A stretch of DNA of 64,000 nt from Eukaryota sp. TZLM1-RC (Eukaryota; Protista; Metamonada: BaSk clade). The notes under the pieces are model-generated. The model did not search any database, had not been told where the DNA came from, and saw only the letters and a list, made by a program, of their open reading frames with translations. Below, piece after piece: positions 1 through 64,000 of the stretch. The number at the start of each line of letters is the position of its first letter. The stretch's first letter is position 1. Made by a program: the position numbers and the translations under genes. The stretch is taken from assembly GCA_040285825.1 (NCBI GenBank), contig JAUPSS010000006.1:1426001-1490000 (forward strand), in the 5' to 3' direction.

Positions 1-3000
1 TTGTATTTGTAACAAAAACCGTCTGTCAATTTCCGTCGTATTGTGAGTTGTAAGAAATTTCTTCAATATCGGCCAGTTCTTCATAATGCTGTTCGTGATC
101 CTAAGAATTATTCACAGTTTGGGTTTTGTACATTAAGAGTAGAACCTTTGCAGCCACCAAGTAAAATAAGCTTCGGATGAATTAACTTCTCAACTGTTGA
201 GAAACTTTTGTGTGGAATTCACCAAGGTAAAAAGACTCTAGAAAGTGCAATGATTTCAGAATTGTTGCTCGTATGATATCAAAAAGGAGCTCATGTTTGA
301 GACTTTTCCGGAATTCAGTGTCTAACGTAAAAGAAAGAAGAATGAATACGTATAACAAAGGACATGGAGTTGTGTGATGAGATGATGATGCTTGGAAATG
401 CAGCTTTTTGTACTTACTTCTGAGATGCATCGATCAAATATACTTCACACCCTGCGCTCGTGGTTTTCTTCAGTACCTGTGGAGCAAGACCACCTAGATC
501 TCAAAAAGATCCAACCCCTTTCAATCGTATCCAAGCACTACATTTGAATCTACCCACAAGTCTTTCCTTCACACAATCTGTGGTCTTCATAATACTTTGA
601 ATCCTTTTTGTCACAGAGAACAACATGAAAGCTGTTTACATTATCTTGCTCAGTGAAGAATCTGTTGAGATAGAGCCTTTCAAAACCAAGTTAGCTGACC
701 TCCCTAGTCTCCCTGATATGAAGCCTTACCCTTATAAAATTAATCTCATTAGTGCCATGTCCTACTATTTGAATTTCGTACCAGATTTTCGTGTTCATTA
801 TCTCTTTGATATAGCCTCGAAAAAGATCTATTTGGATGATAGAGTTCTTCGTTAGTGACAAGTGCTTAATGATCAAGAATACAATTCCTATGCTCTACAA
901 AAACCTTATACAAACTTACTTCAGTCGCATTGAAAATAGGTCTGTTCTTTTTCGAGACCTTGATGAAAGTCAAAAAGCCCAGTTTCTGACAAATTTTCCT
1001 TCAGTTTTGCCCAAATCAGTTTCGGAGACCCGTGGGTGTGCTGTTTTTGTTCAATTCGGAGGAATTCACATCAATATTGCAACAATATTCTCATTTTGTT
1101 TACAATTTGTTTGCATATCCATTTGTAACGTATTTTTGATACGGCATCTGAGTCGTTATTTAGTACTTATGAAGCACAACTTGTTGAGTTATCAAATATT
1201 AAAGCTGCACTACATGTTTCAGCCAGGGAAGATATCAATTGTGCTCCTAGTCAAGTTTCTCCTATTAATGGTAAACCTTGTTATGTTTATAAGATGGATC
1301 CAAACTTTAATATGCGTAATTTAATCAAAATTTCATTTTGTCAATTATCAAACCTAATTTTCAATTTGTTAAATACTTACGATCCCATTGTCGATTACCG
1401 CTTCCCTTTTTAAACATGCGGCTCTCAATGGGCCTAATCAACATCTCTCCGTCATTAATTTTCAACCTTTCGCCAGCGACGAAGATGCACTTCAAGCTCT
1501 AGAAAAATTTTTTTCAAGGAGGTAGGGTACATCCAAGCCTTTTTTTCTTATGAATGTGATCATTCAGTTCCAGTACATTCTGGAATGAAAGACATTTGCC
1601 AAGAATTTAGCGACTTATCACCAAAAGGAAAATATGTTACTTGCGTCCAACGGAAATCACCGTGTATTGGACTAACAACTGCTATTTATTTTGCATTATC
1701 GAAATTAAACAATGTGGTTTGTTATCAATTGGAGAAATTTGTGTCTGATACCCCGGACAAAGTATATGAAAGTCTTATCTATATTAACAGTGTAGTTTTA
1801 TTTTGTAAGGATTTGCCGTTGAACAATGTACACAAACTCATGAATACACTTAGCCAGAGACACTTTCAGTTTTTTTCATTTGGTGTACATTGGAAACAAG
1901 TTACCGGCCTTGAAAGAAAGGATGTTTCGATACAAAAAAATACACGTATGAAATGAATCTTTATAGAGACAATTTTATTTCTACTTTGAACAAACGTTGT
2001 GATCAATTAAACAAAAAAACTAGGACGACATGTTGAAAAAGATTTCTTATATATAGGAATTGCATTATTTAAGAAGAATTTTTCCTTAGCTGAGACTACA
2101 GTTAAGAGTTTGCTCGATTCAATGTGGAAGAAACTGAACGATCGAGATAAAGGACTATTTCTATTTTTATTGTCTTGTTTCGGTGACTGGGAAATCAGAA
2201 CAATTTCCCCTTGATTTATTCACTTCTGAAAGATTTCATTCTAATTTTGAAAAGTTGCCTTGTTTTAACAGAATTATTCTCCCTGCTGTTGGAGCTGGTA
2301 CAGGTCTATTTTGTATAAATAGAACTGTTGCTGAAATAATTTGTTCTTCTTCAACCAACTCTGGCGAATCAACTATTATGAATGCTTTTCGTCTTCTTTG
2401 GGATTCTGGAAGCGAAGCATGGTTTCATTCTGTTTTTATAAAGGTTATTCGAAAGTTATTTCTTAATCGAAGAGGTAAAATTAAAAATTCAACCAAAAGA
2501 TGCTTTTGATCTCTATTTTTTAATCCGATGTACTAGCGAAAATCTTCCTTCAGAATTATTATATAGTCAGCTTCAATGTTCGTTTTTGAAAATTTGTGCA
2601 AAAGAGGGATTCGAAGTTGAAAACTTATAGATGAAGCCATTTGTATTTTTTAACAACAGTGGCAAAATTGTTGAAAAATTTGGAGATTACGATGTGCCTG
2701 AAGGTTTTGTTAAAGAACGTCAAATTTCTCAGTTCTTCACTATTCTAGGGGATACATTCCGTTATTTTGCTCAAAATTTGCATTCCAGGAGAGCACACTG
2801 TTTGGATCTCTCGTTGATTTCCTATCAACAGGCATTGGCTGAGGATTCCGGGTCTACTTTTTGCAGCGCATGGATTTTTATTGACATATTGTTGTTGTTA
2901 TTTTTCGGGTAGAAATGATTTGGCTAACCGTTTTTCCACCAGCGAGTATCTCACACATGAGTTATTTATTTCTTTAGTTGAAAAATCCCCAGATTCCGTC

Positions 3001-3634
3001 CTTCAATTTGATTCATGGTTTACGAGTATGGGAGAATTTTTGCTGTCTCACAGTTTTGAAGCATTGTCTGATGATGAGCAACTAGCAGTTGGTAGAATAT
3101 GGTCTTTTTTTCTTCATAAGTAAGATGTTATCTTTTGACGATCGAAATTTGGTTTGGGATAATGATACTGTTGCTGAGTATATCAAAATTCCTCAATCGC
3201 GACTATTGTTGCAACATGATGAAGATGATGATAATTCAGATTGTTTTACATTGGCAACTGTTGTGGAGAAAGACCACCGAAATCTATCTTTAGAGGCAGC
3301 TACTCTGTTTCTTTTACGGTGAAACTGATTGTGAATCTGTATTTAATAATTTGGAAGATGTTTTCACTAGTAGTAGTAGTAAAAACTGTACACTAACTAC
3401 AATGCTCCAATTATATTTTAAGCCTGAGTTATTCCGATCCAAGAATTTCAACATTGTTCTTATTGATGACCAATTTATAAATCAACAATCCTGTTATCTT
3501 GAACTAAGAGATTCCAAATATAGGCTGTGTAAGGCACAGCAGGATTCTTACATGTTCATGCCAGCTGCGTTGACCAAAGACAGTGTAGGCAGCATGAATG
3601 TGAGAACTCTATCAAATGACCAATTGCCCGTCAC

Positions 3635-4461
3635 TGATGCCGTTAGGCAGATGAACACACGAAGGAGAGAGAGAAATCTGAGTTTATTAATAAAACTGAT
3701 TCATAAACGAGTATCACGTCATCAGTCAAAATACAATGAAACCTACTAATTCAATTTAAGTTCGACAACAACACTACTTTTTCTCATTTTCTGAGGACAA
3801 ATACAGTACTGGCTCAATAGAGGGGAGATATGGGGTTTGTTAAATTCTCCGGTGCATCGATGGTATGAGAACGTTGGATACCTACGAAAAGAAGTCCTCT
3901 GGCAAATCGGTTCAGAAAAGCTATGTCTGGCAACTTCAGTCCGGAAGCCCTACTCTTTACCTGGAAAAAACGTCGCAGGTAACAGGACATACGTTCTCGG
4001 ACGTCACCAATACGGACATAAAGCATCAGTTCTGACATAGCCAGACTAAAATCTTCGTACATGGCGAACGATACGACAGATTGTAGATGTCTGAGAAGAA
4101 CATCGTCACTGGATCAGCCGTCGGATTTCTGGAGAGATAGGGACTCTAACAGAAAAGAATCGACCAAGAGTCTTGCTGGAACAAGCTCTTTCTTAGGAGT
4201 CACCGAAGAATAAATCTTTCACTCCTATAGGAACAGAAGAACACTTTCAACTTTCATGGAAGAAAGAGACGTCAGGTTAACAGAGGGAACAGTCATCTGA
4301 AATAAGAAGGGCCAATAATTATTGATGCCGTTAGGCAGATGAACACACGAAGGAGAGAGAGAAATCTGAGTTTATTAATAAAACTGATTCATAAACGAGT
4401 ATCACGTCATCAGTCAAAATACAATGAAACCTACTAATTCAATTTAAGTTCGACAACAACA
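3635..4461 (-). mobile_element. Non-autonomous LTR retrotransposon (TRIM-like), copy 1, 827 bp
   Basis: Identical 139 bp direct repeats at 3635..3773 and 4323..4461 with TG...CA ends. 4 bp TSD tcac (3631-3634 / 4462-4465). The empty site cccgtcacagta is present in other gene copies. Polypurine tract agaaaatgagaaaaagtag on the minus strand abuts the 3' LTR. Confidence 0.95.
3814..4296 (-). pseudogene. gag-like remnant inside TRIM copy 1
   Basis: Same 483 nt frame and the same three stops as in copy 2. Confidence 0.5.
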
Positions 4462-4729
4462 TCACAGTATTTTGTGATTCAAATGCTATTATTATTTTCT
4501 CCAAAAATAAACCCTACCTTAAAATTTCACCAAAAACCCTGTGATTGTTTATTAAGGTAGATGAGTCTATTTAAAAAGCTTAGTTTTTGTTTATATTTGA
4601 AAAACCCTGCTGTTTCACAACTTCCACAATGTTTCAGAACATATGCATGAACCATTGCGAATGAGTTTTCATCGGTTACCTTATCTTATATTTGTTGTTA
4701 TATGTTATAGACTATTTTATTTTTTGCAT

Positions 4730-5404
4730 AAATATGTTTGAACATTCCTATTGATCAATTATCACTAAAAAGTGTATTCAAATTCACCACAGCTCACTTT
4801 GCATCATGCTCTGAATTGTTCTAAATTGATAACTTATCGTTCTTCATTACATGATCCTGTTAGAGACACTCTTTTCAATATAGCACAAACTGTAAGCATA
4901 TCGTGTAACAAAGAGCCTCTGCTAAAGCAAACACGTTCTCAGAATTATTTTGGTTCTGGTGATAAAGTTGCTGTATACTGTGATTGGATTGATAATTCTG
5001 AAGCTACTTTTGACTTTGTCTCATGTAATGATGCAAATGATACTGTTGTTCACAGAGGAAAACTTGGTCCTGTAAGTGTTCTTGATTTTAAAGCAAAAGA
5101 AAGACATAGAAAATATGATACAGATACTGAGGAGGCTAATGTTGATAGAAATACACAGCTGGTTTTTATTGCTTTCCCATTTTCGATTAATGGAAGATTA
5201 TCAAATGAAGCAGAAACTTTTTTGAATGATTTCCAAAAAAATGTTCAAGTAAAAACAATGAAAAGTTTTGATATTGGCTTATGGCGTTCACGGATTCAAT
5301 TTGCCATTATTAATAGATTACCTCGGTTTTTCAATCGAATAAGAGAAGCTTTAGCTAGACAGCAAGCAGATCAAGATTTTGTAGAGGAAATCTTGGTTCA
5401 ATGA
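4730..5404 (+). mobile_element. 3' end of a CRE-clade non-LTR retrotransposon (zinc knuckle + restriction-like endonuclease), S spacer
   Basis: HALNC...R...HD.VRD, KEP, D-x-V...K..KY and F.AFPFSING.L motifs typical of RLE-type elements. Natural stop followed by an AT-rich tail containing aataaa. Confidence 0.8.
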
Positions 5405-6025
5405 TAGTCGTCCCATTAGTTATGAGTTAATTTAATTAAGTGTGAAAATTGAATAAATATTAAATAACAAAGAAGCAATAACTTCATATTATTTTTAGAC
5501 TTACATAGTCAGCCTTGATTATTCTGTCTATAAAGTTCAAGAATCCTGTTATTGACGTAGCACAATCTAAATAACCTAGACGACCCTCGGATATTAGGTT
5601 TTGAATCTTCTGTCCAAGCCGATCGATCGGATATTTTTACACCCTTCAGAAACTGTAAACATTACAGATATCCTTTCAAGATATTCTTTGAAACCCAACT
5701 CACTTCATTCTTGGTGTAGTTCTTTCAGTTCATTCCCTCTACTTTCGTATCATCCATATAATGTGTCTCTGGTATAATCACTCTTTTTCTTGATCATTCT
5801 CTTGATGTGCTCGTGCTTATTTCAACAAGAAAGATACTTGATATTCACCACCATCGTTCTCCACACTGTATTCTACTTTACTTCAAATTCATACCTGGGA
5901 CATTCAGTTTCCATTCCACACCTGTATTGTCCAGCAAACTTCATTATACATTTCATTGACCTTAGCTTGCTGATTTTCATCACATTTGCACCCTCTATTC
6001 CCTTATGATTACCCCATATGATTTC

Positions 6026-6110
6026 CGACAACTGGGAGTTGAACCCACAAACATTGGGATTTCTACTGTTAATTTGTTGGAGGTGGTGGTATTTGAACCT
6101 AGAACATGGT
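6026..6110 (-). pseudogene. Two adjacent degenerate tRNA 3'-half-like remnants (also 11558, 32748, 46770)
   Basis: Minus strand reads ...ctaGGTTCAAATaccaccacctcca, then tagaaatcc...tGGGTTCAACTCCCagttgtcg. These are T-loop/B-box motifs followed by acceptor-like 3' ends; no 5' halves are visible. Confidence 0.35.
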
Positions 6111-6998
6111 TTTGAGTGGAAATCTTTATTCTTATTTATTATTTATTTATTATTAAACTAACTAAAATTTCTCATGAAGGATGATTTTCGCTGGTTTGGG
6201 TTTTAGTTAATTATCATGTTTTTACATGTAAATGATATAATTTACCATTAACCTTAAGTTGGTTGATTGAACACAATTTAAACTTGAAATTTACCAATGC
6301 CAAAACTTAAGGTTCAGATGATCTAGATGATGAAGTTAGTGATGAAACATTAAGACCCTTGTTACAACTAATGTTGGCTTTGATGATGTAGTTGTTGTTT
6401 GTTATTCAAATGCTATTGTAGGGTTCCATTCATCATTATTATTATTTTCAATTTGAGAGTCTCCACCAAATATTGAGAGTAATTCTCTTTATTTTGAGTT
6501 TCTATTGATAAACACATAAACGACTAATTAATCATCAATCATTCTGTTTTTAACTGTTGTAAGATGATTATGGTCAAGAAAGACCTGATTACGTGTTTCT
6601 GTATAGTCTACATGTTTTTGGATTTTTGGATGTTTGTTGACAACAACCTTTTATGTGATTTAACTAGTCTTAATATAGTCTTATTAATATATTTATATAT
6701 GATTTTTTATAACTAATCATTTAAATAATTACTTTTTCGAAATGAAAAATGTGAAGCACTGTTATTATGGTGCAAGACAAGTCTGGTTTTTGTTTCCAAA
6801 CATTGTGTTAAGGACAACTACCATGTGAATACAGCAACTTCACAATTATTAGAAGATTTTTGTGAGAAAAAAAACGTCTGAGTGAATATTTGAGTTTTAT
6901 CAATTCTATGATTAGTTTTATGATTAACATACCTAATACTTCAGTACTGACAATTTGTTACAAAGGGTCAATGGACTGAGAAGAATTATTTTCCGATT

Positions 6999-9900
6999 GT
7001 GAAGGCTGTTTACATTATCTTGCACAGTGAAGAAACTGTTGAGATAGAGCCTTTGAAAACCAAGTTAGCTGACCTCCCTAGTCTCCTTGATGTGAAGCCT
7101 TACCCTTATAAAATTAATCTCATCAGTGCCATGTCCTACTATTTAAATTTCGTACCAGATTTTCGTGTTCATTATCTCTTTGATATAGCCTCGAAAAGAT
7201 CTATTTGGATGATAGAGTTCTTCGTTAGTGACAAGCGCTTAATGATCAAGAATACAATTCCTATGCTCTACAAAAACCTTATACAAACTTACTTCAGTCG
7301 CATTGAAAATAGGCCCGTTCATTTTCGAGACCTTGATAAAAGTCAAAAAGCCCATTTTCTGAAAAATTTTCCTTCAGTAATTGCCCAAATCAGTTTCGGA
7401 GACCCGTGGGTGTGCTGTTTTGTTCAATTCGGAGGAATTCACATCAATATTGCAACAGTATTCTCATTTTGTTTACAATTTGTTTGCATATCCGTTTGTA
7501 ACGTATTTTGATACGGCATCTGAGTCGTTATTTAGTACTTATGAAGCACAACTTGTTCAGTTATCAAATATTAAAGCTGCACTACATGTTTCAGCCAGGG
7601 AAGATATCAATTGTGCTCCTAGTCAAGTTTCTCCTATTAATGGTAAACCTTGTTATGTTTATAAGATGGATGCAAACTTTAATATGCGTAATTTAATCAA
7701 AATTTCATTTTGTCAATTATCAAACCTAATTTTCAATTTGTTAAATACTTACGATCCCATTGTCGATTACCGCTTCCCTTTTAAACATGCGGCTCTCAAT
7801 GGGCCTAATCAACATCTCTCTGTCATTAATTTTCAACCTTTCGTCAGCGACGAAGATGCACTTCAAGCTCTAGAAATTTTTTTTCAAGGAGGTAGGGTAC
7901 ATCCAAGCCTTTTTTCTTATGAATGTGATCATTCAGTTCCAGTACATTCTGGAATGAAAGACATTTGCCAAGAATTTAGCGACTTATCACCAAAAGGAAA
8001 ATATGTTACTTGCGTCCAACGGAAATCACCGTGTATTGGACTAACAACTGCTATTTATTTTGCATTATCGAAATTAAACAATGTGGTTTGTTATCAATTG
8101 GAGAAATTTGTGTCTGATACCCTGGACAAAGTATATGAAAGTCTTATCTATATTAACAGTGTAGTTCTATTTTGTAAGGATTTGCCGTTGAACAATGTAC
8201 ACAAACTCATGAATACACTTAGCCAGAGACACTTTGAGTTTTTTCATTTGGTGTACATTGGAAACAAGTTACCGGCCTTGAAAGAAAGGATGTTTCGATA
8301 CAAAAAATACACGTATGAAATGAATCTTTATAGAGACAATTTTATTTCTACTTTGAACAAACGTTGTGATCAATTAAACAAAAAACTAGGACGACATGTT
8401 GAAAAAGATTTCTTATATATAGGAATTGCATTATTTAAGAAGAATTTTTCCTTAGCTGAGACTACAGTTAAGAGTTTGCTCGATTCAATGTGGAAGAAAC
8501 TGAACGATCGAGATAAAGGACTATTTCTATTTTATTGTCTTGTTTCGGTGACTGGGAAATCAGAACAATTTCCCCTTGATTTATTCACTTCTGAAAGATT
8601 TCATTCTAATTTTGAAAAGTTGCCTTGTTTTAACAGAATTATTCTCCCTGCTGTTGGAGCTGGTACAGGTCTATTTTGTATAAATAGAACTGTTGCTGAA
8701 ATAATTTGTTCTTCTTCAACCAACTCTGGCGAATCAACTATTATGAATGCTTTTCGTCTTCTTTGGGATTCTGGAAGCGAAGCATGGTTTCATTCTGTTT
8801 TTATAAAGGTTATTCGAAAGTTATTTCTTAATCGAAGAGGTAAAATTAAAATTCAACCAAAAGATGCTTTTGATCTCTATTTTTTAATCCGATGTACTAG
8901 CGAAAATCTTCCTTCAGAATTATTATATAGTCAGCTTTAATGTTCGTTTTTGAAAATTTGTGCAAAAGAGGGATTCGAAGTTGAAAAACTTATAGATGAA
9001 GCCATTTGTATTTTTAACAACAGTGGCAAAATTGTTGAAAAATTTGGAGATTACGATGTGCCTGAAGGTTTTGTTAAAGAACGTCAAATTTCTCAGTTCT
9101 TCACTATTCTAGGGGATATATTCCGTTATTTTGCTCAAAATTTGCATTCCAGGAGAGCACACTGTTTGGATCTCTCGTTGATTTCCTATCAACAGGCATT
9201 GGCTGAGGATTCCGGGTCTACTTTTGCAGCGCATGGATTTTTATTGACATATTGTTGTTGTTATTTTTCGGGTAGAAATGATTTGGCTAACCGTTTTTCC
9301 ACCAGCGAGTATCTCACACATGAGTTATTTATTTCTTTAGTTGAAAAATCCCCAGATTCCGTCCTTCAATTTGATTCATGGTTTACGAGTATGGGAGAAT
9401 TTTTGCTGTCTCACAGTTTTGAAGCATTGTCTGATGATGAGCAACTAGCAGTTGGTAGAATATGGTCTTTTTTTCTTCATAAGTAAGATGTTATCTTTTG
9501 ACGATCGAAATTTGGTTTGGGATAATGATACTGTTGCTGAGTATATCAAAATTCCTCAATCGCGACTATTGTTGCAACATGATGAAGATGATGATAATTC
9601 AGATTGTTTTACATTGGCAACTGTTGTGGAGAAAGACCACCGAAATCTATCTTTAGAGGCAGCTACTCTGTTTCTTTACGGTGAAACTGATTGTGAATCT
9701 GTATTTAATAATTTGGAAGATGTTTTCACTAGTAGTAGTAGTAAAAACTGTACACTAACTACAATGCTCCAATTATATTTTAAGCCTGAGTTATTCCGAT
9801 CCAAGAATTTCAACATTGTTCTTATTGATGACCAATTTATAAATCAACAATCCTGTTATCTTGAACTAAGAGATTCCAAATATAGGCTGTGTAAGGCACA

Positions 9901-10076
9901 GCAGGATTCTTACATGTTCATGCCAGCTGCGTTGACCAAAAGACAGTGTAGGCAGCATGAATGTGAGAACTCTATCAAATGACCAATTGCCCGTCACAGT
10001 ATTTTGTGATTCAAATGCTATTATTATTTTCTCCAAAAATAAACCCTACCTTAAAATTTCACCAAAAACCCTGTGA
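6999..10076 (+). pseudogene. Gene X copy 2 (type B) with a nonsense substitution
   Basis: CAA in other copies is TAA at 8938-8940. There is also a non-homopolymer indel at ~7379 (cagtaattg vs cagttttg). Confidence 0.85.
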
Positions 10077-10261
10077 TTGTTTATTAAGGTAGATGAGTCT
10101 ATTTAAAAAGCTTAGTTTTTGTTTATATTTGAAAAACCCTGCTGTTTCACAACTTCCACAATGTTTCAGAACATATGCATGAACCATTGCGAATGAGTTT
10201 TCATCGGTTACCTTATCTTATATTTGTTGTTATATGTTATAGACTATTTTATTTTTTGCAT

Positions 10262-10936
10262 AAATATGTTTGAACATTCCTATTGATCAATTATCACTAA
10301 AAAGTGTATTCAAATTCACCACAGCTCACTTTGCATCATGCTCTGAATTGTTCTAAATTGATAACTTATCGTTCTTCATTACATGATCCTGTTAGAGACA
10401 CTCTTTTCAATATAGCACAAACTGTAAGCATATCGTGTAACAAAGAGCCTCTGCTAAAGCAAACACGTTCTCAGAATTATTTTGGTTCTGGTGATAAAGT
10501 TGCTGTATACTGTGATTGGATTGATAATTCTGAAGCTACTTTTGACTTTGTCTCATGTAATGATGCAAATGATACTGTTGTTCACAGAGGAAAACTTGGT
10601 CCTGTAAGTGTTCTTGATTTTAAAGCAAAAGAAAGACATAGAAAATATGATACAGATACTGAGGAGGCTAATGTTGATAGAAATACACAGCTGGTTTTTA
10701 TTGCTTTCCCATTTTCGATTAATGGAAGATTATCAAATGAAGCAGAAACTTTTTTGAATGATTTCCAAAAAAATGTTCAAGTAAAAACAATGAAAAGTTT
10801 TGATATTGGCTTATGGCGTTCACGGATTCAATTTGCCATTATTAATAGATTACCTCGGTTTTTCAATCGAATAAGAGAAGCTTTAGCTAGACAGCAAGCA
10901 GATCAAGATTTTGTAGAGGAAATCTTGGTTCAATGA
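10262..10936 (+). mobile_element. 3' end of a CRE-clade non-LTR retrotransposon, second S spacer
   Basis: Identical 210-aa ORF to 4772..5404. Confidence 0.8.
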
Positions 10937-12530
10937 TAGTCGTCCCATTAGTTATGAGTTAATTTAATTAAGTGTGAAAATTCAATAAATATTAAATAAC
11001 AAAGAAGCAATAACTTCATATTATTTTTAGACTTACATAGTCAGCCTTGATTATTCTGTCTATAAAGTTCAAGAATCCTGTTATTGACGTAGCACAATCT
11101 AAATAACCTAGACGACCCTCGGATATTAGGTTTTGAATCTTCTGTCCAAGCCGATCGATCGGATATTTTTACACCCTTCAGAAACTGTAAACATTACAGA
11201 TATCCTTTCAAGATATTCTTTGAAACCCAACTCACTTCATTCTTGGTGTAGTTCTTTCAGTTCATTCCCTCTACTTTCGTATCATCCATATAATGTGTCT
11301 CTGGTATAATCACTCTTTTTCTTGATCATTCTCTTGATGTGCTCGTGCTTATTTCAACAAGAAAGATACTTGATATTCACCACCATCGTTCTCCACACTG
11401 TATTCTACTTTACTTCAAATTCATACCTGGGACATTCAGTTTCCATTCCACACCTGTATTGTCCAGCAAACTTCATTATACATTTCATTGACCTTAGCTT
11501 GCTGATTTTCATCACATTTGCACCCTCTATTCCCTTATGATTACCCCATATGATTTCCGACAACTGGGAGTTGAACCCACAAACATTGGGATTTCTACTG
11601 TTAATTTGTTGGAGGTGGTGGTATTTGAACCTAGAACATGGTTTTGAGTGGAAATCTTTATTCTTATTTATTATTTATTTATTATTAAACTAACTAAAAT
11701 TTCTCATGAAGGATGATTTTCGCTGGTTTGGGTTTTAGTTAATTATCATGTTTTTACATGTAAATGATATAATTTACCATTAACCTTAAGTTGGTTGATT
11801 GAACACAATTTAAACTTGAAATTTACCAATGCCAAAACTTAAGGTTCAGATGATCTAGATGATGAAGTTAGTGATGAAACATTAAGACCCTTGTTACAAC
11901 TAATGTTGGCTTTGATGATGTAGTTGTTGTTTGTTATTCAAATGCTATTGTAGGGTTCCATTCATCATTATTATTATTTTCAATTTGAGAGTCTCCACCA
12001 AATATTGAGAGTAATTCTCTTTATTTTGAGTTTCTATTGATAAACACATAAACGACTAATTAATCATCAATCATTCTGTTTTTAACTGTTGTAAGATGAT
12101 TATGGTCAAGAAAGACCTGATTACGTGTTTCTGTATAGTCTACATGTTTTTGGATTTTTGGATGTTTGTTGACAACAACCTTTTATGTGATTTAACTAGT
12201 CTTAATATAGTCTTATTAATATATTTATATATGATTTTTTATAACTAATCATTTAAATAATTACTTTTTCGAAATGAAAAATGTGAAGCACTGTTATTAT
12301 GGTGCAAGACAAGTCTGGTTTTTGTTTCCAAACATTGTGATAAGGACAACTACCATGTGAATACAGCAACTTCACAATTATTAGAAGATTTTTGTGAGAA
12401 AAAAAACGTCTGAGTGAATATTTGAGTTTTATCAATTCTATGATTAGTTTTATGATTAACATACCTAATACTTCAGTACTGACAATTTGTTACAAAGGGT
12501 CAATGGACTGAGAAGAATTATTTTCCGATT

Positions 12531-15500
12531 GTGAAGGCTGTTTACATTATCTTGCACAGTGAAGAAACTGTTGAGATAGAGCCTTTGAAAACCAAGTTAG
12601 CTGACCTCCCTAGTCTCCTTGATGTGAAGCCTTACCCTTATAAAATTAATCTCATTAGTGCCATGTCCTACTATTTAAATTTCGTACCAGATTTTCGTGT
12701 TCATTATCTCTTTGATATAGCCTCGAAAAGATCTATTTGGATGATAGAGTTCTTCGTTAGTGACAAGCGCTTAATGATCAAGAATACAATTCCTATGCTC
12801 TACAAAAACCTTATACAAACTTACTTCAGTCGCATTGAAAATAGGCCCGTTCATTTTCGAGACCTTGATAAAAGTCAAAAAGCCCATTTTCTGAAAAATT
12901 TTCCTTCAGTTTTGCCCAAATCAGTTTCGGAGACCCGTGGGTGTGCTGTTTTGTTCAATTCGGAGGAATTCACATCAATATTGCAACAGTATTCTCATTT
13001 TGTTTACAATTTGTTTGCATATCCGTTTGTAACGTATTTTGATACGGCATCTGAGTCGTTATTTAGTACTTATGAAGCACAACTTGTTCAGTTATCAAAT
13101 ATTAAAACTGCACTACATGTTTCAGCCAGGGAAGATATCAATTGTGCTCCTAGTCAAGTTTCTCCTATTAATGGTAAACCTTGTTATGTTTATAAGATGG
13201 ATGCAAACTTTAATATGCGTAATTTAATCAAAATTTCATTTTGTCAATTATCAAACCTAATTTTCAATTTGTTAAATACTTACGATCCCATTGTCGATTA
13301 CCGCTTCCCTTTTAAACATGCGGCTCTCAATGGGCCTAATCAACATCTCTCCGTCATTAATTTTCAACCTTTCGCCAGCGACGAAGATGCACTTCAAGCT
13401 CTAGAAAATTTTTTTCAAGGAGGTAGGGTACATCCAAGCCTTTTTTCTTATGAATGTGATCATTCAGTTCCAGTACATTCTGGAATGAAAGACATTTGCC
13501 AAGAATTTAGCGACTTATCACCAAAAGGAAAATATGTTACTTGCGTCCAACGGAAATCACCGTGTATTGGACTAACAACTGCTATTTATTTTGCACTATC
13601 GAAATTAAACAATGTGGTTTGTTATCAATTGGAGAAATTTGTGTCTGATACCCCGGACAAAGTATATGAAAGTCTTATCTATATTAACAGTGTAGTTTTA
13701 TTTTGTAAGGATTTGCCGTTGAACAATGTACACAAACTCATGAATACACTTAGCCAGAGACACTTTCAGTTTTTTCATTTGGTGTACATTGGAAACAAGT
13801 TACCGGCCTTGAAAGAAAGGATGTTTCGATACAAAAAATACACGTATGAAATGAATCTTTATAGAGACAATTTTATTTCTACTTTGAACAAACGTTGTGA
13901 TCAATTAAACAAAAAACTAGGACGACATGTTGAAAAAGATTTCTTATATATAGGAATTGCATTATTTAAGAAGAATTTTTCCTTAGCTGAGACTACAGTT
14001 AAGAGTTTGCTCGATTCAATGTGGAAGAAACTGAACGATCGAGATAAAGGACTATTTCTATTTTATTGTCTTGTTTCGGTGACTGGGAAATCAGAACAAT
14101 TTCCCCTTGATTTATTCACTTCTGAAAGATTTCATTCTAATTTTGAAAAGTTGCCTTGTTTTAACAGAATTATTCTCCCTGCTGTTGGAGCTGGTACAGG
14201 TCTATTTTGTATAAATAGAACTGTTGCTGAAATAATTTGTTCTTCTTCAACCAACTCTGGCGAATCAACTATTATGAATGCTTTTCGTCTTCTTTGGGAT
14301 TCTGGAAGCGAAGCATGGTTTCATTCTGTTTTTATAAAGGTTATTCGAAAGTTATTTCTTAATCGAAGAGGTAAAATTAAAATTCAACCAAAAGATGCTT
14401 TTGATCTCTATTTTTAATCCGATGTACTAGCGAAAATCTTCCTTCAGAATTATTATATAGTCAGCTTCAATGTTCGTTTTTGAAAATTTGTGCAAAAGAG
14501 GGATTCGAAGTTGAAAAACTTATAGATGAAGCCATTTGTATTTTTAACAACAGTGGCAAAATTGTTGAAAAATTTGGAGATTACGATGTGCCTGAAGGTT
14601 TTGTTAAAGAACGTCAAATTTCTCAGTTCTTCACTATTCTAGGGGATACATTCCGTTATTTTGCTCAAAATTTGCATTCCAGGAGAGCACACTGTTTGGA
14701 TCTCTCGTTGATTTCCTATCAACAGGCATTGGCTGAGGATTCCGGGTCTACTTTTGCAGCGCATGGATTTTTATTGACATATTGTTGTTGTTATTTTTCG
14801 GGTAGAAATGATTTGGCTAACCGTTTTTCCACCAGCGAGTATCTCACACATGAGTTATTTATTTCTTTAGTTGAAAAATCCCCAGATTCCGTCCTTCAAT
14901 TTGATTCATGGTTTACGAGTATGGGAGAATTTTTGCTGTCTCACAGTTTTGAAGCATTGTCTGATGATGAGCAACTAGCAGTTGGTAGAATATGGTCTTT
15001 TTTCTTCATAAGTAAGATGTTATCTTTTGACGATCGAAATTTGGTTTGGGATAATGATACTGTTGCTGAGTATATCAAAATTCCTCAATCGCGACTATTG
15101 TTGCAACATGATGAAGATGATGATAATTCAGATTGTTTTACATTGGCAACTGTTGTGGAGAAAGACCACCGAAATCTATCTTTAGAGGCAGCTACTCTGT
15201 TTCTTTACGGTGAAACTGATTGTGAATCTGTATTTAATAATTTGGAAGATGTTTTCACTAGTAGTAGTAGTAAAAACTGTACACTAACTACAATGCTCCA
15301 ATTATATTTTAAGCCTGAGTTATTCCGATCCAAGAATTTCAACATTGTTCTTATTGATGACCAATTTATAAATCAACAATCCTGTTATCTTGAACTAAGA
15401 GATTCCAAATATAGGCTGTGTAAGGCACAGCAGGATTCTTACATGTTCATGCCAGCTGCGTTGACCAAAGACAGTGTAGGCAGCATGAATGTGAGAACTC

Positions 15501-15604
15501 TATCAAATGACCAATTGCCCGTCACAGTATTTTGTGATTCAAATGCTATTATTATTTTCTCCAAAAATAAACCCTACCTTAAAATTTCACCAAAAACCCT
15601 GTGA
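12531..15604 (+). CDS. Gene X copy 3 (type B), full length; single 1-bp shift in a T-run at ~14416
   Basis: ORFs 12531..14417 and 14480..15604 join if the T-run has one more T, as in copy 4. Confidence 0.75.
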
Positions 15605-15789
15605 TTGTTTATTAAGGTAGATGAGTCTATTTAAAAAGCTTAGTTTTTGTTTATATTTGAAAAACCCTGCTCTTTCACAACTTCCACAATGTTTCAGAAC
15701 ATATGCATGAACCATTGCGAATGAGTTTTCATCGGTTACCTTATCTTATATTTGTTGTTATATGTTATAGACTATTTTATTTTTTGCAT

Positions 15790-16098
15790 AAATATGTTTG
15801 AACATTCCTATTGATCAATTATCACTAAAAAGTGTATTCAAATTCACCACAGCTCACTTTGCATCATGCTCTGAATTGTTCTAAATTGATAACTTATCGT
15901 TCTTCATAACATGATGCTGTTAGAGGCACTGTGTTCAATATGGCATGAACTGCCTGAATCTGGTGTATTAAAGAGCCTCTGGTGAAAGATGAACTGTCAT
16001 TGAATATTTTTAGTTGATGACAGGGGTGATATATAATGCGATAGGGTTGCGGACTCTAAAGCTGCTGTTGACGTTGTCTTCTGTAATGTGCCAAATGA
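15790..16098 (+). mobile_element. Degraded CRE zinc-knuckle/RLE fragment at the start of the L spacer (also ~24145, ~38838, ~52958, ~63348)
   Basis: Translates HALNC..RSS*HDAVRGTVFNMA*TA*IWCIKEPL...DRGDI...VDVVFCNV, homologous to the S-spacer ORF. Confidence 0.7.
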
Positions 16099-16710
16099 GA
16101 ATTAGTTTTTTGTCAATTTGAATTTTATTAAGTGTTGTAGTTCAATAAAACAATTCAATTATGTAAGGAGGTTGAAACAATTTTTTTTCTTATTGTTACA
16201 AATATTTGTTGCGAAACTCTTTTGAGGAAATTCAGCAATTGACACATGGTTATAAAACACGAGATCACAATCCAAGGAATAAATTGGATTTGTTGAGTTG
16301 GCATTCATCTTAATGAATGTTTAGTGGAATTACTTCTTATTAATTAATACTAAGTAATATTTTTTGTAGTTTCCATTTTACAGGATTATAAAGATTGACT
16401 GGAGTTTGCTCAGTTGGGTTTTTTTCTGTAGTTATAAAAACATAATTCATTTTTGAGTCAAAATCAAAAATAATTCTTGTATTTCAGTACCCAGACTTAA
16501 TAGCACTCAATTTATTGAACCAACATTCCCTGTGTTTTTGAAATGAACTGAGGAGAGAATGAAACACAAATTTCAAATTATGAGCCATTTTGATAGAGCA
16601 TCAGCACTTGAATGAGTAAATCGTATATGTGTAATTACGGGTAATGTTGCTTTCTAAATAATTATTTTAAATGAATTAACGTTTAAAGATTACGGTTAAC
16701 TTTATAGAAC

Positions 16711-17343
16711 ATCTTCAATTTAGATTTTAAGAATGCTTTCAATTCTGTATCTCGTTCTTCCATTTTACCTTTGCTGCAAAAGCATTTTCCTGAAATTGAG
16801 CCTTTTTTCTATTCATTTTATGGAAAATCATCCACATTGGTCTATGAAAACTTTGACCTGTTTTCGTCTTCAGGTGTTAAACAAGGTGATCCACTTGGTC
16901 CTTTTTTCTTTTGTCTGGCGATTCATCCATTAATGTGCGAATTGAAAGAAAAATTCCCAGAAATAGATATTGTAGCATATATGGATGACATTTCTGTAAT
17001 TTTAACGCCGAAAAAAAGAAGATAAAAAAATATGAAGAACCTTTGGCACAGTTAGGTAGAGTGGAACATGTGAAATATCAGTTTGTGCCGTTTGCAATTT
17101 CTCTTTTTGGCAATATTGGACCTTCAGGGTTGCACTTTTTGAAAATTTCAAAAAGTGTTACTGAATAGGTCTGGTAAAACAATGAACTCCACTTTCTGGA
17201 TAAATAGAATTGTTTTCTGCATTTTCAAGTCTATTCCAACATTGATTTCAAAGGCGCTTTTAGCTATTGGTGTAGAATATGAACGTAATGCTGTGAGTAG
17301 GTTCAGTAATAGTGACGCTTGTTTGGAGGATATTGAATTCTAG
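16711..17343 (+). mobile_element. Internally deleted CRE-clade element: RT core fused to an RLE C-terminus
   Basis: LDFKNAFNSVSR...GVKQGDPLGP...AYMDD, followed immediately by KKKIKKY...FVPFAISLFGNIG...FWINRI. Confidence 0.88.
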
Positions 17344-18149
17344 ATGGTTTTTTTATCTCAATAATTATTCCAGTTTTAAAAATAAATTAAAGTATTATAA
17401 AATTTTTTTTATAGAACTATTTACAATAATTAATCACAAATTGATATCAATACATTCCCTCTACCACGATACTGAAAGTTTTGTTTTTTGAACTGGGTCC
17501 ATCCAAACAGTGATCAGTTGGTGATACAATTTTGTTATGGTTTTTTGTGCTGTTGCCAGCATAAATTTTGCTTATTAAAAAGACGGCTTAACCTCAAGGA
17601 AATTGTGTAAATTTTTTTATTAATTGAGAAACAGAATTATGTATATGGGTTGATGAAAAATTCTTCCAGTATTTCCTCAAATGAGATATTTTGTTCAATA
17701 AGTACTGTGCAAATACTGTAATAAATATGAATATAATATACTATATATAATAATTATATTGTGCAACCTTGCCAATCCAAATGTCTTTAATATAAAGTCT
17801 TGGATCATTTGTTTTAAGGTTATTTATTGAACTCAATCAATCAACCTGTGTCGTCTAGTATGGGAAATATATGGTTTTGAATGCTCAATACAAAACGACT
17901 GATCAGAAAATCGAATGTACGACCACTTTCTTTGAGAAGATTTCCTAAATCATTTGAAAAATTGAGATCTAAAAAAATGGCCGTGTTCTTCCTGATGCCC
18001 AAGAAGCAAAAATCTTGTTCAGTTCTTCAACTGCTTATTCTTCCTCCTGTAAGGTTTTAACTGCACTATTTTCGGTCTTTCGTTTCCTTTTTCAATGGTC
18101 ACATCATTCTGAAGCAGATGAATCGAATTTCATTGAGTACTGTTATCTC

Positions 18150-19445
18150 TTTGACCATTTTTTGGAAATCATTCAAAAAAGTTTCTGCTTCATCTGATAA
18201 TCTTCCATTTATCGAAAATAGGAAAGCAATAAAAACCAGCTGTGTATTTCTATCAACATTAGCCTCCTCAGTATCTGTATCATATTTTCTATGTCTTTCT
18301 TTTGCTTTAAAATCAAGAACACTTACAGGACCAAGTTTTCCTCTGTGAACAACAGTATCATTTGCATCATTACATGAGACAAAGTCAAAAGTAGCTTCAG
18401 AATTATCAATCCAATCACAGTATACAGCAACTTTATCACCACAACCAAAATAATTCTGAGAACGTGTTTGCTTTAGCAGAGGCTCTTTGTTACACGATAT
18501 GCTTACAGTTTGTGCTATATTGAAAAGAGTGTCTCTAGCAGGATCATGTAATGAAGAACGATAAGTTATCAATTTAGAACAATTCAGAGCATGGCGCAAA
18601 GTGAGTTGAGGTGAATTCGAACAAATACATTTTTCTTTTGATAATAGTTGATTAATGGGGATATTCAAATATAATCTCATTTTTATTACAAATGCATCAT
18701 TAGTAACACACAGTCCAAATCTTCGTGGTACAATTTTTACAAAAAGTGAAGAATCTGATGACTGGCATTCACAAACACCCTTTTCCAATAACAATGAGTG
18801 AAGATTTTGATTTAAAACAGCCGAGCTGCATATATATATTATAAAGATCAGTTTCATACATTCCAGTCAATCGTTTCTAAAATGTTCGAAGAGTGTATTT
18901 TAAATTTAATAGATTCTTTTCTGGAATATTGCAATACAATGATGGAAAGCATCGACTCCATTTTTCTACATCAATTTTTGAAATTTCTTTATTTAATACG
19001 AAAACAGTAGAACTTTGCGTTATAAAAAATTTTCCCGATCTGCAAATATTTCGGAAAACTCAAAGATTGCGTTTTTGCATCCCCCAATAAAAACACACGA
19101 AGTCAGAATAGAAGCCCTCATCCAACTTAAACCGCCATAATGTGGACTAAGGTAAGCATGGTCTGGAATTTAGAACATTTTACATCCCAGAAATTGTGAC
19201 AAAACATTTGCACCTAACTCATCAAACTTCTGAGCCAAAGGCCTAGTGGAAAGAGGATTTTTAGATCGAAATATATGATTGAAGTTGGAATTAAAACACA
19301 GTCTTCTAATGGTAAATTTGATATGTCTCTGTACATCTATGGTCATCATTCGGTCAATTGTATCGGAAATTGAGTTCAACTTTTTAAACATTTTTTTGGT
19401 AATGTCATCATTATTTCCTAAAAACGAACCCAAATGACGAATAGC
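18150..19445 (-). mobile_element. Inverted CRE-clade fragment (RT thumb/linker, CxC...HxxxC knuckle, RLE), L spacer 1
   Basis: RHLGSFLG...NHIFRS, then MRLYLNIP...CICSNSPQLTLRHALNC...HDPARD. Confidence 0.85.
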
Positions 19446-19842
19446 ATCAATTGAATATAATTCGGCTTGAGGTATAATTATAATACAGTTTGAACAACAT
19501 CATGATTTTGAAGCAAATTTGTAGTCCAAATGTTGATATTCCTTTGTGCTATTTTACAAAAATCATAAGGTATTTCAATCTGTTCATGTTACTGCAGTGT
19601 TTTCAAAATTGTTTTTGCAAATGGTTAATTTATCAACTTCCATTCAGGTATTAAATAGAATTAGTTTTTTGTCAATTTAAACTTAATTTTAAATTTAAGT
19701 GTTGTAGTTTAATAATGTAATTCAATTATGTCTGGAGGTTGAAACAATTTTTTTCTTATTGCTACATATAATTGTTGGGAAACTCTTTTGCGGAAATAAT
19801 AAGCTGAGATGAGATGATGATGCAAGGGATTTGTATTTGATG

Positions 19843-19924
19843 TAGGGTTGGACGATGCGTATCCGTAACTGTTACGTTACGTTAAATAACAGTAACTGGT
19901 ACGTATTCTGAGCTCCAACCGCAA
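19843..19924. repeat. ~80 bp imperfect palindrome (MITE-like/hairpin), also ~29033, 42981, 57111
   Basis: Nested inverted pairs ggttgga/tccaacc, atgcgta/tacgtat and actgtta/taacagt. Confidence 0.6.
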
Positions 19925-20169
19925 CAACCACATTGCTACAATTCTGGGCACAGAATCTAACCTCGAAAACAGTATAAAACTGAATGTACGACCACTTTCT
20001 GTGAGAAGATTTCCTAAATCATCTAATCAATTGAGATCTTCAGTTCCAAGGGTACCAAAAAATTGAAAATGCAATTGGAACAAATTTTATGTTTCTGTCC
20101 CTTTTTTCCTTTTTTTGTCGCTTTTTTGAAAGTCATTCAAAATTGCACTGGTTTAATTTCTCAGCAACC

Positions 20170-20365
20170 AAGGCTATTCGGTCTTCACCTAACAAATGAA
20201 TCTTGAAAACAAAACATGCGTTTGAGATTAGGGCTGTATCCAAGTGGACTTTTGAATAATTTGCTTGTATTTGTAACAAAAAACCGTCTGTCAATTTCCG
20301 TCGTATTGTGAGTTGTAAGAAATTTCTTCAATATCGGCCAGTTCTTCATAATGCTGTTCGTGATC
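20170..20365 (+). mobile_element. Zinc-knuckle fragment of a second CRE-like family upstream of type A heads (also 1..98, ~29360, ~43310, ~57443)
   Basis: RLFGLHLTNES*KQNMRLRLG, then CICNKKPSVNFRRIVSCKKFLQYRPVLHNAVRD. This aligns by eye with RRFGLCVTND..MRLYL..CICSNSP..HALNC..YRSSLHDPARD. Confidence 0.7.
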
Positions 20366-20653
20366 CTAAGAATTATTCACAGTTTGGGTTTGTACATTAA
20401 GAGTAGAACCTTTGCAGCCACCAAGTAAAATAAGCTTCGGATGAATTAACTTCTCAACTGTTGAGAAACTTTTGTGTGGAATTCACCAAGGTAAAAGACT
20501 CTAGAAAGTGCAATGATTTCAGAATTGTTGCTCGTATGATATCAAAAAGGAGCTCATGTTTGAGACTTTTCCGGAATTCAGTGTCTAACGTAAAGAAAGA
20601 AGAATGAATACGTATAACAAAGGATATGGAGTTGTGTGATGAGATGATGATGC

Positions 20654-23600
20654 TTGGAAATGCAGCTTTTTGTACTTACTTCTGAGATGCATCGATCAAA
20701 TATACTTCACACCCTGCGCTCGTGGTTTTCTTCAGTACCTGTGGAGCAAGACCACCTAGATCTCAAAAGATCCAACCCCTTTCAATCGTATCCAAGCACT
20801 ACATTTGAATCTACCCACAAGTCTTTCCTTCACACAATCTGTGGTCTTCATAATACTTTGAATCCTTTTGTCACAGAGAACAACATGAAAGCTGTTTACA
20901 TTATCTTGCTCAGTGAAGAATCTGTTGAGATAGAGCCTTTCAAAACCAAGTTAGCTGACCTCCCTAGTCTCCCTGATATGAAGCCTTACCCTTATAAAAT
21001 TAATCTCATTAGTGCCATGTCCTACTATTTGAATTTCGTACCAGATTTTCGTGTTCATTATCTCTTTGATATAGCCTCGAAAAGATCTATTTGGATGATA
21101 GAGTTCTTCGTTAGTGACAAGTGCTTAATGATCAAGAATACAATTCCTATGCTCTACAAAAACCTTATACAAACTTACTTCAGTCGCATTGAAAATAGGT
21201 CTGTTCTTTTTCGAGACCTTGATGAAAGTCAAAAAGCCCAGTTTCTGACAAATTTTCCTTCAGTTTTGCCCAAATCAGTTTCGGAGACCCGTGGGTGTGC
21301 TGTTTTGTTCAATTCGGAGGAATTCACATCAATATTGCAACAATATTCTCATTTTGTTTACAATTTGTTTGCATATCCATTTGTAACGTATTTTGATACG
21401 GCATCTGAGTCGTTATTTAGTACTTATGAAGCACAACTTGTTGAGTTATCAAATATTAAAGCTGCACTACATGTTTCAGCCAGGGAAGATATCAATTGTG
21501 CTCCTAGTCAAGTTTCTCCTATTAATGGTAAACCTTGTTATGTTTATAAGATGGATCCAAACTTTAATATGCGTAATTTAATCAAAATTTCATTTTGTCA
21601 ATTATCAAACCTAATTTTCAATTTGTTAAATACTTACGATCCCATTGTCGATTACCGCTTCCCTTTTAAACATGCGGCTCTCAATGGGCCTAATCAACAT
21701 CTCTCCGTCATTAATTTTCAACCTTTCGCCAGCGACGAAGATGCACTTCAAGCTCTAGAAAATTTTTTTCAAGGAGGTAGGGTACATCCAAGCCTTTTTT
21801 CTTATGAATGTGATCATTCAGTTCCAGTACATTCTGGAATGAAAGACATTTGCCAAGAATTTAGCGACTTATCACCAAAAGGAAAATATGTTACTTGCGT
21901 CCAACGGAAATCACCGTGTATTGGACTAACAACTGCTATTTATTTTGCATTATCGAAATTAAACAATGTGGTTTGTTATCAATTGGAGAAATTTGTGTCT
22001 GATACCCCGGACAAAGTATATGAAAGTCTTATCTATATTAACAGTGTAGTTTTATTTTGTAAGGATTTGCCGTTGAACAATGTACACAAACTCATGAATA
22101 CACTTAGCCAGAGACACTTTCAGTTTTTTCATTTGGTGTACATTGGAAACAAGTTACCGGCCTTGAAAGAAAGGATGTTTCGATACAAAAAATACACGTA
22201 TGAAATGAATCTTTATAGAGACAATTTTATTTCTACTTTGAACAAACGTTGTGATCAATTAAACAAAAAACTAGGACGACATGTTGAAAAAGATTTCTTA
22301 TATATAGGAATTGCATTATTTAAGAAGAGTTTTTCCTTAGCTGAGACTACAGTTAAGAGTTTGCTCGATTCAATGTGGAAGAAACTGAACGATCGAGATA
22401 AAGGACTATTTCTATTTTATTGTCTTGTTTCGGTGACTGGGAAATCAGAACAATTTCCCCTTGATTTATTCACTTCTGAAAGATTTCATTCTAATTTTGA
22501 AAAGTTGCCTTGTTTTAACAGAATTATTCTCCCTGCTGTTGGAGCTGGTACAGGTCTATTTTGTATAAATAGAACTGTTGCTGAAATAATTTGTTCTTCT
22601 TCAACCAACTCTGGCGAATCAACTATTATGAATGCTTTTCGTCTTCTTTGGGATTCTGGAAGCGAAGCATGGTTTCATTCTGTTTTTATAAAGGTTATTC
22701 GAAAGTTATTTCTTAATCGAAGAGGTAAAATTAAAATTCAACCAAAAGATGCTTTTGATCTCTATTTTTTAATCCGATGTACTAGCGAAAATCTTCCTTC
22801 AGAATTATTATATAGTCAGCTTCAATGTTCGTTTTTGAAAATTTGTGCAAAAGAGGGATTCGAAGTTGAAAAACTTATAGATGAAGCCATTTGTATTTTT
22901 AACAACAGTGGCAAAATTGTTGAAAAATTTGGAGATTACGATGTGCCTGAAGGTTTTGTTAAAGAACGTCAAATTTCTCAGTTCTTCACTATTCTAGGGG
23001 ATACATTCCGTTATTTTGCTCAAAATTTGCATTCCAGGAGAGCACACTGTTTGGATCTCTCGTTGATTTCCTATCAACAGGCATTGGCTGAGGATTCCGG
23101 GTCTACTTTTGCAGCGCATGGATTTTTATTGACATATTGTTGTTGTTATTTTTCGGGTAGAAATGATTTGGCTAACCGTTTTTCCACCAGCGAGTATCTC
23201 ACACATGAGTTATTTATTTCTTTAGTTGAAAAATCCCCAGATTCCGTCCTTCAATTTGATTCATGGTTTACGAGTATGGGAGAATTTTTGCTGTCTCACA
23301 GTTTTGAAGCATTGTCTGATGATGAGCAACTAGCAGTTGGTAGAATATGGTCTTTTTTCTTCATAAGTAAGATGTTATCTTTTGACGATCGAAATTTGGT
23401 TTGGGATAATGATACTGTTGCTGAGTATATCAAAATTCCTCAATCGCGACTATTGTTGCAACATGATGAAGATGATGATAATTCAGATTGTTTTACATTG
23501 GCAACTGTTGTGGAGAAAGACCACCGAAATCTATCTTTAGAGGCAGCTACTCTGTTTCTTTACGGTGAAACTGATTGTGAATCTGTATTTAATAATTTGG

Positions 23601-23959
23601 AAGATGTTTTCACTAGTAGTAGTAGTAAAAACTGTACACTAACTACAATGCTCCAATTATATTTTAAGCCTGATTTATTCCGATCCAAGAATTTCAACAT
23701 TGTTCTTATTGATGACCAATTTATAAATCAACAATCCTGTTATCTTGAACTAAGAGATTCCAAATATAGGCTGTGTAAGGCACAGCAGGATTCTTACATG
23801 TTCATGCCAGCTGCGTTGACCAAAGACAGTGTAGGCAGCATGAATGTGAGAACTCTATCAAATGACCAATTGCCCGTCACAGTATTTTGTGATTCAAATG
23901 CTATTATTATTTTCTCCAAAAATAAACCCTACCTTAAAATTTCACCAAAAACCCTGTGA
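20654..23959 (+). CDS. Gene X copy 4 (type A head), intact; putative divergent SAMD9-like protein (SIR2-like + degenerate STAND NTPase + TPR-like)
   Basis: 1101-codon ORF with no stops in very AT-rich DNA. Homology between all copies starts at ATG 20885. Motifs ENFFQGGRV (21758), RKSPCIGLTT (21905), SVVLFCKDL (22043), FLYIGIALFKKSF, IRKLFLNRR and SQFFTILGDTFRY. CDS confidence is high; the family call is about 0.6. Confidence 0.85.
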   Translation: MEMQLFVLTSEMHRSNILHTLRSWFSSVPVEQDHLDLKRSNPFQSYPSTTFESTHKSFLHTICGLHNTLNPFVTENNMKAVYIILLSEESVEIEPFKTKLADLPSLPDMKPYPYKINLISAMSYYLNFVPDFRVHYLFDIASKRSIWMIEFFVSDKCLMIKNTIPMLYKNLIQTYFSRIENRSVLFRDLDESQKAQFLTNFPSVLPKSVSETRGCAVLFNSEEFTSILQQYSHFVYNLFAYPFVTYFDTASESLFSTYEAQLVELSNIKAALHVSAREDINCAPSQVSPINGKPCYVYKMDPNFNMRNLIKISFCQLSNLIFNLLNTYDPIVDYRFPFKHAALNGPNQHLSVINFQPFASDEDALQALENFFQGGRVHPSLFSYECDHSVPVHSGMKDICQEFSDLSPKGKYVTCVQRKSPCIGLTTAIYFALSKLNNVVCYQLEKFVSDTPDKVYESLIYINSVVLFCKDLPLNNVHKLMNTLSQRHFQFFHLVYIGNKLPALKERMFRYKKYTYEMNLYRDNFISTLNKRCDQLNKKLGRHVEKDFLYIGIALFKKSFSLAETTVKSLLDSMWKKLNDRDKGLFLFYCLVSVTGKSEQFPLDLFTSERFHSNFEKLPCFNRIILPAVGAGTGLFCINRTVAEIICSSSTNSGESTIMNAFRLLWDSGSEAWFHSVFIKVIRKLFLNRRGKIKIQPKDAFDLYFLIRCTSENLPSELLYSQLQCSFLKICAKEGFEVEKLIDEAICIFNNSGKIVEKFGDYDVPEGFVKERQISQFFTILGDTFRYFAQNLHSRRAHCLDLSLISYQQALAEDSGSTFAAHGFLLTYCCCYFSGRNDLANRFSTSEYLTHELFISLVEKSPDSVLQFDSWFTSMGEFLLSHSFEALSDDEQLAVGRIWSFFFISKMLSFDDRNLVWDNDTVAEYIKIPQSRLLLQHDEDDDNSDCFTLATVVEKDHRNLSLEAATLFLYGETDCESVFNNLEDVFTSSSSKNCTLTTMLQLYFKPDLFRSKNFNIVLIDDQFINQQSCYLELRDSKYRLCKAQQDSYMFMPAALTKDSVGSMNVRTLSNDQLPVTVFCDSNAIIIFSKNKPYLKISPKTL

Positions 23960-25065
23960 TTGTTTATTAAGGTAGATGAGTCTATTTAAAAAGCTTAGTT
24001 TTTGTTTATATTTGAAAAACCCTGCTGTTTCACAACTTCCACAATGTTTCAGAACATATGCATGAACCATTGCGAATGAGTTTTCATCGGTTACCTTATC
24101 TTATATTTGTTGTTATATGTTATAGACTATTTTATTTTTTGCATAAATATGTTTGAACATTCCTATTGATCAATTATCACTAAAAAGTGTATTCAAATTC
24201 ACCACAGCTCACTTTGCATCATGCTCTGAATTGTTCGGAATTGATAACTGATTGTTCTTCATAACATGATGCTGTTAGAGGCACTGTGTTCAATATGGCA
24301 TGAACTGCCTGAATCTGGTGTATTAAAGAGCCTCTGGTGAAAGATGAACTGTCATTGAATTTTTTTAGTTGATGACAGGGGTGATATATAATGCGATAGG
24401 GTTGCGGACTCTAAAGCTGCTGTTGACGTTGTCTTCTGTAATGTGCCAAATGAGAATTAGTTTTTTGTCAATTTGAATTTTATTAAGTGTTGTAGTTCAA
24501 TAAAACAATTCAATTATGTAAGGAGGTTGAAACAATTTTTCTTCTTATTGTTACAAATATTTGTTGCGAAACTCTTTTGAGGAAATTCAGCAATTGACAC
24601 ATGGTTATAAAACACGAGATCACAATCCAAGGAATAAATTGGATTTGTTGAGTTGGCATTCATCTTAATGAATGTTTAGTGGAATTACTTCTTATTAATT
24701 AATACTAAGTAATATTTTTTGTAGTTTCCATTTTACAGGATTATAAAGATTGACTGGAGTTTGCTCAGTTGGGTTTTTTTCTGTAGTTATAAAAACATAA
24801 TTCATTTTTGAGTCAAAATCAAAAATATTTCTTGTATTTCAGTACCCAGACTTAATAGCACTCAATTTATTGAACCAACATTCCCTGTGTTTTTGAAATG
24901 AACTGAGGAGAGAATGAAACACAAATTTCAAATTATGAGCCATTTTGATAGAGCATCAGCACTTGAATGAGTAAATCGTATATGTGTAATTACGGGTAAT
25001 GTTGCTTTCTAAATAATTATTTTAAATGAATTAACGTTTAAAGATTACGGTTAACTTTATAGAAC

Positions 25066-25698
25066 ATCTTCAATTTAGATTTTAAGAATGCTTTCAATTC
25101 TGTATCTCGTTCTTCCATTTTACCTTTGCTGCAAAAGCATTTTCCTGAAGTTGAGCCTTTTTTCTATTCATTTTATGGAAAATCATCCACATTGGTCTAT
25201 GAAAACTTTGACCTGTTTTCGTCTTCAGGTGTTAAACAAGGTGATCCACTTGGTCCTTTTTTCTTTTGTCTGGCAATTCATCCATTAATGTGCGAATTGA
25301 AAGAAAAATTCCCAGAAATAGATATTGTAGCATATATGGATGACATTTCTGTAATTTTAACGCCGAAAAAAAGAAGATAAAAAAATATGAAGAACCTTTG
25401 GCACAGTTAGGTAGAGTGGAACATGTGAAATATCAGTTTGTGCCGTTTGCAATTTCTCTTTTTGGCAATATTGGACCTTCAGGGTTGCACTTTTTGAAAA
25501 TTTCAAAAAGTGTTACTGAATAGGTCTGGTAAAACAATAAACTCCACTTTCTGGATAAATAGAATTGTTTTCTGCATTTTCAAGTCTATTCCAACATTGA
25601 TTTCAAAGGCGCTTTTAGCTATTGGTGTAGAATATGAACGTAATGCTGTGAGTAGGTTCAGTAATAGTGACGCTTGTTTGGAGGATATTGAATTCTAG
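25066..25698 (+). mobile_element. CRE RT/RLE deleted fragment, L spacer 2
   Basis: Copy of 16711..17343. Confidence 0.88.
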
Positions 25699-26556
25699 AT
25701 GGTTTTTTTTATCTCAATAATTATTCCAGTTTTAAAAATAAATTAAAGTATTATAAAATTTTTTTTATAGAACTATTTACAATAATTAATCACAAATTGA
25801 TATCAATACATTCCCTCTACCACGATACTGAAAGTTTTGTTTTTTGAACTGGGTCCATCCAAACAGTGATCAGTTGGTGATACAATTTTGTTATGGTTTT
25901 TTGTGCTGTTGCCAGCATAAATTTTGCTTATTAAAAAGACGGCTTAACCTCAAGGAAATTGTGTAAATTTTTTTATTAATTGAGAAACAGAATTATGTAT
26001 ATGGGTTGATGAAAAATTCTTCCAGTATTTCCTCAAATGAGATATTTTGTTCAATAAGTACTGTGCAAATACTGTAATAAATATGAATATAATATACTAT
26101 ATATAATAATTATATTGTGCAACCTTGCCAATCCAAATGTGTTTAATATAAAGTCTTGGATCATTTGTTTTAAGCTTATTTATTGAACTCAATCAATCAA
26201 CCTGTGTCGTCTAGTATGGGAAATATATGGTTTTGAATGCTCAATACAAAACGACTGATCAGAAAATCGAATGTACGACCACTTTCTTTGAGAAGATTTC
26301 CTAAATCATTTGAAAAATTGAGATCTAAAAAAATGGCCGTGTTCTTCCTGATGCCCAAGAAGCAAAAATCTTGTTCAGTTCTTCAACTGCTTATTCTTCC
26401 TCCTGTAAGGTTTTAACTGCACTATTTTCGGTCTTTCGTTTCCTTTTTCAATGGTCACATCATTCTGAAGCAGATGAATCGAATTTCATTGAGTACTGTT
26501 ATCTCTTTGACCATTTTTTGGAAATCATTCAAAAAAGTTTCTGCTTCATCTGATAA

Positions 26557-27386
26557 TGTTGTTGTTGAACTCAAATTGAATTAGTAGGTTTCTTTGTATT
26601 TCGACTGATGACGTGATACTCATTTATGAATCAGTTTTATTAATAAACAACAGATTTCTCTCTCTCCTTCGTGTGTTCATCTGCCTAACGGCATCAATAA
26701 TTATTGGCCCTTCTTATTTCAGATGACTGTTCCCTCTGTTAACCTGACGTCTCTTTCTTCCATGAAAGTTGAAAGTGTTCTTCTGTTCCTATAGGAGTGA
26801 AAGATTTATTCTTCGGTGACTCCTAAGAAAGAGCTTGTTCCAGCAAGACTCTTGGTCGATTCTTTTCTGTTAGAGTCCCTATCTCTCCAGAAATCCGACT
26901 GCTGATCCAGTGACGATGTTCTTCTCAGACATCTACAATCTGTCGTATCGTTCGCCATGTACGAAGATTTTAGTCTGGCTATGTCAGAACTGATGCTTTA
27001 TGTCCGTATTGGTGACGTCCGAGAACGTATGTCCTGTTACCTGCGACGTTTTTTCCAGGTAAAGAGTAGGGCTTCCGGACTGAAGTTGCCAGACATAGCT
27101 TTTCTGAACCGATTTGCCAGAGGACTTCTTTTCGTAGGTATCCAACGTTCTCATACCATCGATGCACCGGAGAATTTAACAAACCCCATATCTCCCCTCT
27201 ATTGAGCCAGTACTGTATTTGTCCTCAGAAAAATGGGAAAAAGTAGTGTTGTTGTTGAACTCAAATTGAATTAGTAGGTTTCTTTGTATTTCGACTGATG
27301 ACGTGATACTCATTTATGAATCAGTTTTATTAATAAACAACAGATTTCTCTCTCTCCTTCGTGTGTTCATCTGCCTAACGGCATCA
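26557..27386 (+). mobile_element. Non-autonomous LTR retrotransposon (TRIM-like), copy 2, 830 bp
   Basis: Identical 140 bp LTRs at 26557..26696 and 27247..27386. TSD ataa (26553-26556 / 27387-27390). Empty site catctgataatcttcc at 18191. PPT agaaaaatgggaaaaagtag ends at 27246. Confidence 0.95.
26723..27205 (+). pseudogene. gag-like remnant inside TRIM copy 2
   Basis: ATG 26723 is in frame with the 82-aa ORF; in-frame stops at 26792, 26798 and 26903. It lies just after the 5' LTR, where gag is expected. The gag identity is inferred. Confidence 0.5.
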
Positions 27387-29842
27387 ATAATCTTCCATTT
27401 ATCGAAAATAGGAAAGCAATAAAAACCAGCTGTGTATTTCTATCAACATTAGCCTCCTCAGTATCTGTATCATATTTTCTATGTCTTTCTTTTGCTTTAA
27501 AATCAAGAACACTTACAGGACCAAGTTTTCCTCTGTGAACAACAGTATCATTTGCATCATTACATGAGACAAAGTCAAAAGTAGCTTCAGAATTATCAAT
27601 CCAATCACAGTATACAGCAACTTTATCACCACAACCAAAATAATTCTGAGAACGTGTTTGCTTTAGCAGAGGCTCTTTGTTACACGATATGCTTACAGTT
27701 TGTGCTATATTGAAAAGAGTGTCTCTAGCAGGATCATGTAATGAAGAACGATAAGTTATCAATTTAGAACAATTCAGAGCATGGCGCAAAGTGAGTTGAG
27801 GTGAATTCGAACAAATACATTTTTCTTTTGATAATAGTTGATTAATGGGGATATTCAAATATAATCTCATTTTTATTACAAATGCATCATTAGTAACACA
27901 CAGTCCAAATCTTCGTGGTACAATTTTTACAAAAAGTGAAGAATCTGATGACTGGCATTCACAAACACCCTTTTCCAATAACAATGAGTGAAGATTGTGA
28001 TTTAAAACAGCCGAGCTGCATATATATATTATAAAGATCAGTTTCATACATTCCAGTCAATCGTTTCTAAAATGTTCGAAGAGTGTATTTTAAATTTAAT
28101 AGATTCTTTTCTGGAATATTGCAATACAATGATGGAAAGCATCGACTCCATTTTTCTACATCAATTTTTGAAATTTCTTTATTTAATACGAAAACAGTAG
28201 AACTTTGCGTTATAAAAAATTTTCCCGATCTGCAAATATTTCGGAAAACTCAAAGATTGCGTTTTTGCATCCCCCAATAAAAACACACGAAGTCAGAATA
28301 GAAGCCCTCATCCAACTTAAACCGCCATAATGTGGACTAAGGTAAGCATGGTCTGGAATTTAGAACATTTTACATCCCAAAAATTGTGACAAAACATTTG
28401 CACCTAACTCATCAAACTTCTGAGCCAAAGGAATAGTGGAAAGAGGATTTTTAGATCGAAATATATGATTGAAGTTGGAATTAAAACACAGTCTTATAAT
28501 GGTAAATTTGATATGTCTCTGTACATCTATAGTCATCATTCGGTCAATTGTATCGGAAATTGAGTTCAACTTTTTAAACATTTTTTTGGTAATGTCATCA
28601 TTATTTCCTAAAAACGAACCCAAATGACGAATAGCATCAATTGAATATAATTCGGCTTGAGGTATAATTATAATACAGTTTGAACAACATCATGATTTTG
28701 AAGCAAATTTGTAGTCCAAATGTTGATATTCCTTTGTGCTATTTTACAAAAATCATAAGGTATTTCAATCTGTTCATGTTACTGCAGTGTTTTCAAAATT
28801 GTTTTTGCAAATGGTTAATTTATCAACTTCCATTCAGGTATTAAATAGAATTAGTTTTTTGTCAATTTAAACTTAAGTTTAAATTTAAGTGTTGTAGTTT
28901 AATAATGTAATTCAATTATGTCTGGAGGTTGAAACAATTTTTTTCTTATTGCTACATATAATTGTTGGGAAACTCTTTTGCGGAAATAATAAGCTGAGAT
29001 GAGATGTTGATGCAAGGGATTTGTATTTGATGTAGGGTTGGACGATGCGTATCCGTAACTGTTACGTTACGTTAAATAACAGTAACTGGAACGTATTCTG
29101 AGCTCCAACCGCAACAACCACATTGCTACAATTCTGGGCACAGAATCTAACCTCGAAAACAGTATAAAACTGAATGTACGACCACTTTCTGTGAGAAGAT
29201 TTCCTAAATCATCTAATCAATTGAGATCTTCAGTTCCAAGGGTACCAAAAATTGAAAATGCAATTGGAACAAATTTTATGTTTCTGTCCCTTTTTTCCTT
29301 TTTTTGTCGCTTTTTTGAAAGTCATTCAAAATTGCACTGGTTTAATTTCTCAGCAACCAAGGCTATTCGGTCTTCACCTAACAAATGAATCTTGAAAACA
29401 AAACATGCGTTTGAGATTAGGGCTGTATCCAAGTGAACTTTTGAATAATTTGCTTGTATTTGTAACAAAAAACCGTCTGTCAATTTCCGTCGTATTGTGA
29501 GTTGTAAGAAATTTCTTCAATATCGGCCAGTTCTTCATAATGCTGTTCGTGATCCTAAGAATTATTCACAGTTTGGGTTTGTACATTAAGAGTAGAACCT
29601 TTGCAGCCACCAAGTAAAATAAGCTTCGGATGAATTAACTTCTCAACTGTTGAGAAACTTTTGTGTGGAATTCACCAAGGTAAAAGACTCTAGAAAGTGC
29701 AATGATTTCAGAATTGTTGCTCGTATGATATCAAAAAGGAGCTCATGTTTGAGACTTTTCCGGAATTCAGTGTCTAACGTAAAGAAAGAAGAATGAATAC
29801 GTATAACAAAGGATATGGAGTTGTGTGATGAGATGATGATGC

Positions 29843-32688
29843 TTGGAAATGCAGCTTTTTGTACTTACTTCTGAGATGCATCGATCAAATATACTTCACA
29901 CCCTGCGCTCGTGGTTTTCTTCAGTACCTGTGGAGCAAGACCACCTAGATCTCAAAAGATCCAACCCCTTTCAATCGTATCCAAGCACTACATTTGAATC
30001 TACCCACAAGTCTTTCCTTCACACAATCTGTGGTCTTCATAATACTTTGAATCCTTTTGTCACAGAGAACAACATGAAAGCTGTTTACATTATCTTGCTC
30101 AGTGAAGAATCTGTTGAGATAGAGCCTTTCAAAACCAAATTAGCTGACCTCCCTAGTCTCCCTGATATGAAGCCTTACCCTTATAAAATTAATCTCATTA
30201 GTGCCATGTCCTACTATTTGAATTTCGTACCAGATTTTCGTGTTCATTATCTCTTTGATATAGCCTCGAAAAGATCTATTTGGATGATAGAGTTCTTCGT
30301 TAGTGACAAGTGCTTAATGATCAAGAATACAATTCCTATGCTCTACAAAAACCTTATACAAACTTACTTCAGTCGCATTGAAAATAGGCCCGTTCATTTT
30401 CGAGACCTTGATAAAAGTCAAAAAGCCCATTTTCTGAAAAATTTTCCTTCAGTTTTGCCCAAATCAGTTTCGGAGACCCGTGGGTGTGCTGTTTTGTTCA
30501 ATTCGGAGGAATTCACATCAATATTGCAACAATATTCTCATTTTGTTTACAATTTGTTTGCATATCCATTTGTAACGTATTTTGATACGGCATCTGAGTC
30601 GTTATTTAGTACTTATGAAGCACAACTTGTTGAGTTATCAAATATTAAAGCTGCACTACATGTTTCAGCCAGGGAAGATATCAATTGTGCTCCTAGTCAA
30701 GTTTCTCCTATTAATGGTAAACCTTGTTATGTTTATAAGATGGATCCAAACTTTAATATGCGTAATTTAATCAAAATTTCATTTTGTCAATTATCAAACC
30801 TAATTTTCAATTTGTTAAATACTTACGATCCCATTGTCGATTACCGCTTCCCTTTTAAACATGCGGCTCTCAATGGGCCTAATCAACATCTCTCCGTCAT
30901 TAATTTTCAACCTTTCGTCAGCGACGAAGATGCACTTCAAGCTCTAGAAAATTTTTTTCAAGGAGGTAGGGTACATCCAAGCCTTTTTTCTTATGAATGT
31001 GATCATTCAGTTCCAGTACATTCTGGAATGAAAGACATTTGCCAAGAATTTAGCGACTTATCACCAAAAGGAAAATATGTTACTTGCGTCCAACGGAAAT
31101 CACCGTGTATTGGACTAACAACTGCTATTTATTTTGCATTATCGAAATTAAACAATGTGGTTTGTTATCAATTGGAGAAATTTGTGTCTGATACCCCGGA
31201 CAAAGTATATGAAAGTCTTATCTATATTAACAGTGTAGTTTTATTTTGTAAGGATTTGCCGTTGAACAATGTACACAAACTCATGAATACACTTAGCCAG
31301 AGACACTTTGAGTTTTTTCATTTGGTGTACATTGGAAACAAGTTACCGGCCTTGAAAGAAAGGATGTTTCGATACAAAAAATACACGTATGAAATGAATC
31401 TTTATAGAGACAATTTTATTTCTACTTTGAACAAACGTTGTGATCAATTAAACAAAAAACTAGGACGACATGTTGAAAAGATTTCTTATATATAGGAATT
31501 GCATTATTTAAGAAGAATTTTTCCTTAGCTGAGACTACAGTTAAGAGTTTGCTCGATTCAATGTGGAAGAAACTGAACGATCGAGATAAAGGACTATTTC
31601 TATTTTATTGTCTTGTTTCGGTGACTGGGAAATCAGAACAATTTCCCCTTGATTTATTCACTTCTGAAAGATTTCATTCTAATTTTGAAAAGTTGCCTTG
31701 TTTTAACAGAATTATTCTCCCTGCTGTTGGAGCTGGTACAGGTCTATTTTGTATAAATAGAACTGTTGCTGAAATAATTTGTTCTTCTTCAACCAACTCT
31801 GGCGAATCAACTATTATGAATGCTTTTCGTCTTCTTTGGGATTCTGGAAGCGAAGCATGGTTTCATTCTGTTTTTATAAAGGTTATTCGAAAGTTATTTC
31901 TTAATCGAAGAGGTAAAATTAAAATTCAACCAAAAGATGCTTTTGATCTCTATTTTTAATCCGATGTACTAGCGAAAATCTTCCTTCAGAATTATTATAT
32001 AGTCAGCTTCAATGTTCGTTTTTGAAAATTTGTGCAAAAGAGGGATTCGAAGTTGAAAAACTTATAGATGAAGCCATTTGTATTTTTAACAACAGTGGCA
32101 AAATTGTTGAAAAATTTGGAGATTACGATGTGCCTGAAGGTTTTGTTAAAGAACGTCAAATTTCTCAGTTCTTCACTATTCTAGGGGATACATTCCGTTA
32201 TTTTGCTCAAAATTTGCATTCCAGGAGAGCACACTGTTTGGATCTCTCGTTGATTTCCTATCAACAGGCATTGGCTGAGGATTCCGGGTCTACTTTTTGC
32301 AGCGCATGGATTTTTATTGACATATTGTTGTTGTTATTTTTCGGGTAGAAATGATTTGGCTAACCGTTTTTCCACCAGCGAGTATCTCACACATGAGTTA
32401 TTTATTTCTTTAGTTGAAAAATCCCCAGATTCCGTCCTTCAATTTGATTCATGGTTTACGAGTATGGGAGAATTTTTGCTGTCTCACAGTTTTGAAGCAT
32501 TGTCTGATGATGAGCAACTAGCAGTTGGTAGAATATGGTCTTTTTTCTTCATAAGTAAGATGTTATCTTTTGACGATCGAAATTTGGTTTGGGATAATGA
32601 TACTGTTGCTGAGTATATCAAAATTCCTCAATCGCGACTATTGTTGCAACATGATGAAGATGATGATAATTCAGATTGTTTTACATTG
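29843..32688 (+). pseudogene. Gene X copy 5 (type A head, mosaic), 3'-truncated by a deletion into the S spacer
   Basis: Gene sequence ends ttacattg at 32688 and continues as ttgctgattttc, which matches the S spacer at 11499. Confidence 0.9.
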
Positions 32689-33719
32689 TTGCTGATTTTC
32701 ATCACATTTGCACCCTCTATTCCCTTATGATTACCCCATATGATTTCCGACAACTGGGAGTTGAACCCACAAACATTGGGATTTCTACTGTTATTTTGTT
32801 GGAGGTGGTGGTATTTGAACCTAGAACATGGTTTTGAGTGGAAATCTTTATTCTTATTTATTATTTATTTATTATTAAACTAACTGAAATTTCTCATGAA
32901 GGATGATTTTCGCTGGTTTGGGTTTTAGTTAATTATCATGTTTTTACATGTAAATGATATAATTTACCATTAACCTTAAGTTGGTTGATTGAACACAATT
33001 TAAACTTGAAATTTACCAATGCCAAAACTTAAGGTTCAGATGATCTAGATGATGAAGTTAGTGATGAAACATTAAGACCCTTGTTACAACTAATGTTGGC
33101 TTTGATGATGTAGTTGTTGTTTGTTATTCAAATGCTATTGTAGGGTTCCATTCATCATTATTATTATTTTCAATTTGAGAGTCTCCACCAAATATTGAGA
33201 GTAATTCTCTTTATTTTGAGTTTCTATTGATAAACACATAAACGACTAATTAATCATCAATCATTCTGTTTTTAACTGTTGTAAGATGATTATGGTCAAG
33301 AAAGACCTGATTACGTGTTTCTGTATAGTCTACATGTTTTTGGATTTTTGGATGTTTGTTGACAACAACCTTTTATGTGATTTAACTAGTCTTAATATAG
33401 TCTTATTAATATATTTATATATGATTTTTTTATAACTAATCATTTAAATAATTACTTTTTCGAAATGAAAAATGTGAAGCACTGTTATTATGGTGCAAGA
33501 CAAGTCTGGTTTTTGTTTCCAAACATTGTGATAAGGACAACTACCATGTGAATACAGCAACTTCACAATTATTAGAAGATTTTGTGAGAAAAAAACGTCT
33601 GAGTGAATATTTGAGTTTTATCAATTCTATGATTAGTTTTATGATTAACATACCTAATACTTCAGTACTGACAATTTGTTACAAAGGGTCAATGGACTGA
33701 GAAGAATTATTTTCCGATT

Positions 33720-35413
33720 GTGAAGGCTGTTTACATTATCTTGCACAGTGAAGAAACTGTTGAGATAGAGCCTTTGAAAACCAAGTTAGCTGACCTCCCT
33801 AGTCTCCTTGATGTGAAGCCTTACCCTTATAAAATTAATCTCATTAGTGCCATGTCCTACTATTTGAATTTCGTACCAGATTTTCGTGTTCATTATCTCT
33901 TTGATATAGCCTCGAAAAGATCTATTTGGATGATAGAGTTCTTCGTTAGTGACAAGCGCTTAATGATCAAGAATACAATTCCTATGCTCTACAAAAACCT
34001 TATACAAACTTACTTCAGTCGCATTGAAAATAGGCCCGTTCATTTTCGAGACCTTGATAAAAGTCAAAAAGCCCATTTTCTGAAAAATTTTCCTTCAGTT
34101 TTGCCCAAATCAGTTTCGGAGACCCGTGGGTGTGCTGTTTTGTTCAATTCGGAGGAATTCACATCAATATTGCAACAGTATTCTCATTTTGTTTACAATT
34201 TGTTTGCATATCCGTTTGTAACGTATTTTGATACGGCATCTGAGTCGTTATTTAGTACTTATGAAGCACAACTTGTTCAGTTATCAAATATTAAAGCTGC
34301 ACTACATGTTTCAGCCAGGGAAGATATCAATTGTGCTCCTAGTCAAGTTTCTCCTATTAATGGTAAACCTTGTTATGTTTATAAGATGGATGCAAACTTT
34401 AATATGCGCAATTTAATCAAAATTTCATTTTGTCAATTATCAAACCTAATTTTCAATTTGTTAAATACTTACGATCCCATTGTCGATTACCGCTTCCCTT
34501 TTAAACATGCGGCTCTCAATGGGCCTAATCAACATCTCTCCGTCATTAATTTTCAACCTTTCGCCAGCGACGAAGATGCACTTCAAGCTCTAGAAAATTT
34601 TTTTCAAGGAGGTAGGGTACATCCAAGCCGTTTTTCTTATGAATGTGATCATTCAGTTCCAGTACATTCTGGAATGAAAAACATTTGCCAAGAATTTAGC
34701 GACTTATCACCAAAAGGAAAATATGTTACTTGCGTCCAACGGAAATCACCGTGTATTGGACTAACAACTGCTATTTATTTTGCATTATCGAAATTAAACA
34801 ATGTGGTTTGTTATCAATTGGAGAAATTTGTGTCTGATACCCCGGACAAAGTATATGAAAGTCTTATCTATATTAACAGTGTAGTTTTTATTTTTGTAAG
34901 GATTTGCCGTTGAACAATGTACACAAACTCATGAATACACTTAGCCAGAGACACTTTCAGTTTTTTCATTTGGTGTACATTGGAAACAAGTTACCGGCCT
35001 TGAAAGAAAGGATGTTTCGATACAAAAAAATACACGTATGAAATGAATCTTTATAGAGACAATTTTATTTCTACTTTGAACAAACGTTGTGATCAATTAA
35101 ACAAAAAACTAGGACGACATGTTGAAAAGATTTCTTATATATAGGAATTGCATTATTTAAGAAGAATTTTTCCTTAGCTGAGACTACAGTTAAGAGTTTG
35201 CTCGATTCAATGTGGAAGAAACTGAACGATCGAGATAAAGGACTATTTCTATTTTATTGTCTTGTTTTCGGTGACTGGGAAATCAGAACAATTTCCCCTT
35301 GATTTATTCACTTCTGAAAGATTTCATTCTAATTTTGAAAAGTTGCCTTGTTTTAACAGAATTATTCTCCCTGCTGTTGGAGCTGGTACAGGTCTATTTT
35401 GTTAAATAGAACT
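33720..35413 (+). pseudogene. Gene X copy 6 (type B), 5' half only
   Basis: Ends tagaact at 35413 and joins directly to the B head (aaaaaaacgtctgagtg). Confidence 0.9.
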
Positions 35414-35544
35414 AAAAAAACGTCTGAGTGAATATTTGAGTTTTATCAATTCTATGATTAGTTTTATGATTAACATACCTAATACTTCAGTACTGACAAT
35501 TTGTTACAAAGGGTCAATGGACTGAGAAGAATTATTTTCCGATT

Positions 35545-38500
35545 GTGAAGGCTGTTTACATTATCTTGCACAGTGAAGAAACTGTTGAGATAGAGCCTTT
35601 GAAAACCAAGTTAGCTGACCTCCCTAGTCTCCTTGATGTGAAGCCTTACCCTTATAAAATTAATCTCATTAGTGCCATGTCCTACTATTTAAATTTCGTA
35701 CCAGATTTTTCGTGTTCATTATCTCTTTGATATAGCCTCGAAAAGATCTATTTGGATGATAGAGTTCTTCGTTAGTGACAAGCGCTTAATGATCAAGAAT
35801 ACAATTCCTATGCTCTACAAAAACCTTATACAAACTTACTTCAGTCGCATTGAAAATAGGCCCGTTCATTTTCGAGACCTTGATAAAAGTCAAAAAGCCC
35901 ATTTTCTGAAAAATTTTCCTTCAGTTTTGCCCAAATCAGTCTCGGAGACCCGTGGGTGTGCTGTTTTGTTCAATTCGGAGGAATTCACATCAATATTGCA
36001 ACAGTATTCTCATTTTGTTTACAATTTGTTTGCATATCCGTTTGTAACGTATTTTGATACGGCATCTGAGTCGTTATTTAGTACTTATGAAGCACAACTT
36101 GTTCAGTTATCAAATATTAAAGCTGCACTACATGTTTCAGCCAGGGAAGATATCAATTGTGCTCCTAGTCAAGTTTCTCCTATTAATGGTAAACCTTGTT
36201 ATGTTTATAAGATGGATGCAAACTTTAATATGCGTAATTTAATCAAAATTTCATTTTGTCAATTATCAAACCTAATTTTCAAATTGTTAAATACTTACGA
36301 TCCCATTGTCGATTACCGCTTCCCTTTTAAACATGCGGCTCTCAATGGGCCTAATCAACATCTCTCTGTCATTAATTTTCAACCTTTCGTCAGCGACGAA
36401 GATGCACTTCAAGCTCTAGAAATTTTTTTTCAAGGAGGTAGGGTACATCCAAGCCGTTTTTCTTATGAATGTGATCATTCAGTTCCAGTACATTCTGGAA
36501 TGAAAAACATTTGCCAAGAATTTAGCGACTTATCACCAAAAGGAAAATATGTTACTTGCGTCCAACGGAAATCACCGTGTATTGGACTAACAACTGCTAT
36601 TTATTTTGCATTATCGAAATTAAACAATGTGGTTTTGTTATCAATTGGAGAAATTTGTGTCTGATACCCCGGACAAAGTATATGAAAGTCTTATCTATAT
36701 TAACAGTGTAGTTCTATTTTTGTAAGGATTTGCCGTTGAACAATGTACACAAACTCATGAATACACTTAGCCAGAGACACTTTGAGTTTTTTTCATTTGG
36801 TGTACATTGGAAACAAGTTACCGGCCTTGAAAGAAAGGATGTTTCGATACAAAAATACACGTATGAAATGAATCTTTATAGAGACAATTTTATTTCTACT
36901 TTGAACAAACGTTGTGATCAATTAAACAAAAAAAACTAGGACGACATGTTGAAAAAGATTTCTTATATATAGGAATTGCATTATTTAAGAAGAATTTTTC
37001 CTTAGCTGAGACTACAGTTAAGAGTTTGCTCGATTCAATGTGGAAGAAACTGAACGATCGAGATAAAGGACTATTTCTATTTTATTGTCTTGTTTTCGGT
37101 GACTGGGAAATCAGAACAATTTCCCCTTGATTTATTCACTTCTGAAAGATTTCATTCTAATTTTGAAAAGTTGCCTTGTTTAACAGAATTATTCTCCCTG
37201 CTGTTGGAGCTGGTACAGGTCTATTTTGTATAAATAGAACTGTTGCTGAAATAATTTGTTCTTCTTCAACCAACTCTGGCGAATCAACTATTATGAATGC
37301 TTTTTCGTCTTCTTTGGGATTCTGGAAGCGAAGCATGGTTTCATTCTGTTTTTTTATAAAGGTTATTCGAAAGTTATTTCTTAATCGAAGAGGTAAAATT
37401 AAAAATTCAACCAAAAGATGCTTTTGATCTCTATTTTTTTAATCCGATGTACTAGCGAAAATCTTCCTTCAGAATTATTATATAGTCAGCTTCAATGTTC
37501 GTTTTTGAAAATTTGTGCAAAAAGAGGGATTCGAAGTTGAAAAACTTATAGATGAAGCCATTTGTATTTTTTTAACAACAGTGGCAAAATTGTTGAAAAA
37601 AATTTGGAGATTACGATGTGCCTGAAGGTTTTTGTTAAAGAACGTCAAATTTCTCAGTTCTTCACTATTCTAGGGGATACATTCCGTTATTTTGCTCAAA
37701 ATTTGCATTCCAGGAGAGCACACTGTTTGGATCTCTCGTTGATTTCCTATCAACAGGCATTGGCTGAGGATTCCGGGTCTACTTTTTGCAGCGCATGGAT
37801 TTTTTTATTGACATATTGTTGTTGTTATTTTTTTCGGGTAGAAATGATTTGGCTAACCGTTTTTCCACCAGCGAGTATCTCACACATGAGTTATTTATTT
37901 CTTTAGTTGAAAAATCCCCAGATTCCGTCCTTCAATTTGATTCATGGTTTTACGAGTATGGGAGAATTTTTTTGCTGTCTCACAGTTTTGAAGCATTGTC
38001 TGATGATGAGCAACTAGCAGTTGGTAGAATATGGTCTTTTTTTCTTCATAAGTAAGATGTTATCTTTTGACGATCGAAATTTGGTTTGGGATAATGATAC
38101 TGTTGCTGAGTATATCAAAATTCCTCAATCGCGACTATTGTTGCAACATGATGAAGATGATGATAATTCAGATTGTTTTACATTGGCAACTGTTGTGGAG
38201 AAAGACCACCGAAATCTATCTTTAGAGGCAGCTACTCTGTTTCTTTACGGTGAAACTGATTGTGAATCTGTATTTAATAATTTGGAAGATGTTTTCACTA
38301 GTAGTAGTAGTAAAAAAACTGTACACTAACTACAATGCTCCAATTATATTTTAAGCCTGATTTATTCCGATCCAAGAATTTCAACATTGTTCTTATTGAT
38401 GACCAATTTATAAATCAACAATCCTGTTATCTTGAACTAAGAGATTCCAAATATAGGCTGTGTAAGGCACAGCAGGATTCTTACATGTTCATGCCAGCTG

Positions 38501-38648
38501 CGTTGACCAAAGACAGTGTAGGCAGCATGAATGTGAGAACTCTATCAAATGACCAATTGCCCGTCACAGTATTTTGTGATTCAAATGCTATTATTATTTT
38601 CTCCAAAATAAACCCTACCTTAAAAATTTCACCAAAAAAACCCTGTGA
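35545..38648 (+). CDS. Gene X copy 7 (type B), full length; many homopolymer frameshifts
   Basis: Colinear with copy 4 through to the stop. The disruptions I could trace are mostly extra bases in A/T runs. Confidence 0.6.
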
Positions 38649-39771
38649 TTGTTTATTAAGGTAGATGAGTCTATTTAAAAAGCTTAGTTTTTTTGTTTAT
38701 ATTTGAAAAAAACCCTGCTGTTTCACAACTTCCACAATGTTTCAGAACATATGCATGAACCATTGCGAATGAGTTTTCATCGGTTACCTTATCTTATATT
38801 TGTTGTTATATGTTATAGACTATTTTATTTTTTGCATAAATATGTTTGAACATTCCTATTGATCAATTATCACTAAAAAGTGTATTCAAATTCACCACAG
38901 CTCACTTTGCATCATGCTCTGAATTGTTCGGAATTGATAACTGATTGTTCTTCATAACATGATGCTGTTAGAGGCACTGTGTTCAATATGGCATGAACTG
39001 CCTGAATCTGGTGTATTAAAGAGCCTCTGGTGAAAGATGAACTGTCATTGAATATTTTTAGTTGATGACAGGGGTGATATATAATGCGATAGGGTTGCGG
39101 ACTCTAAAGCTGCTGTTGACGTTGTCTTCTGTAATGTGCCAAATGAGAATTAGTTTTTTTGTCAATTTGAATTTTTATTAAGTGTTGTAGTTCAATAAAA
39201 CAATTCAATTATGTAAGGAGGTTGAAACAATTTTTTTCTTCTTATTGTTACAAATATTTGTTGCGAAACTCTTTTTGAGGAAATTCAGCAATTGACACAT
39301 GGTTATAAAACACGAGATCACAATCCAAGGAATAAATTGGATTTGTTGAGTTGGCATTCATCTTAATGAATGTTTAGTGGAATTACTTCTTATTAATTAA
39401 TACTAAGTAATATTTTTTTGTAGTTTCCATTTTACAGGATTATAAAGATTGACTGGAGTTTGCTCAGTTGGGTTTTTTTCTGTAGTTATAAAAAAACATA
39501 ATTCATTTTTGGAGTCAAAATCAAAAAAATATTTCTTGTATTTCAGTACCCAGACTTAATAGCACTCAATTTATTGAACCAACATTCCCTGTGTTTTTTT
39601 GAAATGAACTGAGGAGAGAATGAAACACAAATTTCAAATTATGAGCCATTTTGATAGAGCATCAGCACTTGAATGAGTAAATCGTATATGTGTAATTACG
39701 GGTAATGTTGCTTTCTAAATAATTATTTTAAATGAATTAACGTTTAAAGATTACGGTTAACTTTATAGAAC

Positions 39772-40422
39772 ATCTTCAATTTAGATTTTTAAGAATGCTT
39801 TCAATTCTGTATCTCGTTCTTCCATTTTTACCTTTGCTGCAAAAAGCATTTTTCCTGAAGTTGAGCCTTTTTTTCTATTCATTTTTATGGAAAATCATCC
39901 ACATTGGTCTATGAAAAACTTTGACCTGTTTTCGTCTTCAGGTGTTAAACAAGGTGATCCACTTGGTCCTTTTTTTCTTTTTGTCTGGCAATTCATCCAT
40001 TAATGTGCGAATTGAAAGAAAAAAATTCCCAGAAATAGATATTGTAGCATATATGGATGACATTTCTGTAATTTTTAACGCCGCAAAAAAGAAGATAAAA
40101 AAAATATGAAGAACCTTTGGCACAGTTAGGTAGAGTGGAACATGTGAAATATCAGTTTGTGCCGTTTGCAATTTCTCTTTTTGGCAATATTGGACCTTCA
40201 GGGTTGCACTTTTTTTGAAAATTTCAAAAAAAGTGTTACTGAATAGGTCTGGTAAAACAATGAACTCCACTTTCTGGATAAATAGAATTGTTTTCTGCAT
40301 TTTCAAGTCTATTCCAACATTGATTTCAAAGGCGCTTTTTAGCTATTGGTGTAGAATATGAACGTAATGCTGTGAGTAGGTTCAGTAATAGTGACGCTTG
40401 TTTGGAGGATATTGAATTCTAG
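39772..40422 (+). mobile_element. CRE RT/RLE deleted fragment, L spacer 3
   Basis: Copy of 16711..17343 with homopolymer indels. Confidence 0.85.
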
Positions 40423-41249
40423 ATGGTTTTTTTATCTCAATAATTATTCCAGTTTTAAAAATAAATTAAAGTATTATAAAATGTTTTTTATAGAACTATT
40501 TACAATAATTAATCACAAATTGATATCAATACATTCCCTCTACCACGATACTGAAAGTTTTGTTTTTTTGAACTGGGTCCATCCAAACAGTGATCAGTTG
40601 GTGATACAATTTTGTTATGGTTTTTTTGTGCTGTTGCCAGCATAAATTTTTGCTTATTAAAAAGACGGCTTAACCTCAAGGAAATTGTGTAAATTTTTTT
40701 ATTAATTGAGAAACAGAATTATGTATATGGGTTGATGAAAAAAATTCTTCCAGTATTTCCTCAAATGAGATATTTTTGTTCAATAAGTACTGTGCAAATA
40801 CTGTAATAAATATGAATATAATATACTATATATAATAATTATATTGTGCAACCTTGCCAATCCAAATGTCTTTAATATAAAGTCTTGGATCATTTGTTTT
40901 TAAGCTTATTTATTGAACTCAATCAATCAACCTGTGTCGTCTAGTATGGGAAATATATGGTTTTGAATGCTCAATACAAAACGACTGATCAGAAAAATCG
41001 AATGTACGACCACTTTCTTTGAGAAGATTTCCTAAATCATTTGAAAAAAATTGAGATCTAAAAAAATGGCCGTGTTCTTCCTGATGCCCAAGAAGCAAAA
41101 AAATCTTGTTCAGTTCTTCAACTGCTTATTCTTCCTCCTGTAAGGTTTTTAACTGCACTATTTTTCGGTCTTTTCGTTTCCTTTTTTTCAATGGTCACAT
41201 CATTCTGAAGCAGATGAATCGAATTTCATTGAGTACTGTTATCTCTTTG

Positions 41250-42570
41250 ACCATTTTTTTGGAAATCATTCAATAAAGTTTCTGCTTCATCTGATAATCT
41301 TCCATTTATCGAAAAATAGGAAAGCAATAAAAACCAGCTGTGTATTTCTATCAACATTAGCCTCCTCAGTATCTGTATCATATTTTTCTATGTCTTTCTT
41401 TTTGCTTTTAAAATCAAGAACACTTACAGGACCAAGTTTTTCCTCTGTGAACAACAGTATCATTTGCATCATTACATGAGACAAAGTCAAAAGTAGCTTC
41501 AGAATTATCAATCCAATCACAGTATACAGCAACTTTATCACCACAACCAAAATAATTCTGAGAACGTGTTTGCTTTTAGCAGAGGCTCTTTGTTACACGA
41601 TATGCTTACAGTTTGTGCTATATTGAAAAGAGTGTCTCTAGCAGGATCATGTAATGAAGAACGATAAGTTATCAATTTAGAACAATTCAGAGCATGGCGC
41701 AAAAGTGAGTTGAGGTGAATTCGAACAAATACATTTTTTTCTTTTTGATAATAGTTGATTAATGGGGATATTCAAATATAATCTCATTTTTTTATTACAA
41801 ATGCATCATTAGTAACACACAGTCCAAATCTTCGTGGTACAATTTTTTTACAAAAAAAGTGAAGAATCTGATGACTGGCATTCACAAACACCCTTTTTCC
41901 AATAACAATGAGTGAAGATTGTGATTTAAAACAGCCGAGCTGCATATATATATTATAAAGATCAGTTTCATACATTCCAGTCAATCGTTTCTAAAATGTT
42001 CGAAGAGTGTATTTTTAAATTTAATAGATTCTTTTTCTGGAATATTGCAATACAATGATGGAAAGCATCGACTCCATTTTTTTCTACATCAATTTTTTTG
42101 AAATTTCTTTATTTAATACGAAAAACAGTAGAACTTTTGCGTTATAAAAATTTTCCCGATCTGCAAATATTTCGGAAAACTCAAAGATTGCGTTTTTGCA
42201 TCCCCCAATAAAAACACACGAAGTCAGAATAGAAGCCCTCATCCAACTTAAAACCGCCATAATGTGGACTAAGGTAAGCATGGTCTGGAATTTAGAACAT
42301 TTTACATCCCAAAAAAATTGTGACAAAAACATTTGCACCTAACTCATCAAACTTCTGAGCCAAAGGCCTAGTGGAAAGAGGATTTTTAGATCGAAATATA
42401 TGATTGAAGTTGGAATTAAAACACAGTCTTATAATGGTAAATTTGATATGTCTCTGTACATCTATAGTCATCATTCGGTCAATTGTATCGGAAATTGAGT
42501 TCAACTTTTTTTAAACATTGTTTTTGGTAATGTCATCATTATTTCCTAAAAACGAACCCAAATGACGAAT
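41250..42570 (-). mobile_element. Inverted CRE fragment, L spacer 3
   Basis: Copy of 18150..19445; boundaries approximate. Confidence 0.8.
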
Positions 42571-43806
42571 AGCATCAATTGAATATAATTCGGCTTGAGG
42601 TATAATTATAATACAGTTTGAACAACATCATGATTTTTGAAGCAAATTTGTAGTCCAAATGTTGATATTCCTTTGTGCTATTTTTACAAAAAAAATCATA
42701 AGGTATTTCAATCTGTTCATGTTACTGCAGTGTTTTTCAAAATTGTTTTTTTGCAAATGGTTAATTTATCAACTTCCATTCAGGTATTAAATAGAATTAG
42801 TTTTTTTGTCAATTTAAACTTAAGTTTAAATTTAAGTGTTGTAGTTTAATAATGTAATTCAATTATGTCTGGAGGTTGAAACAATTTTTTTCTTATTGCT
42901 ACATATAATTGTTGGGAAACTCTTTTTGCGGAAATAATAAGCTGAGATGAGATGATGATGCAAGGGATTTGTATTTGATGTAGGGTTGGACGATGCGTAT
43001 CCGTAACTGTTACGTTACGTTAAATAACAGTAACTGGAACGTATTCTGAGCTCCAACCGCAACAACCACATTGCTACAATTCTGGGCACAGAATCTAACC
43101 TCGAAAACAGTATAAAACTGAATGTACGACCACTTTCTGTGAGAAGATTTCCTAAATCATCTAATCAATTGAGATCTTCAGTTCCAAGGGTACCAAAAAA
43201 ATTGAAAATGCAATTGGAACAAATTTTTATGTTTCTGTCCCTTTTTTTCCTTTTTTTGTCGCTTTTTTTGAAAGTCATTCAAAATTGCACTGGTTTAATT
43301 TCTCAGCAACCAAGGCTATTCGGTCTTCACCTAACAAATGAATCTTGAAAACAAAACATGCGTTTGAGATTAGGGCTGTATCCAAGTGAACTTTTTGAAT
43401 AATTTGCTTGTATTTGTAACAAAAAAACCGTCTGTCAATTTCCGTCGTATTGTGAGTTGTAAGAAATTTCTTCAATATCGGCCAGTTCTTCATAATGCTG
43501 TTCGTGATCCTAAGAATTATTCACAGTTTGGGTTTGTACATTAAGAGTAGAACCTTTGCAGCCACCAAGTAAAATAAGCTTCGGATGAATTAACTTCTCA
43601 ACTGTTGAGAAACTTTTTGTGTGGAATTCACCAAGGTAAAAAGACTCTAGAAAGTGCAATGATTTCAGAATTGTTGCTCGTATGATATCAAAAAGGAGCT
43701 CATGTTTGAGACTTTTTCCGGAATTCAGTGTCTAACGTAAAGAAAGAAGAATGAATACGTATAACAAAGGACATGGAGTTGTGTGATGAGATGATGATGC
43801 TTGGAA

Positions 43807-46708
43807 ATGCAGCTTTTTGTACTTACTTCTGAGATGCATCGATCAAATATACTTCACACCCTGCGCTCGTGGTTTTCTTCAGTACCTGTGGAGCAAGACC
43901 ACCTAGATCTCAAAAAGATCCAACCCCTTTCAATCGTATCCAAGCACTACATTTGAATCTACCCACAAGTCTTTCCTTCACACAATCTGTGGTCTTCATA
44001 ATACTTTGAATCCTTTTTGTCACAGAGAACAACATGAAAGCTGTTTACATTATCTTGCTCAGTGAAGAATCTGTTGAGATAGAGCCTTTCAAACCAAGTT
44101 AGTTGACCTCCCTAGTCTCCCTGATATGAAGCCTTACCCTTATAAAAATTAATCTCATTAGTGCCATGTCCTACTATTTGAATTTCGTACCAGATTTTTC
44201 GTGTTCATTATCTCTTTGATATAGCCTCGAAAAAGATCTATTTGGATGATAGAGTTCTTCGTTAGTGACAAGTGCTTAATGATCAAGAATACAATTCCTA
44301 TGCTCTACAAAAACCTTATACAAACTTACTTCAGTCGCATTGAAAATAGGTCTGTTCTTTTTCGAGACCTTGATGAAAGTCAAAAAGCCCAGTTTCTGAC
44401 AAATTTTTCCTTCAGTTTTGCCCAAATCAGTTTCGGAGACCCGTGGGTGTGCTGTTTTGTTCAATTCGGAGGAATTCACATCAATATTGCAACAATATTC
44501 TCATTTTTGTTTACAATTTGTTTGCATATCCATTTGTAACGTATTTTTGATACGGCATCTGAGTCGTTATTTAGTACTTATGAAGCACAACTTGTTGAGT
44601 TATCAAATATTAAAGCTGCACTACATGTTTCAGCCAGGGAAGATATCAATTGTGCTCCTAGTCAAGTTTCTCCTATTAATGGTAAAACCTTGTTATGTTT
44701 ATAAGATGGATCCAAACTTTAATATGCGTAATTTAATCAAAATTTCATTTTGTCAATTATCAAACCTAATTTTCAATTTGTTAAATACTTACGATCCCAT
44801 TGTCGATTACCGCTTCCCTTTTTAAACATGCGGCTCTCAATGGGCCTAATCAACATCTCTCCGTCATTAATTTTCAACCTTTCGCCAGCGACGAAGATGC
44901 ACTTCAAGCTCTAGAAAAATTTTTTTCAAGGAGGTAGGGTACATCCAAGCCTTTTTTTCTTATGAATGTGATCATTCAGTTCCAGTACATTCTGGAATGA
45001 AAGACATTTGCCAAGAATTTAGCGACTTATCACCAAAAGGAAAATATGTTACTTGCGTCCAACGGAAATCACCGTGTATTGGACTAACAACTGCTATTTA
45101 TTTTGCATTATCGAAATTAAAACAATGTGGTTTGTTATCAATTGGAGAAATTTGTGTCTGATACCCCCGGACAAAGTATATGAAAGTCTTATCTATATTA
45201 ACAGTGTAGTTTTTATTTTTGTAAGGATTTGCCGTTGAACAATGTACACAAACTCATGAATACACTTAGCCAGAGACACTTTCAGTTTTTTATTTGGTGT
45301 ACATTGGAAACAAGTTACCGGCCTTGAAAGAAAGGATGTTTCGATACAAAAAAATACACGTATGAAATGAATCTTTATAGAGACAATTTTTATTTCTACT
45401 TTGAACAAACGTTGTGATCAATTAAACAAAAAAAACTAGGACGACATGTTGAAAAAAAGATTTCTTATATATAGGAATTGCATTATTTAAGAAGAATTTT
45501 TTTCCTTAGCTGAGACTACAGTTAAGAGTTTGCTCGATTCAATGTGGAAGAAACTGAACGATCGAGATAAAGGACTATTTCTATTTTTATTGTCTTGTTT
45601 TCGGTGACTGGGAAATCAGAACAATTTCCCCTTGATTTATTCACTTCTGAAAGATTTCATTCTAATTTTTGAAAAAGTTGCCTTGTTTTTAACAGAATTA
45701 TTCTCCCTGCTGTTGGAGCTGGTACAGGTCTATTTTTGTATAAATAGAACTGTTGCTGAAATAATTTGTTCTTCTTCAACCAACTCTGGCGAATCAACTA
45801 TTATGAATGCTTTTTCGTCTTCTTTGGGATTCTGGAAGCGAAGCATGGTTTCATTCTGTTTTTTTATAAAGGTTATTCGAAAGTTATTTCTTAATCGAAG
45901 AGGTAAAATTAAAAATTCAACCAAAAAGATGCTTTTGATCTCTATTTTTTTAATCCGATGTACTAGCGAAAATCTTCCTTCAGAATTATTATATAGTCAG
46001 CTTCAATGTTCGTTTTTTGAAAATTTGTGCAAAAAGAGGGATTCGAAGTTGAAAAAAACTTATAGATGAAGCCATTTGTATTTTTTTAACAACAGTGGCA
46101 AAATTGTTGAAAAAAATTTGGAGATTACGATGTGCCTGAAGGTTTTTGTTAAAGAACGTCAAATTTCTCAGTTCTTCACTATTCTAGGGGATACATTCCG
46201 TTATTTTTGCTCAAAAATTTGCATTCCAGGAGAGCACACTGTTTGGATCTCTCGTTGATTTCCTATCAACAGGCATTGGCTGAGGATTCCGGGTCTACTT
46301 TTTGCAGCGCATGGATTTTTTTATTGACATATTGTTGTTGTTATTTTTTTCGGGTAGAAATGATTTGGCTAACCGTTTTTTTCCACCAGCGAGTATCTCA
46401 CACATGAGTTATTTATTTCTTTTAGTTGAAAAAAATCCCCAGATTCCGTCCTTCAATTTGATTCATGGTTTACGAGTATGGGAGAATTTTTTTGCTGTCT
46501 CACAGTTTTGAAGCATTGTCTGATGATGAGCAACTAGCAGTTGGTAGAATATGGTCATTTTTTTCTTCATAAGTAAGATGTTATCTTTTGACGATCGAAA
46601 TTTGGTTTGGGATAATGATACTGTTGCTGAGTATATCAAAAATTCCTCAATCGCGACTATTGTTGCAACATGATGAAGATGATGATAATTCAGATTGTTT
46701 TTACATTG
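43807..46708 (+). pseudogene. Gene X copy 8 (type A), same 3' deletion as copy 5
   Basis: MKAV ATG at 44034; junction ttacattg|ttgctgattt at 46708. Confidence 0.9.
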
Positions 46709-47765
46709 TTGCTGATTTTTCATCACATTTGCACCCTCTATTCCCTTTATGATTACCCCATATGATTTCCGACAACTGGGAGTTGAACCCACAAACATTG
46801 GGATTTCTACTGTTATTTTGTTGGAGGTGGTGGTATTTGAACCTAGAACATGGTTTTGAGTGGAAATCTTTATTCTTATTTATTATTTATTTATTATTAA
46901 ACTAACTGAAAATTTCTCATGAAGGATGATTTTTCGCTGGTTTGGGTTTTTAGTTAATTATCATGTTTTTACATGTAAATGATATAATTTACCATTAACC
47001 TTAAGTTGGTTGATTGAACACAATTTAAACTTGAAATTTACCAATGCCAAAACTTAAGGTTCAGATGATCTAGATGATGAAGTTAGTGATGAAACATTAA
47101 GACCCTTGTTACAACTAATGTTGGCTTTGATGATGTAGTTGTTGTTTGTTATTCAAATGCTATTGTAGGGTTCCATTCATCATTATTATTATTTTTCAAT
47201 TTGAGAGTCTCCACCAAATATTGAGAGTAATTCTCTTTATTTTTGAGTTTCTATTGATAAACACATAAACGACTAATTAATCATCAATCATTCTGTTTTT
47301 TTAACTGTTGTAAGATGATTATGGTCAAGAAAGACCTGATTACGTGTTTCTGTATAGTCTACATGTTTTTTTGGATTTTTTTGGATGTTTGTTGACAACA
47401 ACCTTTTTATGTGATTTAACTAGTCTTAATATAGTCTTATTAATATATTTATATATGATTTTTTTATAACTAATCATTTAAATAATTACTTTTTTTCGAA
47501 ATGAAAAAAATGTGAAGCACTGTTATTATGGTGCAAGACAAGTCTGGTTTTTTTGTTTCCAAACATTGTGATAAGGACAACTACCATGTGAATACAGCAA
47601 CTTCACAATTATTAGAAGATTTTTTTGTGAGAAAAAAAACGTCTGAGTGAATATTTGAGTTTTTATCAATTCTATGATTAGTTTTATGATTAACATACCT
47701 AATACTTCAGTACTGACAATTTGTTACAAAGGGTCAATGGACTGAGAAGAATTATTTTTCCGATT

Positions 47766-49490
47766 GTGAAGGCTGTTTACATTATCTTGCACAGTGAAGA
47801 AACTGTTGAGATAGAGCCTTTGAAAACCAAGTTAGCTGACCTCCCTAGTCTCCTTGATGTGAAGCCTTACCCTTATAAAATTAATCTCATTAGTGCCATG
47901 TCCTACTATTTGAATTTCGTACCAGATTTTTCGTGTTCATTATCTCTTTGATATAGCCTCGAAAAAGATCTATTTGGATGATAGAGTTCTTCGTTAGTGA
48001 CAAGCGCTTAATGATCAAGAATACAATTCCTATGCTCTACAAAAACCTTATACAAACTTACTTCAGTCGCATTGAAAAATAGGCCCGTTCATTTTCGAGA
48101 CCTTGATAAAAAGTCAAAAAGCCCATTTTTCTGAAAAAAATTTTTCCTTCAGTTTTGCCCAAATCAGTTTCGGAGACCCGTGGGTGTGCTGTTTTTGTTC
48201 AATTCGGAGGAATTCACATCAATATTACAACAGTATTCTCATTTTTGTTTACAATTTGTTTGCATATCCGTTTTGTAACGTATTTTGATACGGCATCTGA
48301 GTCGTTATTTAGTACTTATGAAGCACAACTTGTTCAGTTATCAAATATTAAAAGCTGCACTACATGTTTCAGCCAGGGAAGATATCAATTGTGCTCCTAG
48401 TCAAGTTTCTCCTATTAATGGTAAACCTTGTTATGTTTATAAGATGGATGCAAACTTTAATATGCGCAATTTAATCAAAATTTCATTTTTGTCAATTATC
48501 AAACCTAATTTTTCAATTTGTTAAATACTTTACGATCCCATTGTCGATTACCGCTTCCCTTTTAAACATGCGGCTCTCAATGGGCCTAATCAACATCTCT
48601 CCGTCATTAATTTTCAACCTTTCGCCAGCGACGAAGATGCACTTCAAGCTCTAGAAAAATTTTTTTCAAGGAGGTAGGGTACATCCAAGCCGTTTTTTTC
48701 TTATGAATGTGATCATTCAGTTCCAGTACATTCTGGAATGAAAAAAACATTTGCCAAGAATTTAGCGACTTATCACCAAAAGGAAAAATATGTTACTTGC
48801 GTCCAACGGAAATCACCGTGTATTGGACTAACAACTGCTATTTATTTTGCATTATCGAAATTAAACAATGTGGTTTGTTATCAATTGGAGAAATTTGTGT
48901 CTGATACCCCGGACAAAGTATATGAAAGTCTTATCTATATTAACAGTGTAGTTTTTATTTTGTAAGGATTTGCTGTTGAACAATGTACACAAACTCATGA
49001 ATACACTTAGCCAGAGACACTTTCAGTTTTTTTCATTTGGTGTACATTGGAAACAAGTTACCGGCCTTGAAAGAAAGGATGTTTCGATACAAAAAAATAC
49101 ACGTATGAAATGAATCTTTATAGAGACAATTTTATTTCTACTTTGAACAAACGTTGTGATCAATTAAAACAAAAAAACTAGGACGACATGTTGAAAAAAA
49201 GATTTCTTATATATAGGAATTGCATTATTTAAGAAGAATTTTTTTCCTTAGCTGAGACTACAGTTAAGAGTTTGCTCGATTCAATGTGGAAGAAACTGAA
49301 CGATCGAGATAAAGGACTATTTCTATTTTATTGTCTTGTTTTCGGTGACTGGGAAATCAGAACAATTTCCCCTTGATTTATTCACTTCTGAAAGATTTCA
49401 TTCTAATTTTTGAAAAAGTTGCCTTGTTTTTAACAGAATTATTCTCCCTGCTGTTGGAGCTGGTACAGGTCTATTTTGTTAAATAGAACT
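47766..49490 (+). pseudogene. Gene X copy 9 (type B), 5' half only, same junction as copy 6
   Basis: tagaact|aaaaaaacgtctg at 49490/49491. Confidence 0.9.
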
Positions 49491-49623
49491 AAAAAAACGT
49501 CTGAGTGAATATTTGAGTTTTTATCAATTCTATGATTAGTTTTATGATTAACATACCTAATACTTCAGTACTGACAATTTGTTACAAAGGGTCAATGGAC
49601 TGAGAAGAATTATTTTTCCGATT

Positions 49624-52600
49624 GTGAAGGCTGTTTACATTATCTTGCACAGTGAAGAAACTGTTGAGATAGAGCCTTTGAAAACCAAGTTAGCTGACCT
49701 CCCTAGTCTCCCTTGATGTGAAGCCTTACCCTTATAAAAATTAATCTCATTAGTGCCATGTCCTACTATTTAAATTTCGTACCAGATTTTCGTGTTCATT
49801 ATCTCTTTGATATAGCCTCGAAAAAGATCTATTTGGATGATAGAGTTCTTCGTTAGTGACAAGCGCTTAATGATCAAGAATACAATTCCTATGCTCTACA
49901 AAAACCTTATACAAACTTACTTCAGTCGCATTGAAAATAGGCCCGTTCATTTTTCGAGACCTTGATAAAAGTCAAAAAGCCCATTTTCTGAAAAAAATTT
50001 TTCCTTCAGTTTTTGCCCAAATCAGTCTCGGAGACCCGTGGGTGTGCTGTTTTGTTCAATTCGGAGGAATTCACATCAATATTGCAACAGTATTCTCATT
50101 TTTGTTTACAATTTGTTTTGCATATCCGTTTGTAACGTATTTTTGATACGGCATCTGAGTCGTTATTTAGTACTTATGAAGCACAACTTGTTCAGTTATC
50201 AAATATTAAAGCTGCACTACATGTTTCAGCCAGGGAAGATATCAATTGTGCTCCTAGTCAAGTTTCTCCTATTAATGGTAAACCTTGTTATGTTTATAAG
50301 ATGGATGCAAACTTTAATATGCGTAATTTAATCAAAATTTCATTTTTGTCAATTATCAAACCTAATTTTTCAATTTGTTAAATACTTACGATCCCATTGT
50401 CGATTACCGCTTCCCTTTTTAAAACATGCGGCTCTCAATGGGCCTAATCAACATCTCTCTGTCATTAATTTTTCAACCTTTCGTCAGCGACGAAGATGCA
50501 CTTCAAGCTCTAGAAATTTTTTTCAAGGAGGTAGGGTACATCCAAGCCGTTTTTTTCTTATGAATGTGATCATTCAGTTCCAGTACATTCTGGAATGAAA
50601 AAAACATTTGCCAAGAATTTAGCGACTTATCACCAAAAGGAAAAATATGTTACTTGCGTCCAACGGAAATCACCGTGTATTGGACTAACAACTGCTATTT
50701 ATTTTTGCATTATCGAAATTAAACAATGTGGTTTGTTATCAATTGGAGAAATTTGTGTCTGATACCCCGGACAAAGTATATGAAAGTCTTATCTATATTA
50801 ACAGTGTAGTTCTATTTTTGTAAGGATTTGCCGTTGAACAATGTACACAAACTCATGAATACACTTAGCCAGAGACACTTTGAGTTTTTTTCATTTGGTG
50901 TACATTGGAAACAAGTTACCGGCCTTGAAAGAAAGGATGTTTCGATACAAAAAAATACACGTATGAAATGAATCTTTATAGAGACAATTTTATTTCTACT
51001 TTGAACAAACGTTGTGATCAATTAAAACAAAAAAACTAGGACGACATGTTGAAAAAAAGATTTCTTATATATAGGAATTGCATTATTTAAGAAGAATTTT
51101 TTTCCTTAGCTGAGACTACAGTTAAGAGTTTGCTCGATTCAATGTGGAAGAAACTGAACGATCGAGATAAAGGACTATTTCTATTTTTATTGTCTTGTTT
51201 TCGGTGACTGGGAAATCAGAACAATTTCCCCTTGATTTATTCACTTCTGAAAGATTTCATTCTAATTTTGAAAAAGTTGCCTTGTTTTTAACAGAATTAT
51301 TCTCCCTGCTGTTGGAGCTGGTACAGGTCTATTTTTGTATAAATAGAACTGTTGCTGAAATAATTTGTTCTTCTTCAACCAACTCTGGCGAATCAACTAT
51401 TATGAATGCTTTTTCGTCTTCTTTGGGATTCTGGAAGCGAAGCATGGTTTCATTCTGTTTTTTTATAAAGGTTATTCGAAAGTTATTTCTTAATCGAAGA
51501 GGTAAAATTAAAAATTCAACCAAAAGATGCTTTTGATCTCTATTTTTTTAATCCGATGTACTAGCGAAAAATCTTCCTTCAGAATTATTATATAGTCAGC
51601 TTCAATGTTCGTTTTTTGAAAAATTTGTGCAAAAAGAGGGATTCGAAGTTGAAAAACTCTTATAGATGAAGCCATTTGTATTTTTTTAACAACAGTGGCA
51701 AAATTGTTGAAAAAAAATTTGGAGATTACGATGTGCCTGAAGGTTTTTGTTAAAGAACGTCAAATTTCTCAGTTCTTCACTATTCTAGGGGATACATTCC
51801 GTTATTTTTGCTCAAAAATTTGCATTCCAGGAGAGCACACTGTTTGGATCTCTCGTTGATTTCCTATCAACAGGCATTGGCTGAGGATTCCGGGTCTACT
51901 TTTTGCAGCGCATGGATTTTTTTATTGACATATTGTTGTTGTTATTTTTTTCGGGTAGAAATGATTTGGCTAACCGTTTTTTTCCACCAGCGAGTATCTC
52001 ACACATGAGTTATTTATTTCTTTAGTTGAAAAAAATCCCCAGATTCCGTCCTTCAATTTGATTCATGGTTTACGAGTATGGGAGAATTTTTTTGCTGTCT
52101 CACAGTTTTTGAAGCATTGTCTGATGATGAGCAACTAGCAGTTGGTAGAATATGGTCTTTTTTTCTTCATAAGTAAGATGTTATCTTTTGACGATCGAAA
52201 TTTGGTTTGGGATAATGATACTGTTGCTGAGTATATCAAAAATTCCTCAATCGCGACTATTGTTGCAACATGATGAAGATGATGATAATTCAGATTGTTT
52301 TACATTGGCAACTGTTGTGGAGAAAGACCACCGAAATCTATCTTTAGAGGCAGCTACTCTGTTTCTTTACGGTGAAACTGATTGTGAATCTGTATTTAAT
52401 AATTTGGAAGATGTTTTCACTAGTAGTAGTAGTAAAAACTGTACACTAACTACAATGCTCCAATTATATTTTAAGCCTGATTTATTCCGATCCAAGAATT
52501 TCAACATTGTTCTTATTGATGACCAATTTATAAATCAACAATCCTGTTATCTTGAACTAAGAGATTCCAAATATAGGCTGTGTAAGGCACAGCAGGATTC

Positions 52601-52766
52601 TTACATGTTCATGCCAGCTGCGTTGACTAAAGACAGTGTAGGCAGCATGAATGTGAGAACTCTATCAAATGACCAATTGCCCGTCACAGTATATTGTGAT
52701 TCAAATGCTATTATTATTTTCTCCAAAAATAAACCCTACCTTAAAATTTCACCAAAAACCCTGTGA
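49624..52766 (+). CDS. Gene X copy 10 (type B), full length; homopolymer frameshifts
   Basis: Colinear with copy 4; the C-terminal ORF 52188..52766 ends KISPKTL. Confidence 0.6.
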
Positions 52767-53894
52767 TTGTTTATTAAGGTATATGAGTCTATTTAAAAAG
52801 CTTAGTTTTTTTGTTTATATTTGAAAAAAACCCTGCTGTTTCATCAACTTCCACAATGTTTCAGAACATATGCATGAACCATTGCGAATGAGTTTTCATC
52901 GGTTACCTTATCTTATATTTGTTGTTATATGTTATAGACTATTTTTATTTTTTTGCATAAATATGTTTGAACATTCCTATTGATCAATTATCACTAAAAA
53001 AGTGTATTCAAATTCACCACAGCTCACTTTGCATCATGCTCTGAATTGTTCGGAATTGATAACTGATTGTTCTTCATAACATGATGCTGTTAGAGGCACT
53101 GTGTTCAATATGGCATGAACTGCCTGAATCTGGTGTATTAAAGAGCCTCTGGTGAAAGATGAACTGTCATTGAATATTTTTAGTTGATGACAGGGGTGAT
53201 ATATAATGCGATAGGGTTGCGGACTCTAAAGCTGCTGTTGACGTTGTCTTCTGTAATGTGCCAAATGAGAATTAGTTTTTTTGTCAATTTGAATTTTTAT
53301 TAAGTGTTGTAGTTCAATAAAACAATTCAATTATGTAAGGAGGTTGAAACAATTTTTTTCTTCTTATTGTTACAAATATTTGTTGCGAAACTCTTTTGAG
53401 GAAATTCAGCAATTGACACATGGTTATAAAACACGAGATCACAATCCAAGGAATAAATTGGATTTGTTGAGTTGGCATTCATCTTAATGAATGTTTAGTG
53501 GAATTACTTCTTATTAATTAATACTAAGTAATATTTTTTTGTAGTTTCCATTTTTACAGGATTATAAAGATTGACTGGAGTTTGCTCAGTTGGGTTTTTT
53601 TCTGTAGTTATAAAAACATAATTCATTTTTTGAGTCAAAAATCAAAAAAATATTTCTTGTATTTCAGTACCCAGACTTAATAGCACTCAATTTATTGAAC
53701 CAACATTCCCTGTGTTTTTTTGAAATGAACTGAGGAGAGAATGAAACACAAATTTCAAATTATGAGCCATTTTGATAGAGCATCAGCACTTGAATGAGTA
53801 AATCGTATATGTGTAATTACGGGTAATGTTGCTTTCTAAATAATTATTTTTAAAATGAATTAACGTTTAAAGATTACGGTTAACTTTATAGAAC

Positions 53895-54546
53895 ATCTTC
53901 AATTTAGATTTTTAAGAATGCTTTCAATTCTGTATCTCGTTCTTCCATTTTTACCTTTGCTGCAAAAAGCATTTTTCCTGAAGTTGAGCCTTTTTTTCTA
54001 TTCATTTTTATGGAAAATCATCCACATTGGTCTATGAAAACTTTGACCTGTTTTTCGTCTTCAGGTGTTAAACAAGGTGATCCACTTGGTCCTTTTTTTC
54101 TTTTGTCTGGCAATTCATCCATTAATGTGCGAATTGAAAGAAAAAAATTCCCAGAAATAGATATTGTAGCATATATGGATGACATTTCTGTAATTTTAAC
54201 GCCGCAAAAAAAGAAGATAAAAAAATATGAAGAACCTTTGGCACAGTTAGGTAGAGTGGAACATGTGAAATATCAGTTTGTGCCGTTTGCAATTTCTCTT
54301 TTTGGCAATATTGGACCTTTCAGGGTTGCACTTTTTTTGAAAATTTCAAAAAAAGTGTTACTGAATAGGTCTGGTAAAAACAATGAACTCCACTTTCTGG
54401 ATAAATAGAATTGTTTTTCTGCATTTTTCAAGTCTATTCCAACATTGATTTCAAAGGCGCTTTTAGCTATTGGTGTAGAATATGAACGTAATGCTGTGAG
54501 TAGGTTCAGTAATAGTGACGCTTGTTTGGAGGATATTGAATTCTAG
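53895..54546 (+). mobile_element. CRE RT/RLE deleted fragment, L spacer 4
   Basis: GVKQGDPLGP and AYMDD are visible in ORF 54010..54408. Confidence 0.85.
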
Positions 54547-55379
54547 ATGGTTTTTTTATCTCAATAATTATTCCAGTTTTTAAAAAAATAAATTAAAAGT
54601 ATTATAAAAATGTTTTTTTATAGAACTATTTACAATAATTAATCACAAATTGATATCAATACATTCCCTCTACCACGATACTGAAAGTTTTGTTTTTTTG
54701 AACTGGGTCCATCCAAACAGTGATCAGTTGGTGATACAATTTTTGTTATGGTTTTTTTGTGCTGTTGCCAGCATAAATTTTGCTTATTAAAAAAAGACGG
54801 CTTTAACCTCAAGGAAATTGTGTAAAATTTTTTTATTAATTGAGAAACAGAATTATGTATATGGGTTGATGAAAAAAATTCTTCCAGTATTTCCTCAAAT
54901 GAGATATTTTGTTCAATAAGTACTGTGCAAATACTGTAATAAATATGAATATAATATACTATATATAATAATTATATTGTGCAACCTTGCCAATCCAAAT
55001 GTCTTTAATATAAAGTCTTGGATCATTTGTTTTAAGCTTATTTATTGAACTCAATCAATCAACCTGTGTCGTCTAGTATGGGAAATATATGGTTTTTGAA
55101 TGCTCAATACAAAACGACTGATCAGAAAAATCGAATGTACGACCACTTTCTTTGAGAAGATTTCCTAAATCATTTGAAAAAAATTGAGATCTAAAAAAAT
55201 GGCCGTGTTCTTCCTGATGCCCAAGAAGCAAAAAAATCTTGTTCAGTTCTTCAACTGCTTATTCTTCCTCCTGTAAGGTTTTAACTGCACTATTTTTCGG
55301 TCTTTCGTTTCCTTTTTTTCAATGGTCACATCATTCTGAAGCAGATGAATCGAATTTCATTGAGTACTGTTATCTCTTT

Positions 55380-56702
55380 GACCATTTTTTTGGAAATCAT
55401 TCAATAAAAGTTTCTGCTTCATCTGATAATCTTCCATTTATCGAAAAATAGGAAAGCAATAAAAACCAGCTGTGTATTTCTATCAACATTAGCCTCCTCA
55501 GTATCTGTATCATATTTTTCTATGTCTTTCTTTTGCTTTTAAAAATCAAGAACACTTACAGGACCAAGTTTTTCCTCTGTGAACAACAGTATCATTTGCA
55601 TCATTACATGAGACAAAGTCAAAAGTAGCTTCAGAATTATCAATCCAATCACAGTATACAGCAACTTTATCACCACAACCAAAAATAATTCTGAGAACGT
55701 GTTTGCTTTTAGCAGAGGCTCTTTGTTACACGATATGCTTACAGTTTGTGCTATATTGAAAAGAGTGTCTCTAGCAGGATCATGTAATGAAGAACGATAA
55801 GTTATCAATTTAGAACAATTCAGAGCATGGCGCAAAGTGAGTTGAGGTGAATTCGAACAAATACATTTTTTTCTTTTGATAATAGTTGATTAATGGGGAT
55901 ATTCAAATATAATCTCATTTTTTTATTACAAATGCATCATTAGTAACACACAGTCCAAATCTTCGTGGTACAATTTTTACAAAAAGTGAAGAATCTGATG
56001 ACTGGCATTCACAAACACCCTTTTTCCAATAACAATGAGTGAAGATTGTGATTTAAAACAGCCGAGCTGCATATATATATTATAAAGATCAGTTTCATAC
56101 ATTCCAGTCAATCGTTTCTAAAATGTTCGAATAGTGTATTTTAAATTTAATAGATTCTTTTTCTGGAATATTGCAATACAATGATGGAAAGCATCGACTC
56201 CATTTTTTTCTACATCAATTTTTGAAATTTCTTTTATTTAATACGAAAAACAGTAGAACTTTTGCGTTATAAAAAAATTTTTCCCGATCTGCAAATATTT
56301 CGGAAAAACTCAAAGATTGCGTTTTTTTGCATCCCCCCAATAAAAAAACACGAAGTCAGAATAGAAGCCCTCATCCAACTTAAAACCGCCATAATGTGGA
56401 CTAAGGTAAGCATGGTCTGGAATTTAGAACATTTTACATCCCAAAAAAATTGTGACAAAACATTTGCACCTAACTCATCAAACTTCTGAGCCAAAGGCCT
56501 AGTGGAAAGAGGATTTTTTTAGATCGAAATATATGATTGAAGTTGGAATTAAAACACAGTCTTATAATGGTAAATTTGATATGTCTCTGTACATCTATAG
56601 TCATCATTCGGTCAATTGTATCGGAAATTGAGTTCAACTTTTTAAACATTGTTTTTGGTAATGTCATCATTATTTCCTAAAAACGAACCCAAATGACGAA
56701 TA
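55380..56702 (-). mobile_element. Inverted CRE fragment, L spacer 4
   Basis: Copy of 18150..19445; boundaries approximate. Confidence 0.8.
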
Positions 56703-57936
56703 GCATCAATTGAATATAATTCGGCTTTGAGGTATAATTATAATACAGTTTGAACAACATCATGATTTTTGAAGCAAATTTGTAGTCCAAATGTTGATAT
56801 TCCTTTGTGCTATTTTTACAAAAAAATCATAAGGTATTTCAATCTGTTCATGTTACTGCAGTGTTTTTCAAAAATTGTTTTTGCAAATGGTTAATTTATC
56901 AACTTCCATTCAGGTATTAAATAGAATTAGTTTTTTTGTCAATTTAAACTTAAGTTTAAATTTAAGTGTTGTAGTTTAATAATGTAATTCAATTATGTCT
57001 GGAGGTTGAAACAATTTTTTTCTTATTGCTACATATAATTGTTGGGAAACTCTTTTTGCGGAAATAATAAGCTGAGATGAGATGATGATGCAAGGGATTT
57101 GTATTTGATGTAGGGTTGGACGATGCGTATCCGTAACTGTTACGTTACGTTAAATAACAGTAACTGGAACGTATTCTGAGCTCCAACCGCAACAACCACA
57201 TTGCTACAATTCTGGGCACAGAATCTAACCTCGAAAAACAGTATAAAACTGAATGTACGACCACTTTCTGTGAGAAGATTTCCTAAATCATCTAATCAAT
57301 TGAGATCTTCAGTTCCAAGGGTACCAAAAAAATTGAAAATGCAATTGGAACAAATTTTATGTTTCTGTCCCTTTTTTTCCTTTTTTTGTCGCTTTTTTTG
57401 AAAGTCATTCAAAAATTGCACTGGTTTAATTTCTCAGCAACCAAGGCTATTCGGTCTTCACCTAACAAATGAATCTTGAAAACAAAAACATGCGTTTGAG
57501 ATTAGGGCTGTATCCAAGTGAACTTTTGAATAATTTGCTTTGTATTTGTAACAAAAAAACCGTCTGTCAATTTCCGTCGTATTGTGAGTTGTAAGAAATT
57601 TCTTCAATATCGGCCAGTTCTTCATAATGCTGTTCGTGATCCTAAGAATTATTCACAGTTTGGGTTTGTACATTAAGAGTAGAACCTTTGCAGCCACCAA
57701 GTAAAATAAGCTTCGGATGAATTAACTTCTCAACTGTTGAGAAACTTTTTGTGGAATTCACCAAGGTAAAAAGACTCTAGAAAGTGCAATGATTTCAGAA
57801 TTGTTGCTCGTATGATATCAAAAAGGAGCTCATGTTTGAGACTTTTTCCGGAATTCAGTGTCTAACGTAAAGAAAGAAGAATGAATACGTATAACAAAGG
57901 ACATGGAGTTGTGTGATGAGATGATGATGCTTGGAA

Positions 57937-59886
57937 ATGCAGCTTTTTTTGTACTTACTTCTGAGATGCATCGATCAAATATACTTCACACCCCTGCGCT
58001 CGTGGTTTTCTTCAGTACCTGTGGAGCAAGACCACCTAGATCTCAAAAAGATCCAACCCCTTTCAATCGTATCCAAGCACTACATTTGAATCTACCCACA
58101 AGTCTTTTCCTTCACACAATCTGTGGTCTTCATAATACTTTGAATCCTTTTTGTCACAGAGAACAACATGAAAGCTGTTTACATTATCTTGCTCAGTGAA
58201 GAATCTGTTGAGATAGAGCCTTTCAAAACCAAGTTAGCTGACCTCCCTAGTCTCCCCTGATATGAAGCCTTACCCTTATAAAATTAATCTCATTAGTGCC
58301 ATGTCCTACTATTTGAATTTCGTACCAGATTTTCGTGTTCATTATCTCTTTGATATAGCCTCGAAAAAGATCTATTTGGATGATAGAGTTCTTCGTTAGT
58401 GACAAGTGCTTAATGATCAAGAATACAATTCCTATGCTCTACAAAAACCTTATACAAACTTACTTCAGTCGCATTGAAAATAGGTCTGTTCTTTTTCGAG
58501 ACCTTGATGAAAGTCAAAAAGCCCAGTTTCTGACAAATTTTTCCTTCAGTTTTGCCCAAATCAGTTTCGGAGACCCGTGGGTGTGCTGTTTTGTTCAATT
58601 CGGAGGAATTCACATCAATATTGCAACAATATTCTCATTTTGTTTACAATTTGTTTGCATATCCATTTGTAACGTATTTTTGATACGGCATCTGAGTCGT
58701 TATTTAGTACTTATGAAGCACAACTTGTTGAGTTATCAAATATTAAAGCTGCACTACATGTTTCAGCCAGGGAAGATATCAATTGTGCTCCTAGTCAAGT
58801 TTCTCCTATTAATGGTAAACCTTGTTATGTTTATAAGATGGATGCAAACTTTTAATATGCGCAATTTAATCAAAAATTTCATTTTGTCAATTATCAAACC
58901 TAATTTTCAATTTGTTAAATACTTACGATCCCATTGTCGATTACCGCTTCCCTTTTTAAACATGCGGCTCTCAATGGGCCTAATCAACATCTCTCCGTCA
59001 TTAATTTTTCAACCTTTCGCCAGCGACGAAGATGCACTTCAAGCTCTAGAAAAATTTTTTTCAAGGAGGTAGGGTACATCCAAGCCGTTTTTTTCTTATG
59101 AATGTGATCATTCAGTTCCAGTACATTCTGGAATGAAAAACATTTGCCAAGAATTTAGCGACTTATCACCAAAAGGAAAAATATGTTACTTGCGTCCAAC
59201 GGAAATCACCGTGTATTGGACTAACAACTGCTATTTATTTTTGCATTATCGAAATTAAAACAATGTGGTTTGTTATCAATTGGAGAAATTTGTGTCTGAT
59301 ACCCCGGACAAAGTATATGAAAGTCTTATCTATATTAACAGTGTAGTTTTTATTTTGTAAGGATTTGCTGTTGAACAATGTACACAAACTCATGAATACA
59401 CTTAGCCAGAGACACTTTCAGTTTTTTTCATTTGGTGTACATTGGAAACAAGTTACCGGCCTTGAAAGAAAGGATGTTTCGATACAAAAAAATACACGTA
59501 TGAAATGAATCTTTATAGAGACAATTTTATTTCTACTTTGAACAAACGTTGTGATCAATTAAAACAAAAAAACTAGGACGACATGTTGAAAAAAAGATTT
59601 CTTATATATAGGAATTGCATTATTTAAGAAGAATTTTTTTCCTTAGCTGAGACTACAGTTAAGAGTTTGCTCGATTCAATGTGGAAGAAACTGAACGATC
59701 GAGATAAAGGACTATTTCTATTTTATTGTCTTGTTTTCGGTGACTGGGAAATCAGAACAATTTCCCCTTGATTTATTCACTTCTGAAAGATTTCATTCTA
59801 ATTTTTGAAAAGTTGCCTTGTTTTTAACAGAATTATTCTCCCTGCTGTTGGAGCTGGTACAGGTCTATTTTTGTATAAATAGAACT
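57937..59886 (+). pseudogene. Gene X copy 11, recombinant of a type A 5' end and a copy 9-like truncated body
   Basis: A-type SNPs up to 58730, copy 6/9-type SNPs from 58844, truncation junction at 59886. Confidence 0.88.
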
Positions 59887-60021
59887 AAAAAAACGTCTGA
59901 GTGAATATTTGAGTTTTTATCAATTCTATGATTAGTTTTTAATGATTAACATACCTAATACTTCAGTACTGACAATTTGTTACAAAGGGTCAATGGACTG
60001 AGAAGAATTATTTTTCCGATT

Positions 60022-63000
60022 GTGAAGGCTGTTTACATTATCTTGCACAGTGAAGAAACTGTTGAGATAGAGCCTTTGAAAACCAAGTTAGCTGACCTCC
60101 CTAGTCTCCCTTGATGTGAAGCCTTACCCTTATAAAAATTAATCTCATTAGTGCCATGTCCTACTATTTAAATTTCGTACCAGATTTTCGTGTTCATTAT
60201 CTCTTTGATATAGCCTCGAAAAAGATCTATTTGGATGATAGAGTTCTTCGTTAGTGACAAGCGCTTAATGATCAAGAATACAATTCCTATGCTCTACAAA
60301 AACCTTATACAAACTTACTTCAGTCGCATTGAAAAATAGGCCCGTTCATTTTCGAGACCTTGATAAAAGTCAAAAAGCCCATTTTTCTGAAAAAAATTTT
60401 TCCTTCAGTTTTGCCCAAATCAGTCTCGGAGACCCGTGGGTGTGCTGTTTTTGTTCAATTCGGAGGAATTCACATCAATATTGCAACAGTATTCTCATTT
60501 TGTTTACAATTTGTTTGCATATCCGTTTGTAACGTATTTTTGATACGGCATCTGAGTCGTTATTTAGTACTTATGAAGCACAACTTGTTCAGTTATCAAA
60601 TATTAAAGCTGCACTACATGTTTCAGCCAGGGAAGATATCAATTGTGCTCCTAGTCAAGTTTCTCCTATTAATGGTAAACCTTGTTATGTTTATAAGATG
60701 GATGCAAACTTTAATATGCGTAATTTAATCAAAAATTTCATTTTTGTCAATTATCAAACCTAATTTTCAAATTTGTTAAATACTTACGATCCCATTGTCG
60801 ATTACCGCTTCCCTTTTAAACATGCGGCTCTCAATGGGCCTAATCAACATCTCTCTGTCATTAATTTTTCAACCTTTCGTCAGCGACGAAGATGCACTTC
60901 AAGCTCTAGAAATTTTTTTCAAGGAGGTAGGGTACATCCAAGCCGTTTTTTTCTTATGAATGTGATCATTCAGTTCCAGTACATTCTGGAATGAAAAACA
61001 TTTGCCAAGAATTTAGCGACTTATCACCAAAAGGAAAAATATGTTACTTGCGTCCAACGGAAATCACCGTGTATTGGACTAACAACTGCTATTTATTTTG
61101 CATTATCGAAATTAAAACAATGTGGTTTGTTATCAATTGGAGAAATTTGTGTCTGATACCCCGGACAAAGTATATGAAAGTCTTATCTATATTAACAGTG
61201 TAGTTCTATTTTTGTAAGGATTTGCCGTTGAACAATGTACACAAACTCATGAATACACTTAGCCAGAGACACTTTGAGTTTTTTCATTTGGTGTACATTG
61301 GAAACAAGTTACTGGCCTTGAAAGAAAGGATGTTTCGATACAAAAAAATACACGTATGAAAATGAATCTTTATAGAGACAATTTTATTTCTACTTTGAAC
61401 AAACGTTGTGATCAATTAAACAAAAAAAACTAGGACGACATGTTGAAAAAGATTTCTTATATATAGGAATTGCATTATTTAAGAAGAATTTTTTTCCTTA
61501 GCTGAGACTACAGTTAAGAGTTTGCTCGATTCAATGTGGAAGAAACTGAACGATCGAGATAAAGGACTATTTCTATTTTATTGTCTTGTTTTCGGTGACT
61601 GGGAAATCAGAACAATTTCCCTTGATTTATTCACTTCTGAAAGATTTCATTCTAATTTTTGAAAAGTTGCCTTGTTTTTAACAGAATTATTCTCCCTGCT
61701 GTTGAGCTGGTACAGGTCTATTTTTGTATAAATAGAACTGTTGCTGAAATAATTTGTTCTTCTTCAACCAACTCTGGCGAATCAACTATTATGAATGCTT
61801 TTCGTCTTCTTTGGGATTCTGGAAGCGAAGCATGGTTTCATTCTGTTTTTTTATAAAGGTTATTCGAAAGTTATTTCTTAATCGAAGAGGTAAAATTAAA
61901 ATTCAACCAAAAGATGCTTTTGATCTCTATTTTTTTTAATCCGATGTACTAGCGAAAATCTTCCTTCAGAATTATTATATAGTCAGCTTCAATGTTCGTT
62001 TTTTTGAAAATTTGTGCAAAAAGAGGGATTCGAAGTTGAAAAACTTATAGATGAAGCCATTTGTATTTTTTTAACAACAGTGGCAAAATTGTTGAAAAAA
62101 ATTTGGAGATTACGATGTGCCTGAAGGTTTTGTTAAAGAACGTCAAATTTCTCAGTTCTTCACTATTCTAGGGATACATTCCGTTATTTTTGCTCAAAAA
62201 TTTGCATTCCAGGAGAGCACACTGTTTGGATCTCTCGTTGATTTCCTATCAACAGGCATTGGCTGAGGATTCCGGGTCTACTTTTTGCAGCGCATGGATT
62301 TTTTTATTGACATATTGTTGTTGTTATTTTTTTCGGGTAGAAATGATTTGGCTAACTGTTTTTTTCCACCAGCGAGTATCTCACACATGAGTTATTTATT
62401 TCTTTTAGTTGAAAAAAATCCCCAGATTCCGTCCTTCAATTTGATTCATGGTTTACGAGTATGGGAGAATTTTTTTGCTGTCTCACAGTTTTTGAAGCAT
62501 TGTCTGATGATGAGCAACTAGCAGTTGGTAGAATATGGTCTTTTTTTCTTCATAAGTAAGATGTTATCTTTTGACGATCGAAATTTGGTTTGGGATAATG
62601 ATACTGTTGCTGAGTATATCAAAAATTCCTCAATCGCGACTATTGTTGCAACATGATGAAGATGATGATAATTCAGATTGTTTTTACATTGGCAACTGTT
62701 GTGGAGAAAGACCACCGAAATCTATCTTTAGAGGCAGCTACTCTGTTTCTTTTACGGTGAAACTGATTGTGAATCTGTATTTAATAATTTGGAAGATGTT
62801 TTCACTAGTAGTAGTAGTAAAAACTGTACACTAACTACAATGCTCCAATTATATTTTAAGCCTGAGTTATTCCGATCCAAGAATTTCAACATTGTTCTTA
62901 TTGATGACCAATTTATAAATCAACAATCCTGTTATCTTGAACTAAGAGATTCCAAATATAGGCTGTGTAAGGCACAGCAGGATTCTTACATGTTCATGCC

Positions 63001-63157
63001 AGCTGCGTTGACCAAAGACAGTGTAGGCAGCATGAATGTGAGAACTCTATCAAATGACCAATTGCCCTGTCACAGTATTTTGTGATTCAAATGCTATTAT
63101 TATTTTTCTCCAAAAAAATAAACCCTACCTTAAAAATTTCACCAAAAACCCCTGTGA
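60022..63157 (+). CDS. Gene X copy 12 (type B), full length; homopolymer frameshifts
   Basis: Colinear with copy 4 to TGA at 63155-63157. Confidence 0.55.
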
Positions 63158-64000
63158 TTGTTTATTAAGGTAGATGAGTCTATTTAAAAAGCTTAGTTTT
63201 TTTGTTTATATTTGAAAAACCCTGCTCTTTTCATCAACTTCCACAATGTTTCAGAACATATGCATGAACCATTGCGAATGAGTTTTCATCGGTTACCTTA
63301 TCTTATATTTGTTGTTATATGTTATAGACTATTTTTATTTTTTTGCATAAATATTTTTTTGAACATTCCTATTGATCAATTATCACTAAAAAGTGTATTC
63401 AAATTCACCACAGCTCACTTTGCATCATGCTCTGAATTGTTCTAAATTGATAACTTATCGTTCTTCATAACATGATGCTGTTAGAGGCACTGTGTTCAAT
63501 ATGGCATGAACTGCCTGAATCTGGTGTATTAAAGAGCCTCTGGTGAAAGATGAACTGTCATTGAATATTTTTAGTTGATGACAGGGGTGATATATAATGC
63601 GATAGGGTTGCGGACTCTAAAGCTGCTGTTGACGTTGTCTTCTGTAATGTGCCAAATGAGAATTAGTTTTTTGTCAATTTGAATTTTATTAAGTGTTGTA
63701 GTTCAATAAAACAATTCAATTATGTAAGGAGGTTGAAACAATTTTTTTCTTATTGTTACAAATATTTGTTGCGAAACTCTTTTGAGGAAATTCAGCAATT
63801 GACACATGGTTATAAAACACGAGATCACAATCCAAGGAATAAATTGGATTTGTTGAGTTGGCATTCATCTTAATGAATGTTTAGTGGAATTACTTCTATT
63901 AATTAATACTAAGTAATATTTTTTTGTAGTTTCCATTTTTACAGGATTATAAAGATTGACTGGAGTTTGCTCAGTTGGGTTTTTTTCTGTAGTTATAAAA

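Follow-up and report, generated by a model that had tools for sequence, protein, structure and literature searches.

A very divergent SAMD9/Avs9-type gene forms a young tandem array in a metamonad

What does the gene encode that lies in many head-to-tail copies at one locus of isolate TZLM1-RC, and why has it multiplied there? The isolate is, we assume, Skoliomonas litria, a free-living anaerobic, bacteria-eating, deep-branching metamonad. The window, the 64-kb stretch of DNA that we analysed, comprises positions 1,426,001-1,490,000 of contig JAUPSS010000006.1 (contig 6) in assembly GCA_040285825.1, which was built from early MinION reads and polished with Illumina data (10.1101/2023.05.03.539051). 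Bacterial contamination was ruled out by the eukaryotic-type retroelements found throughout and by the location in a 1.5-Mb contig of a protist assembly. The complete copy of this gene, gene X (copy 4, Table 1), coincides with a single-exon gene call at NCBI; a TTG-extended open reading frame begins at 20654 (1101 aa). Short-read contigs from three runs contain no indel in the coding region of copy 4, and database records of the protein come from this assembly only. An initial annotation had described gene X as a SAMD9-family immune NTPase with SIR2-like, STAND, TPR and possibly OB parts. All the motifs that it listed are present in the frame where it had placed them (FFQGG at 371, RKSPCIGLTT at 418 and VVLFCKD at 465 in the 1101-aa numbering).

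Three partly independent lines of evidence (ESM features, profile-profile alignment and fold search) uphold a SAMD9-family, STAND-like core. In ESM features, the neighbours of gene X were nSTAND5/nSTAND7, iSirtuin and SAMD9-like clusters (0.94, 223/256 features). The reference family of 112 related proteins came from a search of bacterial genomes for the SAMD9-type Walker A motif; one member matches human SAMD9 at E 2.5e-6 and another carries AlbA_2 and nSTAND5. The profile-profile alignment of the NTPase region had 240 collinear columns in register (P=0.0013; score 37.3 versus 18.6 ± 3.4 for shuffles, whose maximum was 32.8), and it set FFQGG, the Walker A motif, the Walker B strand and the FLYIG helix on their bacterial counterparts. 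With a third paralog added, the match was weaker (P=0.031), but still above 25 shuffles. An HMM of 77 bacterial cores was not significant against single Skoliomonas proteins (P=0.08).

The structural model was built from an alignment of Skoliomonas sequences alone; bacterial homologs were left out to avoid circularity. This AlphaFold model was poor (mean pLDDT 40.6), with an alternating beta-alpha NTPase core at 50-63, and single-sequence AlphaFold was unusable (pLDDT 33). Residues ~335-500 modelled as a P-loop alpha/beta fold, the feature on which the initial annotation had made its reading depend. In a fold search of 48,161 chains, human SAMD9 ranked first (Z 8.6, rmsd 4.6, 147 residues aligned) and Avs5 ranked 3 and 7; the top Z-score was tied, within one Z unit, with Avs5 and with AAA+ ATPases that included PCH-2/TRIP13. 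The SAMD9 match spans chain residues 625-849. Foldseek against the PDB placed SAMD9 at rank 3, with no E below 0.001, and an Atlas shape search returned nSTAND5 clusters first, at low TM.

The landmarks of the NTPase module are FFQGG (360-364), a degenerate Walker A (407-416), the Walker B residue D460 and a helical part with FLYIG (537-541). The Walker A motif reads K-S-P-C-I-G-L-T-T, compared with H-x-P-G-x-G-G-[TS] in the family. It belongs to the lysine-less class and retains the P, one G and the TT, but the H and two G are changed; K408 occupies the position of SAMD9 His737 and Thr415 that of Thr744. Walker B has a single Asp in place of two, and the paralogs diverge further. The KSPCIGLTT stretch and the single Asp agree with the degenerate P-loop that had been predicted. 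Because these residues are changed and the paralogs differ further, ATP hydrolysis by the module appears unlikely from its sequence and ATP binding uncertain.

The N-terminus is different from what had been proposed. Gene X was thought to be without an AlbA_2 nuclease, but residues 18-144 match this Schlafen domain. The profile match by hhalign against 27 Avs9-like proteins gave P=1.7e-4 and then P=1.7e-5, at a probability of 78%. The alignment has 113 columns and a score of 39.5, compared with 22.2 ± 2.2 after block-shuffling and above every shuffle; the AlbA_2 part had played no role in choosing the bacterial reference set. A catalytic-type motif, E20-x4-D25-L-K27 (20744-20767), aligns to bacterial E-x4-D-F-K, and other aligned pairs are ICGLHNT with ISMANT and YIILLSE with YIVLGV. 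The GVxD of the nuclease domain reads LSEE in gene X. The SYYLNFV and WMIEF stretches, previously taken as SIR2-like, align instead with the last strands of the AlbA_2 domain. The E-x4-D-x-K motif is kept in gene X and in three paralogs, two of which are just ~23% identical to gene X. Pfam alone found no match in the AlbA_2 region, and ESM on residues 1-190 alone was uninformative.

Mutation of Ex4(E/D)xK, the catalytic motif of Schlafens, abolishes phage defence (PMC13056530). Human SAMD9 requires the acidic residues E184, E196, E218 and D241 (PMC10246899). Gene X has candidates for three of these, E20, D25 and E77/E78 (near 20915-20920), and has Thr50 at the E218 position. Thus, nuclease activity is plausible but not certain, and we judge it somewhat more probable that the type A nuclease is active than that it is dead.

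The remaining parts are less clear. In the putative SIR2-like spacer, only the first 21 columns aligned (P=0.013, within the shuffle maximum). For the long helical region, a family profile drew just TPR proteins from the PDB, with one repeat at residues ~785-825 (E 0.002 at best, summed over repeats; weak for single ones), so that a TPR at the sensor end is weakly supported by sequence. The C-terminal part did not match the bacterial C-terminal profile, no profile matched an OB fold at the C-terminus, and this end is beta-rich in a low-confidence model (pLDDT ~30). The protein has no SAM domain, as had been claimed: the motif that starts at residue 20 leaves no room for one, and Pfam found none. 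The order that we propose is AlbA_2, spacer, SAMD9-type NTPase and helical/TPR end, where AlbA_2 and the NTPase are established, the TPR is weakly supported and the rest we infer.

Table 1. Features of the gene X array, in window coordinates
Feature	Position	Strand	Basis or state
Copy 1, type A	425-4544	+	827-bp LTR-bounded element (3635-4461, TCAC target duplication) interrupts codon ~1065
Copy 2, type B, no head	7000-10076	+	nonsense at codon 713, common to copies in loci L002 and L005
Type-B 5' module	12400-12531	+	stands in for first 66 codons; no in-frame ATG
Copy 3, type B	12532-15604	+	full 3' part; single homopolymer deletion
CRE-like RT/endonuclease retroelement fragment, long spacer	18138-19469	-	tblastn with pieces of RVT_1 element from locus L129
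Copy 4, type A	20687-23959	+	1,090 aa from first ATG; complete, uninterrupted
Schlafen/AlbA_2 nuclease domain, residues 18-144	20738-21118	+	hhalign against Avs9 AlbA_2
Shortened SIR2-like region, residues ~205-325	21299-21660	+	first motif alone in register, not significant
SAMD9-type NTPase module	21661-22576	+	profile alignment, fold search, motif positions
TPR-like repeat(s), residues ~762-820, in long helical region	22970-23150	+	PDB profile matches
Second copy of 827-bp LTR-bounded element, long spacer	26556-27386	-	
Further CRE-like fragment	27388-28659		tblastn
Shorter CRE-like pieces	4772-5401, 10304-10933	+	tblastn
Copy 5, type A	29876-32688	+	type-B tract at codons 172-188; truncated at codon 938
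Copy 6, type B	33721-35413	+	truncated at codon 630
Copy 7, type B	35546-38646	+	full 3' part
Copy 8, type A	43834-46708	+	truncated at codon 938
Copy 9, type B	47767-49490	+	truncated at codon 630
Copy 10, type B	49625-52766	+	full 3' part
Copy 11, type A	57967-59886	+	truncated at codon 630
Copy 12, type B	60023-63155	+	full 3' part

The window holds 12 copies of gene X, head to tail and all on the + strand. The amplification of at least 12-fold that had been claimed therefore holds for copy number, but copy 4 alone is complete and has an open frame. Truncation at the 3' end affects five of the 12 copies and loss of the 5' head affects seven; a retroelement has inserted into one copy, and another carries a stop. 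Copies 1, 4, 5, 8 and 11 have the full head (type A). In copies 2, 3, 6, 7, 9, 10 and 12 (type B, 7/12), the nuclease motif is absent and a 5' module unrelated to the type A head is joined at codon 67. Both nearby ATGs have become GTG in type B, so the first in-frame ATG is Met111. The truncation junctions are sharp and common to copies (codon 630 in 6, 9 and 11, where the join is to the type-B 5' module; codon 938 in 5 and 8). The spacers between copies are made up of retroelement debris.

More copies are present on contig 6 (1,308-1,321 kb, 1,365-1,371 kb and 1,497-1,511 kb) and on contig 12 (606-637 kb). The DNA examined on these two contigs, which excludes ~50 kb before the window, has 28 NTPase-core positions, or at least 26 when the overlap of the contigs is counted once. 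An 18-kb stretch at the end of contig 6 recurs, in reverse orientation, at the end of contig 12, and the two versions agree in a deletion and in their diagnostic substitutions; the contigs therefore probably join within a single array.

Many copies contain frameshifts, and these are mostly nanopore read errors, because ~95% of the indels between copies lengthen or shorten an existing one-base run (mostly by insertion), the number of indels per kb grows from 0-1 to 17-21 as the contig end is approached, and copies that were assembled twice share their substitutions but just 7 of 20-35 and 9 of 19-65 indels. Together with the indel-free short-read contigs, this pattern ruled out the frameshifts as real pseudogenization. 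The truncations, the retroelement insertion and the one stop look real. Short-read contigs stop at 22576 and 23500, and the type B junction is present in runs X2 and X3.

Counting substitutions, the copies are 98-99.9% identical, so that the amplification is recent and has produced no diversified set of receptors. At ~20 sites type A is distinct from type B, and almost all of these lie in codons 68-291 (13 replacement, 7 silent; pN/pS 0.48, P=0.10). Outside this region the copies are homogenized (12 replacement, 2 silent, 1 stop; pN/pS 1.57, P=0.42). Neither ratio differs from 1, the answer to the dN/dS comparison that had been suggested, and we rejected positive selection among copies. The 3' 1,294 bp, the sensor half, has at most 4 substitutions among full-length copies. 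The initial annotation had likened the cluster to evolving immune receptors, and this likeness is not borne out: sensor halves differ by no more than 4 bases in 1.3 kb, with no replacement excess. The amplification is young and recombining, and it shows no receptor diversification. The catalytic motif is kept in 11 of the 12 type A heads read, and one has K27R.

Older paralogs of gene X, ~23% identical to it, lie nearby: an intact protein of 1,135 aa (P0005), a 1,135-codon frame with one stop (L128:12471-15878) and fragments. Two broken paralogs were read with the letter X in place of their stop codons. Database searches found few relatives. Gene X had no significant match in Pfam (whole proteins and domains) or PADLOC, nor in the PDB by phmmer or with profiles of the family's N-terminal and NTPase parts. 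Searches of 5.8 billion proteins (similar lengths only) and of 1.84 billion proteins returned only pieces of the same assembly, and a plasmid tblastn and scans of viral and metagenome loci were blank or uninformative.

Gene X resembles several known systems. Bacterial Avs9 (AlbA_2 + SIR2-like + STAND + TPR + OB; Legrand et al., PMC12680541) also has an N-terminal AlbA_2 with E-x4-D-[FL]-K and no SAM, the order of AlbA_2, F.GG and the lysine-less Walker A is the same and their spacing similar, and the proteins are of comparable size (1,090 aa in gene X, ~1,230 aa in the reference set). However, gene X has a far more degenerate Walker A (KSPCIGLTT versus HxPGxGGTT), one Walker B acidic residue, a shorter SIR2-like part, an unalignable C-terminus, ~15% identity, a eukaryotic host and a tandem array. 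Animal SAMD9/SAMD9L is the top structural match of the NTPase region and shares the effector-sensor layout and candidates for three of the four acidic nuclease residues, but gene X lacks SAM, is ~500 aa shorter, has the prokaryotic nuclease-motif spacing, has no E218 equivalent, has Lys at the His737 position and has no profile match to OB. Bacterial Avs5 (SIR2-STAND-TPR; PDB 9nc9, 9jap), found by the fold search, belongs to the same STAND clade, but its effector is an active SIR2 NADase without AlbA_2, whereas that of gene X is AlbA_2. Prokaryotic Schlafen tRNases such as RorSlfn5 (PMC13056530) share the N-terminal Ex4DxK motif, but have other sensor modules and no STAND core.

Based on these results, we propose a model in which type A is a SAMD9/Avs9-type sensor-effector that is held closed and cuts tRNA once triggered, and in which the array is a recent, unstable amplification. 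We give this model a probability of about 0.6; SAMD9/Avs9 ancestry as such is very probable. SAMD9/SAMD9L is a tRNA-Phe anticodon nuclease (PMC10246899). Activation of SAMD9 needs the SIR2-like and OB parts, for which gene X gave no significant match, a point against the model, and involves a closed state, dimer-driven opening and clustering of the tRNase domains (PMC13600222). By analogy with SAMD9 and bacterial Schlafens, the gene X protein may stay autoinhibited until a viral or mobile-element product binds, with the NTPase module, probably non-hydrolysing, acting as a conformational switch. Ligand binding would cause self-association and bring the nuclease domains together, and the clustered AlbA_2 domains would cut tRNA and halt translation in the infected cell. 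We infer that gene X may function in defence. The array may have expanded by unequal recombination in its retroelement-rich region; most copies would then be by-products that are truncated or headless, and a few complete type A copies would supply the working dose.

Other explanations should be weighed against this model. Gene X could have the same ancestry but belong to a dead or dispensable subfamily, a decaying gene that expanded neutrally by recombination among retroelement debris. Eleven of the 12 copies are structurally damaged or headless, the pN/pS ratios do not differ from 1, neighbouring paralogs are broken, and the P-loop and one nuclease residue are degenerate. However, copy 4 retains a 3.3-kb open frame, the E/D/K motif is intact in nearly all type A heads read, and its conservation at 23% identity needs long purifying selection in the lineage; we therefore consider decay unlikely. 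It is also conceivable, although quite unlikely, that the target is endogenous retroelements or small-RNA processing, so that the nuclease limits expression of CRE/LTR elements. The array is embedded in element fragments that far outnumber the gene in read depth, and Schlafen domains are tied to transposable-element suppression in animals (PMC13056530), but element debris is expected near any unstable region and all tested SAMD9/Avs5 proteins are antiviral.

That gene X arose outside the SAMD9 lineage, by independent fusion of AlbA_2 with a generic inactive AAA+/STAND module and TPRs, seems very unlikely to us. The SAMD9 and PCH-2/TRIP13 Z-scores are tied, the SIR2-like and C-terminal parts do not match bacterial profiles, and convergence has been proposed even for SAMD9 and Avs9 (PMC12680541). 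Against such a fusion, the family features occur in order (F.GG ~45 residues before a lysine-less Walker A, an equivalent of the PFffGL helix, pW..ViD and E-x4-D-[FL]-K), and the SAMD9 structural match begins upstream of the SAMD9 P-loop domain. Least probable of all is an assembly artefact in which noisy nanopore reads made many copies from a two-copy (A+B) locus. The same 18 kb occurs twice at the ends of contigs 6 and 12, the indels are read errors, and the depth of run X1 is ~2:1 for gene body versus flanks. But the depth ratios also fit the A:B make-up of the array, the short-read contigs likewise end at 22576 and 23500 and include the type B junction, and ~10 versions are structurally distinct (junctions, deletion, duplication, insertion, stop).

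Our preferred model, a triggered type A tRNase, could be extended to type B. Starting from Met111, type B would keep the sensor and switch intact and might co-assemble with type A as a decoy or damper; unequal recombination that quickly shifts the A:B copy ratio would then tune the threshold for cell shutdown in a working, third-lineage tRNase immunity. We regard this two-component device as improbable, and likewise any regulatory role of type B, which is more likely a decayed duplicate.

The SAMD9 family is present in animals and bacteria (Mekhedov et al., PMC5445408), and dedicated searches found no SAMD9/Avs9-like protein in plants, fungi, algae or protozoa (Legrand et al., PMC12680541); this absence supports the proposal that SAMD9 and Avs9 converged (PMC12680541). 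Our literature search found no report of a SAMD9/Avs9-like protein in protists. Gene X is a very divergent SAMD9/Avs9-type variant in a new lineage, and an AlbA_2-STAND-TPR family in a metamonad would be the third, beside animals and prokaryotes. The question of origin, whether ancient eukaryotic inheritance, transfer from bacteria or another convergence, becomes testable. Few cell-autonomous antiviral systems are known from protists, and gene X is a candidate for one. Finally, it illustrates how such genes escape notice: Pfam and phmmer give no signal, and nanopore errors fragment the annotation. Copy 4 is the sole complete copy seen of the amplified subfamily.

The copies of gene X, the SAMD9/Avs9-like gene of the array, differ from one another in several ways. 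Copy 5, which is of type A (full AlbA_2 nuclease head), carries six changes typical of the headless type B in codons 172-188 (window 30312-30531), and this stretch is a short conversion tract. At window position 22329, three alleles were found among the gene X copies. One type A head contains the substitution K27R in the nuclease motif (L006:10046-10096), and the 1.82-kb units on L129 are NTPase cores that lack both head and sensor. Additionally, copy 1 is interrupted by an 827-bp LTR-bounded mini-element, which has been active recently.

Features of the gene X cluster (L numbers, fetched DNA pieces outside the window)
Feature	Location	Remarks
Three 1.82-kb units, head-to-tail	L129:9738-15079	Each NTPase core only, codons 67-630
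827-bp LTR-bounded mini-element	Window 3635-4461 and 26556-27386	TG...CA ends, 4-bp target duplication
Divergent gene X paralog, 23% identity	L128:12471-15878	One apparent stop, codon 66
Paralog of 1,135 aa, intact, plus three broken members, another subfamily	L001:2560-5967, 9678-11086, 15642-16269, 19313-19873	
P-loop AAA_14-type ATPase gene, the cluster's second duplicated gene	L128:18703-20601 and L129:1-672	Walker A intact

Contigs 6 and 12 share 18 kb at their right ends, with contig 12 in reversed orientation (L005:3021-20783 and L002:1-17916, respectively). We believe that the two contigs are probably a single chromosome arm, split within the gene X array. A 10-kb block that includes copy 1 with its insertion (window 1-9996) occurs again on contig 12 (L007:1499-11508) at 99.4% identity, reflecting either a higher-order duplication or a misassembly.

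Gene X was also present, at ~99% identity, in a second sample bearing a different organism label (short-read run X3 vs window 20600-23800). Thus, gene X is not limited to one library. When bacterial references (L008-L127) were gathered with a single DNA pattern that represents the Walker A lacking lysine, 112 of the 120 matches were SAMD9-family genes, with heads that were AlbA_2 or kinase-like (TCAD9).

The divergent paralog on L128 retains the nuclease motif, and the SIR2-like motif is clearest there. The L001 paralogs, ~125-145 kb upstream of the window, are an older layer within the same gene cluster. The duplicated AAA_14-type ATPase gene could be a further defence gene. Judged by eye, the C-terminal portion of this ATPase resembles a restriction-type nuclease.
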